Shown here: one piece after another, positions 1-55,492 of the stretch
Numbering within the stretch: position 1 is the first letter of the stretch
How the letters are laid out: every line of letters begins with the position of its first letter
Virus record (IMG/VR): IMGVR_UViG_3300010373_000056
Coordinates: 1-55,492 of that record
Reading direction: 5' to 3' (one strand)
DNA from: a virus
Lineage: Duplodnaviria; Caudoviricetes
DNA length: 55,492 nucleotides
The notes under the pieces: generated by a model
What the model was told of the DNA's origin: nothing
Seen by the model: the letters and a program-made list of their open reading frames with translations, nothing else
The model's database searches: none
Position numbers and translations under genes: made by a program

Positions 1-19
1 GGTCTAGCGTCCACCCGCA
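1..19 (+). repeat. Terminal direct repeat, left copy (circular assembly overlap)
   Basis: GGTCTAGCGTCCACCCGCA at 1-19 is identical to 55474-55492. Confidence 0.95.
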
Positions 20-650
20 CGTCCGGCTCGGTGCAGATCCCGACGAACTGGTCCTCGTCCCGGGCGTCGATCAAGAACCCGATCCGCTCCAGGCACGTCG
101 CCACGGCCCCGAAGAGCTCCCCAGCGGCCTCGTCCAGGCGGATCGAGGTCACCGCCCCGGCCAGCCAAGCGCAGAGGTCCCGGTCCGACCAGGCGCTTGA
201 GGACGCCAGATCCCTCACTGGGCGCTCCGGCTTCACGCCCCTGGTTTCGCACAGGTGCCGGATCCAGCCGGACAGATCTGCCCTAGCCTCCCAGAGCATC
301 TCCGAGGCGTTCCAGCCGATCTGCCACGGCGTCACCGGCAACGCAACCCGACCCGACGATGTCCTGAGGTGCGCCGGCAACTCCTCGTCGTAGTACAGGT
401 TCACCACAGGCTTGCCGTCCTCGTCGACCTCCCGGTAGGCCGTCACACCGTCCGGGGGGATCCAGAGCCGCTGCGAGTTCTGGGAGACGCCCGCGCCGTT
501 CAGACGATCCTGGCGGGTCAGGTTCACCTCGAGCTCGGCGAGCATGGCAGGTAGTGATGAGAGGCGTTGGACCAGGACGTCCGAGCAGGCGGCGCAAAGG
601 TAGCTGTCGGTCTTGGCGTGGCAGACGCGGCAGGTGGGGGACTCGCTCAC
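1..650 (-). CDS. 5' part of origin-spanning Zn-finger/HTH DNA-binding protein (about 357 aa in total; possible late regulator)
   Basis: GTG at 650 overlaps the stop of 647..946; reads MSESPTCRVCHAKTDSYLCAAC... with no stop and continues in frame into 55050..55487 across the terminal overlap. Confidence 0.8.
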   Translation of the reverse strand, partial: MSESPTCRVCHAKTDSYLCAACSDVLVQRLSSLPAMLAELEVNLTRQDRLNGAGVSQNSQRLWIPPDGVTAYREVDEDGKPVVNLYYDEELPAHLRTSSGRVALPVTPWQIGWNASEMLWEARADLSGWIRHLCETRGVKPERPVRDLASSSAWSDRDLCAWLAGAVTSIRLDEAAGELFGAVATCLERIGFLIDARDEDQFVGICTEPDVRVDAR

Positions 651-946
651 TCGGCGCTCCATTCAGGACGAAAGTCAGGATGACCAGAAAAGGGCGCAGC
701 TAAGAAGCGGAGCAGTTCGTGGGGCACATCCCGGACCCACCGCTCATCAGATCCATGCCCCTCCCAATGGCCCATGGCTAGATCGGGTGCGGCTTCAAGT
801 TCGTCATCCTGCACCCATTCGATGATGCGGCGGCGGGCTGCGCACTCAGCCAACACCCGCTCATGCGGCCACCATGCCGAAGGCAACAAACCCCCAGCCT
901 CGTCCTCTTCGATCCGTTGCAGCAAAAACTCGACTAGGTCGCTCAT
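647..946 (-). CDS. DUF6221-like actinophage protein
   Basis: Pattern DLVEFLLQRIEEDE...RVLAECAARRRI...LAAPFSGHPDFRPEW. Confidence 0.7.
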   Translation of the reverse strand: MSDLVEFLLQRIEEDEAGGLLPSAWWPHERVLAECAARRRIIEWVQDDELEAAPDLAMGHWEGHGSDERWVRDVPHELLRFLAAPFSGHPDFRPEWSAE

Positions 947-1167
947 TCACTGCCTCCCGCGTGGGCCTGTATCCAATGCTCAGCAGCGACCCGCCACGGA
1001 TTGCCGACATCCACCCGCAGATGCTCGTCGAAATCACCCCACGACGCCGGGAACCCCAACTGGCAGTCCACGCAGAACACCTCCGGATACCAGCCCTCGA
1101 CGTCTTGGACCTCGACGTAATCGAGATGCTCGGCCATCACAGCCCGCAGATCGTCCTCGTCGCTCAT
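943..1167 (-). CDS. Hypothetical phage protein
   Basis: ATGA-coupled ORF, 74 aa, CxxC. Confidence 0.65.
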   Translation of the reverse strand: MSDEDDLRAVMAEHLDYVEVQDVEGWYPEVFCVDCQLGFPASWGDFDEHLRVDVGNPWRVAAEHWIQAHAGGSE

Positions 1168-1334
1168 TGCGTCCCCTCAGGCGCTGGCTCAAGGAAGAAC
1201 ACATCGACGCATTCGCCGTCCCAATCGACGTAGACGATGCGGACATCCCCGTCTGGAACCTCGAACGGGTGGGTGAAGTTCATCTGCCCGTCGGCCCAGA
1301 GGACCATCTTCCGGCGCAGCCGGTACTGGCTCAT
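1164..1334 (-). CDS. Small hypothetical protein (MSQYRLRRKMVLWADG...)
   Basis: ATGA overlaps at both ends, RBS GAGGGG; below the ORF track size cut-off. Confidence 0.6.
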   Translation of the reverse strand: MSQYRLRRKMVLWADGQMNFTHPFEVPDGDVRIVYVDWDGECVDVFFLEPAPEGTQ

Positions 1335-1840
1335 GTCGTCCCCTCAACCGGCAAAACAGACCTATTTACGCTAGAAGCGGCTACCGCGGTTGGCAGCCCA
1401 TCACGGCGCTCATCGGCCCAGAAGTTCGGGGCGAAAACCGGGGCGTCAAGAGACCCGCGCAGCCAGTTGTAGAGAATCTGGCCCGTGCGGCCGTTGCCGT
1501 CGCGGAACGGGTGGATCTCCTCGAACTCCCGGAAGAACTCCTCTGGTGACAGCAACTCGCCGTCCTCCAGCAGTGATGCCATCGCCACGGGCACCTGCTG
1601 CCACGGCATCTTCACCGAGTAGCCGACCCGCACACCTACCCGCCTATAGCCGTCACGGTTGACGACCGGCTCGACTAATCGCCCGATCTCGATGAGCCGT
1701 TCCTCGTCCAATGCCCCGACTTGGCACGCGAAGTCCCAGGCGTCGATCATCCAGCCGACACTCAACTCGCCCGAGCGTTGCAGCAGGCATTCCTGCGCGC
1801 AGAAGTTGACTACCTTCAGCTGCGGCGCACTGAACTTCAT
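1331..1840 (-). CDS. Minimal Fic/Doc-family protein
   Basis: HPFRDGNGRTGQ matches the Fic motif HPFxDGNGR. Confidence 0.85.
   Translation of the reverse strand: MKFSAPQLKVVNFCAQECLLQRSGELSVGWMIDAWDFACQVGALDEERLIEIGRLVEPVVNRDGYRRVGVRVGYSVKMPWQQVPVAMASLLEDGELLSPEEFFREFEEIHPFRDGNGRTGQILYNWLRGSLDAPVFAPNFWADERRDGLPTAVAASSVNRSVLPVEGTT
1352..1389 (+). repeat. Junction repeat arm A
   Basis: CAAAACAGACCTATTT-ACGCTAGAAGCGGCTACCG-CGG; the 19-mer is identical at 2610-2628 and 4260-4278. Confidence 0.9.
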
Positions 1841-2133
1841 GTCGTCCCCTCAAGAGCCGCCCGAAGCTTCTCGCCGCAATCAACCCGGGCCGCGCCTTGC
1901 TGCGTGTGAACTTCGATCGAAGCCCATTCGTCGGCTAGTGCTTGTACGCGAGACAGCCGAGCCGCGGCCTCACGAGCGAACGACAACGACACCAACTCAC
2001 CAGCGGCACCCCATGACGGGCGCTTCATCTGCCCATCGGTGTCACGCTCCACACCGAGCGCGGCAGCGAGGACGTCCTCGATCTCGCGGATGACGTCAGC
2101 GCGGGCGGCGGCCAGGATCTCGGATTCGCTCAT
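1837..2133 (-). CDS. Hypothetical phage protein (MSESEILAAARAD...)
   Basis: ATGA-coupled start at 2133 inside ORF 1837..2547. Confidence 0.65.
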   Translation of the reverse strand: MSESEILAAARADVIREIEDVLAAALGVERDTDGQMKRPSWGAAGELVSLSFAREAAARLSRVQALADEWASIEVHTQQGAARVDCGEKLRAALEGTT

Positions 2134-2582
2134 GTGTTGCCTTTCCAGTTTTGGATGGCACGAGCAGTAGGACACGGCCACAGAGGAACGGTGACGTGAC
2201 AGTGGTTGCACGTCAGGGTGAACGTCGGCGCGTTGGTCGTTCCGCCGCTGATCGGGATCCTGCGCGGCTGGTGTAGCTGGTCTATTTCGGTTAGGGCCAG
2301 CCGAGCAGCATCCAGGTCGATTGAGACGGGTCCGCATTCGCCGCACTCGGACGCCTGTCCAGCGAAATAGCCCTGCCACCACGGGTCGTCGTCGCGTTCG
2401 TCGCCCCAGTGCGGGAGTCGGGCGGCTACCCGGATCGGGTCGACAGCGTCCGCAGCGGCCAGAGCGTTCCGCATCTCCGAGCGGCACATGGCGGCGTCCC
2501 CAGGATCGACGACGTCGTCGCCCCATTCGTAGTAGAACGCTTCGCATGCCGCTTCGATTCGCGGGTCGGCTGTGTCACTCAT
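2130..2582 (-). CDS. Hypothetical actinophage protein with CxxC...WPCPT motif
   Basis: 150-aa ORF, ATGA coupled. Confidence 0.7.
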   Translation of the reverse strand: MSDTADPRIEAACEAFYYEWGDDVVDPGDAAMCRSEMRNALAAADAVDPIRVAARLPHWGDERDDDPWWQGYFAGQASECGECGPVSIDLDAARLALTEIDQLHQPRRIPISGGTTNAPTFTLTCNHCHVTVPLWPCPTARAIQNWKGNT

Positions 2583-2956
2583 ACCCCACCCCCAAAACCA
2601 GACATATCTACGCTAGAAGCGGCTACCGAGGACTCGTGGGCAGCGGCGCGATCGGTGCCCGGCTCGGCAAGCCGGTCGTTTCCATCCGGTTCGGTGGGTA
2701 TTGCTGGTACAGCCCGAGCCGCCGCCAGAATGACTTCGATGAAGCGATCTACACCTGCTGCGAAGGCCTCGGTGCTGATTCGGTGTTCCTTCCATCGTCG
2801 GCGGTCTGTTCGGAGTAGGACGGCGTATTCGCTGAGTCGCCCGAGTACGTCTTGCGCCAGATCTCTCTCGGGCACTCCGGAGGACACGGCCCTGACCCAC
2901 AACAGATCAGCAGATTGTGCAACGGCGGGTCCGGGATCGTCACGCTGAACCTCCAT
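2579..2956 (-). CDS. Hypothetical protein ending in the repeat-encoded peptide SVAASSVDMSGFGGGV
   Basis: ATG at 2956 lies 6 nt after GAGGAGG; start uncertain (alternative ORF 2749..2961). Confidence 0.5.
   Translation of the reverse strand: MEVQRDDPGPAVAQSADLLWVRAVSSGVPERDLAQDVLGRLSEYAVLLRTDRRRWKEHRISTEAFAAGVDRFIEVILAAARAVPAIPTEPDGNDRLAEPGTDRAAAHESSVAASSVDMSGFGGGV
2593..2631 (+). repeat. Junction repeat arm B
   Basis: CAAAACCAGACATATCT-ACGCTAGAAGCGGCTACCG-AGG. Confidence 0.9.
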
Positions 2957-2957
2957 G

Positions 2958-3365
2958 TCATTCCTCCTCAACGGTCGCATCTGCGCCCGCCTCGTGGCGT
3001 ATATGAGCATTTTGATCTTGTGGTGTCTCCCCTGATAGAGCACCGGATCCGTCGCATTCGCCGCAGCGCCATCGGTCGGCGTCGAAGATGACGTAGCCAC
3101 TGCATCCGTCGTGACGCCACTGACCGTCGTGATTCGGGTGGATTCCGTCCCGGTCAGCCAGCGCGGCACGTAGTTGGCCGCGCAACTCGCGCGCTTCGTG
3201 GTAGTGCTGCGTCGCCAGCGTCTCGAAGTTCGATGCTTCGGCGGTTAGTGTGGCGACCCTGGCCAGCGCCTGGTCACGGGTCTCGACGGCGGCAATGTAG
3301 GCAAGCTCCAGTTGGTCGCGCTTGAGCTTGCTGATGTGTGTCCAGCCGTGGTCGATGATGCTCAC
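2958..3365 (-). CDS. Hypothetical coiled-coil/Zn-ribbon protein
   Basis: 135-aa ORF, coupled to neighbours. Confidence 0.6.
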   Translation of the reverse strand: MSIIDHGWTHISKLKRDQLELAYIAAVETRDQALARVATLTAEASNFETLATQHYHEARELRGQLRAALADRDGIHPNHDGQWRHDGCSGYVIFDADRWRCGECDGSGALSGETPQDQNAHIRHEAGADATVEEE

Positions 3366-3670
3366 GTCTGCTCCAAGTAGTGTCGGGCGAGCCTTGCCCG
3401 TGAGGTGTCGTCTTGGCCGCCTTGGAACAGCGCCGCTCGAATGTTCGCGAGCTTGGCGTCTTTGGTGGCGTTGTCGGCCCGGAGACGCACCAACTCAGAC
3501 TGCAACGCCTTGTAGACCAAGACGGCTTCGGCTAGGCAGTCAGCCGGGAAATGCCACTCGCCCCTGCGCGCAGCTTCGGAGGCAGCCGTCCATTTCGCCG
3601 CCAACACCGCTGCCGCTTCGATCTCGTCGTCTGTTCGGGTGTCCGCTACTACGTCGTCAGCCACGGCCAA
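3362..3670 (-). CDS. Hypothetical phage protein
   Basis: 102-aa ORF, RBS GGAGG. Confidence 0.6.
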   Translation of the reverse strand: MAVADDVVADTRTDDEIEAAAVLAAKWTAASEAARRGEWHFPADCLAEAVLVYKALQSELVRLRADNATKDAKLANIRAALFQGGQDDTSRARLARHYLEQT

Positions 3671-3905
3671 CCTCCTCCGATTTCGGGACGATCTTGAATC
3701 CGCGCTGGTCGAGCCCTTTGATTAACTCGTCGGCTTTCGCGAACATCGGGTGGGTGGCGTGCGGCAGCGCGTCCATCACGGCGGTCTGGATGTCATACGG
3801 CTCGTCGCCGTCATCGGCTTCGTAGTCGCATTCCTCGCATGTCCAGCAGGAATCGTCTGGGTCGTCCGGGTCGCATCCGCAGTGCGCGCAGCCGTAGCAG
3901 CTCAT
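3657..3905 (-). CDS. Hypothetical Cys/Asp-rich protein
   Basis: 82-aa ORF with RBS GGGAGG. Confidence 0.6.
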   Translation of the reverse strand: MSCYGCAHCGCDPDDPDDSCWTCEECDYEADDGDEPYDIQTAVMDALPHATHPMFAKADELIKGLDQRGFKIVPKSEEVGRG

Positions 3906-3981
3906 GTTGGTGTGCCTCCCCCAACCGCAGGTCCATGTACGCCGTCGTCACAGAATCCGGGCGCTTGGTGTGCCTCCCTGC

Positions 3982-4239
3982 TCAGCCCGAGCCCCGCAAA
4001 AGCTCGACGGATGCTTTGCGCTCGCCGAGATGAAGCGCCTGAATAGCGTCGGCGGCGGCATGAAGTGCTCGCTGTTCGACGGCCCTGTCGTGTTCAGCGA
4101 GCCACGACGACGACAAGATGCGATCGGCGATTGTGAAGTCCTGCCGATTCAGGGCCGGAAACACCTTGCCGCCGTACCTCTGCGCTTGAACCAGCGCGGC
4201 GAGGGCGTCTCGGTCCGCTACCACACCCAAATCAGACAT
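3982..4239 (-). CDS. Hypothetical actinophage protein (MSDLGVVADRDALAAL...)
   Basis: ADRILSSSWLAEHDR...ALHAAADAI pattern; 3' end may be frameshifted. Confidence 0.55.
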   Translation of the reverse strand: MSDLGVVADRDALAALVQAQRYGGKVFPALNRQDFTIADRILSSSWLAEHDRAVEQRALHAAADAIQALHLGERKASVELLRGSG

Positions 4240-4603
4240 CAAGATCACAACCCTCATTCACGCTAGAAGCGGCTACCGCGGATTCGTGGAAAGCGTTACG
4301 CGACGCTTTGCCGATGTGCCACTCGTCGCACTTACGGCAGCGCCAGCACGCGAGGACGATGTTGCCGCCACCTTTGCCGCCCCACGAGCGCGGCACCAGG
4401 TGGTCACGAGTGGCGTGGGAGATGTTCGGCTTGCGCGGCTCACAAACTCGGCAATGGACACGCCTGCCGCAGTGCTGGCAGGTCCAGCCGCGGGCGTCGC
4501 CGAGCTTGTGCATCTGGCCGTGCTTTGAGCCTTTGCTGAATCGCAGGTTGGCTTCAGCCGCGTCTTCGCGGTTATCGGTTTGCCTGTCAGGGTTGGGGCT
4601 CAT
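4232..4603 (-). CDS. HNH endonuclease-like protein with repeat-encoded termini
   Basis: CQHCG...TRDHLVPRSWGG...NIVLACWRC. Confidence 0.75.
   Translation of the reverse strand: MSPNPDRQTDNREDAAEANLRFSKGSKHGQMHKLGDARGWTCQHCGRRVHCRVCEPRKPNISHATRDHLVPRSWGGKGGGNIVLACWRCRKCDEWHIGKASRNAFHESAVAASSVNEGCDLDV
4260..4281 (+). repeat. Junction repeat arm C
   Basis: ACGCTAGAAGCGGCTACCGCGG. Confidence 0.9.
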
Positions 4604-4622
4604 ACCGACCCCCCAAAATCGA
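4591..4622 (+). repeat. 32-bp junction core, copy 1
   Basis: GGTTGGGGCTCATACCGACCCCCCAAAATCGA, identical at 5598-5629. Confidence 0.95.
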
Positions 4623-5610
4623 AAGGCGTGTCCCCGATGCGCTGGACAGCGATATCGAGATACGCGGGGTTGAGGTCTATGCCGATCGCTTTGCGGCCCA
4701 ACCGGCGGGCGACCATCGCCGTCGTGCCGGAGCCGTTGAACGGGTCCAGCACGGTTCCGCCTTCGGGGCAGCCAGCGAGGATGCAGCGCCTAGCTAATTC
4801 AGGTGGCATGGTGGCGAAGTGCGCGCCAGGGAACGGGGCGGTTGGGATCGACCAGACGTCTCCGGGATTCTTACCCAGCGGGTTCGCATCAATCTTCCCA
4901 CCGTCCTTAAGCATGTTCGATTTGAGCTGAGCATGGTGCGTAGCGCCGCCCTGCTGGAACTCGCTCTCATATCGCTTCAACGAGATGGCGCTGTATGGCT
5001 CTCGGATGGCATCTAGATCGAACCAATAGTTGCGGTTCTTACTGAGCAGAAAAACGTTTTCATGGGTAGAGCTGACGCGGTCCGTGACGCTCTCAGGCAT
5101 CGCGTTCGGCTTGTGCCAGATGATCTCCTTGCGCAGCGTCCACCCCCTATCCTGGAGGGCGAAAGCGACCTTCCATGGGATTCCGATGAGGTTCTTCGGA
5201 CGCCCCCATTCCTGCGCCACGTCAACGGGCCGAACAAATCCGCGCCTCGCTGGTTGTTTCCTGTCCGGTCCGACTGCCGCGCCCTTGCCGCTGAAGTAGG
5301 TGTCGCCCAGATTGAGCCACATGACGCCATCGTTCGTCATCGCATCACCTGCAAGGTCAAGGATGTCGACCAGCTTTTCGACGTACTCACCCGGTGACGC
5401 CTCTAAGCCAACCTGGCCGTCCACCCCGTAGTCGCGGAGACCGAAATAGGGCGGCGATGTGACAACGCAGTTCACCGAGCCTGGTGCGAGGGTGGCGAGC
5501 ACTTCCCGTGCGTCACCGAGCAGCAGCGTCACGTCGTGGTCCTCGAAGTACGGAACCGCGGTAGCCGCATCTTGCGTAGATAGATTTTCTGTTCCCTGGT
5601 TGGGGCTCAT
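4600..5610 (-). CDS. DNA methyltransferase, N6_N4 (beta) family, SPPY type (likely m4C)
   Basis: VTSPPYFGLRDY, HFATMPPEL, VLDPFNGSGTT. Confidence 0.93.
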   Translation of the reverse strand: MSPNQGTENLSTQDAATAVPYFEDHDVTLLLGDAREVLATLAPGSVNCVVTSPPYFGLRDYGVDGQVGLEASPGEYVEKLVDILDLAGDAMTNDGVMWLNLGDTYFSGKGAAVGPDRKQPARRGFVRPVDVAQEWGRPKNLIGIPWKVAFALQDRGWTLRKEIIWHKPNAMPESVTDRVSSTHENVFLLSKNRNYWFDLDAIREPYSAISLKRYESEFQQGGATHHAQLKSNMLKDGGKIDANPLGKNPGDVWSIPTAPFPGAHFATMPPELARRCILAGCPEGGTVLDPFNGSGTTAMVARRLGRKAIGIDLNPAYLDIAVQRIGDTPFDFGGSV

Positions 5611-5629
5611 ACCGACCCCCCAAAATCGA
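5554..5629 (+). repeat. Inverted junction arm E plus 32-bp core copy 2
   Basis: CGGTAGCCGCATCTTGCGT (5559-5577) is a 17/19 reverse complement of the arm 19-mer and is followed by the core repeat. Confidence 0.9.
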
Positions 5630-6350
5630 GAACGTCCTGAGCAAGCCGCTTGGCCGCTATTTCGCAGTACCGCTCATCTACCTCGATGCCGATCGAGCGA
5701 AATCCGAGTTGCTTAGCCGTGACGAGCGTGGTTCCGCTGCCCATGAATGGATCAAGGATCAGAGCGGCAGGCGGCACGACCTGTAACGCCCACAGCATGA
5801 CCGGCTCAGGCTTCTGGGCTATGTGGTCGCGGTCCCCGTCGATCTTGCACGACACGACGTTCTGAGGGCTCCCGCCGCCATCGATGACCGGACCGTTAGT
5901 CGCATAGACCACGTACTCGGCTGAGGATGAGAAACGACCCTTCTGCATCCGGACACCGGGCTTCCACCAGGTGCCGAGGTTGCGCCAGACCCATCCGCCA
6001 GCCTGGACCGCGTCGGTGAGAACGGGCAGATTGCGCCAGTCGATGAACGAGACGAGCACCGCCCCAGGCTCTGACGCATTGCGTGCGGCGTTCAGCCAAA
6101 GCGTCGCCCAGGCCATGAACGAGCGCTGGTCACGGTTGTCCCCAGCGAACTCCGGCCGATAAGCGTACGTGTCGCTGTTGACGTACTTCGTCGTCGTCGC
6201 CTGTGCTCTGTCGCCCCGGAATGCGCCACCCGACGAATACGGAGGATCCGTTATCACAGCGCCGACGCCCGACAGGTCATGCAGGATGTCGAAGCAGTCG
6301 CCGTGGTAGAGGGTTACGAAGTCGTCGGTGTAGTACGGGTTGGGGCTCAT
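5607..6350 (-). CDS. DNA methyltransferase, N6_N4 (beta) family, DPPY type (likely m6A)
   Basis: ITDPPYSSGG, HIAQKP, ILDPFMGSGTT. Confidence 0.93.
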   Translation of the reverse strand: MSPNPYYTDDFVTLYHGDCFDILHDLSGVGAVITDPPYSSGGAFRGDRAQATTTKYVNSDTYAYRPEFAGDNRDQRSFMAWATLWLNAARNASEPGAVLVSFIDWRNLPVLTDAVQAGGWVWRNLGTWWKPGVRMQKGRFSSSAEYVVYATNGPVIDGGGSPQNVVSCKIDGDRDHIAQKPEPVMLWALQVVPPAALILDPFMGSGTTLVTAKQLGFRSIGIEVDERYCEIAAKRLAQDVLDFGGSV

Positions 6351-6398
6351 AGAGACCCCCCCAAAACAGACCTATCAACGCCAGGAGGCGTGCTACCG
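6338..6398 (+). repeat. Junction core variant plus degenerate arm F
   Basis: GGTTGGGGCTCATAGAGACCCCCCCAAAACAGACCTATCAACGCCAGGAGGCGTGCTACCG; CAAAACAGACCTAT is identical to 1352-1365. Confidence 0.85.
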
Positions 6399-6547
6399 CC
6401 GAGTTCCAGCGTCGTGAATCGGCCACGCTCATCGCGCGCCCGCACGAGACCGTCGCCACGGCACTCCGAGCAGTCGCGAGGCCCGTTCATCGCGTCTTCC
6501 ATGCCAGAACCCCGGCACCAGGAGCAACGCTCGTAGGCCGTCCTCAT
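6347..6547 (-). CDS. Small DnaJ-type Zn-finger protein
   Basis: CSWCRGSG...CSECRGDG (CxxCxGxG twice). Confidence 0.7.
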   Translation of the reverse strand: MRTAYERCSWCRGSGMEDAMNGPRDCSECRGDGLVRARDERGRFTTLELGGSTPPGVDRSVLGGSL

Positions 6548-6768
6548 GACGCCGCCTCGTCGTCGCATTCCTCGCCAGTGACGTTCGTGGCGTAGGCCAG
6601 CATCCCCAGGTAATCCCACGGGGTCAGGTCCCGGGAGGCGATCACGCTCAACCCGCTGACCCCGTCGGTGTCCATCGTCTCCATGATCACGATGAACCGG
6701 GTGGCCATCTCGGGCCGCACCGACTGGCTGAGGGCCGTTGTCACCCGGTCTCGCAAAGCCTCGGTCAT
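6544..6768 (-). CDS. Hypothetical protein (MTEALRDRV...)
   Basis: ATGA coupled; LTPWDYLGML motif. Confidence 0.65.
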   Translation of the reverse strand: MTEALRDRVTTALSQSVRPEMATRFIVIMETMDTDGVSGLSVIASRDLTPWDYLGMLAYATNVTGEECDDEAAS

Positions 6769-7088
6769 CGGAGTTTCGCCTCCGTCTCCAGGTAGGCGAA
6801 GATGTTCCACACGACCGCGATGGCGTGGTCCTCGTCGGTCTCCCCCGCCCGCCACTGATGCAGGTGCCGGAGCGCGGAGGCCATGAACCGCTCAAGCTCC
6901 TCCGGGGAGTTCGCCAGTTCCCAGTTGTGGTCGCCATATTTCTCGGCCCCCCGGGCATAGAGCTCGGCGAGGCGCAACTGCGGCCCCAGTGGGATCAGGT
7001 CGAAGCGGGGCTTGCCCTCGGTGCTGTCCCGCCGGAAACCAGACGGGTACTCGACCCGCTGCCCCGAGTCCAGGGTCTCGAATGTCAT
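6765..7088 (-). CDS. dATP/dGTP diphosphohydrolase-domain protein (DUF5664-like)
   Basis: GKPRFDLIP...GAEKYGDHNW...SALRHL...EDH. Confidence 0.85.
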   Translation of the reverse strand: MTFETLDSGQRVEYPSGFRRDSTEGKPRFDLIPLGPQLRLAELYARGAEKYGDHNWELANSPEELERFMASALRHLHQWRAGETDEDHAIAVVWNIFAYLETEAKLR

Positions 7089-8113
7089 GCCAGCTCGATT
7101 CGATATTGAGCGGTCACTCGACCCTTATCGGGGTCGATGAAATGCAAGCGCTGCGACGGAATAGCGGCGGCGGCGACAAACTCCCGTGCGTACTCGTTGT
7201 CGCTTTCGGGACTTCCCGTCATAAACACGGATCCGCCGGCCGCTAAAGTCAGGTCGTTGTGGTTATGAAAGTGTCCCACGTAGATATCTTGGAATCCACC
7301 CTTTATCACACCGGATTTCCAGGCGTTCGACTTCCGAAGAATGCCGAACATGGGCGTCTGGCCGCCGAATCCTTTGAACTCGTCGCCATGCACCAGAATG
7401 CCGTGGTAGTTGCCGATCGAGAACCTCTGATGCCAACTGTCGGCGTTCACGTAGGTGAACCTCGGCTCGGTCGCGAAGCGGTCCGTGACCACCTTGTAGA
7501 GCACCCGGTCCCAGTTGTCGCCGCGAGGCGCGTCGCCGGGCCTGCCGACCCGCCCGTGGTTGCCGGGCTCCCCGATCACCTGCACCGTCTCGAACGTCTC
7601 CAGCGCCACTCGGATCACTGCTTCGAGCGTCGCCCCGGCGGTGAACATCTGCTCGAAGGTGTGCGCCTCCACCTCCCACTCCTGCCCCGGGAACGTCGTC
7701 GTGTTCTCCACGAAGTCCCCGCCGAGCAGGATGATGCAGTGCCGCACCGGGTGGTCGGCCCGCTGAATGTCCGCGATATGCACGGCCTTGGTGGCGAACC
7801 GGCGCACCCGCTCGTCCATCACAGCCATGTCGTACGACGCGGTCTTCTTCCCGCACTGCCAGTCCGTCAGATGCCAGAGGGCAACCTCGGGCTTCCCCTT
7901 CTTCCGCCGGTCAGCCGGCGGGGGGACGATCGGCTTGTACCCGCCGTGCGCCAGATAAGCGTGCCGGGCGGCCGCGTAGGTGGCCTCCACGAACCCCGCC
8001 GACTTCGCCCTCGACTGAGACACGGCCCGCTGAGCCTTCGACAGGGCGGCGCGGAGCTCGTTGATCTCCGACTGCGCGGCCACGTCTGCGGCGACGTCCT
8101 TTATCGAGGACAT
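7085..8113 (-). CDS. Calcineurin-like metallophosphoesterase
   Basis: HLTDWQ, GGDF, GNHG, HGD and GHFH motifs. Confidence 0.85.
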   Translation of the reverse strand: MSSIKDVAADVAAQSEINELRAALSKAQRAVSQSRAKSAGFVEATYAAARHAYLAHGGYKPIVPPPADRRKKGKPEVALWHLTDWQCGKKTASYDMAVMDERVRRFATKAVHIADIQRADHPVRHCIILLGGDFVENTTTFPGQEWEVEAHTFEQMFTAGATLEAVIRVALETFETVQVIGEPGNHGRVGRPGDAPRGDNWDRVLYKVVTDRFATEPRFTYVNADSWHQRFSIGNYHGILVHGDEFKGFGGQTPMFGILRKSNAWKSGVIKGGFQDIYVGHFHNHNDLTLAAGGSVFMTGSPESDNEYAREFVAAAAIPSQRLHFIDPDKGRVTAQYRIELA

Positions 8114-8367
8114 GAGCACCCGCCAGCCTGACGCTTGCGGTGCCGGAGAATGGCGTTCGCCGCGACCGGCTTCCCATGCACGTTGTACTCGTTGGGGTAT
8201 TTCGCCAACGCCGCCGCGATCTCCGACGCTTTGTTGTCGTGATCGTCGATCAGGCGGACGAGCTCTTTGGACTCGTTCTTGTCCAGGCGCAGCAGCAGAA
8301 TGCCGACCGTGCATTGAGGGATTTTCGATCCCTTGGTCTCCGCGAGCGCTTCACTCAATCTCGTCAT
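8101..8367 (-). CDS. Hypothetical protein (possible HTH)
   Basis: 88 aa ending ILRHRKRQAGGCSC. Confidence 0.6.
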   Translation of the reverse strand: MTRLSEALAETKGSKIPQCTVGILLLRLDKNESKELVRLIDDHDNKASEIAAALAKYPNEYNVHGKPVAANAILRHRKRQAGGCSCPR

Positions 8368-8404
8368 GAAATCTCATACCTTCCCGTAGCCCCGAGAAAT
8401 GTGG

Positions 8405-9670
8405 TCATTGCGCCGCCTCGGTGAGAATCTCCAACTCGCCGGGATCGTGGATAGCCGTCCAGGGCAGCTTTCCGCCGCGATAGAACCCGACAGGGGCGTC
8501 CCGCTTGCCTCGGTCGCCCCGGAATGGGGCGCGGAACACGAACGGCGAGGCTGGGTTGTCGACGGCGCGGGACAGCACCCGGCCGTGCGTCGCCCACGCG
8601 GCCCAGATCATCGACCCGTAGGGCGACTCGCTGGCGGTGCCCATGACCGCCTTGGCCATGTGGTGCTCCAGCCACAGGGCGCAGCCGTAACGCTTGCGGA
8701 TGCTGTTGAACACCGCCCTCACCTCGTCGGCGCAGGTGTCCCAATCGGAGCCTCCCTTGCTGTAGACGTTGTTCAGCGAGCCGAGGCAGACGATGTCCGG
8801 CCGGGCCTGCGCGACCGCCCGCTCGAGCAACTGAGCCCCGGCCCGCGTGCGGACGTTCAGGCCTTCGACGTGAGACCAGACCTGCGCCCGGTCCGGGTCG
8901 AAGTCGCCCAGCCGCTTCACCTGCGCCAGGTAGGACGAAGACTCGTCCGCCGCCTCGCCTGGGTCGTTCTCCAGGTCGACCACAAGAGACCGCTTAGGCT
9001 CGAACCGCTCCAGTGGATTGAACGGGTTGATTCCCGCCGCCGCGCACCAGGCGACCTGGCGCGAGAGGGTCGTCTTGCCGGCACCCATCGGGGCCAGGAT
9101 CATCCAGACGTCGCTGGACGAGATCACACCGGGGATGACCCACTTGCGGGCCACGCCGCCGTGTCGGTTGATGAAGTCGTCCCACGATTGCAGATCCTCG
9201 ACAGGCGCGTCGGATCCCTGGTCGTTGACGAACAGATCCAGCGCGATCGACTCCCGCGCCAGGGCGTCCGCCATCCGGTCGGGGTCGGCGATCTCGGCGG
9301 CGATCTGCTGGATCCGCTGGCCGAGCTTCCACGCCGAGCGGCGGCGGGATGCATCCCGGACAAGCTCGGCGTGGTACTCGACGTTGGCGGGCGTGACCAC
9401 GCTCGACGTCAACTCGTGCAGGTACAGCGCGCCCCCGGACTCACGCCCGAACCCGAGCGCAGCGGCCTCAGCGTCCACCGTGAGCGCGTCGATCGCCTTC
9501 CCGGCCGCCCTCATTCCGGTGAGCACATTCCAGAGCTTCTGATGGCGGTGGTCGGCGAAGTCGAGCTCGGTCAACATCCGCTCGACCGCCGGGAGGTACT
9601 TCGGGGCGATCAGAACCGACCCGATCACCTGCTGCTCAGAGGTCAGCGCCTCGGCCACTTGGGTCACCAC
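8405..9670 (-). CDS. DnaB-like replicative helicase (DnaB N-domain plus RecA/AAA ATPase)
   Basis: EQQVIGSVLI...DFADHRHQ N-terminus; Walker A APMGAGKT. Confidence 0.85.
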   Translation of the reverse strand: MVTQVAEALTSEQQVIGSVLIAPKYLPAVERMLTELDFADHRHQKLWNVLTGMRAAGKAIDALTVDAEAAALGFGRESGGALYLHELTSSVVTPANVEYHAELVRDASRRRSAWKLGQRIQQIAAEIADPDRMADALARESIALDLFVNDQGSDAPVEDLQSWDDFINRHGGVARKWVIPGVISSSDVWMILAPMGAGKTTLSRQVAWCAAAGINPFNPLERFEPKRSLVVDLENDPGEAADESSSYLAQVKRLGDFDPDRAQVWSHVEGLNVRTRAGAQLLERAVAQARPDIVCLGSLNNVYSKGGSDWDTCADEVRAVFNSIRKRYGCALWLEHHMAKAVMGTASESPYGSMIWAAWATHGRVLSRAVDNPASPFVFRAPFRGDRGKRDAPVGFYRGGKLPWTAIHDPGELEILTEAAQ

Positions 9671-10371
9671 CCACCGCCTGCCGCAACCGCCACGGAAGCG
9701 CCGCCTTCGAGGGATGCCCAGTGCTTCGCCAATGCGGTCGGCGTCAACTCAGCGCCGGGGAACTTGGCGCGGTAGTTGCGGGCGCGGAGTTGGATCTGCG
9801 CGGCGGTAGCCCCGACTGCCTTGAGATCACGAACAGCGACGGAGACAGGACCTCGGCCTGACTTGGTGATTTGGGCGTCGTTGATGCTGCACACCGTGAC
9901 GACGGCGTCCCAGATCGGGTCCCTCTCACGCGGCTTCGCCGCAAGGGTTTGATCTTTCTCTTTCTCTAACTCTTTCTCTGCTACCGATTTGCTAGCGCCG
10001 CTGTCATGACCGACGCCTAGCAAGCGGCTAGCACTTGCTAGGGCTTTTGCTTGCCCCCCCTTGGCTCCCGCAGTGGCCCGCTTCTCCTTTAGCGCGGCCT
10101 TCTGTGCGAGCGACCGCTGGTGCTCGAGGAAGTCGTGGCACGTCCAGTCGCTGCCCGCCGGCCGGAGCAAACCAGCCTTCTCCAGCTCGGTGACGGCCTT
10201 GCGGCTCTCCTTCAACGCGACCACGCCGGGCACCTTCCCGTCGGTGTTGTTCCGGTCGCAGTAGCACCAGAGCGAGACCAGTGCGCGGAACGCCCGGTCT
10301 GATAGGCCGACAACCTTGGGGTGCTCCGGCATCCCGTTGTGGACCTTGATGTAAAGGCGGTCATCAGGCAT
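9664..10371 (-). CDS. Phage replication initiator
   Basis: YIKVHNGMPEHPKV...LWCYC...TDG...HDFLEHQ; EKELEKEK linker; directly upstream of the helicase. Confidence 0.75.
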   Translation of the reverse strand: MPDDRLYIKVHNGMPEHPKVVGLSDRAFRALVSLWCYCDRNNTDGKVPGVVALKESRKAVTELEKAGLLRPAGSDWTCHDFLEHQRSLAQKAALKEKRATAGAKGGQAKALASASRLLGVGHDSGASKSVAEKELEKEKDQTLAAKPRERDPIWDAVVTVCSINDAQITKSGRGPVSVAVRDLKAVGATAAQIQLRARNYRAKFPGAELTPTALAKHWASLEGGASVAVAAGGGW

Positions 10372-10727
10372 CAATCCGCCTTGGAGACGTGCCGGCCGTT
10401 GGACTCGGGCAGGTTGCACGCCAGGCAATAGCTAGACGTCGCGTCCGCAACGAACCAGTGGCGCTCCAGTGGAACCGACGCGGTCGTCTTGATATCCATC
10501 AGGGCGGCGATGACCATGGGCCAGTTCCGGGCGTCGCAGCCAGAGCGGACTCGGGCGAGCACTGCGTGCAGCCGTTCGGCGTCCGCCTTGTAAGCCTTCT
10601 TGTCGGCCGCCACATGGGCCAGATTCGCCTCAGCCGCAGCCAAGCGGTCCGCCAGGTCGTCTGCGCCGCTCGGGGGGATGTCGACCCGCTGAGGGAATGT
10701 GAGGGCCGACTCGACAGGCGTGGTCAT
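10371..10727 (-). CDS. Hypothetical protein
   Basis: 118-aa ORF, coupled. Confidence 0.6.
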   Translation of the reverse strand: MTTPVESALTFPQRVDIPPSGADDLADRLAAAEANLAHVAADKKAYKADAERLHAVLARVRSGCDARNWPMVIAALMDIKTTASVPLERHWFVADATSSYCLACNLPESNGRHVSKAD

Positions 10728-10897
10728 GACTCCTCCGCATCGAGCAGCAGACGCAGGTCCCCGAGGGATTCGCAGATCGCCTTAGCCGCCGGATTCCCCA
10801 CCAGAACCCATGCGGCGGCGTACCGCTCGGACAGCTCTAGGCGCTCCCTGATGTGCCGGGGCGCATATCGGTGGTTGTTGGCCAAGGGGTCGGTCAT
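10724..10897 (-). CDS. Small hypothetical protein (MTDPLANNHRY...)
   Basis: ATGA overlaps at both ends. Confidence 0.55.
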   Translation of the reverse strand: MTDPLANNHRYAPRHIRERLELSERYAAAWVLVGNPAAKAICESLGDLRLLLDAEES

Positions 10898-11253
10898 GAC
10901 GCCTCGCTCGGGACGTGGAGGATCAGATGAACGCCCTCGCAGTGCTCGAACACCATGCCGTCAGCGGCCAGCCTCCGGGCGTAGTCCAGGGCGGCGTCGA
11001 GCGAGAGCTTCAAGTCGAGCAACTGGACAGCCAGGCGGATGACTTGGACCTCGGACTTGTCCCAGCGACGCAGGTAGCCGCTCCCGTGCCCGTCCCCGTC
11101 CGCCGGGCGGATGCGGCGAGTGCGCGACCAGAAGTCCAACTGGCGGTATGTGCAGCCAGTCGCGGAGACGACCTCGGGCGAGGTGAGCCACTCCCGGTCG
11201 TCTGGCAGGTGATTGCCGTGCGTGCTCGCGAACAACTGCGTCACGGTGCTCAT
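10894..11253 (-). CDS. MerR-family HTH protein
   Basis: TGCTYRQLDFWSR...GSGYLRRW. Confidence 0.85.
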   Translation of the reverse strand: MSTVTQLFASTHGNHLPDDREWLTSPEVVSATGCTYRQLDFWSRTRRIRPADGDGHGSGYLRRWDKSEVQVIRLAVQLLDLKLSLDAALDYARRLAADGMVFEHCEGVHLILHVPSEAS

Positions 11254-11702
11254 GACTCGTCCAGCGGGTAGATGGAGATAAGTGCCCCGGTCCAGTCGCC
11301 CTTACCGACATAGACCTTCGTGGCCTCTATGTGAGCGATCCTGGCGTCATCCGCGATGACGTCCGCCGCCTTGAGCGCGTCGCCGATCGCCCGGGCGAGC
11401 TTGTCAAGGTCGGGGGCGGTCGCCTTGAACCTTGGCGCGTTCGGTTTCAACAGGTGAGCGAACCGGCCACCCCGGTAGTGCTTCTCTGGCCGCTGGAACC
11501 GGAAGGTCATGACGCACCCGATAGACCGAGCCGGAGCCACTCGCCAGTTGCATCGAATCGCGGCGGCCTTCGCGGCGACAACGACCGAGTCCCGCCACGG
11601 CTTGTGGTTCTTGCTCGTCTCGTAGATGGCCCCATACCGCGACGTCCGGTGATTCCCTTGAGGGGACGGCTGGCCGATCACCTCGAAGTCCAGAGTGGTC
11701 AT
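11250..11702 (-). CDS. rusA: RusA-family Holliday junction resolvase
   Basis: GQPSPQG, PDLDKLARAIGDAL, DDARI...K. Confidence 0.88.
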   Translation of the reverse strand: MTTLDFEVIGQPSPQGNHRTSRYGAIYETSKNHKPWRDSVVVAAKAAAIRCNWRVAPARSIGCVMTFRFQRPEKHYRGGRFAHLLKPNAPRFKATAPDLDKLARAIGDALKAADVIADDARIAHIEATKVYVGKGDWTGALISIYPLDES

Positions 11703-12112
11703 GCCGCCTTCTTCCGTCGTTGCCGACGAAGGGACTCCGCTAACCGGGCGGCCTCTTTGCACACTTGGCAGGTTTCGCCCCGGCGGAGGTGGCGGCGGTT
11801 GGAGGCCTCCGTGCCGCATGGCAGAAGGTCCTGCGGAGCGGGGGTGCACTCCTCGCACGTCTCGCCGTTCGCCCGGTGACGGTCCCGGGCACCCTTGGTC
11901 CCGCACGGGGCCAGGCGGTGGCCGTGCTTCGAGAGTCGCGGCGGCGGGTCGTGGTCGACGTGCCGGTTCGCCTTGTCCAGATAGCGGTGACGGCTGGCGA
12001 TGAACTCCTGGGTCACTCCGAGCTTCTCGACCATCCAGTCCGGGGACCGTCCGAACGCGATGGCCTGATCGACCCGGAGTGCGTCGCCGGAAGGTGTGGG
12101 TGCGCTGGTCAT
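11699..12112 (-). CDS. Actinophage protein with two PCGT...RH..GE.C..C Zn-binding repeats
   Basis: PCGTKGARDRHRANGETCEEC and PCGTEASNRRHLRRGETCQVC. Confidence 0.7.
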   Translation of the reverse strand: MTSAPTPSGDALRVDQAIAFGRSPDWMVEKLGVTQEFIASRHRYLDKANRHVDHDPPPRLSKHGHRLAPCGTKGARDRHRANGETCEECTPAPQDLLPCGTEASNRRHLRRGETCQVCKEAARLAESLRRQRRKKAA

Positions 12113-12492
12113 GACGCTTCCTCCCATGAGTGCAGGGACAGGTGGGGGGCGAGCTCGGCGTGCTTCAAGTCGTGGCATTCGCGGCAGATGATCTGGATGT
12201 TCGCCGGGTCCGTGATCGAGCCGCCCCGAGCTCGGGACTTGATCTCGTCCGGGTCCAGGGGCACGCCCGTGCGACCGCAGTTCGCGCACCACGGCTGGGA
12301 TTCCACAAGCGCGGCCACGACTTCAGTACGCTGACGTAGCTCCGCCCGGCGCTTCTTCGACGTCGGGCGGATTCCTGAGGAACGGGTGAGGTTAGGTTCA
12401 CCTGGATTTCGGGTAAGCGGGGGATGACCTGAGGTCTGGGGAAAGCCGGTCCGGGTCAACGGCGTCTTACGGGTCATCGCGGAGCGCTTCAT
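12109..12492 (-). CDS. HNH endonuclease-like protein
   Basis: CANCG...DEIKSRARGG...NIQIICRECHDLKH. Confidence 0.75.
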   Translation of the reverse strand: MKRSAMTRKTPLTRTGFPQTSGHPPLTRNPGEPNLTRSSGIRPTSKKRRAELRQRTEVVAALVESQPWCANCGRTGVPLDPDEIKSRARGGSITDPANIQIICRECHDLKHAELAPHLSLHSWEEAS

Positions 12493-12646
12493 CGCTCGAC
12501 CACCAGGCCCAGCATCAGCAGGAACTCGCGGGCCTCGGCGATGTCCACGGCTCGTTTGCACGTCTCGATGGCCGCCCGGTAACGCCCCTCGATCGAGACC
12601 TTCGGCAGGACGATCGGCGAATGGTCCATCTGCAGCATGGGATCGC

Positions 12647-12877
12647 TCATGCGATCACACTCAGAGTCCGGTAGGAGCCGCTCCGGCCACGCTTGACGTA
12701 GCCGCGAGCCTCCAGCGCGTTCAGCTGGTGCGAGATCGAAGACGTGGACTTGAGTCCGCAGGCCGCACCGATCTCCCGGTAGTTCGGAGCCCAGCCGTAG
12801 GTGTCGATGTAGAGGGCGATGAAGGAATAGATCCGGTATTGCCGAGCCGATAAAGGGGGACGCTCGGTAATGGTCAT
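12647..12877 (-). CDS. LexA-like winged-HTH protein (DNA-binding domain only)
   Basis: LSARQ..IY.FI...GWAPNYREIG...GLKSTSSISHQLNALE.RGY. Confidence 0.85.
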   Translation of the reverse strand: MTITERPPLSARQYRIYSFIALYIDTYGWAPNYREIGAACGLKSTSSISHQLNALEARGYVKRGRSGSYRTLSVIA

Positions 12878-13261
12878 TTAGCCTCTCCCGGCCATCTCGT
12901 AACTAGCGCGGACAGACGAACCCAGGGACCGGAGGATCTCGGCGTCGGCCAACTTCACCCGCAACGCCTCCTGTGCGATCTCCCGCAACGTGGTCGCCTG
13001 CTCCAACTCCTGCCAGGGGGTCACGCACCGCTCGAAGATCGCCTCTTTGCGGGCGTCCGCGTTGCTGATGTCGCTCCCCCGCTTCACGGGTGGCACGTCA
13101 TGGGCGGCGACGATCTCGGCCCGTTTCAATGCGACCTTCGCTTTCGTCTCGGCGATTCGGGCGGCGCGTAAGTCGCCCTGAGCACGCGTGATCTCGTTGC
13201 GGACGGCGTTCAGTTGCGCCTCGATGTCGAGTGGCGTCATTGCCTCGTAGGCAGCGTTCAC
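12878..13261 (-). CDS. Coiled-coil hypothetical protein
   Basis: GTGA-coupled start; ends LRSLGSSVRASY. Confidence 0.6.
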   Translation of the reverse strand: MNAAYEAMTPLDIEAQLNAVRNEITRAQGDLRAARIAETKAKVALKRAEIVAAHDVPPVKRGSDISNADARKEAIFERCVTPWQELEQATTLREIAQEALRVKLADAEILRSLGSSVRASYEMAGRG

Positions 13262-13431
13262 CGGGTCAACTCCCAGTCGCGGATCGTCGCCTGGAGCGAT
13301 TCGTTCTCGTCCCACAACTTCGCGGCCACACTCCGGGCCAGGTCGCGCTGACGGAGAGCCATGTCCCGCTCGCGGATGAGACGCATGTACTCGTCCACCT
13401 GGATCTCGCGGGCTTCCTCGGTGGCGGTCAT
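13258..13431 (-). CDS. Small coiled-coil protein (MTATEEARE...)
   Basis: ATGA coupled. Confidence 0.55.
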   Translation of the reverse strand: MTATEEAREIQVDEYMRLIRERDMALRQRDLARSVAAKLWDENESLQATIRDWELTR

Positions 13432-13982
13432 GCGGCCAGCGCCTCTCGGAGGGCCTCGCGATAGTCGGCCATGAACTTCTCCAACTTGGGCATCACCGAG
13501 GGCAGCCACGCGGGGTCGTGCTCGACGCGGGAGACCGAGATTCCCGACGGCCTCCAGACGACGAAATCGCACCAGGAGCGGCCGGCGCATTCGAGCTGCA
13601 GCCGGATCTGCGCCTCGTACTCGGGCTTCTGGTCGATGTGGTCGTACTTCGCCGATGGCGGGCACTTCACCTCGACCATGCCGTCCAGGCCGACGTAGCC
13701 GTCCGGGGTGGAGGCGAGGAACGGGTGTAGCGGGTGGATGAGGAAAGCCTGTCCGCCCCAGACCATCACGCCGCGTTCGCGCTCGTAGTCGGCCAGCGCG
13801 TCCCGCTCGTGCTTGTGTCCGTAGGCGGTGTGCTCGTTGCCTTGGAACTCGGCGGGCAAACCCTTCGCCTGCTGGATCATCTCGGCCAGCACCTTCGCCC
13901 GAGACTGGTAACGGTTAAGACCCAGCACGGCCCCGATGCGCGAGCCCGTGATGCGGCCTTCCCTGAGCGGGCTCAGCGTCAC
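13428..13982 (-). CDS. YqaJ/lambda-exonuclease-like protein
   Basis: R..RITGS, G...E, ASTPDG, EVKCP, Y..QIRLQL. Confidence 0.9.
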   Translation of the reverse strand: MTLSPLREGRITGSRIGAVLGLNRYQSRAKVLAEMIQQAKGLPAEFQGNEHTAYGHKHERDALADYERERGVMVWGGQAFLIHPLHPFLASTPDGYVGLDGMVEVKCPPSAKYDHIDQKPEYEAQIRLQLECAGRSWCDFVVWRPSGISVSRVEHDPAWLPSVMPKLEKFMADYREALREALAA

Positions 13983-14752
13983 GCGGACACCTGCTCCCGC
14001 AATGCCTGCATCTTGGCCGCGTAGTCCACGCGCAACGGCTCCCGCTGGGCGGCGCTCAACTTGGACTTGGCCATCTGCTCGCCGACCTTGTTGAGCTCGG
14101 CCATCGTCTCCGACATGGCGATCGACGCCGCGAAGTCGGCAGCGAGCAGCGGATCTTCCGGCTCTTCGTCCGGCACGACCTTCTGGGACTCGTGCTCGAT
14201 CTCGTCGTTGCCGAGGCTGACCTGCTGAGCGACGCCCTCCTGGACGTCCTCCGGGGCTTCGTCCTCGACGCCGACCAGCGTGGCCTTGACCAGCGCGCTC
14301 GTCTGGCCCTTGTTGTAGAGGGAGAGGCCGAACTGGTCCCCGAGGTTGATCGCGGCCCGCTTCTTGGCCAGCGAGATCGCCGACTTATAGGCCAGGTCGT
14401 GCCCGTCGCCCCGGGTTTGGTTCTGCGCCGTGGCCGTCGATCCGTCTTCGTACTGGCATATCACCTTGCCGGTCTCGTCCCGGATCGAGAGACGCAGCAG
14501 AGCCCGGTAGCAGACGTCGAAGCGGTTTGGATCTGGCTCGGTCTTACCCTTGGACACCGACGTTGTCGGCATCTCGAAGACGCACTCGACTTGCAGCACC
14601 TCTGTGTCGAATCCGCCGAACCCGAACATGCGGATCAAGTGCGCCGTGATGTCCTGCTGGGAGACGTGAGAGTGTCCCTGCGCCTGCAGGACGCGCTGCG
14701 GAGCGATCGGTTTCAGGAGTTGGGCAACTTGCTTCTGATTGAACTGGCTCAT
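13979..14752 (-). CDS. Rad52/Rad22-like single-strand annealing protein
   Basis: LIRMFGFGG, AYKSAISLAKKRAAINLGDQFGLSLY; adjacent to the exonuclease. Confidence 0.85.
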   Translation of the reverse strand: MSQFNQKQVAQLLKPIAPQRVLQAQGHSHVSQQDITAHLIRMFGFGGFDTEVLQVECVFEMPTTSVSKGKTEPDPNRFDVCYRALLRLSIRDETGKVICQYEDGSTATAQNQTRGDGHDLAYKSAISLAKKRAAINLGDQFGLSLYNKGQTSALVKATLVGVEDEAPEDVQEGVAQQVSLGNDEIEHESQKVVPDEEPEDPLLAADFAASIAMSETMAELNKVGEQMAKSKLSAAQREPLRVDYAAKMQALREQVSA

Positions 14753-15022
14753 TCTTCTGTCCCCCATGAAAGAAAGTCCGGCACATACCCGTGACGGCGG
14801 ACCATGCTCGACGCCGACAACCCGTTGCGGTGCCGAGCGCCCGACTGCATGGCGTAGTAGCGGTGGCGGGCGTTGGAGCGGCGCTCGCCCCAGAACATCC
14901 CGACGAGAAGCGAGACGATCGCGATGACGAAGTCCAGGCTGTTCACGACTCGTCCTCGATCCCGTCGAGCCAGAGCCAGAGCGCGACAGCCCAGGCGGCG
15001 GACATGGCAAGCCAGAGGTAAG

Positions 15023-15565
15023 TCACTGGTGCTCACCCCGCCGACGCATGACCCGGGAGAACCCGAGAAGTAAGAGCCCGGCAGCCGCGCTAGCCACCCC
15101 CGTGAGAAGCGCGACTGCCGGGTGAGCGCCCGTCAACGCCAGGCCGGGGGCGGCACTAGCGGTGGGCGCGGCCGACACGACGGGAGAAGACGTGTCGGGG
15201 CTGGTGATCGACAAGGCCGGGCCGATGCTGGCCTCAGCGCTCGTCGCGGTGCCCAAGGAGATAGGCGACGACGACGGAACGGCGGACGAAAGCGTGCCAC
15301 TTGGGATGGCTGGCCCGGTTGCCGATGTAGTAGACGACGCCGAAGGCGACGAGGAAGACGACGGAGTCGCCGAGACCGAAGGCGAGCCAGACGACGACGG
15401 CGAGGAGGACGACAGCGGCGGCGTAGGCCAGGTCGAATGCGTCTCGCTTGAGCGGGTATTGCTTGGCTTTGGGCATGGCGTGCCTCCGATGGTTCCGGCG
15501 GCGGCGACACCGCTACCGGCGAGGATGAGGAACCCGGCAGCGACCGGGAGGGCGAAGCGGTTCAT
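15023..15565 (-). CDS. Secreted Ser/Thr/Pro-rich protein with LAXTG sortase-like sorting signal
   Basis: Signal peptide MNRFALPVAAGFLILAGSGVAAA; LALTG, hydrophobic segment, RVMRRR tail. Confidence 0.75.
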   Translation of the reverse strand: MNRFALPVAAGFLILAGSGVAAAGTIGGTPCPKPSNTRSSETHSTWPTPPLSSSSPSSSGSPSVSATPSSSSSPSASSTTSATGPAIPSGTLSSAVPSSSPISLGTATSAEASIGPALSITSPDTSSPVVSAAPTASAAPGLALTGAHPAVALLTGVASAAAGLLLLGFSRVMRRRGEHQ

Positions 15566-16026
15566 CGAGCACCGCCTAGGAGTGAGCCGCAGTCCCACTC
15601 GACGACATCCTCTTTGACCTCTCGGTCTTCGAACGCCGTCGCGACCTGCTTCACGACCGTCCTTGTCCCGATGACCCGCCGCTCGCACACCGCCTCACGG
15701 TCGGCCGCGATCTGCAAGTGGAGGCCGCGCATCGCGGACTGGGCGTAGAAGTAGACCGTCGCGGACTTGTCCCATGTGCCGCCGAGTTCGCGGATAATGC
15801 CGGCGGCAGTTTCACGCTGCGCCTCGTCGCCGAGCAGGTTCCAGCCCAATGGGTTCCACGGCTGCCCGTGGATCGGCAACGGCACGGTTGGATGGGCTTC
15901 GAGGGCGTCAGCGAGGGCGCGCAGTCCAGCGATGTACTCGGCGCGCTCCCGATCCTGGCGGGCGTCATCTATCGAATCCCTGAGCGCCTTCATGAGGTCT
16001 TTGGGCTCGCTCTTTTTGGCGGTCAT
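15562..16026 (-). CDS. Conserved actinophage hypothetical protein
   Basis: GLRALADALEAHP...REAVCERRVIGT...VEWDC. Confidence 0.7.
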   Translation of the reverse strand: MTAKKSEPKDLMKALRDSIDDARQDRERAEYIAGLRALADALEAHPTVPLPIHGQPWNPLGWNLLGDEAQRETAAGIIRELGGTWDKSATVYFYAQSAMRGLHLQIAADREAVCERRVIGTRTVVKQVATAFEDREVKEDVVEWDCGSLLGGAR

Positions 16027-16388
16027 CGGCGTGCCGCCTGCGCGAGCATCCGCCGGTTAGCGGCCTGGACGTCGAGGTGCGCCTGATGCCAGTCGCACGC
16101 CACCGAGCCCGGAGTGGCGATCGGGTCGCCGCACGCCTGCCCAGCGAGCGGGACGGGGCAGAGCAGCTCGTTGTCGTACGCGCCGAACAGGACGTGCTGG
16201 CCCTTGGCGCACATGTCCCGCTTGAAGTGCTCCATCCGCAGGGTCGCGGTCATCTCGCCGTCGACCCATTGGCGACCGCACTGGATGCAGAACGCGATCT
16301 GCTTGCGGGTGTCGCAGGACAGGCAACCGTCGACTGGTTCATCGCGGTGCCAGTCTTCGCAGTGGGTGTAGTACTCGTCCTCGGTCAT
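16023..16388 (-). CDS. Cys-rich hypothetical protein
   Basis: 121 aa, ATGA coupled. Confidence 0.6.
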   Translation of the reverse strand: MTEDEYYTHCEDWHRDEPVDGCLSCDTRKQIAFCIQCGRQWVDGEMTATLRMEHFKRDMCAKGQHVLFGAYDNELLCPVPLAGQACGDPIATPGSVACDWHQAHLDVQAANRRMLAQAARR

Positions 16389-16455
16389 GCGGCTTCACAC
16401 CGACTTAGTCCGGCGTCTGAAATACTCATTGGTGTCGATCCCTTCCGATCGGCTT

Positions 16456-16486
16456 GAACGGCTCCGGGTGCATTCCGGGGCCGTTC
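16456..16486 (-). terminator. Hairpin downstream of cro
   Basis: GAACGGCTCCGG-N7-CCGGGGCCGTTC stem. Confidence 0.55.
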
Positions 16487-16487
16487 G

Positions 16488-16721
16488 CTATTTGGTGGTC
16501 GTCAGTTCGCCGGGTAGCAGCGAGGTCGGAGCAATGTCCAGGACTTCGGCTGCCCGGTAGATCTCGTCCACGGTGAACGGCACGTCGCCGTTGAGCCGCC
16601 GGGTGGCCGCCGAGAGGGACATGTCCAACGAGTCAGCGAACGACTGGCGCGATATGCGCAGACGGGCTAAGTTGGCACGGACCTCAGCGGCTACCCTCTG
16701 AGCGGTGGGGTTGGTCGCCAT
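16488..16721 (-). CDS. cro: Cro-like XRE HTH protein
   Basis: VAAEVRANLAR..ISRQSFA..L.MS..AATRRLNG..PFTVDEI; divergent from the repressor. Confidence 0.85.
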   Translation of the reverse strand: MATNPTAQRVAAEVRANLARLRISRQSFADSLDMSLSAATRRLNGDVPFTVDEIYRAAEVLDIAPTSLLPGELTTTK

Positions 16722-16727
16722 AGGACT

Positions 16728-16757
16728 AACTTAGGACATGAGCGGCACGCATGTCAA
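16728..16757 (-). promoter_or_regulatory. Early lytic promoter (leaderless cro mRNA)
   Basis: Minus strand TTGACA-18 nt-TAAGTT-6 nt-ATG. Confidence 0.75.
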
Positions 16758-16805
16758 CCCGTGCGCGCATAACTTTTTCGGCCAGCGGCAAACGTCCGCG
16801 CTAAT

Positions 16806-16836
16806 TTGACAAAACCAGCCGCGTAGTGGTTATTCT
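16806..16836 (+). promoter_or_regulatory. Repressor promoter (leaderless)
   Basis: TTGACA-19 nt-TATTCT-6 nt-ATG. Confidence 0.6.
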
Positions 16837-16842
16837 CGTCGC

Positions 16843-17232
16843 ATGACGAAAGCCATCGTTTCCGAGATGCCCGATCGTGGGGACTCTCTGCGGGCGCAAG
16901 TGGCCGCCGAGGTCCGTTCCGAGCTCAGCCGCAAGAAGATCACGGTCAACAAGCTGCCCGGGCTGATCGGCGAGAGCCAGTCGTACTGGTCTCGACGCAT
17001 CGGGTCGGCCCAGGTTGCGCTCTCGGTCGACGACCTAGAGCGACTGTCGGGGTTGCTTGAGTTGCCGCCGTGGCGGTTCCTGACGACGCGGCCGCAGAAC
17101 GGCGCTCCGCCGCCTTCGTGGGGCTCGGGGTGGGCCCCGCGGGGCTCGAACCCGCAACCTACGGATTACAAGGTGGACGGATCGGTCGCGCTGGCCGATG
17201 TCATCCCGCTTACTCGTCGGCGAACAGGGTGA
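16843..17232 (+). CDS. Immunity repressor (XRE HTH) with attP inside its 3' end
   Basis: VAAEVRSELSRKK...SQSYWSRRI; tRNA-derived WAPRGSNPQPTD segment. Confidence 0.85.
   Translation: MTKAIVSEMPDRGDSLRAQVAAEVRSELSRKKITVNKLPGLIGESQSYWSRRIGSAQVALSVDDLERLSGLLELPPWRFLTTRPQNGAPPPSWGSGWAPRGSNPQPTDYKVDGSVALADVIPLTRRRTG
17129..17168 (-). other. attP common core (3' half of a tRNA, probably Lys)
   Basis: Minus strand TAATCCGTAGGTTGCGGGTTCGAGCCCCGCGGGGCCCACC: T-arm GGTTCGA plus acceptor 3' strand, next to the integrase. Confidence 0.85.
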
Positions 17233-17312
17233 CCAGTCCACTCCGTAAGTTGCCATCGGCAACTAATGTCTTCCCCTTCCCTCGTTGTGTGCCCGCTGTT
17301 AACTTGTCCGGC

Positions 17313-18137
17313 ATGCCGGGGTCCCGCTTAACAGAGTGGGAACAATGGATGCGAGCCGCGAGCCTCGCCCCGCGCACCATTCAGGCCCGCATTGACCTGG
17401 TCCTGCTCTTCGCCGAGCGGACCGGACTCGACCCCACCGGGGCCAGTTGGCAAGACCTCACGATGTTCCTTGCCGCGCTGGCTGGGGCCGGGACCCGCCA
17501 GACCTACCAGGGCCACTTCCGAGCCTGGTATCAATGGCTCGTCCGCATGGAGTACCGACCAGACGACCCGACGCAGAAACTCCACAAACAGCGCGTGCCG
17601 CGACGCAGCCCCCGCCCGTTCACCATCGGCCAGGTCTCGAAGATCCTCAGCCAAAGGATGCACCGACGGACCCGGGCCATGGTGCTCCTCGGCGCATACG
17701 AGGGCTTCCGGGTCAGCGAGATCGCCAAGGTCGCCGGCCCGCACATCGAAGGCCCCAACATCTGGGTCGAGGGCAAGGGCGGCGTGGTCGACAAGGTCCC
17801 GCTCCATCCGCTGGTCGCCGAGGTCGCCGAGACATTCCCAGCCCGCGACTTCTGGTTCCCGTCGCACGTCCGGCCTGGCCCGATGACAGGTAACTCCGCG
17901 TCACGGATTATCTCCGATCTGATCGCCCGGGCTGGTGTCGACGGGACCGCGCATCAGCTCCGGCACTTCTTTCTCACCGAGGCTCTCCGAGCGTCAGGCG
18001 GCAACTTGAAGGTCGCCCAGGAACTGGGCCGACATGCGTCCATCGCGACGACGGCCGGTTACACCAAGGTCGACGACGAGGAGCGGCGTGCGGCGGTGTT
18101 CGCGTTGCCGCGACCGCTCCGGCTGATCTCCAGTTAG
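17313..18137 (+). CDS. int: Tyrosine integrase without an arm-binding domain
   Basis: GFRVSEI, GKGG, HQLRH, LGRH, TTAGY catalytic motifs; start uncertain. Confidence 0.92.
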   Translation: MPGSRLTEWEQWMRAASLAPRTIQARIDLVLLFAERTGLDPTGASWQDLTMFLAALAGAGTRQTYQGHFRAWYQWLVRMEYRPDDPTQKLHKQRVPRRSPRPFTIGQVSKILSQRMHRRTRAMVLLGAYEGFRVSEIAKVAGPHIEGPNIWVEGKGGVVDKVPLHPLVAEVAETFPARDFWFPSHVRPGPMTGNSASRIISDLIARAGVDGTAHQLRHFFLTEALRASGGNLKVAQELGRHASIATTAGYTKVDDEERRAAVFALPRPLRLISS

Positions 18138-18211
18138 CTCGGTAACCAACCTATGGACCTAACGCAGAGTTGACGCTACGCTGCCCCGCATATCAGTTGA
18201 GGAGATCAACA

Positions 18212-18844
18212 ATGACCACGATCGACGACTACGCCAGGGAGAATATCGCCCAAGAGGAGGCCGAGCGCGACCCGTTCACCGTCGAGCGCTACCAGCAGTT
18301 CGTCCGCCACCTGCCACCGGACCCGAGGGTCGTCCTCGACGTCGGTTGCTCCACCGGGCGCGGGGGCCAGGAACTCGTCACCGCCCGCCCCGACATCGAA
18401 CTGTGGGGAATCGACGTCCTCCAATCCCGCCTCGACGCCCTCCCCGACGCCTACGCGAAGCGGGTGCTGGGCCTCTCCACCGACATCCCGCTCGAAGACG
18501 GCACGGTGGATGTCATCGTCGCCGGGGAGTTCCTCGAGCACCTCCGGCCCCGCGACGTCGACCCGACGCTGTGCGAGTTCCAGCGCGTCCTCCGCGTCGG
18601 CGGCCGGCTGATCCTGACCACGCCCAACCCGAGCTCGCTGCGCCTCCGCTTGCAGCACCTGACCGTCTACACGCCCGGGCACCTGACCCAGCACCATGTG
18701 TCGACGTTGCGCCGCCGGTTGAAGATGCACGGATTCCGCAACGTGCGGACCTGGGGCACCGGCAAGATGAGCCGCAAGATCGGCACCAACGTCCCGCTCA
18801 TGCCGCTCTACGGCAGCTACCTGATGCGGGCGGACAAGAAGTGA
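18212..18844 (+). CDS. Class I SAM-dependent methyltransferase (type 11-like)
   Basis: VLDVGCSTG, EFLEHL, RVLRVGGRLILTTPN; RBS GAGGAG. Confidence 0.88.
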   Translation: MTTIDDYARENIAQEEAERDPFTVERYQQFVRHLPPDPRVVLDVGCSTGRGGQELVTARPDIELWGIDVLQSRLDALPDAYAKRVLGLSTDIPLEDGTVDVIVAGEFLEHLRPRDVDPTLCEFQRVLRVGGRLILTTPNPSSLRLRLQHLTVYTPGHLTQHHVSTLRRRLKMHGFRNVRTWGTGKMSRKIGTNVPLMPLYGSYLMRADKK

Positions 18845-19347
18845 AGCGCCTGCTGATTGGAGTTCCAGCGCTCTGTCTGCTGGCCGCGTGCGGCGGATCC
18901 AAGACGACCGCGAATCCGCCCGCTGCGCCAGGCACCACGGCGGCGGCAGTCGTGGCGTCCAGCAGTGCGACCGCCTGGACGACGCAGGAGGCTGGGCAGC
19001 AATACCTCGCCATGATCGCCGAGCCCAACAAGGACATCACTGCGCTCCGAGCCCTGCCCGACACCGCCACGGCGGCCCAGTACACCGCCATCGCCAAGCA
19101 ACTGACGACCGACCTGGCGACGTTCGCGACCGCGCTCAACGCCGGGAAGTGGCCGAGCCAGGTGCAGGCGAAGGTCGACGCCGACGAGACCAGTGTTCTG
19201 GCAGAGCGATCCATCTTTCAATCTATCTCACAGGCCACGTCGACCGCAGACATCAACAGCATCCTGTCGGCCAACCAGGCGACGCTCACCACGGCCACGG
19301 CCAACTCCGAGGCCCTGCGCATAGCCTTGGGGCTGGCCAGCAACTGA
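18841..19347 (+). CDS. Lipoprotein
   Basis: MKRLLIGVPALCLLAAC lipobox. Confidence 0.8.
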   Translation: MKRLLIGVPALCLLAACGGSKTTANPPAAPGTTAAAVVASSSATAWTTQEAGQQYLAMIAEPNKDITALRALPDTATAAQYTAIAKQLTTDLATFATALNAGKWPSQVQAKVDADETSVLAERSIFQSISQATSTADINSILSANQATLTTATANSEALRIALGLASN

Positions 19348-19360
19348 GAACGCGGAAAGC

Positions 19361-19396
19361 GCCCCGCCCACCGTCATGGGGAACGGTGGGCGGGGC
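19361..19396. terminator. Bidirectional terminator hairpin
   Basis: 14-bp perfect stem GCCCCGCCCACCGT/ACGGTGGGCGGGGC between convergent genes. Confidence 0.8.
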
Positions 19397-19416
19397 AGCG
19401 TGCGGGCCGTGAAGGG

Positions 19417-19782
19417 CTAGACGAAGACGATCTGAGAGCCGCGCCGGATGACGGCGGTGGCGGGGTTGGCTCCGAGCTTCGCCCACACATACCAAGTGCC
19501 GGTCACGGGGACGAAGTTAGAGCCGCCGATCAGGACGGCGGCCTCCAGCCAATGCAACGTGGTGCCGGAGATGCTGGACGTGGTGCCGGACTGGGTGAGC
19601 AGGTTCCCGCCCGTGATCCAACCCCCGGCCATGGTGGCGGCTTCGACGTCGGTGCCGAACGAGAGCGCGATCGTGTCGCTGGAGATGTCGACGCCGGTCT
19701 GCTCGGTGAACCGCTCCCAGTAGGTCGGCTCGTTCGCCCCCGAGGAGACCCAGATCGTTTGCGGTTTGACGGGCTGCGTCAT
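19417..19782 (-). CDS. Minor virion / fibre-associated protein
   Basis: 121 aa, GTWYVWAKL; last gene of the late operon. Confidence 0.6.
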   Translation of the reverse strand: MTQPVKPQTIWVSSGANEPTYWERFTEQTGVDISSDTIALSFGTDVEAATMAGGWITGGNLLTQSGTTSSISGTTLHWLEAAVLIGGSNFVPVTGTWYVWAKLGANPATAVIRRGSQIVFV

Positions 19783-19783
19783 G

Positions 19784-22468
19784 TCAGCTCCTGGTCGTCA
19801 GTAGCCACTGGTCGTCGCCCGTGGTCAAGTGGTAGGCGTCGGTCCCGCTGGTCAGGGGCCATTGGTCCGTCTCGGTCGCGAGCGGCCAGCGGTCGCCTTG
19901 GGTCGTGAGCAGCCATTGGTCCGGCTGGGTCGCGAGGACCACGTCGATGTTGCGGCGCGGATGCGGGGCGGATGCGGTGAGGCTGCCAAGGAAGCCCAGG
20001 ACCGCGCTGACACCCTTGCCGATGCGCTTGGGGATGGACCCTGTGAACGAGAGACCGGCGGCTAGGCCGTGCGTGATGCGGCGGGGCATTGAGCCGGTGA
20101 AGGTCACTCCAGCGGAGAGGGCCTTGCCTATTTGCTTCACCTGCGAGCCGGTGAAGGACAGGCCCCCCGACAGTCCCTTGCCTATCGAGCGCGTCTGCGA
20201 CCCGGTGAAGCTGAGGCTGGCACTGAGGGACTGCACGAAATGATGCACCGACGCGGTGGCCAGGCTGCCGGTGAAGGACAGTCCGGCGCTGAGCGCGTGT
20301 TTGGTGTTGCGCGTGAGCGAACCCGTGAACGACAACCCAGCTGTCAGTCCATGCTTGACGTTGCGGGGCATTGAGCCGACGAACGAGAGCCCGGCGCTCA
20401 GTTGCTTCCCGATGGTCCGGGGAAGCGCCCCCGCGAAGCTGAGGCCCGCCGCGAGGCTCTTGCCGACCGAGCGGGCCTGAGAGCCTGTGAACGAGAGGCT
20501 TGCGCTGAACGACTGGATGTAGTGGTGGACCGACGCGGTGGCAAGCGACCCGGTGAACGACAGACCGGCGGAGATCGTGCGTGCCGTGGCCCGAGTCAGG
20601 GAGCCCGTGAAGCTCAGTCCCGCGCTGATGCCGTGCGCGATATTGCGGACAATCGCTCCAGTGAAGGACAGGCCAGCCGTGAGGGCTTTGCCGATCGACT
20701 TGGGGAGCGCCCCGGTGAACAAGAGCCCGCCCGCGAGCCCCTTGCCGACCGACTTAACCTGCGAGCCGGTGAAGGACAGGCCCCCCGACAGGTTCTGTAC
20801 ATAGCGGTGGACCACGGCGGTGGTCAGGGACCCGGTGAAGCTGAGCCCTGCCGCGATGGCGTGAGCGGTTGAGCGGGTGAGGCTGCCGGTGAAGGACAGT
20901 CCGGCCGCTATTCCCTTGGTGATCGCCCGGGACTGGCTGCCAGTGAAGGAGAGTCCGGCGCTGAGGGCTTTGCCGATGGCCCGAGTCTGGCTGCCGGTGA
21001 ACGACAAGCCGCCGGATAGTCCCTTGCCAATTGCCCGGGATTGCGATCCAGTGAAACTCAGACCTGCTGTGAGGATCTTGGCGGTTCGGCGCGTCACGGA
21101 CCCCGCGAAGGACAGCCCGGCGGCCAGGGTCTTCACGGTGGCCCGGGTGAGCGCGCCTGTGAACGAAAGGCCAGCGGTGACGGTTTTCGCGGTTGCCTTG
21201 GATTGCGAGCCCGTGAAGCTGAGACCCGCCGAGAGATTCTGGGTGTAAGCCGTCCCGCCGGATGGCTTGATGAACATGAGCAGCGCGGCCCATGAGCCAG
21301 AGCCCGCGTTGGCGTACCAGTTGGCGTTCAGCGAGCCGGTGGTCCGGGCGACAGCGGTGGCGAGGTAGGACTGGTGGAACGCCGAGCCCGAGCCGACCGT
21401 GGTGGTCGCCCCGAAGGGGTAGTCCGCGATCGGCTGAAGGTTGTTGGAGTTGTTCGAGGACAGGAACGACAGGACGAGGTCGCCGACGGTCGCCACGGTC
21501 CCGGATGGACCCGAGGGGGTCGTGCCGCCACTGGCCGTCGCGGTCGTGATGTCGAGGAACGTCGAGTTGCCGCCGGATATCTCCAGCAGAACGCCGTTGA
21601 TGATGTCGCCCGTCGTCGTGACGGTCCAGGTGTTCGACGCGGCGTCCCCGGTCGTGGTGTCCCCCGTGGTGACCGGGCGGGTCCAGGACGTGACCTGCCC
21701 GCCACCCGCGTCGCTGGCCGTCGCGTCGGATGTGAACGCTACCGTCGTGGCCGGGGCGGACGGGGTGAACGACTGCCGGGAGCCGACCAGCAGGACGAAG
21801 GTGTTGCCGACAGTCGGAGTCGAGGGCAGCGTGAAGGTGATCGAGTTGCCCGAGACCGTCGAGCCCTGGATGTTCTGCTGGACGATGACCGGCGAGGTCG
21901 GCAAGTATTCGGCGAACGTGTCGACAAAGGTGATCGTCGTCAGACCGGTCGACGTCGGGCCGTTGACCGTGTTGGTGACCGTGAACGGGCCGCCCATTGT
22001 GCCGACGTTGCGGACCTTGAAAGTGACCTTGATCCAGTCGCCGGACGTGATCGACGTGGAGGTCGGGGCCACGGCGGCGAGGGCCTTGGCCGCGTCGGAC
22101 GTGCTGTACTCGGTGATCGTCGAGGGCACCGTGCGGTCGGACAGGATCGTGCCGAGGTTCGTGGTGCCCGTCGAGTCGTAGTGCTCGATCAGGATCCCTG
22201 CGCCCGCGTTGGCCGACGTCGAGGACTCCTTGCCTCGGATCGAGGCGGAGATGTTGCCGGACAGGGTGAACGAGGTGCCGACCTGATACCACCAAGTGAC
22301 GGCGGTGCCGCCGCCCGTGATGGTCAAGGGGATGTTGGTCCCGCTCGCCACGGTGTTCGTGACGATCGGGGAACCGGAGGTGTTGGGACCGGCTAGCGAG
22401 GCTAGGGCATATTGACCAGCGCCCCCGAGCGGGCAGACGGACGCACGCGCATAAAGCGTGGTGCTCAT
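19784..22468 (-). CDS. Repeat-rich putative tail fibre / adhesin
   Basis: Thr/Gly beta-rich N-terminal half, 23 x AGLSFTGS repeats, 5 x 9-aa C-terminal repeats. Confidence 0.75.
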   Translation of the reverse strand: MSTTLYARASVCPLGGAGQYALASLAGPNTSGSPIVTNTVASGTNIPLTITGGGTAVTWWYQVGTSFTLSGNISASIRGKESSTSANAGAGILIEHYDSTGTTNLGTILSDRTVPSTITEYSTSDAAKALAAVAPTSTSITSGDWIKVTFKVRNVGTMGGPFTVTNTVNGPTSTGLTTITFVDTFAEYLPTSPVIVQQNIQGSTVSGNSITFTLPSTPTVGNTFVLLVGSRQSFTPSAPATTVAFTSDATASDAGGGQVTSWTRPVTTGDTTTGDAASNTWTVTTTGDIINGVLLEISGGNSTFLDITTATASGGTTPSGPSGTVATVGDLVLSFLSSNNSNNLQPIADYPFGATTTVGSGSAFHQSYLATAVARTTGSLNANWYANAGSGSWAALLMFIKPSGGTAYTQNLSAGLSFTGSQSKATAKTVTAGLSFTGALTRATVKTLAAGLSFAGSVTRRTAKILTAGLSFTGSQSRAIGKGLSGGLSFTGSQTRAIGKALSAGLSFTGSQSRAITKGIAAGLSFTGSLTRSTAHAIAAGLSFTGSLTTAVVHRYVQNLSGGLSFTGSQVKSVGKGLAGGLLFTGALPKSIGKALTAGLSFTGAIVRNIAHGISAGLSFTGSLTRATARTISAGLSFTGSLATASVHHYIQSFSASLSFTGSQARSVGKSLAAGLSFAGALPRTIGKQLSAGLSFVGSMPRNVKHGLTAGLSFTGSLTRNTKHALSAGLSFTGSLATASVHHFVQSLSASLSFTGSQTRSIGKGLSGGLSFTGSQVKQIGKALSAGVTFTGSMPRRITHGLAAGLSFTGSIPKRIGKGVSAVLGFLGSLTASAPHPRRNIDVVLATQPDQWLLTTQGDRWPLATETDQWPLTSGTDAYHLTTGDDQWLLTTRS

Positions 22469-22518
22469 CCGCTACTCCGCTCGGGGCCGAAGGTCTAGAT
22501 CAGAGGAGTGCGTCGCGG

Positions 22519-23700
22519 TTAGCTGGGTTCGGGCAGGGTCGTGCCGTCGTCCCACTTGTTGTTCGTCCACGAGTTGTGGTTCGCCGCGTCTTTGCTGGAC
22601 GTCCAGTCGGCCATCGGCCCGTACTGGCCGCACTTGCCGTTCGGCCCGCGCTGGAATGTGTCGTTGCTGAACGTCATGTAGGACGCGGACGGGTACGCCT
22701 TGCCCGTGTTGCCGATATTGGAGTAGGCGCAGAACGAGGGCCGGTAGGGGTCGGCGTTGATGCCGGTCCCGGACGCGGCGAGGAACAGGCTGTTGTTGAC
22801 GGTGACGTGGGCGATGGCCGAGAAGTCGCCGAATAGACCGAGGTCGCCCGAGCAGCCGCCAGTAGCGCCGGACACTTGGCTGACGAAGTTGCAGCCGATC
22901 GAGTCGTGCTCGAGATCCATCCCGACCGTTGCGCCGTTGAGACCGTTGGACCCGATCCCGTCGTAGTGGGTCGCGCCCTTGTCGATGAAGTCGTGCGTCC
23001 ACGAATCGGTGACGACGCAGTTGCCGTCGCACTGGATGCCGCCGTACGCGCCGCCGTGGACGTTGACCCGCGTCAGGTAGTAGTTGCCGCCGACGACCGC
23101 GTCCCGCTGGGAGTTGACGGTCGGCGCGAACTCGTCATCGGTGAGGACAAGTGGTCCGCTACCGGACGCATTATCGCCAGCGGTGTGGACGGTGCCAACG
23201 ATCAGCGAGTCCTGGATGGTGACGCATGGCGTGGATGCGGATGTGGTGCCGTTGCCGCCCGTGATCTCAATATCGCCCGTGATCTTGTAGCCGACCAGGA
23301 CCGTGCCGCACCCGAGGTTCAGCGAGCCCGAGTAGGTCGCGAGCGTCGTCCCGGCTGGGACCCCGGTGTTGGTCGCGTTGGGGAACGCGGCGGGCGGCGG
23401 GGGGGTCGTCGTCGTGGCACTGGGCGTCGGGGACGGAGACGGCGTGGTCGCAGTGGCTGTCACGGTGACGGTGGGACCGGGGGAAGTGACCGTGACCGTC
23501 GATGTGACCGTGCTTGTCACCTGGGGGACGACGCAACTGATCGAGAAGTTCGTCCCGTCATACGACGGCGACGAGCAGGACGCGGCGACCGATGTGGCGG
23601 CGGACGCGCCCGCCACGTATGCGACGATGCCGACCGCTGCCGCTGCGGCGAGGGCTGCGGCCGCGACGGCGGGCCGCTTGACGGCTGCTGGAATGCGCAT
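22519..23700 (-). CDS. Secreted-type parallel beta-helix (pectin-lyase-like) protein
   Basis: Signal peptide, Pro/Thr linker, FPNATNTGVPAG, HYDGI, many Cys. Confidence 0.65.
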   Translation of the reverse strand: MRIPAAVKRPAVAAAALAAAAAVGIVAYVAGASAATSVAASCSSPSYDGTNFSISCVVPQVTSTVTSTVTVTSPGPTVTVTATATTPSPSPTPSATTTTPPPPAAFPNATNTGVPAGTTLATYSGSLNLGCGTVLVGYKITGDIEITGGNGTTSASTPCVTIQDSLIVGTVHTAGDNASGSGPLVLTDDEFAPTVNSQRDAVVGGNYYLTRVNVHGGAYGGIQCDGNCVVTDSWTHDFIDKGATHYDGIGSNGLNGATVGMDLEHDSIGCNFVSQVSGATGGCSGDLGLFGDFSAIAHVTVNNSLFLAASGTGINADPYRPSFCAYSNIGNTGKAYPSASYMTFSNDTFQRGPNGKCGQYGPMADWTSSKDAANHNSWTNNKWDDGTTLPEPS

Positions 23701-23703
23701 AGG

Positions 23704-24600
23704 TCAGCCGCCCGAGTTGACGAGAAGCTGGTAGATGAACTGGATCGAGTCTCCGCTGGACACGTTGATCACCGAGAAGATCTTGTGGTCCCACATCACT
23801 GGCTTGATTGAGAAGGTTTCAGTGGCACCGGGGGTCGAGCCCGCCGCGCCGTTAGACTGGTTGAACCAGCCCGTGCTGCCGTTGGTAACCAGCGTGCCGA
23901 CGTGCGTGGTGTTGGATGCGTTCAAACCCCACACGGCGGTCGTGCCTGGGACGACGATCGACTGCTGCAAGCCACGCACGGTCGCCGACGACGCCGTCTG
24001 GGCCGAGCCCGTGTCCGTCCATGTCGTCGCCGTCGTGGCGGTGAACGGAGAGCCCGTCGTCGAGGACAGTGTCGCCTGAGAGAACAGGCCCCACTCGGTG
24101 ATCGCCAGCGAGCCGCCTGCGGTGATGGTCGCGGTCGTCTGGTACTTCGGAGCAGTGCCCGACCCGATGATCGACGCCGTGCCGGTCGCCGCAGTGGCGT
24201 TGGTGGGCGACGCCGGAGTCTGCATCTGGAAGTCGGTGACGGCGGCCGCCGTTCCCCCGGTGCCCCAGGCGTGGAAGTTCTGCGTGGTGAGCGTCGCGAG
24301 GTTGAGCTGCGCCGACCAGAACGGGTCGTTGGCCATGGCGAGCACGCCGACGTTGGTCACGAGGCCGGACCCCAGGTCGTGCTCGTGGATGACCTTGCCC
24401 GCCGGATCGCGGTGGATCGCGAACAATTCAGTGGAGAAAACCTCGCTGGCGAGGATGGTGGACTGGCCGGGGTCGTCGGTGAGGATGACCCGCTTGCCGC
24501 CGGGGAGGCGGATGCTGCGCGCCTTGTGCGGTTGCGGGGCCCGCAGCACGCGAGTCTTCAGAGTGCCGGTGAATCCGGCGCTACCTTCGTGAGTCGGCAT
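23704..24600 (-). CDS. Minor tail protein
   Basis: LVTNVG...AWGTG...ITEWGLF...INVSSGDSIQF; RBS GAAGGAG. Confidence 0.7.
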   Translation of the reverse strand: MPTHEGSAGFTGTLKTRVLRAPQPHKARSIRLPGGKRVILTDDPGQSTILASEVFSTELFAIHRDPAGKVIHEHDLGSGLVTNVGVLAMANDPFWSAQLNLATLTTQNFHAWGTGGTAAAVTDFQMQTPASPTNATAATGTASIIGSGTAPKYQTTATITAGGSLAITEWGLFSQATLSSTTGSPFTATTATTWTDTGSAQTASSATVRGLQQSIVVPGTTAVWGLNASNTTHVGTLVTNGSTGWFNQSNGAAGSTPGATETFSIKPVMWDHKIFSVINVSSGDSIQFIYQLLVNSGG

Positions 24601-24628
24601 TACAGGGGCTCCTTCTCGGGGGCACAGC

Positions 24629-24655
24629 AAAAAACCCCGGGGGTTGACCGGGGCT
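24629..24655 (-). terminator. Rho-independent terminator after the holin
   Basis: Minus strand GCCCCGG-loop-CCGGGG-TTTTTT. Confidence 0.75.
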
Positions 24656-24674
24656 CGAAAGAGGGAGTGCTGGG

Positions 24675-25052
24675 TTAGGCGGCGGGCGGTGCGGGCGGAG
24701 CAGCTGGCGCGGCGTGAGCGCCCTTGGTCGTGATGGAGATCCCGAACGGCAGACGCGGCAGCGAGAGCAGGAACTTGTCCAGATCGGGATCCTTGAAGAT
24801 GCCGACCCGGCCGAGCACGGCCAGCACGTAGGAGACGCCTGCGACCGCGAGGGCGGACTTCCAGTCGTAGTGGTGGATGTCCGTGGCGTTCCACCAGTCC
24901 AGCACGAAGCCGTTGACCGTCGAGATCGCGAGCGTGATCAGGCCGACGACCCAGCCTTTCCAGTGCTCGCGGGCGACCAGCGCCGACAGGCCAGGGATAA
25001 AGACGGACAGTGTCAGTGCGAGGACTAGCGCGGTGTCGATGTGGATGCTCAT
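24675..25052 (-). CDS. Holin
   Basis: Three hydrophobic segments, directly after the endolysin. Confidence 0.7.
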   Translation of the reverse strand: MSIHIDTALVLALTLSVFIPGLSALVAREHWKGWVVGLITLAISTVNGFVLDWWNATDIHHYDWKSALAVAGVSYVLAVLGRVGIFKDPDLDKFLLSLPRLPFGISITTKGAHAAPAAPPAPPAA

Positions 25053-25059
25053 GCTTCCC

Positions 25060-25809
25060 CTAGTGAGGCTGGTTGTTCGACGGTTTGGTGGCAGTCGACT
25101 GAGCCCAGTCCGCTGCGATGTCCATCCGGTCGCCGGTCACGTCGTCGTGCCCCTCGAAGCCGGGCATCGCCTTGACGGAGTTCCAGATATCGGGGTTCGC
25201 TATCCAGCGCCACCCGAGTCCCGAGAAGTTGTAGGCGTAGACGTTTGCGTTGCGTTCGGGGCAACGGATCGTTCGGAACATCTCGTCCTCCGGGATGACA
25301 GCAGGTGGAGTGATGGGTGTGCCGCCGCCTTGGGGCGTGAGGCCGTCGATGGTGGGCCAGTAGTCGGCGACGATCGAGCGGTCGAAGCCGGGCGGCACGT
25401 CGAGTTGGTCCTGGAGCGCGTAGGCGACGCCGAGGGGCAGGGTTGGGATCTGCCACTTCGTGCCATCGGCTATCCAGTAACCCGGCTGGGCGACGCCCGC
25501 GTTGCGGATCGCCTGCGAAATAGCGGGATACCAGGTGTTCAGGCCGCAGTAGATGGTGGGCACGTAGCCAGCGGCTCGGGAGATGTTCACCCAGTTGACG
25601 CCGTCGGACGCTGAGCCGTTGCCTGGCTCGCAGTCGTACACCTGCGCGGGGACGGACGGGTCGATGGTGATCCCGATGTACAGCTTCCCTGGGTGCAGGG
25701 CCTTCATCGTGGCCATATTGGAGTACAAGCCGTTGACATAGCCGGCGTAGATGTCGCCGTCGGTCGGCAGGTGTGCGGGGGTGACCCCGTCGTACATGAC
25801 TCGGGTCAT
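25060..25809 (-). CDS. Endolysin (GH25/TIM-barrel muramidase-like)
   Basis: MYDGV...AGYVNG...YDCEPG...PTIYC...YWIA...DRSIV. Confidence 0.7.
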   Translation of the reverse strand: MTRVMYDGVTPAHLPTDGDIYAGYVNGLYSNMATMKALHPGKLYIGITIDPSVPAQVYDCEPGNGSASDGVNWVNISRAAGYVPTIYCGLNTWYPAISQAIRNAGVAQPGYWIADGTKWQIPTLPLGVAYALQDQLDVPPGFDRSIVADYWPTIDGLTPQGGGTPITPPAVIPEDEMFRTIRCPERNANVYAYNFSGLGWRWIANPDIWNSVKAMPGFEGHDDVTGDRMDIAADWAQSTATKPSNNQPH

Positions 25810-26171
25810 GCCGGAAGCCCCCCGCCGGAAAGGGGCGGTGTCTTGGTGACCATGCCCTTGATCTCGTGGACAGTGCGGGAGAGTTCTTCGACGCCCTTGG
25901 TCGTCTCGGCGAGGTGCTCGGCCTGGGACACCTGCGATTGGCGCAGTTGGACGTGCGACTCTTCGAGCTTGCCGACGCGCTCCACGACTCCGGGGCGTGC
26001 CGGGACGCCTGGACGGGCGGGTTCGCCGAGCAGGTCGTCGCGCAACTGGTCGACGCCTCGGGCTATGCGCCACAGAGAGCGGGCGGAGGCGATGACGAGC
26101 CCGCCGATGGCGGAGATGGTCACTACGGCGGCAGCGACGAACTCCGTGTTGGAGGCCAGCGAGGAACTCAT
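25806..26171 (-). CDS. Lysis-region membrane protein
   Basis: One TM, then DDLLGEPARPGVPARPGVVERV coiled coil. Confidence 0.65.
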   Translation of the reverse strand: MSSSLASNTEFVAAAVVTISAIGGLVIASARSLWRIARGVDQLRDDLLGEPARPGVPARPGVVERVGKLEESHVQLRQSQVSQAEHLAETTKGVEELSRTVHEIKGMVTKTPPLSGGGLPA

Positions 26172-26238
26172 ACGCAACTCCATGGCGATTTCGGGGGTGT
26201 GAGTTGGACGGCCCTGTTTGCCTGTTGTCCGGTTCGTG

Positions 26239-26763
26239 CTAGGCGTGCATCCACATGATTCGCATGCCTGCCGTGAGCGTGGTGAGCGAGCCGCCCGTGG
26301 ACTGGTAGCCCAGCGTCTCGATGTAGTCGCCGACGTTGAGGAACGCCAGGTGCGCCGTGGTGAGCGCGGTGAACCCGATCGACCCGGAGGGCACCGTCGA
26401 CTGGGTGTTGGTGATGATGCCGCCGCCGTTGATCTGGAAGCCGACCGACCGCTGCCCCGCACCCGCGTTGGAGCCGAAGTTCACGGTCGCCAACGCCAGG
26501 TAGTAGCCGGAGACGACAGCGGTGTACCGGGAGTTGTTGACGGTCGTCGAGTGACCTGAGTAGGTGTCGATGACGTTCGTGTCAAAGGCGATGGGCGTGA
26601 ACGTCGTGGAGGTGAGCGACTGCCCGGTGCCCTGCGTCGTCAGGCAGAGGGGCACGTTCAACAGGAAGTTGAGGCCATCGCGGAGGTTGGAGTTCAGGAG
26701 CGCGGCGGTCGCGAGGTCGTTGGTCGACCAAGTGCGCTCGATGGGGACAGGCAGGTTGGACAA
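26239..26763 (-). CDS. Minor tail protein (C1q-like fold)
   Basis: LATAALLNSNLRD...SRYTA..SGYY...LNVGDYIE. Confidence 0.7.
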   Translation of the reverse strand: MSNLPVPIERTWSTNDLATAALLNSNLRDGLNFLLNVPLCLTTQGTGQSLTSTTFTPIAFDTNVIDTYSGHSTTVNNSRYTAVVSGYYLALATVNFGSNAGAGQRSVGFQINGGGIITNTQSTVPSGSIGFTALTTAHLAFLNVGDYIETLGYQSTGGSLTTLTAGMRIMWMHA

Positions 26764-26772
26764 GTCCGTCTC

Positions 26773-29742
26773 CTAGTAGCCGCAGATGGTCGAGACGCCC
26801 ACGGTGCAGAGCGAGTCGAGAGCGCCGGCAGGGTTGATGTAGGGGGCGAGCGCGGCGGAAACCTGGCTGTAAGTCAGCCCATAGGCCGAGTAGTAGCCGC
26901 CGATGTCCTGGACGGTGGAGTTGATGGCGTGGACGAACCGGAACCCGGTGCCGGTCGCCCCGGTGTCCAGCCGCATGCAGGTGCCGACGGTCAAGGTGGC
27001 CGTCGAGTAGCCGAGCGTCGTCGTGGGGACGGCCGTGATGGTGATCAGCTCCGCCTGCGCGGTTCCGTAGCCGACGATCCAGAAGTACTGGTCCCCGGCG
27101 CGGGAGATGTTCGCCGCGAGGACGTTCGTCGCCGCGTCAGCCAGCGCGTCGATGACCAGCGACGTGCCGTTGACGGTGGTCGCGGTGTGGACGTTGAGCC
27201 GGGTCGAGCCGACCGTCCAGTAGCTCAGGGTGCCCTGCGGGGATATCTGCAGCGTGCAGGAGGCGTTTCCCTGGTCGTCGTTCGTCCAGCCGATCTGCTC
27301 CACGAACCCCGGGTAGGAGATCGCTTGAGCGCCTGCCGGGCGTCGGTTGACCTGCACCAGGAGCCCGAGCTCCATCTGGAGCATCTCGGTCCACGCCAGG
27401 GACGCCGCTGCGCCGCTCTCGGTGTAGGACGAAACGGGGATAGTGATGGACTGCAGTCGCTGCTTGGGGGCCTCGTAGCGCTGCACCAGGAACGTGGCCG
27501 CGTCGTCCACTTCGAGCAGGTTGAGGGTGTTGACGTTGCGCTGGATCTGGATGTCGCCGTAGTTGGCGAACGCCGTCGAGTTGGGGTCGATGTAGCGGAC
27601 CACGGACCCGGTCGGGGTCTGGGTCAGTTGGGCGTCTGTGGTGATCTGCAGCGGGTCGTAGGCGAACGCGGCGGGGTTGTAGTGGACCTCGCCGTTGTTC
27701 TCGCCGAACGTGGTGGCCGCCGTGGTCAGGTTGTAGCGGGCGCGTCGGCCTTTGAGGGTGATCGCGCCGTTGCGGGCGACGTAGTCCATGCCGTTCTCGG
27801 TGTCGACCACGGTCTGCAACGCGGAGACGACGTCGGTGCCGGTCTGGTCGCGGGAGGCGAGCAGCTCGGTCGCGGGTCCGTAGGTGACGGTCGAGCCCGT
27901 CAGGTAGTTGTCCTCGGCTTGCGAGCCGTTCCATTGCGCCCAGCGGAGGATGTCGGCGAACCGCGAGGCTGAGGATGCCGTGCCGAGCCCGGAGCCGCCG
28001 TAGCGGAACGTGGAATAGAGCAGCGACACCTGCGCGGCGGACAGCGCCACCGACAAGCCGCCGACGTAGGCGAGGTCTCCGGTGTAGCCGGACTGGATCG
28101 TCTGACCCGGGTAGACCTCGGCCCCGAGGAACTCGACCCCCGGGTAGGAGCAGTTGATGCGCAGATCCGACGCGGAGGTGACCGGGGTGAGCGCCGACCC
28201 GTCGTAGTAGCCGGTGATCGTCTTGCCGTCCGACGCGCAGGTCACAATCGCCAGGTGCCAGTAGCCGTCGAGCACCGATATGGAGCTGGACAGGCTGATC
28301 GTGTTGAACGTCGAACTGCCGAAGTTGTTGATGGAGAACTGCAGGTCGCCCTGGAACGACCCGCCGATGGCGAGGGTGTAGCCGGAGAACCCCACGGTGG
28401 GGTCGCCGGGCGCGAACGCCCCCCAGATGCCCTGGCCTTTCGCAGCGGGAGATCCGACGGGGGCGCGGAACGCCCAGATGCGGGTCCAGGCGCTGTTCGA
28501 CGGCGGGCCGACTTGCGAGCCTGCGTCGCCGAGGTCGAGGACGGTCGCTCCCCCGGTGCCGTAGTTGGCGAAGGTGGCGACCGGTCCGCCGATGCCCCGA
28601 GGCGGGTAGGCGTCCGACCAGTCGCCCTTCGGCGCGTTGGTCCCGCCGAGCGTGGTGCCGACGACCCCGGACCCGCCCGACTGGATGTCTTGGAATGTGA
28701 TCGGATTCTGGTTGCTGGTGGCGTCCACCACCGACGACGCGGTCTGCGGCTCGTCGAGGAAATAGGCGAACGTCGGACTCAGCACGAGCAACTCGTGATA
28801 GGCCGGGGAGTGCAGCTTCTGGTTGGCGAACCACCCGAAGGCGTCGATGATCGAGACCGTGGTGAGCCCGTTGGTGCCGCCGTCGGTCCAGGTCTGCGGG
28901 AACTGCTGGATGTAGCCGGTGAAGATCGGGTACCACGGTCCCGGGGTGGCGTAGGTGGCGAGGGATCCCGCGTTGACCTGCACCTTCGACGTCGACAAGG
29001 TGGCGGACGCCGAGCCGGACACGAGCAGCAGGCCGAGCTCGAGGCCGATGATGTTCGTCGGGGTCGTGTAGTTCGAGGAGACGACCTGTGGCGAGCCGGA
29101 TGCGGTGACCGTCGAGCCGACTGCGCCTGTGGTGGTCGTGGTGCCGTTGGTGAACGTGGTCCGCCAGATCACCTGGACGACGCACGAGGCGGTCGAGGTG
29201 ACTGTGACCTGCCCGGTGTAGTTCGTGCCCGGGGCGAACGAGAACCCGGAGAACCACATGAGCTGCGTGTTGGCCGCCGGGGACGAGGGAATCGCCGAGG
29301 TGTAGTGCCCGGAGCCGTCCGTGGACAGCGCGTAGCTCGCGCCCTGGCTGACATAAGCGGGAAGAACCCCGGCGGCCAGAGTGGTGGAGACGCCGAAGTC
29401 GTCGTAGGTGGTCACGCCTGCGGTGGCCTGGGACGCGGTGAGCCGGTTGACGGTCGCCGGATATTGCGCCCGCTTGCGGTACCCCCGGTAGGGCAGCACC
29501 AGCGGGTAGAACTGGGAGCTGGTGTTGTCCGGGTTGAACGCGCCATCGGCGTTGCGGAGCGTGAGCGTGCCCGTGCCGGTCTGGGTCTGGGCCTTCTCGT
29601 ACTGCCTGCCCCGGGTGACCGTGGCGGAGCCTTGGGTGCGGCTGGTGACGTCGACCCATGTCTTCGGGTTGGGCGTCGAGGTGGGCGTGTTCAGGAAGGA
29701 GATAGCTTCTTCCCAGTTTGGCCAGTTTGGGTTGGTGCTCAA
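26773..29742 (-). CDS. Large minor tail / hub protein with CBM and LamG-like domains
   Basis: WVDVT...TRGRQ...GTLTLRNADGAF; DGYWHLAIVT LamG; G.DYVARNGAI. Confidence 0.8.
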   Translation of the reverse strand: MSTNPNWPNWEEAISFLNTPTSTPNPKTWVDVTSRTQGSATVTRGRQYEKAQTQTGTGTLTLRNADGAFNPDNTSSQFYPLVLPYRGYRKRAQYPATVNRLTASQATAGVTTYDDFGVSTTLAAGVLPAYVSQGASYALSTDGSGHYTSAIPSSPAANTQLMWFSGFSFAPGTNYTGQVTVTSTASCVVQVIWRTTFTNGTTTTTGAVGSTVTASGSPQVVSSNYTTPTNIIGLELGLLLVSGSASATLSTSKVQVNAGSLATYATPGPWYPIFTGYIQQFPQTWTDGGTNGLTTVSIIDAFGWFANQKLHSPAYHELLVLSPTFAYFLDEPQTASSVVDATSNQNPITFQDIQSGGSGVVGTTLGGTNAPKGDWSDAYPPRGIGGPVATFANYGTGGATVLDLGDAGSQVGPPSNSAWTRIWAFRAPVGSPAAKGQGIWGAFAPGDPTVGFSGYTLAIGGSFQGDLQFSINNFGSSTFNTISLSSSISVLDGYWHLAIVTCASDGKTITGYYDGSALTPVTSASDLRINCSYPGVEFLGAEVYPGQTIQSGYTGDLAYVGGLSVALSAAQVSLLYSTFRYGGSGLGTASSASRFADILRWAQWNGSQAEDNYLTGSTVTYGPATELLASRDQTGTDVVSALQTVVDTENGMDYVARNGAITLKGRRARYNLTTAATTFGENNGEVHYNPAAFAYDPLQITTDAQLTQTPTGSVVRYIDPNSTAFANYGDIQIQRNVNTLNLLEVDDAATFLVQRYEAPKQRLQSITIPVSSYTESGAAASLAWTEMLQMELGLLVQVNRRPAGAQAISYPGFVEQIGWTNDDQGNASCTLQISPQGTLSYWTVGSTRLNVHTATTVNGTSLVIDALADAATNVLAANISRAGDQYFWIVGYGTAQAELITITAVPTTTLGYSTATLTVGTCMRLDTGATGTGFRFVHAINSTVQDIGGYYSAYGLTYSQVSAALAPYINPAGALDSLCTVGVSTICGY

Positions 29743-29757
29743 ACCGGCCTCCTGAAT

Positions 29758-30252
29758 CTATTGGCGCTTGGCGGCCATCCGCTTGACGTGCCGGGCATGG
29801 GCGGTGGCTGCATCGCAGGCGCGACAACGACGGCTACGGCCGACCACGATGTAGGTGTTCGCCTCATCGAAGAGGTGGCCCTTGTTGCAATGCGTTTTGC
29901 GGGCGTTGTATTGGGTTCCGTGTCGGATCGAGTCTTGGACGTTCTCGCTCTGCGTCCCGTACTGAAGGTTGACGAGCGCATTGTTTGACTGATCGCCGTC
30001 GAGGTGTCGGGCAACAAGGTCATTGGGTTCGCCCACAAATGCCAGCAGGACGAGTTGATGCACTCGCCGGTCGTGCTGGCGTCCCTCATGGTGGAGGCAG
30101 ACCTTCAAGTAGCCCTTTTTGTCACGCACAAGGCGCAGGATTCGCGGCTTAGCGGGGTCGGCGAGGTGGTACCAAGAGCGAATCCGCCCCTCGTTGCTGG
30201 CTTCGTACATTGGGAAGCCGGGGATCGGACGCCATTGCTCTGCAATACTCAC
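29758..30252 (-). CDS. NUMOD4-HNH homing endonuclease
   Basis: EQWRPIPGF..YEASNEGRIRS; VHQLVLLAF; RHLDGD..NN...NL.YGT.SEN; KTHC..GH. Confidence 0.9.
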   Translation of the reverse strand: MSIAEQWRPIPGFPMYEASNEGRIRSWYHLADPAKPRILRLVRDKKGYLKVCLHHEGRQHDRRVHQLVLLAFVGEPNDLVARHLDGDQSNNALVNLQYGTQSENVQDSIRHGTQYNARKTHCNKGHLFDEANTYIVVGRSRRCRACDAATAHARHVKRMAAKRQ

Positions 30253-30347
30253 GGGAGCCTGCCTTCTCGGTGAAGTCGAGTGGTGGGTCAGGCACCACGA
30301 CGGAGTTAGCGCTCCTCGTGGTGCCGCTCTATTCTACCGAGTTTCCC

Positions 30348-31322
30348 TTACGCATAAGTGCCCGATGTGACCTGGTTCTTCAGCACGATCTGGATGGGCG
30401 ACAGTCCGCCTGACGCGCCGACGTCGGTCGAGTTCGCGTCCGCTTTCCAGTCGACCGTCATGAGCATGTATTTGTTGCCCTGGTAGCCACGGTCGACGTT
30501 GGTCAAGATCACGTCCGAGCAGCGCCACTTCACCTGCTGGGCGGACGCCCCCGCGCCTTGCGCGTAGGTGGCCTCCATCGACGTCTGACTGCCCGCCGTA
30601 TAAGCCGCCCGGAGGGCGTCGGACTCCAGCAGGAGCACCCACGTCCCCGTGACGGAGACGACGCCCCGCAAGTACATGTAGGGCTGTTGGGAGCCGTCCA
30701 CGTTCCGCAACGGAGTCACGACCCGAGTGATCGTCACCGAGGAGGAGAGGACGCCCGTGACAGGGGACCCGCCGATCTTCGGCGACCCGACCCACGCGGG
30801 CATCAGGCCCACGCTGGTGTAGTTGGTGGACGGTGTCGTCGTGGTGACGGCGTTGAGCCCGACCGTCTGCGCCGACCACGTCAGCGCGTTGGAGGCCGAC
30901 GCGGTCAGCGTGCACGTCGTGAACACCGACCCGGGCCAGCGCAGCGACTGCACCGGGTCGAAGGTGGAGATCGTGTACGACGGCGGCTGCAGAGTGCCCG
31001 AGTTCAATAGGGCCATCGTCGTCGTGACCGGGCCGGACCCCGACGCCACGACGTCACCGAGCAACCCAGCGAGCGGGAAGCCGATGGTGTCGGCGTGGAC
31101 GTTCCCGCCGAGCGCCACCGTGGACCCGAGAGGGCCTTGGGCGTGCCCGAACGAGTCCCCCGGGGAGGTGCGCCACCCGGTGTCCGGGATGACGCCGTGC
31201 GTGTCGTCGGGGTTGGGGCCGATGACCGGGATCGAGTAGGACGGGGAGACGCCTGTGCCGAAGGTGGTCTCTTTGCCGATGCCGACCTGGACGGCCGAGA
31301 CCGGATAGATCGGGGCGGTCAC
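30348..31322 (-). CDS. Second tail-tube-like protein (possible distal tail protein)
   Basis: Paralogous to 35099..36076: GIGKE.T.GT, G.R.SP, LLNS...QPPSYT, DA.STD..ASGG.SP. Confidence 0.75.
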   Translation of the reverse strand: MTAPIYPVSAVQVGIGKETTFGTGVSPSYSIPVIGPNPDDTHGVIPDTGWRTSPGDSFGHAQGPLGSTVALGGNVHADTIGFPLAGLLGDVVASGSGPVTTTMALLNSGTLQPPSYTISTFDPVQSLRWPGSVFTTCTLTASASNALTWSAQTVGLNAVTTTTPSTNYTSVGLMPAWVGSPKIGGSPVTGVLSSSVTITRVVTPLRNVDGSQQPYMYLRGVVSVTGTWVLLLESDALRAAYTAGSQTSMEATYAQGAGASAQQVKWRCSDVILTNVDRGYQGNKYMLMTVDWKADANSTDVGASGGLSPIQIVLKNQVTSGTYA

Positions 31323-33907
31323 CGGCTCGGGGTGGGCTGGCCGGAGAAGACGCTATTCACGAAGCCCGGGCCGTGGCTGTTCGTCAACTGCTGGACGCTG
31401 GAGACGATCGCCTGCTGCAGACCTTGCTGGTCGAGCAGGGAGCCTTGCACGGTGAAGTTGTAGGTGTTGCTGACCATGCCGCCACTAACGCTCGCCGTGG
31501 CAGGAGAGACCGTGGCTTGAGCCGAGCCCCTGGCGATCGCGGCGATGACCCGGGGGTCGACCGGCTGCGAGCCGGAGAGCATCGCGTTGGACAGCACGTA
31601 CTCGTTGCCGTGGGCGATGATCGGCACCGGGCCGGTGCCTGGCACGAAACCGCCGTCCGCGAAAATGCCGCCGATGGCCGACAATCCTGAGCTGATACCG
31701 CCCGTGATCTTGCCGATCGCCCCAGTGACCCCGCCGACCGCGTCTTTGATCGTGTTGATGATGGGACGAATGAAATCCCACACGGCCTTGACCGCGTTGC
31801 CCATGCCGTTCCAGACGGCGTGCCAGACGTCCTCGAGGCCCTGCGCTTCGAGCTTGAGCGGCTCGATGGCCAGCGTCTTGATGGCGTTCCAGACGTCGAG
31901 GATGACGTCTTTAGCGCCTGAGACCACGGACTTGATCCCCGACCAGGCCGACGACCACACGGACTCGGCCACTTTGACTTCGGCCTTCATCGGGGCCATG
32001 AACACGGTCTCGATCAGGTCCCAGGCGGCCTTGAAGAAACCGACGACGTCGTTCCAGAGGGCGGAAAAGAAGCCGCTCACGGCGGACCAGTGTTGGTAGA
32101 TCAGCAGAGGCAGGCCGATAAACGGCGCGACGGCAACGAGGATCAACGGCCCCCACTGCTTGAGGAAGCCCCAGATGTCGTTGAAGATGCCGATGATGAA
32201 GTTTTTGGCCGCTTCGGCGGCGGACTTGATCGCGCTCCACACGGTGGTCCAGTGCTCGTAGAGTTCGTAGATCCCGGCGGCGAGCAACGCGGCGGCGGCC
32301 ACGAGCGCGATGATGGGCGCGGCGGCTATCAGGGTCTCGGCGGCTGCGATGGCCATGGCGCTGGCCCAGGCGTAGATCGCAGGCACGAAGACGGCGACGA
32401 TCCCAGCGGCGACCGCAAGGATCAGGCCCTTGTGCTCCTTGGCCCAGTTGGCCCACTGAACGCCGACCTTGATGACCTGGGTGATGATCGGAATCAGCTT
32501 CTCGCCGATCGTGATGAACATGGCCTGCAGCCCGGCTTTGGCCTGGTCGACCTGGAAGCCGAAGTCTTTGGTCGTCTCCGACCAGCCCTGGACATTGCCC
32601 TTGGCGTCGGTCGTCGCGCCGGAGATGTTCTTGACGTTGTTGGCGAACGTGGCCGCGTTGGTGCCCGTCAGGGCGAGGGCCGTGTTCATGCCGGTCGCGC
32701 CGCCCGTGACCCCGGCGAGGGCGGCGGAGAACGTCTCCGCGTCCGGGCCGCCTGTCTTGATCAGGTCATTGAAGCCCTGCCCTCGCTGGATGGTGGCCGC
32801 GAACTGCTGGGCGAGCTGCTTCTGGTCGGTGGTCATGCCCTTGAGCGCGGTCCGCCACTGGGTGCTGGTCAGCTGCCCGTTCATGAACGAGGTGGCGATC
32901 TTCTGCATCGACGCAGGCATGGCGGCGAGCTCGGTCTTGGCGTCGGCGGCGGCGGTTTGGGACTTCTTGAAAGTGTCCTCGATGACCGTTCCGGCTGGAC
33001 CCATGTGCTGCGTGATCGCCTGCACGAGGGTGTCCATGGTACCGGTCAGGCCGTTCTTGCCGAGGTTCTGGGCGACCGTGAGGGAGTTGAGGCCGAGGGC
33101 CTGCATGGCTGCGGTCTGGGCCTCACTGGGGGCCTGTAGGGACCGGATGGTGCCCGCGAGGTCCTGGGACGCCTGCTGGGCGGAGATGCCCTCTCCGGTC
33201 ATGGTGGCCATCGCGCCGAGCACTTGGTCGAGCCCGACCCCGGCGGCCTTGGCGGAGGGCAGCACGTTGGACAGCGAGCCGGACAGGTCCTGCATCGTGG
33301 TCTTGCCGGAGGCGACGGTCTCGACGAGCTTCGACGTGGTGGCCGCCGCTTGGGACGCGGGGATCGCGTAGTCGACCATGGCCGTGGTGAGGCCGTTGGC
33401 GACGACAGTGGCGTCCGCGCCGCCGATCTTCGCGCCCTCGGCCGCCGCCTTCATGACCGTGAGTCCGTCGGCGGCGTGGAACCCGGCGGACTCGACCGTG
33501 AACATCGACTTGGCCAGAGCGTCCGGTCCAATGCCGACAGCGGGAGCCATCTTCAGCAGGCCGTCAGAGACCATCTTGATCTTGTCGGCCGACTCGCCTG
33601 CGCCCGTGACAAGCTGGGTCGTCAAAGTGTCATAGGCGGTGGCGGACTTGATGGCCTCGAAGCCGATGGCGGCGACGCCCACGGCAGCTCCGGCGACGGC
33701 TAGCTTGACCGCGCCGCTCATCTTGGACAACGCCGCGCCGGAGGCTGAGGACGATTTCGCCGAGGACGCCTCGACTTCTGCGGCTGCAGTGTCCGCCTCA
33801 GTTGCGGTGGCTTTCAGGTCCGTGCGGGCCGTGGCCAGCTTCGCTGAGAGATCCGTGGTGTTGGCCAGGAAGGTGGCGACGACTGGGGGAAGGAGACTGC
33901 CCGCCAT
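31319..33907 (-). CDS. Tape measure protein (TP901-like core)
   Basis: 862 aa, Ala-rich, Trp-periodic repeats, FADGG. Confidence 0.92.
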   Translation of the reverse strand: MAGSLLPPVVATFLANTTDLSAKLATARTDLKATATEADTAAAEVEASSAKSSSASGAALSKMSGAVKLAVAGAAVGVAAIGFEAIKSATAYDTLTTQLVTGAGESADKIKMVSDGLLKMAPAVGIGPDALAKSMFTVESAGFHAADGLTVMKAAAEGAKIGGADATVVANGLTTAMVDYAIPASQAAATTSKLVETVASGKTTMQDLSGSLSNVLPSAKAAGVGLDQVLGAMATMTGEGISAQQASQDLAGTIRSLQAPSEAQTAAMQALGLNSLTVAQNLGKNGLTGTMDTLVQAITQHMGPAGTVIEDTFKKSQTAAADAKTELAAMPASMQKIATSFMNGQLTSTQWRTALKGMTTDQKQLAQQFAATIQRGQGFNDLIKTGGPDAETFSAALAGVTGGATGMNTALALTGTNAATFANNVKNISGATTDAKGNVQGWSETTKDFGFQVDQAKAGLQAMFITIGEKLIPIITQVIKVGVQWANWAKEHKGLILAVAAGIVAVFVPAIYAWASAMAIAAAETLIAAAPIIALVAAAALLAAGIYELYEHWTTVWSAIKSAAEAAKNFIIGIFNDIWGFLKQWGPLILVAVAPFIGLPLLIYQHWSAVSGFFSALWNDVVGFFKAAWDLIETVFMAPMKAEVKVAESVWSSAWSGIKSVVSGAKDVILDVWNAIKTLAIEPLKLEAQGLEDVWHAVWNGMGNAVKAVWDFIRPIINTIKDAVGGVTGAIGKITGGISSGLSAIGGIFADGGFVPGTGPVPIIAHGNEYVLSNAMLSGSQPVDPRVIAAIARGSAQATVSPATASVSGGMVSNTYNFTVQGSLLDQQGLQQAIVSSVQQLTNSHGPGFVNSVFSGQPTPSR

Positions 33908-33923
33908 GGCGTGCTCCTTCCGG

Positions 33924-34364
33924 TCAGATGTTGAGCGCCGCGCCGAATTCCTCGGCCTGAATGGCGGAGAACTTCTCGCCCAGCGCGTCCTGCGTCGGCT
34001 TGACGTACGGGCGTGCGGGCAGCGTCGTGGCGTGTCCGCGCCCGGTTTGGCCGCCGAGCTCTTGAATGCGGGAGTAGACCGTCGTGGGTCCGCTGCGCCC
34101 GGACCACAGGCCAGGGCCGGAGGCGGTCGGCGACTCGGAAAGAACGCTTCGGGCCAAGGTCCCGGACACCTTCGATGGGACTCCGCCGGGCGGCGAGTTC
34201 GTCGGCGTGCCCCGTTGGTGGGCTTGCGCCGACAATGCCGTTTTCAGCCCGGCCTCGAACGCGACCTGCGACCGGGTGACGATCCGCTTCCCCGCATTGT
34301 CCGCTGCCGCCACGATCGCGGACAGGGCGGCGTCAAGGCCGGAGACGTCCATTCCACCGGGCAT
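33924..34364 (-). CDS. HK97 gp10-like neck / tail-completion protein
   Basis: SGTLARS...YSRIQELGG...LPARPYVKP. Confidence 0.7.
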   Translation of the reverse strand: MPGGMDVSGLDAALSAIVAAADNAGKRIVTRSQVAFEAGLKTALSAQAHQRGTPTNSPPGGVPSKVSGTLARSVLSESPTASGPGLWSGRSGPTTVYSRIQELGGQTGRGHATTLPARPYVKPTQDALGEKFSAIQAEEFGAALNI

Positions 34365-34367
34365 GGG

Positions 34368-34568
34368 TCACCTCTGCTGAGCGGCCTGCTTGCGTTGGAG
34401 TTCGGCCTGGACTTCCTCGTCCATCCGCATGAACGCGGTCCACCAGTCGGCGCGATGGGCGGGCATGTCCTCGTAGGAGGAGCAGTAAGGGATACCGAAC
34501 TTTTCGCAGAGCTTGTACTCGCTGTAGAGGTCGGACAGATCTTGATCGACTCGGGTCTCTACGCCCAA
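34368..34568 (-). CDS. Tail assembly chaperone, C-terminal (GT) ORF
   Basis: Follows the TAC; its -1 frame is open over the TAC 3' end. Confidence 0.55.
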   Translation of the reverse strand: MGVETRVDQDLSDLYSEYKLCEKFGIPYCSSYEDMPAHRADWWTAFMRMDEEVQAELQRKQAAQQR

Positions 34569-34579
34569 CCGAGCTTGCT

Positions 34580-35065
34580 TCAGTCGGACGAGTCGCCAGT
34601 AGGGTCCGTCTCGTTCGGTACCAGACTTTCGGGCTCGTCGGTCTTGATCCGCATGCCGGCCATCACCGCGTCCGCATACGGCTTCGCCACGGCAAGAATG
34701 GGCGCATACTCCACTTCGGTCATCTCATCGAACGTTTCCAGAGAAACCGGCTTGCCGAGCGACCATCGCGCTATCGCGACGACGAGCGCAACCTGCTCCA
34801 GTTGGAGCATGCGGTCCAACTCATCATCGGTCAGAGGCGGGTCGGCCTTCGCTTCCTTGATCGCCTCTGCGCGCTGCTCCTCCGTGGGCTGCTCGCCTTC
34901 GGGAAGGTTCAGTTTTGCCAGTTCGAGCTTCTGCGCGTCTTCCATGCGCTGCATGGCGCTCGATAGCGAGGAGAAGAACACGCCGACTTTGCGTCTGTGC
35001 TTGATGGTGATCTCGTGCGGCTCGCGCAAGTCGAGCCAGCCGCCGTCGAACGTCTCGTGCTTCAT
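34580..35065 (-). CDS. Tail assembly chaperone
   Basis: Lies between tail tube and tape measure; acidic; ends DPTGDSSD. Confidence 0.7.
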   Translation of the reverse strand: MKHETFDGGWLDLREPHEITIKHRRKVGVFFSSLSSAMQRMEDAQKLELAKLNLPEGEQPTEEQRAEAIKEAKADPPLTDDELDRMLQLEQVALVVAIARWSLGKPVSLETFDEMTEVEYAPILAVAKPYADAVMAGMRIKTDEPESLVPNETDPTGDSSD

Positions 35066-35098
35066 TCCGTGCTCCCCATGATTGGCCGTGCGCTAGGA

Positions 35099-36076
35099 CT
35101 AGAACGCGGCAGATACCGCATTCGTGGTGACGAACTTGACCGGGGCAAACCCGGACGAGGCGTCGGTCGAGTTGGACGCGGCTTCCACGTTGCAGGTCAC
35201 CTGGACGTAGTTCTTGGAGCGGTCGTAGACCGAGGACTCCAGCTGCGCCTTGGTCATCTGCACGAGCATCGTGTGCGTCGAGGCCGGGTCGGTGAAGGTG
35301 AACGTGGTGGCCTGGAGGTTCTGCGTGGAGCCGAACGCGGCGGCGTAGATCGGGTCCGCCGTGACGGTCAGGAACGTGAACTTGCCGGTGACCTTGAGCG
35401 GGCCGGTGAAGATCGACCCGGGGGTCTGCTGGCTGATCACGGCGACGGCCTCGGTGGACCGCTCGAAGGTGAGCGACCCGCTGACCATCGTGGCGTTGCT
35501 GGATCCGCCGATGGACACGGCGCAGGACCAGGCCGGGATCAGCTTGTCCGTGGTCGCCCAGGTGCCGGTCGGGGTGGCGATGGTCGTGGGCGCGAATGCC
35601 ATGTATTTCGCGGTCCACTCGAGCGCGCCCGTAGTGGCGAAGTCGAGCTGCAGGGTGCCGATCTGCGCGCCGGTCAACTGCTGCGTGATGTAGCCGTTCA
35701 TGTCCTGCAACGTGTAGGACGGCGGCTGCGACCCGGTCGACGCGGAGTTGAGCAACGGCTGGGTGTGCGTGTACGGAGCGGCGGTGCCGGTGACGGTGTC
35801 GGTTCCGCCGAGCAGGGACTCGATCAGCGCCGGGAAGGTGTCCAGGTGGACGTCGCCCTTGGCGTCGAACTGGCCGTAGTTGGTGCCCGGCACGATGTCG
35901 TAGGTGGTGACCGGCGATCCGCGCATGCCCTCGTCGTTGAGGTACGTCTGGTTGTAGGTCGTGTTAGGCGACTTCACCGGGACGTAGACGTAAGTGGATG
36001 CGGCGGTGCCTCGGGTGCCTTCTTTGCCTACCCCGAGGAAGGACTGGTTCGTGGCGTAGAGAGTGGCGTCAGCCAT
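35099..36076 (-). CDS. Major tail tube protein
   Basis: FLGVGKE..RGT, DEGMRGS, QPPSYT; position after the tail terminator. Confidence 0.85.
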   Translation of the reverse strand: MADATLYATNQSFLGVGKEGTRGTAASTYVYVPVKSPNTTYNQTYLNDEGMRGSPVTTYDIVPGTNYGQFDAKGDVHLDTFPALIESLLGGTDTVTGTAAPYTHTQPLLNSASTGSQPPSYTLQDMNGYITQQLTGAQIGTLQLDFATTGALEWTAKYMAFAPTTIATPTGTWATTDKLIPAWSCAVSIGGSSNATMVSGSLTFERSTEAVAVISQQTPGSIFTGPLKVTGKFTFLTVTADPIYAAAFGSTQNLQATTFTFTDPASTHTMLVQMTKAQLESSVYDRSKNYVQVTCNVEAASNSTDASSGFAPVKFVTTNAVSAAF

Positions 36077-36146
36077 GACAGGGTCTCCTTGGGACGGCGT
36101 CTAGCCCCGTGGCCACGGCGGCCAGGGGGCTGAGGTTCGGGGGTTG

Positions 36147-36563
36147 TTACTGGGTGGCGGGAAGTGTCGGGTCGACCTGTGCGGGGTCGTTCGACGCGGT
36201 CAACGTCTCCGACGGGGTGCCGTCGGCCGGGACGTCGGCTGAGCCAGCGAGAACGGGCGGCACGTCAGCGGGAGGGGCGGTCTGCTCGGCCAGCGCCTTC
36301 TCGACTGCGGCCTTCTCGGCGGCGAGCTCTTCCTCGGACTTCTGCACGACCGGGGCGACGGCCTTCTCGGTCACGGCCTCGTCGGTGGCGACGAGGTGCT
36401 CGGCTTCGAGGTGGAACTTCAGCGCCAGGTCGTGCGCCTCGCTCTTGCCCTCGTCGATCAGCCGGACGACGTCGCCCTGCGCCGCTTCGAGGGTGTGGCC
36501 CTCGTGGCGGATCAGCTCGGAGAAGACGTGGACGCCTTCGAGCAGGATCTTGTAGTTCGGCAT
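36147..36563 (-). CDS. Acidic hypothetical virion-region protein
   Basis: 138 aa, RBS AGGAG. Confidence 0.6.
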   Translation of the reverse strand: MPNYKILLEGVHVFSELIRHEGHTLEAAQGDVVRLIDEGKSEAHDLALKFHLEAEHLVATDEAVTEKAVAPVVQKSEEELAAEKAAVEKALAEQTAPPADVPPVLAGSADVPADGTPSETLTASNDPAQVDPTLPATQ

Positions 36564-36572
36564 GGCGGGCTC

Positions 36573-37115
36573 CTAGCTTTCGGGCGTGCCGGGTTTGACC
36601 GTCTCGTAGACGGGGAAGTCGATCGACCCGTGGACCAGCCAGTCCTGCGTCTCGGGGACCTGCGACGGGGCTTCGAGGATCGTGGTGATCGACGGGTTGC
36701 CGGATGGGAAGTCGTTGCCGGCGGAGAAGATCGTGGTCCAGCCCTGCCCGTAGGTGCCGAGCGTCGGGTCGGACCGGATCGCGACCTTCACCGACTCGAC
36801 CATGTCGTCGAGGGCGTCGAGCCAGGTGTCGTCGTCGGTGGACGGGGTGAGGACCATGAAGTCGAAGATCAGCGCGGCCCGGTAGGCGACCATGCGCCAT
36901 CCGTTCGGCTGGATGTTGTTCGGGGCTCCGGTGGAGATGACCGTCTCGTCGTCGGTGATCAACCAGATGTAACCGGCCGCGCCGGAGGAGCCGGACGGCA
37001 CGATCACCTCAGGAGGGGTCTCCATGATCATCGTCTTGGAGATCAGGTTGAGCCCGGGGGTGTTCGCGTTCTGTAGGAACGTCTGGATCGTCGACCGGAC
37101 GAACTTGGCGGTCAC
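36573..37115 (-). CDS. Tail terminator-like protein
   Basis: GTGA-coupled; AIRSDPTLG motif. Confidence 0.65.
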   Translation of the reverse strand: MTAKFVRSTIQTFLQNANTPGLNLISKTMIMETPPEVIVPSGSSGAAGYIWLITDDETVISTGAPNNIQPNGWRMVAYRAALIFDFMVLTPSTDDDTWLDALDDMVESVKVAIRSDPTLGTYGQGWTTIFSAGNDFPSGNPSITTILEAPSQVPETQDWLVHGSIDFPVYETVKPGTPES

Positions 37116-38014
37116 CGGACCCGCGCATACGGGGCGAGCAGGGCTTGCGCCTCGGACATGTCGTCGTGCGCGCCGACGTCCTGCAGCTGCGTCTTCGAGG
37201 GAGCCCCTTGGAGCTTTCCGGCGACGATGGACAGCGAGCCCCGGGTCTTGATCAGCGCCGACGTGAGGTGGATGACGGCCTGTTTGATCGCGGGCGGCAG
37301 GCTGGAGACCGACACGCCTGCGGCATGCTGGAACTGCAGCCCGGTCGTGAGCGGGACGGTGGTCGACCCGATGGTGTAAGTGGAGGCGACGACCACGGGC
37401 TCGTTGCCGGGCGAGTCGTCGTAGACCTGCATCGGCGTGCCCGGGTAGATGCCGAGCGCGTCGGCGACGGTGATCGACGTGGCACTGGCGGAGGCGGGCG
37501 CGGCGAGGGTCGTGTTCGGCCAGCCGTTGACGTAGCCGACCTCGGCGAGGATCTGCCCGTAGCCGGGGGTGATCGGGTAGGTCGGGTAGTTCGGCGACGG
37601 GCTGACCGGGCTGATCCCGTTGATCGGGATCGAGACGACCTTGCGCTGAATCCACAGGCCGCTGAGGTCCGTGAGCGCCTGCATCGTGTTCGGATGCCAG
37701 CCGAGCGACACCGAGTTGACGGCGAGCAGCGGAGTGTTGTCGACCGGGACGCGGATGACGCCGTTGCGGATCCGGTAAGAGCCCGCCTGGACGTCGAGGG
37801 TGGCGGCGAGGATCTGGTGGCAGATCGTGTCGGCCATCGACGACGCCCGGGCGATGACATTGAACAGCTCATTGGTGTTCTGCGCTTGCGAGCCGCCCGC
37901 GACGAGGTTGGTGGCGTTGACGGCGGTCGGAGCGGCCGTGTACTCGGCGGGCGTGATGTACGGGGCGCGGGAGGCGTAGTACGGGACGTAGGGCGCGAGC
38001 GCGGGGGTCGTCAT
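37112..38014 (-). CDS. Head-tail adaptor
   Basis: PYITPAEY...IARASS.AD..C; LPPAIKQAVI; LLAPYAR. Confidence 0.75.
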   Translation of the reverse strand: MTTPALAPYVPYYASRAPYITPAEYTAAPTAVNATNLVAGGSQAQNTNELFNVIARASSMADTICHQILAATLDVQAGSYRIRNGVIRVPVDNTPLLAVNSVSLGWHPNTMQALTDLSGLWIQRKVVSIPINGISPVSPSPNYPTYPITPGYGQILAEVGYVNGWPNTTLAAPASASATSITVADALGIYPGTPMQVYDDSPGNEPVVVASTYTIGSTTVPLTTGLQFQHAAGVSVSSLPPAIKQAVIHLTSALIKTRGSLSIVAGKLQGAPSKTQLQDVGAHDDMSEAQALLAPYARVR

Positions 38015-38024
38015 CGCGTCCTCC

Positions 38025-38606
38025 TCACCATTGCGCTAGTCGCGGATGCACCGACGGGATGTGCTCGGCGAGGATGTCCTGCTCGTTCGGGTAGTGCTTG
38101 TGCCCGGCCGGGGGCTCGTGCGGGTGCGCCACATGGCCGAGGCTTTGCAGTTGGCAGGCGATCCGGGTGTCCATCCGCCGCCAGTCGCCCGCCGGAACTG
38201 CGCCGCCGTCCAGCGCCGGATCCATGCCGACCGCTTTGGCCATCAGGTCCGGGAGCGAGTTCTTCAGGTGGGCGGTGAACCGGACGCAGCCGAGGGAGTT
38301 GATCAGCATGTCGCTCGGCCCCGGGTAGGGGTGCGAGCACCACGGCTGACGGCAGGTCTGGAAGCCTTCGATGAACCCGGCGGGGACGTGGATGTCGTGC
38401 TCGACGACGACGAGGTCGCCGGGCCAGAGCCACGCCTCGCGGAGGATCTCCGAGTACTGGGTGGTCCTCGCTGGGTCGATCTCGCGCCACTCGATCACGA
38501 CGTCGTCCGGGACGTGCTCGTGCAGCAACCGGACGGTGTCGGGGTCGAGGCTTTGCCCGTTGGATCCGGGGACTTTGGTGTGCGGGACGAGGACGGTCGT
38601 GGTCAT
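38025..38606 (-). CDS. Glycosyltransferase-like protein (GT-A, EHD motif)
   Basis: LVVVEHDI...C.QPWC..PY...LGC..F...W.R.D; paralog of 42861..43364. Confidence 0.6.
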   Translation of the reverse strand: MTTTVLVPHTKVPGSNGQSLDPDTVRLLHEHVPDDVVIEWREIDPARTTQYSEILREAWLWPGDLVVVEHDIHVPAGFIEGFQTCRQPWCSHPYPGPSDMLINSLGCVRFTAHLKNSLPDLMAKAVGMDPALDGGAVPAGDWRRMDTRIACQLQSLGHVAHPHEPPAGHKHYPNEQDILAEHIPSVHPRLAQW

Positions 38607-38664
38607 GGCTCCCCTTGCCCGGCCCGGAGCCTCATCACTCCGGGCCGGGACTGTCAGGACTGGA

Positions 38665-40119
38665 CTAGCCGGCCGCGATCTCGGAGATGATTCCGCAGGC
38701 GACCGGTGCCCGGTTGACGAACGTCTCCACCGAGGAGAGGTCCCACACCTCGCGGGGGCCGCCGTTGTTGCCGGCCGTGGTGTCGAGCGAGGTCCCGTAG
38801 GGGAACTCGGCGACGTCACGCAGGCAGCGGGCCTCGAAGGTGTTCGCGATACCCGAGTTCGGGTAGTTGATCCGCTCCGTGACGAACACGATGCGGCCGG
38901 GCGGGAGGTGCGGGTCGACGACGATGTCGATCCGGTCGCCGCCGCTCGCGCCGTTGATGTACCCGGCGACCGAACCGCCGCCGATGACGCCTTCGCGGCT
39001 CGCGCCGTCCGGGGTCGTGTACATGATCGCCTGGTTGGACGCGAGGATCTTGCCCTTGATGTCCTGCGCTTCCTGGCCGTTGATGATCATCGCGGTCGGC
39101 GACAGCTGCGCCTGGTTGTAGATCGCCAGGAGCATGTTGTCGATCTCGGTCACGCCCTGCGACGTGGCCGTGAGGGTCGCGCCGTTGAGCGACGTGAACG
39201 TCGCGCCGCTCGAGGTTCCCGAGCCCGGGGTGACCAGGCCGGTCGAGGAGTAGTCCCCGGCCAGCGTCGCGATCAGCCCGTTGTAGGAGTTGGTCGAGTA
39301 GCTCGTGTCGGCCGTGGGGACGGCGGACGGCGCGGTCGGGTACAGGTCCGGCAGGTTCGGGACGGCCTGCGCGGCGGTCGGGATCGAGGTGATCGTGACC
39401 GTGTTGGTGACCGTCGTCGTGTAGTAGATGCCGTTGACGAACCAGTCGTAGGCGACCGCGCCCTTCACTGCGGCGACCGAGGTCGTCGCGGAGTTGGTCG
39501 AGGTCGTGGACGCCGTGGTGGCCGACGCCTGCGAGGACGCGACGCCGGAACCGCCCCAGTAGTAGTTGTAGGCGGAGCGGGCGGCGACCTTCACCGGGAC
39601 GGCGGTCGACGCGGCGATGGTTCCGCCTGTGGTCGAGAGCGTCGGGGTGGCCGGGGTGGCGATCGTCGGGAGGGCGAAGCCCTGGCCGCCGAGGAGGCCC
39701 TTGTTCTCCTGGATGCGCCACTGCATCAACGTGCCGGTGACGGCGAGAGCGCGGGTGTCCGCGTAGCCCTTCGAGAGGTCGATCGAGTCGTGCGACACGT
39801 AGCCCGACACACGGACGGGAACGTACTTCGCGAGGACGTCCTGCTCGTTGAACTTGACGTAGTTACCACCCTGGTCGAGACCCACGAACGGGTTGGGCTG
39901 CTGGTTGTTGATGTTCGTCAGCGCCTTCCAGTTCGCGGCCAGCGAGCCCTCGCCGGAGGTGCGGGCGACGCGGTCGAACCAGGGGGTGTTGACGGGGACG
40001 AGGGAGACCACGCCGGACAGGTCGTAGCCCACGACGCCCGTGGACGTGGTGAAGCCGTTGGTCTGCGCCTTCTTGATCTGCTCGATCGTCTCTTCGGTGA
40101 TGCCTTGGAACTGAGTCAT
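38665..40119 (-). CDS. Major capsid protein with Thr-rich inserted domain
   Basis: GVVGYDL..VSLVPVNTP; IVVDPHLPPGRI; follows the scaffold. Confidence 0.85.
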   Translation of the reverse strand: MTQFQGITEETIEQIKKAQTNGFTTSTGVVGYDLSGVVSLVPVNTPWFDRVARTSGEGSLAANWKALTNINNQQPNPFVGLDQGGNYVKFNEQDVLAKYVPVRVSGYVSHDSIDLSKGYADTRALAVTGTLMQWRIQENKGLLGGQGFALPTIATPATPTLSTTGGTIAASTAVPVKVAARSAYNYYWGGSGVASSQASATTASTTSTNSATTSVAAVKGAVAYDWFVNGIYYTTTVTNTVTITSIPTAAQAVPNLPDLYPTAPSAVPTADTSYSTNSYNGLIATLAGDYSSTGLVTPGSGTSSGATFTSLNGATLTATSQGVTEIDNMLLAIYNQAQLSPTAMIINGQEAQDIKGKILASNQAIMYTTPDGASREGVIGGGSVAGYINGASGGDRIDIVVDPHLPPGRIVFVTERINYPNSGIANTFEARCLRDVAEFPYGTSLDTTAGNNGGPREVWDLSSVETFVNRAPVACGIISEIAAG

Positions 40120-40191
40120 GGGAGGTGCCTTTCAGGCATGCCGACATGGCCCAGCGCCGGACGGCGGGGCCTATCGGGGAGCGGGGGTTTG

Positions 40192-41898
40192 CTACAGGGG
40201 CGGTGCTTGGCGAACCATCAGCGCGGCGATCTGCATGTCCAGATTCGCCCGCTCGTTCGGGTTCTTCGACGTGGCGCGACTCTTGACGAGCTCGGCGAGC
40301 TGGTCATGTCCGCCGTCCTGGCCCCGGAGCACGGGGCCTGCATTGCCGGGGATCGCGCCCTTGAGCATCGGGCCGGGCATGGGCTGAGACTCCACCTTGT
40401 CGAGTCGGTCCCGCAGCGGTGCGAGCGCTGCCTCTAGGGCCTCTTCGACGGTGCTCTTCATCAGTTCCGTGCTCTGCTCGACTGCCTTCTGCAGCAATCC
40501 GTTCTCGTCGACCGCAGGCGCTGGGGCCGGGGTCGCGTCGGCGGCCGGTGCGGCTGCCATGTCAGGGGCGGCGGCCTCGGGGGCCGCTGGGGGTTCGGTT
40601 TCGGCTCCGGTGGCCTCTCCGCCTTCAGGCGGGGCCGGTGCGGCGATCGGGGACAGGTCGTCCGGGGAGATCGTGCCCACGATGTTGCCGTCGGCGTCGA
40701 AGACGACCATCTGCGGGTCGCCCGCCTTGGCGAGGCCGATCTTGCCGCCGAGGGTGACGTGCGCGAACGCTTGCGCCTTCGTCACGACGGCGAGAGGGGC
40801 GGCGTTGAACGCGGCGCGGGTCTGCGCGGGGGTCTGCAGGAACTGCGGCGCGACCGTCCGCTTCGGGGCCTTCTCGGGCTCGATCAGGTCCTGGCCGGAG
40901 GCAGCTGCGGCGACGGCGGCAGCGTCGGACTTGGCGACCTCGATGGCCGGCGGGAGCGCTTCGGCCGCGTGGGCGTCGGCGGTCAGTTCGGGGGTTTCGA
41001 TGGAATCCACGGCGGGCTCCTCGCTCTTGGCGACCGGGGCCGCGTCGGGAATCGGGGCGGGCAGGGTGTTGAGGACGTTCTGCAGGGAGTCGACCGCGCC
41101 CCGGATGGCGGTCTCGTTCGCGGCGGACAAGACGCGACCGGCCTTGACGAGGACGCCGTAGCCTTCGAGAACGGCGAGCGCGTTGGGGTCGATCCCGGCG
41201 GCGGCCTTGGTCATGGCCTCCATCTGCTCGGCCTCAGCCTGCTCCCCTACCGCGTAGGCGGCGAGGGTGCCGATGGCGAAGTCGATGGCGCAGCAGGCGT
41301 CGTCGAGGTCCCAGGCGTTCTCGTTGTCGTCGTAGTCGCCCAGCGGGGACTCGCCTTCGACGCGCTCGCGGGTGGCGAGGACTTCGAGGGCGTTCTTGGC
41401 GCGTCCGAGGACGGCGGTCCACTTCATCGCGGAGTCGGCGTCGAGCTGCTCCCAGGCGGATGAGCCGGGCATGGATTCGGCGAGGACGTCGCTTGACGGG
41501 GCTAGCGGCTCGGTGAGGTCGATCTCGGCCGGGTCTGCGTCGACTGGCTCGTCGGCCTTGGCCACGGTTTCGGGCATAGTGGCCTCCAAGGCCTCGGGGG
41601 TTGGTGGGGCTTCCTTGGCGCGCTCGGCGGCCTGGGCGATCATCTTGGCGATAGCGGCGGGCGGTCCGGTCAGGGTGACGTCGTCGCGTCGCGGGAACAT
41701 GTCCATGTGGACGCCGCCCGTGAGCTTCTCGCTCGAAGGTCGAGCCCCGATTAGGTTGCGCACCTGCTCGTCGGAGAGCAGCCCGCCCTCGTTCTTGGCG
41801 ACCAGGAACGGCATGCCATTAGCGCCCTTGCCGACGAGGTCGACACGCGGGACGACGGCGTCGACCAGTTCGGTGAACTCGTCCTCGGGTGCGGTCAT
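40192..41898 (-). CDS. Capsid scaffold / protease-associated protein
   Basis: N-terminal ELVDAVVPRVDLVGKGANG..FLVAK; KAGRVLSAANE; acidic and Pro-rich. Confidence 0.75.
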   Translation of the reverse strand: MTAPEDEFTELVDAVVPRVDLVGKGANGMPFLVAKNEGGLLSDEQVRNLIGARPSSEKLTGGVHMDMFPRRDDVTLTGPPAAIAKMIAQAAERAKEAPPTPEALEATMPETVAKADEPVDADPAEIDLTEPLAPSSDVLAESMPGSSAWEQLDADSAMKWTAVLGRAKNALEVLATRERVEGESPLGDYDDNENAWDLDDACCAIDFAIGTLAAYAVGEQAEAEQMEAMTKAAAGIDPNALAVLEGYGVLVKAGRVLSAANETAIRGAVDSLQNVLNTLPAPIPDAAPVAKSEEPAVDSIETPELTADAHAAEALPPAIEVAKSDAAAVAAAASGQDLIEPEKAPKRTVAPQFLQTPAQTRAAFNAAPLAVVTKAQAFAHVTLGGKIGLAKAGDPQMVVFDADGNIVGTISPDDLSPIAAPAPPEGGEATGAETEPPAAPEAAAPDMAAAPAADATPAPAPAVDENGLLQKAVEQSTELMKSTVEEALEAALAPLRDRLDKVESQPMPGPMLKGAIPGNAGPVLRGQDGGHDQLAELVKSRATSKNPNERANLDMQIAALMVRQAPPL

Positions 41899-42296
41899 GA
41901 GTCTCTCCTGGTGATTCGACGACGGCGGGCCTGTCCCTGGATGGAGACGCCGCCGATGTGCCCGGCCTTGTAGAGGTTCCAGGCGACCTCGTCGGGCAGG
42001 ATCCGCCCGAGCCAGTCGCCTTCCTTGATCACGACTTCCGAGCCGTCAGCGGCGACGACGTGCCAGTCGGGCGCGCCGTCCGGCCACAGGAAGCTCTCGA
42101 CGATCTGCCCGTGGCCGACGGTGCCGTCTGCGTGGAACAGTCCGACCTCGGGGACGCCGGACTGCATCAGCGACCAGCAGGCTTTGCGGAGCTCGTCCTT
42201 GGTGAAGTAGTCGCGGGATCCGTCCGCGCCCTTGACGATGCGCGGGTCCGGCCCGGCCTGGTGGAACACGGTGAGGAAGTAGTGAGGCTCGCTCAA
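41895..42296 (-). CDS. XkdF-like capsid maturation serine protease
   Basis: D...DELRKACW, GLFH, IVESF, IKEGDWL, GGVSIQG. Confidence 0.8.
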   Translation of the reverse strand: MSEPHYFLTVFHQAGPDPRIVKGADGSRDYFTKDELRKACWSLMQSGVPEVGLFHADGTVGHGQIVESFLWPDGAPDWHVVAADGSEVVIKEGDWLGRILPDEVAWNLYKAGHIGGVSIQGQARRRRITRRDS

Positions 42297-42371
42297 CGCT
42301 TCCTCCTATTAAGACTTAGAACACATCACGCAAAGAATGTATTGGCTATTGGCGCGACGTATCATTGATGA

Positions 42372-42965
42372 ATGGGACAGAAAAAGCCATTGCGTCACGG
42401 AACTGACGCCGGTTACCAGCGCGGATGCAAATGCGAAGAATGCCGCCGGGCGCACTCAACTAGGACCGCCGAATATGCCAGGCGTAACCCTGACAAGCGA
42501 AAAGCCACAGCCGCCGCGTACGCGATTAACCATGCCGAAGAGATTCGAGCTAGAAACGCTGCTAACTATGCGACGCGATCGGAGACGGTGCGAGCTCAGG
42601 ACGCCCTTCGGAACTACGGCGTCACTTCGGAAAACATGTCTCAGCGCCTAGTGGAGCAGGGCGATAGTTGCGCTATCTGCCGGAGGCCGTTTGACAGGGA
42701 TCAGAAGAGAACCAAACCCCACATTGACCATGATCACAGTTGCTGCGCTGCCCGTCCGACATGTGGTCACTGTGTCCGAGACCTTCTCTGTGGGATTTGC
42801 AATCATATGCTCGGATTGGCTGAAGACTCGCCAGACCGGCTCCGCGCTGCGGCCGAATATCTAGAGCGACACGCAGCCATGAGAGGGCTGCGGGGGACCC
42901 GCATAGGGACGGACATGGCGCAGAACGGGACTATGAACATGCATAGTCGCCCCATTGCGTCCTAA
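42372..42965 (+). CDS. Endonuclease VII-like (homing) endonuclease
   Basis: CAICR...HIDHDH.CC...CVRDLLC..CN..LG; leaderless TATCAT-6 nt-ATG. Confidence 0.88.
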   Translation: MGQKKPLRHGTDAGYQRGCKCEECRRAHSTRTAEYARRNPDKRKATAAAYAINHAEEIRARNAANYATRSETVRAQDALRNYGVTSENMSQRLVEQGDSCAICRRPFDRDQKRTKPHIDHDHSCCAARPTCGHCVRDLLCGICNHMLGLAEDSPDRLRAAAEYLERHAAMRGLRGTRIGTDMAQNGTMNMHSRPIAS

Positions 42966-43364
42966 AACCTGTTGGAGCCAAGCATCCAATCTACAAAAGT
43001 GCTTCGCCTCGTGACCCGCGTCAGACATTCCGCCGACCGCGTCGATGGCGAACGGGTTGCTGGAGATCAGGCCAGCGCCGAACTTCGCGCAGCCAAGGCC
43101 CGCATAGGGTCCGTTGAAGTATTCGATCGGATACGCGCACCAGTCCGCTGGGCAGGCGACGAGATGGTCGATCAGGTCGGGCTGGACGATGACGTCGTGC
43201 TCGACGATCGCGAAGGTGCGGCATTCGCGCCAGAGGTCGTCCAAGAGGTCCCAGTAGGCGCGAGGCGAGCCGGAGACGTCCACCGGATGCCAGGCCCAGC
43301 CGGTCGCGTCCAGGGCTTCTGCGACGCCCGGGGCAAACGCGGTGTACGGCGCAATGACCCGCAT
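42861..43364 (-). CDS. Glycosyltransferase-like protein (GT-A, EHD motif)
   Basis: FAIVEHDV...CPADWCAYP...GLGCAKF...HFCRLD. Confidence 0.6.
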   Translation of the reverse strand: MRVIAPYTAFAPGVAEALDATGWAWHPVDVSGSPRAYWDLLDDLWRECRTFAIVEHDVIVQPDLIDHLVACPADWCAYPIEYFNGPYAGLGCAKFGAGLISSNPFAIDAVGGMSDAGHEAKHFCRLDAWLQQVLGRNGATMHVHSPVLRHVRPYAGPPQPSHGCVSL

Positions 43365-43670
43365 CAGGCTCGGTGCAGGCGCATGAGCGCCGCGTCGTGC
43401 CTATCGCACACCCAGCGGATCGAGCGGCGACGCGGGAGCAACTCGTGCAGGGCGGTGTCAAGGACGCACCAGTGGGAGCGCCATCCGCAGCAGAACCACC
43501 ACGGCTTGAGCTTCACGCCTCTCGGCCCAGATCGTGCCGACTGACCCGGCGGGTCTTGCCGATTTTTCGCAGTTCACTGAATGGCTTGCGGATGGCCTGC
43601 CCGTGGTCCATGTGCTTGTAGTACTTGCACATCGGGCAGCCCTTCGACTTGCGAGTGCTCGTGCGGGCCA

Positions 43671-43994
43671 TCAAGCGATCTTCGCGCCGGCAAACCCGTC
43701 CGGGTCTTCGTCGTCTCGTCGGACGATCGAGAGTCCGCCGTTGATCGTGACCGTGCCGTTCGGGTGTTCAGCGGCGACGAATATGCCACTACCCGACGTC
43801 CACGTCGGCGTGGGCTGCACCCATGGCTTGTAAGGCTGAACGGCTGGTTGCACGTAGGGCTGCACAGCCGGCGGATAGACCGCGTACGGATAGGACGGCT
43901 TCGCCTGAATAGCGGCCATCAGCGCGTCCGTGAGACGCCGGTTCTGCTCCCGCAGTTCTTCGATCTGGGCTTCGAGTTCAGCTTTCGTCGCCAT
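43671..43994 (-). CDS. Hypothetical protein
   Basis: MATKAELEAQIEELR coiled coil, QPY repeats. Confidence 0.6.
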   Translation of the reverse strand: MATKAELEAQIEELREQNRRLTDALMAAIQAKPSYPYAVYPPAVQPYVQPAVQPYKPWVQPTPTWTSGSGIFVAAEHPNGTVTINGGLSIVRRDDEDPDGFAGAKIA

Positions 43995-44118
43995 CGTCTT
44001 CCCCCATTAGGTCAACACCGAACAGGTCGGCCACTTCGGCGAGGCTGTAGGACGTGCCGTCCCAGTTCGCGAGGCGCTCGGCTGCGAGCTTGTAGACGTC
44101 GCGGTCAGGCGCATGCAT
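43978..44118 (-). CDS. 46-aa antitoxin-C-terminus-like peptide
   Basis: RBS GGGGGG; MHAPDRDVYKLAAERLANWDGTSYSLAEVADLFGVDLMGEDDGDES. Confidence 0.5.
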   Translation of the reverse strand: MHAPDRDVYKLAAERLANWDGTSYSLAEVADLFGVDLMGEDDGDES

Positions 44119-44153
44119 ATCTGTCCCCCCAAGAATTCCCAGACTCTAGAACC

Positions 44154-44182
44154 TTGACGTTATAGAATCCAGGGGTTATGCT
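44154..44182 (+). promoter_or_regulatory. TA operon promoter (leaderless)
   Basis: TTGACG-17 nt-TATGCT-6 nt-ATG at 44189. Confidence 0.75.
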
Positions 44183-44188
44183 TTGTTC

Positions 44189-44542
44189 ATGAGTTGGGAA
44201 GTCAGCCTGGTGAGCGAGGTCAGCGAGTGGCTGATCAACCTCAGCGAAGAAGACCCCAAGCTGGCCGACCTGGTCGCCGCCGCGATCGACATGCTCGAAG
44301 AGAACGGCCCGACGCTTGGACGCCCCCTGGTCGACACGATCAAGGGATCCAAGATTCACAACCTGAAAGAACTGCGGCCCAGCACAGTGCGCCTGCTGTT
44401 CGCGTTCGACCCCAAGCAAGAGGCGATCATCCTGGTCGCTGGCGACAAAGCAGGACAGTGGAAACAGTGGTACGCAGACAACATCCCAGTAGCCGAAGAA
44501 CGCTACGCCCAGTGGATCAACGGCTACTCGGTGGAGGAGTGA
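44189..44542 (+). CDS. higB: HigB/RelE-family toxin (gp49-like)
   Basis: GPTLGRPLVDTIKGS..HNLKELRP...RLLFAFDP...LVAGDK. Confidence 0.9.
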   Translation: MSWEVSLVSEVSEWLINLSEEDPKLADLVAAAIDMLEENGPTLGRPLVDTIKGSKIHNLKELRPSTVRLLFAFDPKQEAIILVAGDKAGQWKQWYADNIPVAEERYAQWINGYSVEE

Positions 44543-44544
44543 CC

Positions 44545-44865
44545 ATGGACGACAAGCTACGCACCCGCAACTGGCGGAGCGTCCGGGCCGAGATGAAGCC
44601 CGACGAGGACGCCGTCGCGCAGCACAAGCGGAATCAGATGGACGAGGTCCGCGCCTACCGGCTGGCCGAGGTCCGCAAAAGCCAGGGGCGCACCCAGCAG
44701 GACGTCGCTGACAGTCTGCTGGTCGCTCAAGCGCGAGTGTCGAAGCTGGAGCGCGGCGATCTAGCCCGCTCCGAGGTGGGCACCATTCGGTCTTACGTCG
44801 AGGCTCTGGGCGGGCATCTGCGGATCGTCGCTGACTTCGGCGACGAGACGTTGACCCTGAGCTAA
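44545..44865 (+). CDS. higA: HigA-type XRE antitoxin
   Basis: LAEVRK..G.TQQDVA..L.V.QARVSKLERG...YVEALGG.L. Confidence 0.9.
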   Translation: MDDKLRTRNWRSVRAEMKPDEDAVAQHKRNQMDEVRAYRLAEVRKSQGRTQQDVADSLLVAQARVSKLERGDLARSEVGTIRSYVEALGGHLRIVADFGDETLTLS

Positions 44866-45401
44866 GCGGTGTCTAGCTGGTAGAACGAGACGCCACGCGG
44901 GGTCCGCAACCGCAACCCGCTGAGGCCGTAGGGCTCGAACGTGCCGTGGACCGGATGCTGAGGGCCGGTGTCGTGCACGCCGACGACCGCGCCGGGCGAG
45001 AGGTGCTCCCGGAAGTGGGCGAACTCGCGGTGCCGGGCGAACAGGTCCGAGTCCAGCCATAGGAAGCCGACCGGCGCGGGGGGCGTCAGCTTCTCCCCTG
45101 TGGTCTCCAGGACAGCGACGGGCAGTCCGGCGCATTTCCGCTCGGTGGCCTCGATCATGGCTGGGTCGATGTCGCAGGTGATCAGCCGACCGTGGCCGTT
45201 GGCTTTGAGCGCCCGCCCGATGGCGGCGGACGTCTGGCCGGTGTTGCAGCCGGTCTCGATCGCGAGGTGCGGCTGCATGGCGCGGATGAACGCGGCGACG
45301 AGCTCGGTGACCTCGTGCTCGGTGGCGTCTGCGTCGGAGGCGTGCCAGTCCTCCGGGTGGTCGCACCAGGCGTTCGCGGGAGTCCAGCGGGCCTCGGTCA
45401 T
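44862..45401 (-). CDS. O-methyltransferase (Methyltransf_24-like)
   Basis: IETGCNTG, LITCDID, FLWLDS, VGVHDT. Confidence 0.8.
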   Translation of the reverse strand: MTEARWTPANAWCDHPEDWHASDADATEHEVTELVAAFIRAMQPHLAIETGCNTGQTSAAIGRALKANGHGRLITCDIDPAMIEATERKCAGLPVAVLETTGEKLTPPAPVGFLWLDSDLFARHREFAHFREHLSPGAVVGVHDTGPQHPVHGTFEPYGLSGLRLRTPRGVSFYQLDTA

Positions 45402-45877
45402 GGGGTCGCCAGGAAGGCGCACTGCCACTCGGCGGTCGACGGGTTCGGCCACTCGGGGCGGGTGATCGCCGAGACCGGCACGCCCGTCACGCGCAGGCCT
45501 GAGTTTTCCAGCGCTTCGCAGGTGAGGGCGGTTGTCGCGGTCCAGCGGTGGTCGCCGGGTCCGGTGTCGCCCCGCTCGGCGATGTTGTAGAGCAGGTCGG
45601 GGGCGTAGACCTTGGCGAGGTCGTAGCAGGGGCCGACGACGGCGATCCGCACACTGGGGGTGCTCACGGCCAGGATCGCGCCGATGACGTCGGGGATCTC
45701 GTCGTAGACGATGTGCTCAAGGAAGTGGCCCATGTAGACGTGGGTGAAGGTGTTGGCGTCGAACATGCAGGGCAGTTCTAGGGCGTCGGCGACGAGGTCG
45801 GTGCGCCATTGGGGGTCGATGTCGACGTTGAGCCACATGTCGGCGTAGTGCTCGCCGGAGCCGATGTGGAGCTTCAC
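45398..45877 (-). CDS. SAM-dependent methyltransferase
   Basis: KLHIGSG...WLNVDID...DL..DA...HFLEH. Confidence 0.8.
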   Translation of the reverse strand: MKLHIGSGEHYADMWLNVDIDPQWRTDLVADALELPCMFDANTFTHVYMGHFLEHIVYDEIPDVIGAILAVSTPSVRIAVVGPCYDLAKVYAPDLLYNIAERGDTGPGDHRWTATTALTCEALENSGLRVTGVPVSAITRPEWPNPSTAEWQCAFLATP

Positions 45878-46446
45878 CAGCGGGTCGCCAACCCTGAGGT
45901 GTTCTCGCCATCTACGTGCCAGATCCAGGTGACGTCTTCGTGGTGATAGAACGAGCCGCCAGCGTCGAGCATCGCGAGCCACGCTCCCCAATCGTCATAC
46001 TGCGAGCCCGGGGCCATCTGGAAGCCGCCCACGTCGAGCAGTAGCTCGCGGCGGACGAGGGCCGTGGTCTGGATGTAGGAGCGGCGGCGCAACTCGTCGG
46101 CGTCGAACGGGCCGGGCAGCGCGTTCGGGTCGCGCTGGTCTTCGCGCTCGGGGATCAGCGGGTCGGCGTAGACGACGTCCGCGCCGGTCTCGATCGCGGC
46201 GGCGTGCAGGTCGCGCAGGTGCCAGGGCAGGAACTCGTCGTCGTCGTCCAAGATGGCGACCCATTCGGTCGTCGCTGCCTTGACGGCGCGTGTCTTGGTA
46301 GCGCCCGCGCCCGTCTTGTGGGTGTCTTTCTCTACGACGATCTGGGCTGGCTTCAGGATCTGGTCGAGCACTGAGTCGATGGCGCGGACTAGTTTGGCCT
46401 CGCGGATGGGGATGTGAGCGATGCAGACCGTGATGTCGGCGGGCAT
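45874..46446 (-). CDS. GT2-family glycosyltransferase
   Basis: ITVCIA..R...L.RAIDSVLDQ; WVAILDDDD; GGF; DDWGAW. Confidence 0.9.
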   Translation of the reverse strand: MPADITVCIAHIPIREAKLVRAIDSVLDQILKPAQIVVEKDTHKTGAGATKTRAVKAATTEWVAILDDDDEFLPWHLRDLHAAAIETGADVVYADPLIPEREDQRDPNALPGPFDADELRRRSYIQTTALVRRELLLDVGGFQMAPGSQYDDWGAWLAMLDAGGSFYHHEDVTWIWHVDGENTSGLATRW

Positions 46447-46480
46447 GGCTTCCTCGCCGTCAGAGTGGGACAATCCGGGA

Positions 46481-46600
46481 ATGAACGAGCGCTGGTATCA
46501 GGGGTGGCTCAAGCCGGGGGTCGTCGACAGTTGGGGGATGCTCATCCTGGGTATCGCGGTGATCGTTTTCGTCGTGATCGCGATCTGGCGGTTCGCGTGA
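46481..46600 (+). CDS. 39-aa single-TM peptide
   Basis: MNERWYQGWLKPGVVDSWGMLILGIAVIVFVVIAIWRFA, after a repeated promoter-like motif. Confidence 0.55.
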   Translation: MNERWYQGWLKPGVVDSWGMLILGIAVIVFVVIAIWRFA

Positions 46601-46640
46601 CGTCCTGGCGCGGCCCATATCAGGGTGGGACAATCTGGGA

Positions 46641-46817
46641 ATGCGGTTCTACGCCCGGATCGGGACGAGCGTCCGACTCGGCAGCACCGTGATCACCATC
46701 GGCTACCGACGCAAACCCCAGAGAGACTTCGCAGCCAAGACTCTGCTCGTGATCCACCGAGGCAGGCGCGTGTTCTCAATGCCAGTGACGTCCGAGCGTT
46801 ATGTGCTCGACCCGTGA
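46641..46817 (+). CDS. 58-aa basic hypothetical protein
   Basis: Follows the second copy of the promoter-like motif. Confidence 0.5.
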   Translation: MRFYARIGTSVRLGSTVITIGYRRKPQRDFAAKTLLVIHRGRRVFSMPVTSERYVLDP

Positions 46818-46930
46818 CCTCGTGGCGCGACCTGCTGCCCTTGCCTAAGTGCGACGGCCCATGTGACTGGCAGGTGTCGGACCGGCTGAATGTCAGGTGC
46901 GGGTCGTGCGGGCTGGGGGACGCTCGGGCG

Positions 46931-47560
46931 TCACGCTTCTTCCGAGCCTTGTGGGCCAGGGTCGATCGGCGACGATGAGCACCGGCACGAGGGGTGCGCC
47001 GGCAGATCCGGGAAGTCGTCGAGCGTGTACGGCCCGCCATCGGCGTAGTCCTGGCATTCGTCGCAGGCGTCGGGGCTGACCAGCCAGTCAGCCATCTGCA
47101 CGCCCTGCTCGGCGTACTGGTCCATGCTCGCTGACTGAGTCGCCCTGGTGACCTCGGTGTCGGCGATCTGGTAGGCCCTATTTGGGTCGTCGAGGAAGTC
47201 CGACATGCTTGCGGCGATGGAGTCGATCGAGTCGCCGTTGAGGACGCCCTCGGCGAGTAGGGATCCCAGTCGGTCGAGCGTGGTGCCTTCGATGCCGTCG
47301 ATGGCTTGCCCGGCCTGGTCGAGCAGGGTCTGGAGGCCGCCGTCGGAGAGCTTGATCGCGGCGTCGAGGTTGCCGGGTTCCCAGGCGTCCCAGTCGACCG
47401 CGAGGCCGTTGATGACAGACTGGGCGCTGAGGGTTCCGGCTTGCCAGGAGTCGCCATAAGCGTCGGCCAGGGCGGTCTGGACGTCGGCCATGTTGAGCGA
47501 GAGGTTGTCGGCGGCGAAGGCTTGGGCGGCTGCCCGCTGCTCAGGGGTCGGGTCGGCCAT
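46931..47560 (-). CDS. MuF-like minor head protein
   Basis: RAYQIADTE..RA; W......ACDEC; PAHPSCRC. Confidence 0.85.
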   Translation of the reverse strand: MADPTPEQRAAAQAFAADNLSLNMADVQTALADAYGDSWQAGTLSAQSVINGLAVDWDAWEPGNLDAAIKLSDGGLQTLLDQAGQAIDGIEGTTLDRLGSLLAEGVLNGDSIDSIAASMSDFLDDPNRAYQIADTEVTRATQSASMDQYAEQGVQMADWLVSPDACDECQDYADGGPYTLDDFPDLPAHPSCRCSSSPIDPGPQGSEEA

Positions 47561-47606
47561 CAGCCCGACCTTGTCATATGTGTACCGATAGCGGTACGCA
47601 TCTGAC

Positions 47607-49634
47607 TCACTTCGCCTGCTTGGCCATGTACGCCTCGACCAGGGACCGCAACTGAGCCTTGGTCACTGTGGACCGCATTGCGGCTTGGAGCTTCTCGGCG
47701 TGGTGGTCGATCAGCTTCTGCTCGATCTGGCGGACCGGGGCGGCGTGCCAGCGGGGGTCACCCGCTTTTGGGCCGCTCGGCCCTGCCTTCACCAGCGCTT
47801 TCGATATCAGCGAGTCCCGGGCGGTCTGGTTGACCAGCGCCGCCGTCTCCGCGTCGAGGACGGTGAACTCGAAGTCTCGCCACTTGCCCTCGCGGCGGCG
47901 CGCCTTGGCAAAGCGCTTGAACGCGGCGAGCTCGGACTTGATCACGTCCGTTCCGTCGTCCTCGTCGTAGGGCGGCAGGTCACCGCTGAGCACGTCGTAG
48001 CCTCGGTGCTCTTCCTCGTCGTCGATCAGGTCGTGGCCTTTCAGCCCCGAGTCCGCCGTGATACCAGCGGTGATCTCCTTGGTGACCGGGGCCGGGTTGA
48101 CGGCTTCCTGGATCGCGGCGATAGCGCTGGACGGGTTGTCTTGCGGGTAGCGCTGCACGGCGAGCGGGGGCGCGTTGGGAGGCGTCTGCGGGGCCGTGCC
48201 CTCCACGGGCGCGAACGGCTTGTGCGGCAGGGCCGCGCCGTCGGCGGGCGAGTACGTCTCGTTGTCCGTCGGACCCATGACCGCGTCGTAGGCGGACAGC
48301 GGGATCGGGCCGCCACGAGCGGTGTAGACGTAGCGCTGCACCGGCATCGACGGGTCGATCGGCAGGCCGTACTCGCGCTCGCGGACCTCGTCCGGGGAGA
48401 CGACGCCGTTCTGGATGTGGATCTGGTCGATCTGCGCGGACGTGAGCCGGTCCTGCACTTCCTGGCCCGTGTCGAAGGAGAACTCCACCGGGAGCTCGCG
48501 GTCGCGCTGCAGGTAGGAGTTGATGATGTCCTGGACGTGCTGCACCAACGGCAGGGTGCCGGTGCGGAACTGCACGTCGGCCTGCGTCTCGCCCGAGGCC
48601 TTGTTGACGTCCTCGGTGAAGCCCAGGTCGGCGGGGGTGACGTGGTAGGCGGCGGCGACCTTGCGCATCAGATACAGGGAGAACTCGGAGTTGAACTGCT
48701 TCTCCGGCGACCACTGGATCTGAGTGCCGTTCGCGATCATCTTCAGCTGGTGCTTCGCGGCCTCGTCGCCCGTCCACAGGGCGTCCATGTACTGCTGGTA
48801 CTCCTCCAGTTGGTCCGGGGTCGAGATGCCCTCGGGGGCGTCCATGTACCCGGCGGCCACTTGGCCCTCGCGGAACCAGTTCAGGAAATACGTCTGCATC
48901 CGCAGGTCTGTGTTCGCGGTCAGCAGGATCGCCTCAAGCGGGGCGAAGCCGTACGCGGAGTCCGGTTGCGGTCGCAGCGGCAGGTAGATGATGTCCTCGG
49001 TGGTGTATTCCTTCCACGGCAGCCCGTTCGCGAACTGCGTGTAGGCCACGGCGGGCGGCGCGGGGGTGTCGCCCCAGAAGTCGAGCGTCGGCGCGACCGT
49101 GATGCCGGACATGACCTTGAGTCCGATCACGCGGCCGATGCGGTCCCGGCGGCGGTAGAGGCAGCCCGCGTCGTAGCGCAGCACGTCTTCGAGGTAGGCG
49201 GCCAGCCAGGCGCGGAACGGGGTGATCGAGTCCGGCCCCTCGGGGTAGGCGAGGACTTCCTTGGCCTTGGAGATCGCGGCGTCGGCGTCCCCGGTGTAGC
49301 CCTTCTGGGCGACGATGTTGAAGTCCAGGGACCGGACGTCGTCGATGCGGTGCTCGATCGCCATCCGGGCGATGTCGTAGTTGTCGATGAGCGCTTTGAG
49401 CGTCTCGAAGCCGACACGTCCGTCCCGGGTGGGGCGGGTGACGATGTTGTAGCCGGTCTGGAATCCCCAGCGGCGCGGCTCCCCTCCGTACCCCAGGTAG
49501 GGGCTGAGCGGCGCTCCCGGTGAGAATGGGGAGTTGTAGGCGAGGCCCTGCTGGGTCATGGCCGCTTGGACGGCTGGCGGGGGCGGGGGGTTCGTCTGCG
49601 ACTTGCGGACGATGCTGAAGGGGAAGCGCGGCAC
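47607..49634 (-). CDS. Portal protein
   Basis: YGFAPLE, AAAYHVTPADLG..EDVNKA, DEVRE; follows TerL. Confidence 0.9.
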   Translation of the reverse strand: MPRFPFSIVRKSQTNPPPPPAVQAAMTQQGLAYNSPFSPGAPLSPYLGYGGEPRRWGFQTGYNIVTRPTRDGRVGFETLKALIDNYDIARMAIEHRIDDVRSLDFNIVAQKGYTGDADAAISKAKEVLAYPEGPDSITPFRAWLAAYLEDVLRYDAGCLYRRRDRIGRVIGLKVMSGITVAPTLDFWGDTPAPPAVAYTQFANGLPWKEYTTEDIIYLPLRPQPDSAYGFAPLEAILLTANTDLRMQTYFLNWFREGQVAAGYMDAPEGISTPDQLEEYQQYMDALWTGDEAAKHQLKMIANGTQIQWSPEKQFNSEFSLYLMRKVAAAYHVTPADLGFTEDVNKASGETQADVQFRTGTLPLVQHVQDIINSYLQRDRELPVEFSFDTGQEVQDRLTSAQIDQIHIQNGVVSPDEVREREYGLPIDPSMPVQRYVYTARGGPIPLSAYDAVMGPTDNETYSPADGAALPHKPFAPVEGTAPQTPPNAPPLAVQRYPQDNPSSAIAAIQEAVNPAPVTKEITAGITADSGLKGHDLIDDEEEHRGYDVLSGDLPPYDEDDGTDVIKSELAAFKRFAKARRREGKWRDFEFTVLDAETAALVNQTARDSLISKALVKAGPSGPKAGDPRWHAAPVRQIEQKLIDHHAEKLQAAMRSTVTKAQLRSLVEAYMAKQAK

Positions 49635-49649
49635 GGGGCTTCCTCCTGG

Positions 49650-51200
49650 TCAGCTGGCTACGGGGTCGGCGGACCGCTCCTCAGCGGCACGCGCGGCCTT
49701 GCGTTTCATGTACTCCAGGAAGACAGCGCCGGAGTTGGGCTTGAGCAACAGGCGGCCGAGCGCTTGCGACGCGGCGTCCACTTGGTCGTCATGGGCGGCG
49801 TTGGGGAAGCCTGCGGCCTCGTCGATGAACGCCTCGACGTCGAACAACTGAATCGCCGGGGTCGGCAGGAGCACGTTGCCTGCTTCGACGAACGGGGCGA
49901 CCGCGTTGGCGCGGGCGTACTTCGACTCGTGCGGGCTGATCGGCACGATGCCGGGGATCGTCCGCTTGAGGGAGTCGATCACGGCGGTGCCGTTGGCCTT
50001 GTCCTCCACCAGCTTCGCGACGGCCTGCGGCCACAGCTTGCACTGGGCGGTGAACGCGGTCATCGTGTCGGTGAAGGACAGGCGCTTGTGGACTTGGTCG
50101 AGCAGGTAGACCTCGGCCCCACGGCGTGCCCAGACTTGGCCGACGACGTAGTCGGAGCCTCGGGTGTCTTTGAACGCCATGTCCCAGGACAGGACCATCT
50201 CGTCGCAGTCGACGCGCCAGGAGCCGTCATCGGCCATCGTCCAGAGCGGCTGCTCGTACCTGCGCCACCAGGTCCGCTGCCACACGTTGCCCGTCTCGGG
50301 GCTAGGGCGGCCTTGGTACATCGCTGACCACAGCCGGGCGGAGGTGACCGTCTTGGTCGTCTCCCACTGCTCCCGGGACCGGCCACGGGCTGAGACCATG
50401 AACTCGCCGGGCTCGCGGCCCAACGGATCGGTCTGGCCCTTCGCGGGGTCGTGGTCGGCCTGCGCGGGGATGTTCACGACGCGCCACTTGTCGTAATGCT
50501 CAGCCCCGGCGGCCTCGTCCTCGGCCTGCTTCTTCAGTAAGCGTCCGGCGAGGTCGTTCTCGTGCCAGCGCGTCAGCACCAGCACCACGGGCGCGCCAGG
50601 GGCGAGGCGAGTGCGCCCGACGCTCATCCACCACTGCCAGGACATCTCAGACAGCAACTCGGAGTCGGCGGCCCTCGGGTCCTTCACGGGGTCGTCGATG
50701 ACCATCAGGTCGACCGCTCGGCCGGTCAACGCCGAGCCGATGCCGATGGCGTAGACGCCGCCCTTGTGCGGGTGCTGCAGGAACCAGCGCGAGGCGGCCT
50801 TGGAGTCGCGCCTCAGCCGCAGACCCAGGTCGACGTTCTCGTCCGTGCCGTCGAAAGTCGAGATGTCGTGCCGTAGCGCATAAGAGAACTGCTGGGCGAT
50901 GTCGTCGGCGTAGGACACGATCGCCACCCGCAGGTTGGGGTTGCGCATCAGCATCTGCAGCACCCAGAAGCGGGTGATCCGGCTGGACTTGCCCTCTTGC
51001 GGCGGCATGGAGACGATCAGCTTGTTGCAACGCCCCTCGGAGACGTCCAGCAACGCGGCGTCGATCAGGTCCAGAGCGGGCGTCTGCACGTTGCCCGGAT
51101 CAAGCTCGGCGGCCAGGTCTCCGGCGGTCTTCCAGTCAGGGCGCTCGTCAGGCTCCGACAGAAGGTCAGCTAGCGATGCTGCGAAGGTGTCGGACGGCAC
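49650..51200 (-). CDS. terL: Terminase large subunit
   Basis: MPPQEGKS, IDDPVKD, TRWHENDLAG, HDDQVDA. Confidence 0.95.
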   Translation of the reverse strand: MPSDTFAASLADLLSEPDERPDWKTAGDLAAELDPGNVQTPALDLIDAALLDVSEGRCNKLIVSMPPQEGKSSRITRFWVLQMLMRNPNLRVAIVSYADDIAQQFSYALRHDISTFDGTDENVDLGLRLRRDSKAASRWFLQHPHKGGVYAIGIGSALTGRAVDLMVIDDPVKDPRAADSELLSEMSWQWWMSVGRTRLAPGAPVVLVLTRWHENDLAGRLLKKQAEDEAAGAEHYDKWRVVNIPAQADHDPAKGQTDPLGREPGEFMVSARGRSREQWETTKTVTSARLWSAMYQGRPSPETGNVWQRTWWRRYEQPLWTMADDGSWRVDCDEMVLSWDMAFKDTRGSDYVVGQVWARRGAEVYLLDQVHKRLSFTDTMTAFTAQCKLWPQAVAKLVEDKANGTAVIDSLKRTIPGIVPISPHESKYARANAVAPFVEAGNVLLPTPAIQLFDVEAFIDEAAGFPNAAHDDQVDAASQALGRLLLKPNSGAVFLEYMKRKAARAAEERSADPVAS

Positions 51201-51729
51201 CGCCGATCACCTTCGCTCTCAGTTCCCCCGTAATGCCCGCCTCGTCCAAACCGGCCACCAACGCGGCGTGAGCCAGGGCGGCTTGCTTCTCGGCGACGGC
51301 GACCATGCGCTCAGCCAAACCAGCGGCCACAGCCTTGGATGCGAAGCCGGCGAGCCGATCCCGTTCCTGCGCCTCTAGCTGCGCCAGGCCACGGATGTAC
51401 TCCCCCGCCTTGTACGTGTCGCCCTTCTCAGTGGCGACCCACGTCTCGCCCACCAGGGCGTCTCGGAGGTTGGGCTCCTCTAGGACCAGTTGCTCTAGCT
51501 CGTCGGCCAGAGCGTCGGCCCGGCGACGGGACTGCGTGATCAACCGGAGGAGGGTCTCGGCTGGGTCGTCCAGCGCGTCCCCGAGCTTCCACGTCATCAG
51601 CTCAGCCCGGACAGCTGCCTTGGCTTTCACTTGAGGCGCTGAGCCGCCGTGCTTGTTGCAGACGGTGCCGCCTTTGATCGACCAGGCGTTGCAGTCGCCG
51701 TATGAGCACTTGCGAGACACCGGGCTCAT
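51166..51729 (-). CDS. terS: Terminase small subunit
   Basis: C...GGTVCNKHGGSAPQV motif, directly upstream of TerL. Confidence 0.75.
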   Translation of the reverse strand: MSPVSRKCSYGDCNAWSIKGGTVCNKHGGSAPQVKAKAAVRAELMTWKLGDALDDPAETLLRLITQSRRRADALADELEQLVLEEPNLRDALVGETWVATEKGDTYKAGEYIRGLAQLEAQERDRLAGFASKAVAAGLAERMVAVAEKQAALAHAALVAGLDEAGITGELRAKVIGGAVRHLRSIAS

Positions 51730-51776
51730 GGGTGGCTCCGTCTCATGGGTCGGGCTGGACTTCTGATATGACGATT

Positions 51777-51790
51777 GCTATCATGATAGC
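51777..51790. promoter_or_regulatory. Perfect palindromic operator upstream of the RHH gene
   Basis: GCTATCATGATAGC immediately before ATG 51792. Confidence 0.65.
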
Positions 51791-51791
51791 T

Positions 51792-51953
51792 ATGGTGAAG
51801 CAGCACGCGCTACGTCTGCCTGAGGAACTGGCCGATGCGATCGACAAGCGAGCGGAGCTGGTTGGCCTGTCCCGCAACGCATGGATCGTCAAGGCGCTGG
51901 CATGGGCGATTGAGCAGCCGATCCGAGAAACTGTCGTCAAGGAGCGGTTGTGA
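51792..51953 (+). CDS. Arc/ribbon-helix-helix regulator
   Basis: HALRLPEELADAIDKRAE..GLSRNAWIVKAL. Confidence 0.8.
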   Translation: MVKQHALRLPEELADAIDKRAELVGLSRNAWIVKALAWAIEQPIRETVVKERL

Positions 51954-52321
51954 CCCGCGCCTGGCTTGATCTGTGGCGCGTCGTCCGTGACATCTGGCCG
52001 CTGGTCTTCGCGTTCCTCGGATGCCTGCTGGCCGGATTTGCCGTCTGGCTGGCCATGCGCTCAACAGCCTCGGCGGCGTCGAGCCAGTCGCCTGACCAGC
52101 AGTTCGTCGCGGCAGTCCACCAGCACGTCCCCGCTGTCCAAGCCAAGCCTGTGGCGATAGCTGGCTATGGTCATGAAGCGTGTGCGGATATGGACGCAGG
52201 ATGGACAGAGCGGCAGTTAGACGAAAGCGGGTTTCAGCCTGAGTTGTCTAGTCCGGCTAGACATGTTCTGGTCGAGCTTTCGGCGCAGTACCTGTGCCCT
52301 CAGAACAAGGAGCGGTTATGA
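51950..52321 (+). CDS. DUF732-like membrane-anchored protein
   Basis: N-terminal TM; DQQFVAAV...GHEAC..MDAG...YLCP. Confidence 0.65.
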   Translation: MTRAWLDLWRVVRDIWPLVFAFLGCLLAGFAVWLAMRSTASAASSQSPDQQFVAAVHQHVPAVQAKPVAIAGYGHEACADMDAGWTERQLDESGFQPELSSPARHVLVELSAQYLCPQNKERL

Positions 52322-52635
52322 AGGAGCCGGAAACGGACGAGGAATGGCGCGAGGCCGTCATGGAGGGCCTCAAGAGCCCCAACCAGTACCGAATCTGGGC
52401 TGGCCTACCAACGCCCGTTGAGTCCGCTCCAGCGCCAGAGCTTGAAGGACTGGCCAGTCTCGTCACTGATCGCGACCACTTGGAGTACGCGATCGGGTCC
52501 CTGAGAGCCGCGATCACATCTCTGGAAACTGCGCAGGATCAGGTCGACCCGTTCTGGACGGCGCATCTGCGCAGCCAAGCCAGGGTCTATATGGGGCAGG
52601 CGCATCTCGCGCTGAATCTGCCAGCCAGTAAGTAG
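52318..52635 (+). CDS. Hypothetical protein
   Basis: ATGA coupled, RBS AAGGAG. Confidence 0.55.
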   Translation: MKEPETDEEWREAVMEGLKSPNQYRIWAGLPTPVESAPAPELEGLASLVTDRDHLEYAIGSLRAAITSLETAQDQVDPFWTAHLRSQARVYMGQAHLALNLPASK

Positions 52636-52643
52636 TAGGCGCT

Positions 52644-52920
52644 CGACGGGGAGTCCCGATTCTCCACCCCGTACAACCCGGGAGGCCCCGATCGTGGGCT
52701 CACGCGCGTTCGCAGCGGGTCATGGCTGAGTTTGTTGATCGTCTCTGTTACCACCACGAGCGCCGTGGTCGAACCGCTGGGATCAGCCCTCGGGGGTTAG
52801 GCGTCACCCAGCGGCCCGAGTCTTAGGGTTTGACCGGATGCACCCAAATGCACTGGTCGGGCATCATCAGCCATACGGCCTCAGAGTGGACCTCGAGGCG
52901 GTAATCGAAATCGGGCACTT
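52644..52920 (-). ncRNA. Candidate large structured non-coding RNA
   Basis: Gene-free gap of about 290 nt with at least seven nested stems (see findings); strand inferred from the late operon. Confidence 0.6.
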
Positions 52921-52925
52921 TGTCG

Positions 52926-53048
52926 TTAGACATCGGCTAGGACCTCGTCCATCTCACAGCCGAACAGGAACCACACCAAGCCCGACGCCATGCCCAGGAA
53001 CGAGGCCAGCGCGGCGCACAGAACAGGTCGCCAGTAGCGCTTGATCAT
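52926..53048 (-). CDS. Small membrane protein (MIKRYWRPVLC...)
   Basis: ATGA coupled, one TM. Confidence 0.5.
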   Translation of the reverse strand: MIKRYWRPVLCAALASFLGMASGLVWFLFGCEMDEVLADV

Positions 53049-53344
53049 GGCCGGGCCAGATGGTCGGGGACAGCGCCGACGTGCTTCTCGTGAATCGCGG
53101 TCAGCAGGCCGTGAACCTTCACCGTATCCTCGTGGTGCGCCTGCGCTTGGGCCATCCGCTCGGCGTGGTGCCGCTCGGCCTGCTCGCTCAGGTGCTCCTT
53201 GACGCCGTCGATCTTGCGGCGGAGCCACTTGATCCCGAAGTGGCCGGCGATGAAGCCCAGCGTCAGGCAGACGACGTCGTCGACCCAGTTGCCCCAGACC
53301 GACCCGTCGGGCCAGTGGAAGAGGACGTAGTACCAGGAGTTCAT
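53045..53344 (-). CDS. Membrane protein
   Basis: MNSWYYVLFHWPDGSVWGN, TM, His-rich coil. Confidence 0.6.
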   Translation of the reverse strand: MNSWYYVLFHWPDGSVWGNWVDDVVCLTLGFIAGHFGIKWLRRKIDGVKEHLSEQAERHHAERMAQAQAHHEDTVKVHGLLTAIHEKHVGAVPDHLARP

Positions 53345-53547
53345 GTCGACGAGTAGGTGATCGTGTAGTCGAGGATCAAGCATTCGCCGTTAGCGAGGCG
53401 GAGCGGCTCGACCTTCCATTGACGTCGGCGATCAGATGGCGAGGTGGTCTCCACGGCTTCCAGTTGGGTCACGCCGTCCGCTTGGAGCACGGTGACCTTG
53501 TCCAGGCCGAACTCGAGCCCCTCGATCCCGTACTGGTAGAGGTCCAT
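53341..53547 (-). CDS. Hypothetical protein
   Basis: 68 aa, coupled. Confidence 0.55.
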   Translation of the reverse strand: MDLYQYGIEGLEFGLDKVTVLQADGVTQLEAVETTSPSDRRRQWKVEPLRLANGECLILDYTITYSST

Positions 53548-54026
53548 TACGACCAGCCCTTAGCAGCCATAGCGGGGTGGATCTCGGGGAACGGCCACGC
53601 CGAAGGCTCAGGCGGCACAGTCTCGCACGCGCAGGTGTCTGATGTCAGACAGTCTGATTGGTGCAGGTGGGACGCCTTCTCGGCGTCGATCAGGTGGTCC
53701 TCGCAGGCGAACACCGCCACCGTGCCGGGCGCGGGTGGGCGCTCGACCGGGTCGGGGATTCGATCGTGGGCGGCTTGCTCGTCGGCGGCTTGGCCGTCCA
53801 GCAGGCGGGCTTCCCGGTCGCCGTCCGTCGTCTTCAGCTCGCGGGCCTGCTCGGCCATCAGCCGCATCTCGGCGATGGCGATCTGGTGCCGCACCCGCCG
53901 AGCCGCAGTGGCATCTAGGGCGCGCTCGTGCTGGCCGTGGGCGTGCGTCGCGGACTCGTCGGCGGTCATGGCGCGCTGCCACTGGCCGAGGGCCGTCTTG
54001 GAGCACTGAGGGTGCGAGCAGTTCAC
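53547..54026 (-). CDS. Hypothetical Cys/His protein
   Basis: GTGA-coupled start; C..C...QWQR; VFACEDH. Confidence 0.6.
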   Translation of the reverse strand: MNCSHPQCSKTALGQWQRAMTADESATHAHGQHERALDATAARRVRHQIAIAEMRLMAEQARELKTTDGDREARLLDGQAADEQAAHDRIPDPVERPPAPGTVAVFACEDHLIDAEKASHLHQSDCLTSDTCACETVPPEPSAWPFPEIHPAMAAKGWS

Positions 54027-54250
54027 CGGAAGTATCCGAACACGAGGTGGATGAGCAGCCAGATCATGAACCCCGCCACGAAGAAGTGGAGCGCGGTCCA
54101 CGTCGCGATCGTCGAGCCCGGCGACGTCTTGCACGCCCACCAGACGAACTCGCTCAAGGTGTCCTGATCGCGGCGGCGGATGAGCGCGGTGAACTCCAGG
54201 ACCAGGAAGATCCCGCCCCACGCCACCCAGAGCCAGCGATACCCGGACAA
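54023..54250 (-). CDS. Small membrane protein
   Basis: WVAWGG.FLVLE...DTLSE.VW...WL.IH. Confidence 0.65.
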   Translation of the reverse strand: MSGYRWLWVAWGGIFLVLEFTALIRRRDQDTLSEFVWWACKTSPGSTIATWTALHFFVAGFMIWLLIHLVFGYFR

Positions 54251-54254
54251 TGGA

Positions 54255-54713
54255 CTAGGCGGTTGCGGCGGGGTTGTCCGGGTTGGCCGGAACCAGAGCG
54301 GGAGCGGCGTCGGGCACCGTGGCCGCCGGGACGTCGGTCGGAGTCGCCACTGCGGCGGCTGCCGCGTCAGCGATCGGAGTGGGCTCGGCTGCAGCCAGGG
54401 CAGGAGCCGGAGCGGGCGCAGGGGCTGGGATGTCCGCTGCCGCGTCTGCCGTGACCGCCGTGGTCTGAGCCCCGACCGCCGCCGTGAGCTTCGACAGGTC
54501 CAAGCTGGACGCCGGGGCTCCCGGGTTGGAGGCGATCTGCGCCTGCAGGGCGACGACCTCGGTCTGGATGTTCGCCAGGGTGGCCGTGTTGGCCTCGACC
54601 TGAGTGGTGAGAGCGTCTACGTCTGCCTGAGTCATGATCAGTCCTTCGAGTATGAGATGGAGCAAGTCGTCGGAGTCGCAATCCGGGACGCATGCGTGAC
54701 GACGAAGCGACAT
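54255..54713 (-). CDS. Coiled-coil Ala/Pro-rich protein
   Basis: IMTQADVDALTTQV coiled coil; start uncertain. Confidence 0.6.
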   Translation of the reverse strand: MSLRRHACVPDCDSDDLLHLILEGLIMTQADVDALTTQVEANTATLANIQTEVVALQAQIASNPGAPASSLDLSKLTAAVGAQTTAVTADAAADIPAPAPAPAPALAAAEPTPIADAAAAAVATPTDVPAATVPDAAPALVPANPDNPAATA

Positions 54714-54734
54714 CACTGACCCCCGGACATGACA

Positions 54735-54768
54735 AAGGCCCAACCCACGCGGAACGGGGTCGGGCCTT
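54735..54768 (-). terminator. Hairpin at the early/late boundary
   Basis: Minus strand AAGGCCCGACCC-N10-GGGTTGGGCCTT-TGTC. Confidence 0.6.
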
Positions 54769-55049
54769 ATGAGGACGTGCAGAACCTACAGTAGATAACG
54801 CTAACGTTCCCGACTGTCGGGATCCACCCAAGCGGGTGTGATCTACGTTGGCGCGGGCAGCCATCAGCTGAAGCGTGACCACGCCATCCGTGTCGTGGCG
54901 GGTGTCTGTCACCCAGAAGTCCTCGCCGTTCACTCTGACGATCTCGCCCTTGCCGGGGATGTAGACAGCCGAGCTGCCACGTATTTCGAGGTAACCCGTC
55001 GTGCGCATCGGCGGCTCGGCGACGAACGGCTCAGTCCACTCGGGGGCAC

Positions 55050-55492
55050 TCATGCCACTGCTCTCCCGTGTTTGGCTTTCTTCTCCCGACGGACGGCCAG
55101 GACGGCCCGGACATCGGCCAGCCGGTACAGCTTCACCCCGTCGAGGCTCGTCCCCACGGGGTAGATGTACCCCGAGTAGGCCATCTTGCGGATCATCGAC
55201 GGAGTCACCGGGTCGTCCGGCGAGGTGAGGGCGTTGGCGATGTCGACGGTCTCCATCAGCTCGGGCAGGTGGCTCAGCATCTCCTCCCGGCGCTCGGCCA
55301 CCTCGTACACGATCCCGCACGCCTGGCACTTCACCTCAGGGTCGTGCAGCTTCCCGTACAGAGGAGCGCCGCACTTCCCCGGCACTGGGTGCAGGTCGTA
55401 GATGCCGTTGCGGATAGCGAGGCACGAGTCGTGCTGGCAGGGCTCCAGGCCGGTGCAGAGCGGGCCGATCAGCGGTCTAGCGTCCACCCGCA
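55050..55492 (-). CDS. 3' part of origin-spanning Zn-finger/HTH protein
   Basis: CGAPLY...VKCQACG; terminal HTH IRKMAYSG...LYRLADV. Confidence 0.8.
   Translation of the reverse strand, partial: RVDARPLIGPLCTGLEPCQHDSCLAIRNGIYDLHPVPGKCGAPLYGKLHDPEVKCQACGIVYEVAERREEMLSHLPELMETVDIANALTSPDDPVTPSMIRKMAYSGYIYPVGTSLDGVKLYRLADVRAVLAVRREKKAKHGRAVA
55474..55492 (+). repeat. Terminal direct repeat, right copy
   Basis: Identical to 1-19. Confidence 0.95.

Follow-up and report, generated by a model that had tools for sequence, protein, structure and literature searches.

A repeat of 45–60 nt occupies cistron boundaries of a minus-strand accessory operon at 1.3–6.4 kb in the genome of a temperate, actinophage-like soil phage. 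Four copies are in sense orientation; of three antisense copies, one is robust and two are marginal. The DNA analysed is a single 55-kb contig (the whole stretch of 55,492 nt is referred to below as the window). [quoted passage not shown] We propose that it represents a small, interspersed element family of this size range, specific to a phage lineage and built for read-through translation. MIRUs were reportedly described by Supply et al. in 1997.

Repeat copies and their reading frame

The accessory-gene operon holding all copies has a lower GC3 than the core genes, 0.57–0.81 vs 0.76–0.89 in the six neighbouring listed genes. Its genes lie on the minus strand throughout, and the Pfam matches (Fic, HNH, two N6_N4 methylases, here MT1 and MT2, and a CXXCXGXG zinc finger) agree with the unrelated payloads named in an earlier reading of the letters alone (the sequence-only reading). 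The operon and its sense copies are listed here with their scores, among them those of an independent profile, built from the foreign copies in other contigs alone (foreign-only profile).

647..6547, minus strand: accessory-gene operon with all repeat copies (gene families and GC3)
1331..1392, minus strand: sense copy J1, last 19 codons of Fic (..TAVAASSVNRSVLPVEGTT, then stop), ending in an ATGA overlap with the next ORF; exact 19-mer, nhmmer E=1.3e-11, foreign-only profile E=2.8e-7
2579..2634, minus strand: sense copy J2, tail of a 125-aa ORF (..ESSVAASSVDMSGFGGGV, then stop), ending in ATGA; exact 19-mer, foreign-only profile E=1.3e-6
4222..4287, minus strand: sense copy J3, with an extended middle part, forming the HNH ORF tail (..ESAVAASSVNEGCDLDV, then stop), the stop overlapping the ATGTCTGA start; exact 19-mer, foreign-only profile E=1.2e-6
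6347..6404, minus strand: sense copy J6, tail of the zinc-finger ORF, ending in ATGA; its box is degenerate (ACGCC-TCCT-GGCGT), its 3' half intact; sequence comparison and nhmmer

The 19-mer of the sequence-only reading was found again, exact on the plus strand at 1368, 2610 and 4260 and as a reverse complement with two mismatches (17/19) at 5559–5577; the peptides AVAASSVN, SVAASSVD and MSPN...DAA are likewise as earlier stated. At up to three mismatches, the 19-mer has four matches in the window, and any match occurred in 0 of 100 shuffles. Four window copies were recovered by the foreign-only profile (E 1e-6 to 1e-8), and neither nhmmer nor this profile detected more significant copies elsewhere in the 55-kb window. 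The degenerate copy claimed at ~6378 (J6) stood in part: its box fails at three mismatches and has E=2 with the foreign-only profile, but we count the copy as real because its 3' half (ATAGGTCTGTTTTG) is identical to that of other copies. A further stretch of J6, GTCTGTTTTGGGGG, is identical to the foreign locus L037, and J3 shares 83–85% identity over 59–60 nt with the copy in metagenome locus L021. Copies in the window are dispersed, at least 740 nt apart, and form no tandem arrays. The left edge of the element is sharp and common to copies with unrelated upstream sequence.

All four sense copies in the window and three of the four foreign copies run in the same frame and prolong the ORF upstream; in the L021 copy this frame opens just 13 codons upstream, in a small ORF that begins with ATG. 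Stops close both remaining frames in J1, J2, J3 and L037b, and one off-frame is left open in J6. An ATGA or ATG..TGA overlap terminates each window sense copy as well as L037b and L045 (L037a exits its contig); this anatomy supports the earlier statement that translational coupling is kept at the repeats, for each sense copy in the window. Counting both strands, TTTGGGG has four occurrences in the entire window, all of them just upstream of ATGA starts at repeat junctions. Many other ATGA-coupled junctions of the same operon are without the element, which is therefore unnecessary for coupling.

Add-on peptides, flanking repeats and gene content

Antisense copies were located in the following coding sequences, where they encode peptides unrelated to the sense tail.

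5554..5598, plus strand: antisense copy J5inv, 45 nt inserted in frame behind codon 4 of methylase MT1 and encoding QGTENLSTQDAATAV; 17/19 match, foreign-only profile E=8.7e-8
4541..4591, plus strand: marginal antisense copy J4inv, codons 5–21 of the HNH ORF; weak similarity, foreign-only profile E=9.5, duplex z −1.5 to −2.3
2976..3030, plus strand: possible J3-type antisense copy, last codons of a 135-aa ORF; nhmmer E=0.47, not significant by BLAST (E=2.8), duplex with J3 −50.4 kcal/mol, z −4.4

Residue 20 of MT1 aligns to residue 5 of MT2, leaving 15 extra codons in MT1. Gordonia phage PullumCavea and Mycobacterium phage QueenHazel have homologues without these 15 codons, and MT1 homologues in cultured phages begin 2–3 codons ahead of the YY.DD motif. 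The degenerate reverse complement reported at 4554–4572 is marginal in its similarity (scores as for J4inv), but it does lie within 21 extra codons at the HNH N-terminus: HNH residues 22–89 align with residues 1–68 of P0003, its sole homologue found, and the first 21 codons are therefore an add-on. Opposite arms are complementary (1346–1395 vs 5550–5600, −58 kcal/mol, z −8.5). For annotation, the last 16–20 or first 15–21 residues of several proteins are repeat-derived and lie outside the native fold. The adaptor model gives the antisense copies no role and explains them only as mutational by-products.

Junction sequence is also repeated directly around single genes.

4591..4622, minus strand: core copy 1, MT1 end, RBS run of G, ATGA and the first HNH codons (MSPN); 32/32 identical to 5598–5629
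5598..5629, minus strand: core copy 2, MT2 end and MT1 start; 32/32 identical to 4591–4622
6338..6369, minus strand: core copy 3, zinc-finger ORF end and MT2 start; 81% identity to the reference copy, 89–90% over 28–29 nt
1331..1347, minus strand: 17-nt RBS/ATGA junction repeat downstream of Fic, identical to 1837–1853 (junction comparison)
1837..1853, minus strand: 17-nt RBS/ATGA junction repeat upstream of Fic (junction comparison)

The cores at 4591, 5598 and 6338 were thus recovered as described in the sequence-only reading. MT1 lies between core copies 1 and 2 (direct repeats of 32/32), MT2 between copies 2 and 3 (26/32), and Fic is flanked by direct junction repeats of 17/17.

A database search for the motif outside the window, suggested earlier, placed the element in three short metagenome contigs, L021, L037 (two copies) and L045. 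The ORFs that carry it there are one for a zinc finger, one unknown and one without an assigned family; in L021 it is free-standing, in the form of two mini-ORFs joined by TAATG and ATGA. Comparison with L021 also revealed a difference in gene content.

3925..4229, minus strand: segment with a 91-aa ORF and spacer, absent from the metagenomic relative L021 and bounded by TTGGG-type runs

L021 is without these 305 nt, including one gene, and the break coincides precisely with the element's 3' edge, so that a J3-type arm is joined straight to the junction situated 305 nt further on in the window. Scans of viral, metagenome and genome contigs found no close full-length relative, and the evidence from gene content, which had been predicted to show breakpoints at the repeats, is therefore this one comparison. 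No joints at the repeats were seen in the contigs of the one public run containing the phage, at a depth of ~7, a result that weighs neither for nor against. The L021 breakpoint, the direct repeats flanking MT1, MT2 and Fic, and the presence of the element on other genes in three foreign contigs support the view that the repeats mark seams of accessory cassettes.

Spread of the repeat and alternative explanations

A sense copy opens with a box of 19–22 nt in which a 4–5-bp G+C mini-hairpin lies; after a spacer that varies come a GTCTG..TTTTGGGGG block, the ribosome-binding region, and the ATGA stop/start overlap. An element placed on a cistron boundary would remove the upstream gene's own stop, so that the ribosome would continue in one open frame (the tail ..VAASSV..), halt at the TGA of ATGA and restart on the next gene. 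Its anatomy thus suggests a coupling function, and a portable stop/restart adaptor of this kind would be tolerated by a tightly coupled operon. Copies may have spread by short-homology recombination and by template switching at the core GGGG/CCCC quasi-palindrome, the latter giving rise to inverted copies. The following ORFs may be relevant to this process.

13979..15022, minus strand: ORF with a Rad52/22-family annealing-protein domain (Pfam PF04098, E=9.7e-13)
7085..8113, minus strand: exonuclease (phrog_284; phrog match)
17061..18137, plus strand: phage tyrosine integrase of non-integron type (Pfam and integron-integrase model scores)

The Rad52-family protein may be the enzyme that recombines short repeats, with the exonuclease as its possible partner, and the two may drive the spread; a site-specific recombinase is probably not involved. 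Multiple copies and RBS/ATGA cores would then act as seams for the gain, loss and stacking of single genes.

The box is nearly identical among contigs that otherwise share little sequence, and selection on a binding site is an equally possible reason for this. The box of 19–22 nt, with or without the G-rich block, might be bound by a regulator, either a protein or an RNA of phage or host origin, acting on the transcription, processing or translation of the accessory genes, with shuffling as a side effect. Such a role is likened to that of the start-associated sequences (SAS) of Cluster K mycobacteriophages and their extended form (ESAS), or of Cluster A stoperators. Such a cis-regulatory site would agree with the small palindrome in the box and its one covarying pair, with the fairly fixed distance of the window sense copies to the start codon (about 20–33 nt) and with the precedent of 13-bp start-site repeats given for Cluster K in an excerpt of PMC3203893. 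However, 2–3 antisense copies occupy other positions relative to starts, and spacing in the foreign copies is variable, up to 58 nt. The copies have no sigma-70-like promoter or terminator (positions 1–9000 contain one promoter-like and three terminator-like sites, not above shuffles), no Rfam family was found for the element, its folds are not unusually stable, and the Cluster K 13-bp sequence GGGATAGGAGCCC has 0 matches at up to two mismatches. Nor are there copies near the immunity/early-promoter region or beyond 1.3–6.4 kb; this confinement, the two orientations and the lack of copies near the HTH/integrase region at 16–18 kb speak against a stoperator, which had been raised earlier as a possible identity of the motif. 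A regulatory site therefore strikes us as unlikely, if worth keeping in view. Independent insertions, as opposed to products of recombination, would be expected of a non-autonomous transposable element (MITE, REP or MIRU type) that a host transposase mobilised in trans during the prophage state. The sharp left edge against unrelated upstream sequences, the clean 45-nt insertion in MT1 and the presence of both orientations fit this picture, as does a box that begins with GTAG followed by a small palindrome, a combination that may resemble REP sequences. MIRUs themselves are described as apparently mobile in excerpts of two reviews (PMC12548453, PMC3184786). Yet terminal inverted repeats within one unit, the criterion for MITEs, were found in no copy, each having a single arm, and target duplication at the MT1 insertion is at most 1 nt. 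No transposase was detected among 61 ORFs scanned against Pfam; the element pattern is absent, chance matches aside, from 185,579 reference genomes, so that no host reservoir is visible; and the copy number is just 5–7. We regard transposition as quite improbable.

The sequence-only reading had joined the arms into an imperfect hairpin of about 100 nt and favoured attC-like or TIR-like sites. If each arm were half of a folded, attC-like site used by a tyrosine recombinase acting on single-stranded DNA, this would account for the element at the 3' end of each cassette-like gene, the single orientation of transcription, the mutual complementarity of the arms and the differing gene content at one boundary. 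But the hairpin is formed by no copy, as complementary arms never meet at one junction (0 junctions with both, as had already been remarked), and covariation between the arms, which had been suggested as a test, is absent; the sole covarying base pair lies within the 4–5-bp mini-hairpin inside an arm. For the RNAs of six junctions, predicted folds are no more stable than those of shuffled sequences (z −1.1 to +1.2), and the consensus fold of seven sense copies has just −3.7 kcal/mol and 8 pairs. No RYYYAAC/GTTRRRY (R''/R') pair 40–150 nt apart was found on either strand of positions 1–7200, nor a single such site inside a copy. The integrase, the sole tyrosine recombinase present, scores 31.2 bits vs TIGR02249 (cut-off 265) and 18.9 bits vs NF011946 (cut-off 435), and the direct repeats around genes consist of ordinary junction sequence. 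These results lend no support to the proposed site-specific mechanism, and we consider an integron-like site very unlikely. The conserved tail ..VAASSV(N/D).. might instead be selected as a peptide, namely as a degradation, sorting or interaction signal on accessory proteins, and one frame is indeed used in every gene-joined copy. Against this, synonymous differences are absent among copies that agree in their amino acids, and the tail consists of rare codons (share in core genes: GTA 1% of Val codons, TCT 4%, GCT 6%, GAT/AAT 7%), with a mean synonymous fraction of 0.22–0.26 vs 0.44 in accessory genes. The third base of the Ala codon covaries with the first base of the next-but-one codon (UA 5, AU 2, GC 1, plus GU and UG), which was equalled in only 1 of 500 shuffles, and these nucleotide changes keep base pairing while the amino acid shifts between S, C and R. 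The rare codons and the covarying pair place the constraint on nucleotides, not on the peptide. Residues past the motif vary, the antisense peptides bear no relation to it, and the L021 element is not attached to any protein; a peptide tag is thus extremely unlikely. The covarying pair hints at a structure whose role the adaptor model can do without.

A more speculative scheme, to which we give little credence, is an integrase-free phage cassette system, in which two adaptors or junction cores would anneal, so that a gene leaves as a small circle together with its translated adaptor, to re-enter other adaptor-bearing junctions of the same or a co-infecting phage by means of the Rad52-type annealing protein, the mini-hairpin marking the crossover. 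If this were true, a phage could accumulate and exchange counter-defence genes (methylases, Fic, nucleases) with translational coupling intact throughout. On the adaptor reading, a phage can bear repeats on the seams of a tightly coupled operon harmlessly, and these seams may serve the gain and loss of accessory genes, probably including counter-defence genes. For engineering, the element may offer a natural, compact stop/restart linker for use behind unrelated genes.

Comparison with known systems

The likeness to MIRUs is one of design and not of sequence family: in both cases a short interspersed repeat sits on cistron boundaries within an operon, in Actinobacteria or in an actinophage-like genome. 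According to excerpts of reviews, MIRUs insert at start codons and contain an internal ORF coupled at −4 nt (PMC12548453), and are 40–100 bp long with ORFs overlapping the flanking genes (PMC3184786). The open frame through the present repeat likewise overlaps the downstream start by 4 nt, as ATGA in J1, J2, J6, L037b and L045, while in J3 the stop lies inside ATGTCTGA. Internal G+C-rich inverted repeats are a further shared feature; in the same excerpts MIRUs are regarded as mobile, and as harmless because translation is passed on. In contrast, MIRUs number 40–50 in a mycobacterial chromosome, with tandem arrays, by the excerpted accounts, whereas this phage has 5–7 copies. These are mostly fused in frame to the upstream gene, with the separate mini-ORF form found only in L021, and the antisense copies lie inside N-termini. 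Since the copies are dispersed and the contig is that of a phage, we do not file the element as a member of the MIRU family.

The promoter-early stem-loops (PeSLs) of T4-type phages, reportedly treated also by Comeau et al. in 2014, resemble the repeat in its second aspect, as possible seams for the gain and loss of accessory genes, to which the L021 breakpoint and the direct repeats around MT1, MT2 and Fic may point here. PeSLs are described, in the excerpted text of Arbiol et al. 2010 (PMC2839356), as conserved short motifs that recur where non-essential genes adjoin in a plastic part of the genome; recombination between them accounts for insertions, deletions and replacements. They are intergenic cassettes of a sigma-70-type promoter and a terminator stem-loop, unlike the present repeat, which is translated, carries an RBS and ATGA and has neither promoter nor terminator. 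Cluster K mycobacteriophages have, in an excerpt of Pope et al. 2011 (PMC3203893), 13-bp start-site repeats, half of them with upstream inverted repeats that sometimes span the upstream stop codon. These, too, are lineage-specific actinophage repeats at the RBS position of some genes, some with an upstream inverted-repeat part, but the element described here is longer, is translated as a tail, occurs in both orientations and is restricted to one 5-kb accessory region, from which the 13-mer is missing.

Integron attC sites, too, are found 3' of cassettes that lack promoters and share one direction; their folded imperfect palindrome, core sites and IntI have no counterpart here. Stoperators are asymmetric repressor sites, present genome-wide in large numbers and in one orientation, including at early promoters. 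The modular theory of phage evolution holds that modules are exchanged by homologous recombination at short boundary (linker) homologies. In contrast to such linkers, the present element is a repeat unit in its own right, sharply delimited on the left, with a hairpin and one fixed reading frame. Among translated MITE-like repeats, an excerpt of PMC3184786 lists Rickettsia palindromic elements, RUP/BOX and others, small open-frame repeats that extend unrelated genes in frame at either end; they are complete palindromic units of bacterial chromosomes, whereas here single arms lie on stop/start overlaps of a phage genome. Translated junction repeats were already known from mycobacterial chromosomes (MIRUs) and recombination seams from T4-type phages (PeSLs); one element of an actinophage-like genome here unites the two features and so links the two ideas.

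Genome context and anatomy of the junction element

The window comprises the entire IMG/VR virus record (55,492 bases), which is classed as linear with an estimated completeness of 77%. Its first and last 19 bases (1-19 and 55474-55492) are identical, one short of the usual criterion of 20 bases, and this identity suggests that the contig may be a circular or terminally redundant assembly. An ORF open at position 3 would run on at the other end of the contig. Encoded are terminase, portal, tail tube and tape-measure-like proteins, a tyrosine integrase, a DnaB-like helicase, small HTH, LexA-like and MerR-like proteins, a Rad52-family ORF and an exonuclease, and no tRNAs were found in the window. 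The G+C content is 66%, the nearest cultured matches of the methylase belong to Mycobacterium and Gordonia phages, and the window looks like a temperate actinophage. An 894-aa ORF (19784-22468, minus strand), whose C-terminal half consists of approx. 25 copies of an 18-residue unit (..GLSFTGS..) visible as 54-nt repeats, probably encodes a tail fibre or a protein for receptor binding.

All genes considered here lie on the minus strand within one long operon, with ATGA-type overlaps at almost all junctions. Third-position G+C is lower in 647-6547 (0.57-0.81) than in the six listed genes next to it (0.76-0.89), a pattern to be expected if the accessory genes were acquired. The repeat and its associated core are located as follows:

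1331..1392, minus strand, sense copy J1, tail of the Fic gene
2579..2634, minus strand, sense copy J2, tail of a 125-aa ORF
4222..4287, minus strand, sense copy J3, tail of the HNH ORF
6347..6404, minus strand, sense copy J6, tail of a zinc-finger ORF
5554..5598, plus strand, antisense copy J5inv, N-terminus of methylase MT1
4541..4591, plus strand, marginal antisense copy J4inv, 5' end of the HNH ORF
2976..3030, plus strand, further antisense candidate
4591-4622, 5598-5629 and 6338-6369, minus strand, 32-nt core (RBS, ATGA, first codons)

On the gene strand, the element reads:

5' part: sharp left edge (..CGGTAGCC), then the box of 19-22 nt, then a short A/T-rich piece ending in AT
3' part: variable spacer, GTCTG followed by TTTTGGGGG, a few bases, ATGA

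The recurrence noticed in the sequence-only reading was borne out, the 19-mer being exact three times and present once as the reverse complement with two mismatches, while shuffled sequences gave no match; the likeness around it reaches approx. 45-60 nt, and the 32-nt core has two exact copies and a third that is 81% identical. A profile built from four foreign copies alone retrieved J5inv, J1, J3 and J2 at E values of 1e-6 to 1e-8. J6 was detectable through its 3' half only, and the antisense copy in the HNH 5' end was marginal both with the independent profile and in the duplex test. No significant copies were found in the window outside 1.3-6.4 kb. All four occurrences of TTTGGGG in the window lie immediately upstream of these ATGA starts. 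Three consecutive junctions, at gene starts 1167, 1334 and 1840 (minus strand), have (T)GAGGGGACG(A/C)(C/A)ATGA in common; the junction sequences of the operon therefore recur even without the long element.

Reading frame of the copies and N-terminal additions

The sense copies form the last 16-19 codons of four different genes (Fic, the 125-aa ORF, HNH and the zinc-finger ORF), each of which continues into the next start, and these tails are composed of codons that this genome avoids. They are read in one constant frame, the other two being closed by stop codons within the element in J1, J2, J3 and one copy on a metagenome contig (L037b). It should be noted that the constant frame need not be a sign of selection on the peptide: if the element occupies an ATGA junction and its length is divisible by three, the frame of the terminal TGA is the only one in which the upstream gene can read through it. 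A role as a peptide tag appears very unlikely. Among box variants, the third base of an Ala codon covaries with the first base of the next codon but one, and a small hairpin (CGCN-TCT-N'GCG, remodelled to ACGCC-TCCT-GGCGT and CCGCG-TCTT-CGCGG) stays paired although the amino acid changes. Covariation in this mini-hairpin, which concerns a single pair in ten sequences, is suggestive but does not amount to proof.

The antisense copy J5inv and the marginal J4inv lie at gene 5' ends. The methylases MT1 and MT2 are distantly related within the same Pfam family; their last 67 residues are 43% identical and their N-termini 24%. Both start with MSPN. In MT1 the antisense copy then adds exactly 45 nucleotides ahead of a P-Y-(F/Y) motif that the two have in common, and this motif is preceded by two to three codons in the homologues from Gordonia phage PullumCavea and Mycobacterium phage QueenHazel. 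Likewise, the HNH ORF has 21 N-terminal codons absent from the sole homologue retrieved in the protein search; searches of cultured phages with the Fic and HNH proteins returned nothing useful. The search with the tail region of the 125-aa ORF matched only itself, the method needing several shared 5-residue words and being incapable of detecting tails. The HNH ORF (4232-4603, minus strand) is also without approx. 60 internal residues of its homologue, among them those that follow ..ACW(H)C.., and may be a decayed nuclease.

Copies in other contigs and gene content at the seams

Of the 32 loci found by one exact-pattern scan in metagenome contigs, three were kept as true relatives. Eighteen fell in one conserved Acidobacteria gene, encoding a 286-aa ORF on the opposite strand, and were counted as a single chance event; the other 11 (four identical loci of the L018 group, L015, L017, L031 and L039-L042), being without the flanks or the gene-end position, were left out of all counts. 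The three contigs carry four true foreign copies: two on L037, 1.07 kb apart, ending an unknown ORF and a zinc-finger ORF; one on L045, ending an ORF of unidentified family; and one on L021, attached to no gene and taking the form of two mini-ORFs with TAATG and ATGA links. L037 has its own start module, (A/G)TGACCAACCAA, three times in approx. 400 nt (minus strand, approx. 1046-700), which parallels the window core ATGAGCCCCAACC. L045 otherwise shares only the repeat with the window, apart from a 135-nt stretch of 86% identity (window 52639-52769, L045 2111-2243), which in the window has small ORFs around it, upstream of the terminase, and is possibly a conserved element outside coding sequence.

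In viral contigs, the 19-mer pattern gave two matches, judged to be chance, the core pattern and a conserved gene-start 21-mer none, and a shorter box pattern 29 loci, mostly on low-GC contigs and none with the element's flanks. The six loci from the reference-genome scan were each the Acidobacteria gene or chance. Four viral loci related through the exonuclease (44-54% identity) were all without the element. Distant relatives of this kind carry unrelated intergenic repeats of their own, 22-77 nt long and richer in A/T (L013 12672-13134 and 15107-18382; L012 9631-10015).

Three stretches are common to L021 and the window: a J3-type arm with 83-85% identity over 59-60 nt, the junction after it with 96% over 23 nt, and one more junction beyond that with 90% over 51 nt. 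Between the arm and the nearer junction, L021 lacks 305 nt of window sequence that include a 91-aa ORF; the edges of this difference fall in TTGGG-type runs, and the gene past the shared junction differs as well. Within the window, direct repeats of junction sequence flank MT1 (identical 32-mers), MT2 (26/32) and the Fic gene (an identical 17-mer, RBS and ATGA), the trace expected if a gene-plus-junction circle had entered by one crossover, or after unequal exchange. Behind the 91-aa ORF, a junction 13-mer likewise recurs at a distance of 46 nt. Contigs of one public soil run, which contains this sequence and may be its source, were compared with positions 1-9000 (depth 5-19). Their only joints have short sides and low likeness, and none lies at a repeat; the contigs end at the 32-nt cores, as 31-letter words would lead one to expect.

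Interpretation and known analogues

The copies had been read as attC-like or TIR-like recombination sites embedded in coding sequence that let the phage swap accessory genes. Change of gene content at the element's edge stands, as seen against one short contig, L021; a site-specific recombination site is not supported. No junction has both arms, six junction RNAs were no stabler than shuffled sequences, the consensus fold of seven sense copies was negligible, no integron core sites were found and the integrase scored far below integron-integrase cut-offs, all of which makes an integron-like site highly improbable. Sense and antisense arms are strongly complementary to one another; as antisense copies pair with their neighbours no better than with distant copies, a specific long-range RNA stem is not supported. 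A putative regulatory binding site is an unlikely but more substantial alternative. Searches of the copies found no promoter-like or terminator-like sites and no Rfam families, and the box was rejected as a promoter because the would-be invariant A of its -10 element is the covarying base. Mobilization as a true transposable element by an enzyme of the host seems improbable.

We give roughly even chances to the element being a stop/restart adaptor that is translated, would have been spread by recombination and would double as a seam for cassette gain and loss. Template switching at quasi-palindromes can give rise to inverted copies, and the antisense copies could have arisen in this way at the GGGG..CCCC quasi-palindrome around ATGA. 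The Rad52-family ORF and the exonuclease would be plausible agents of the spread.

The start-associated sequences of Cluster K phages, whose 13-mer is absent from the window, are similar in position and lineage-specificity only. Closer in anatomy are MIRUs, described as short actinobacterial repeats at start codons inside operons with their own ORF, coupled at -4 nt to the gene that follows (PMC12548453, PMC3184786), a design with which the element agrees as far as these accounts describe it. In its putative role as a seam it resembles the PeSLs of T4-type phages, as portrayed in PMC2839356, and it is this combination of MIRU-like anatomy with a PeSL-like role from which the adaptor and seam reading is drawn.
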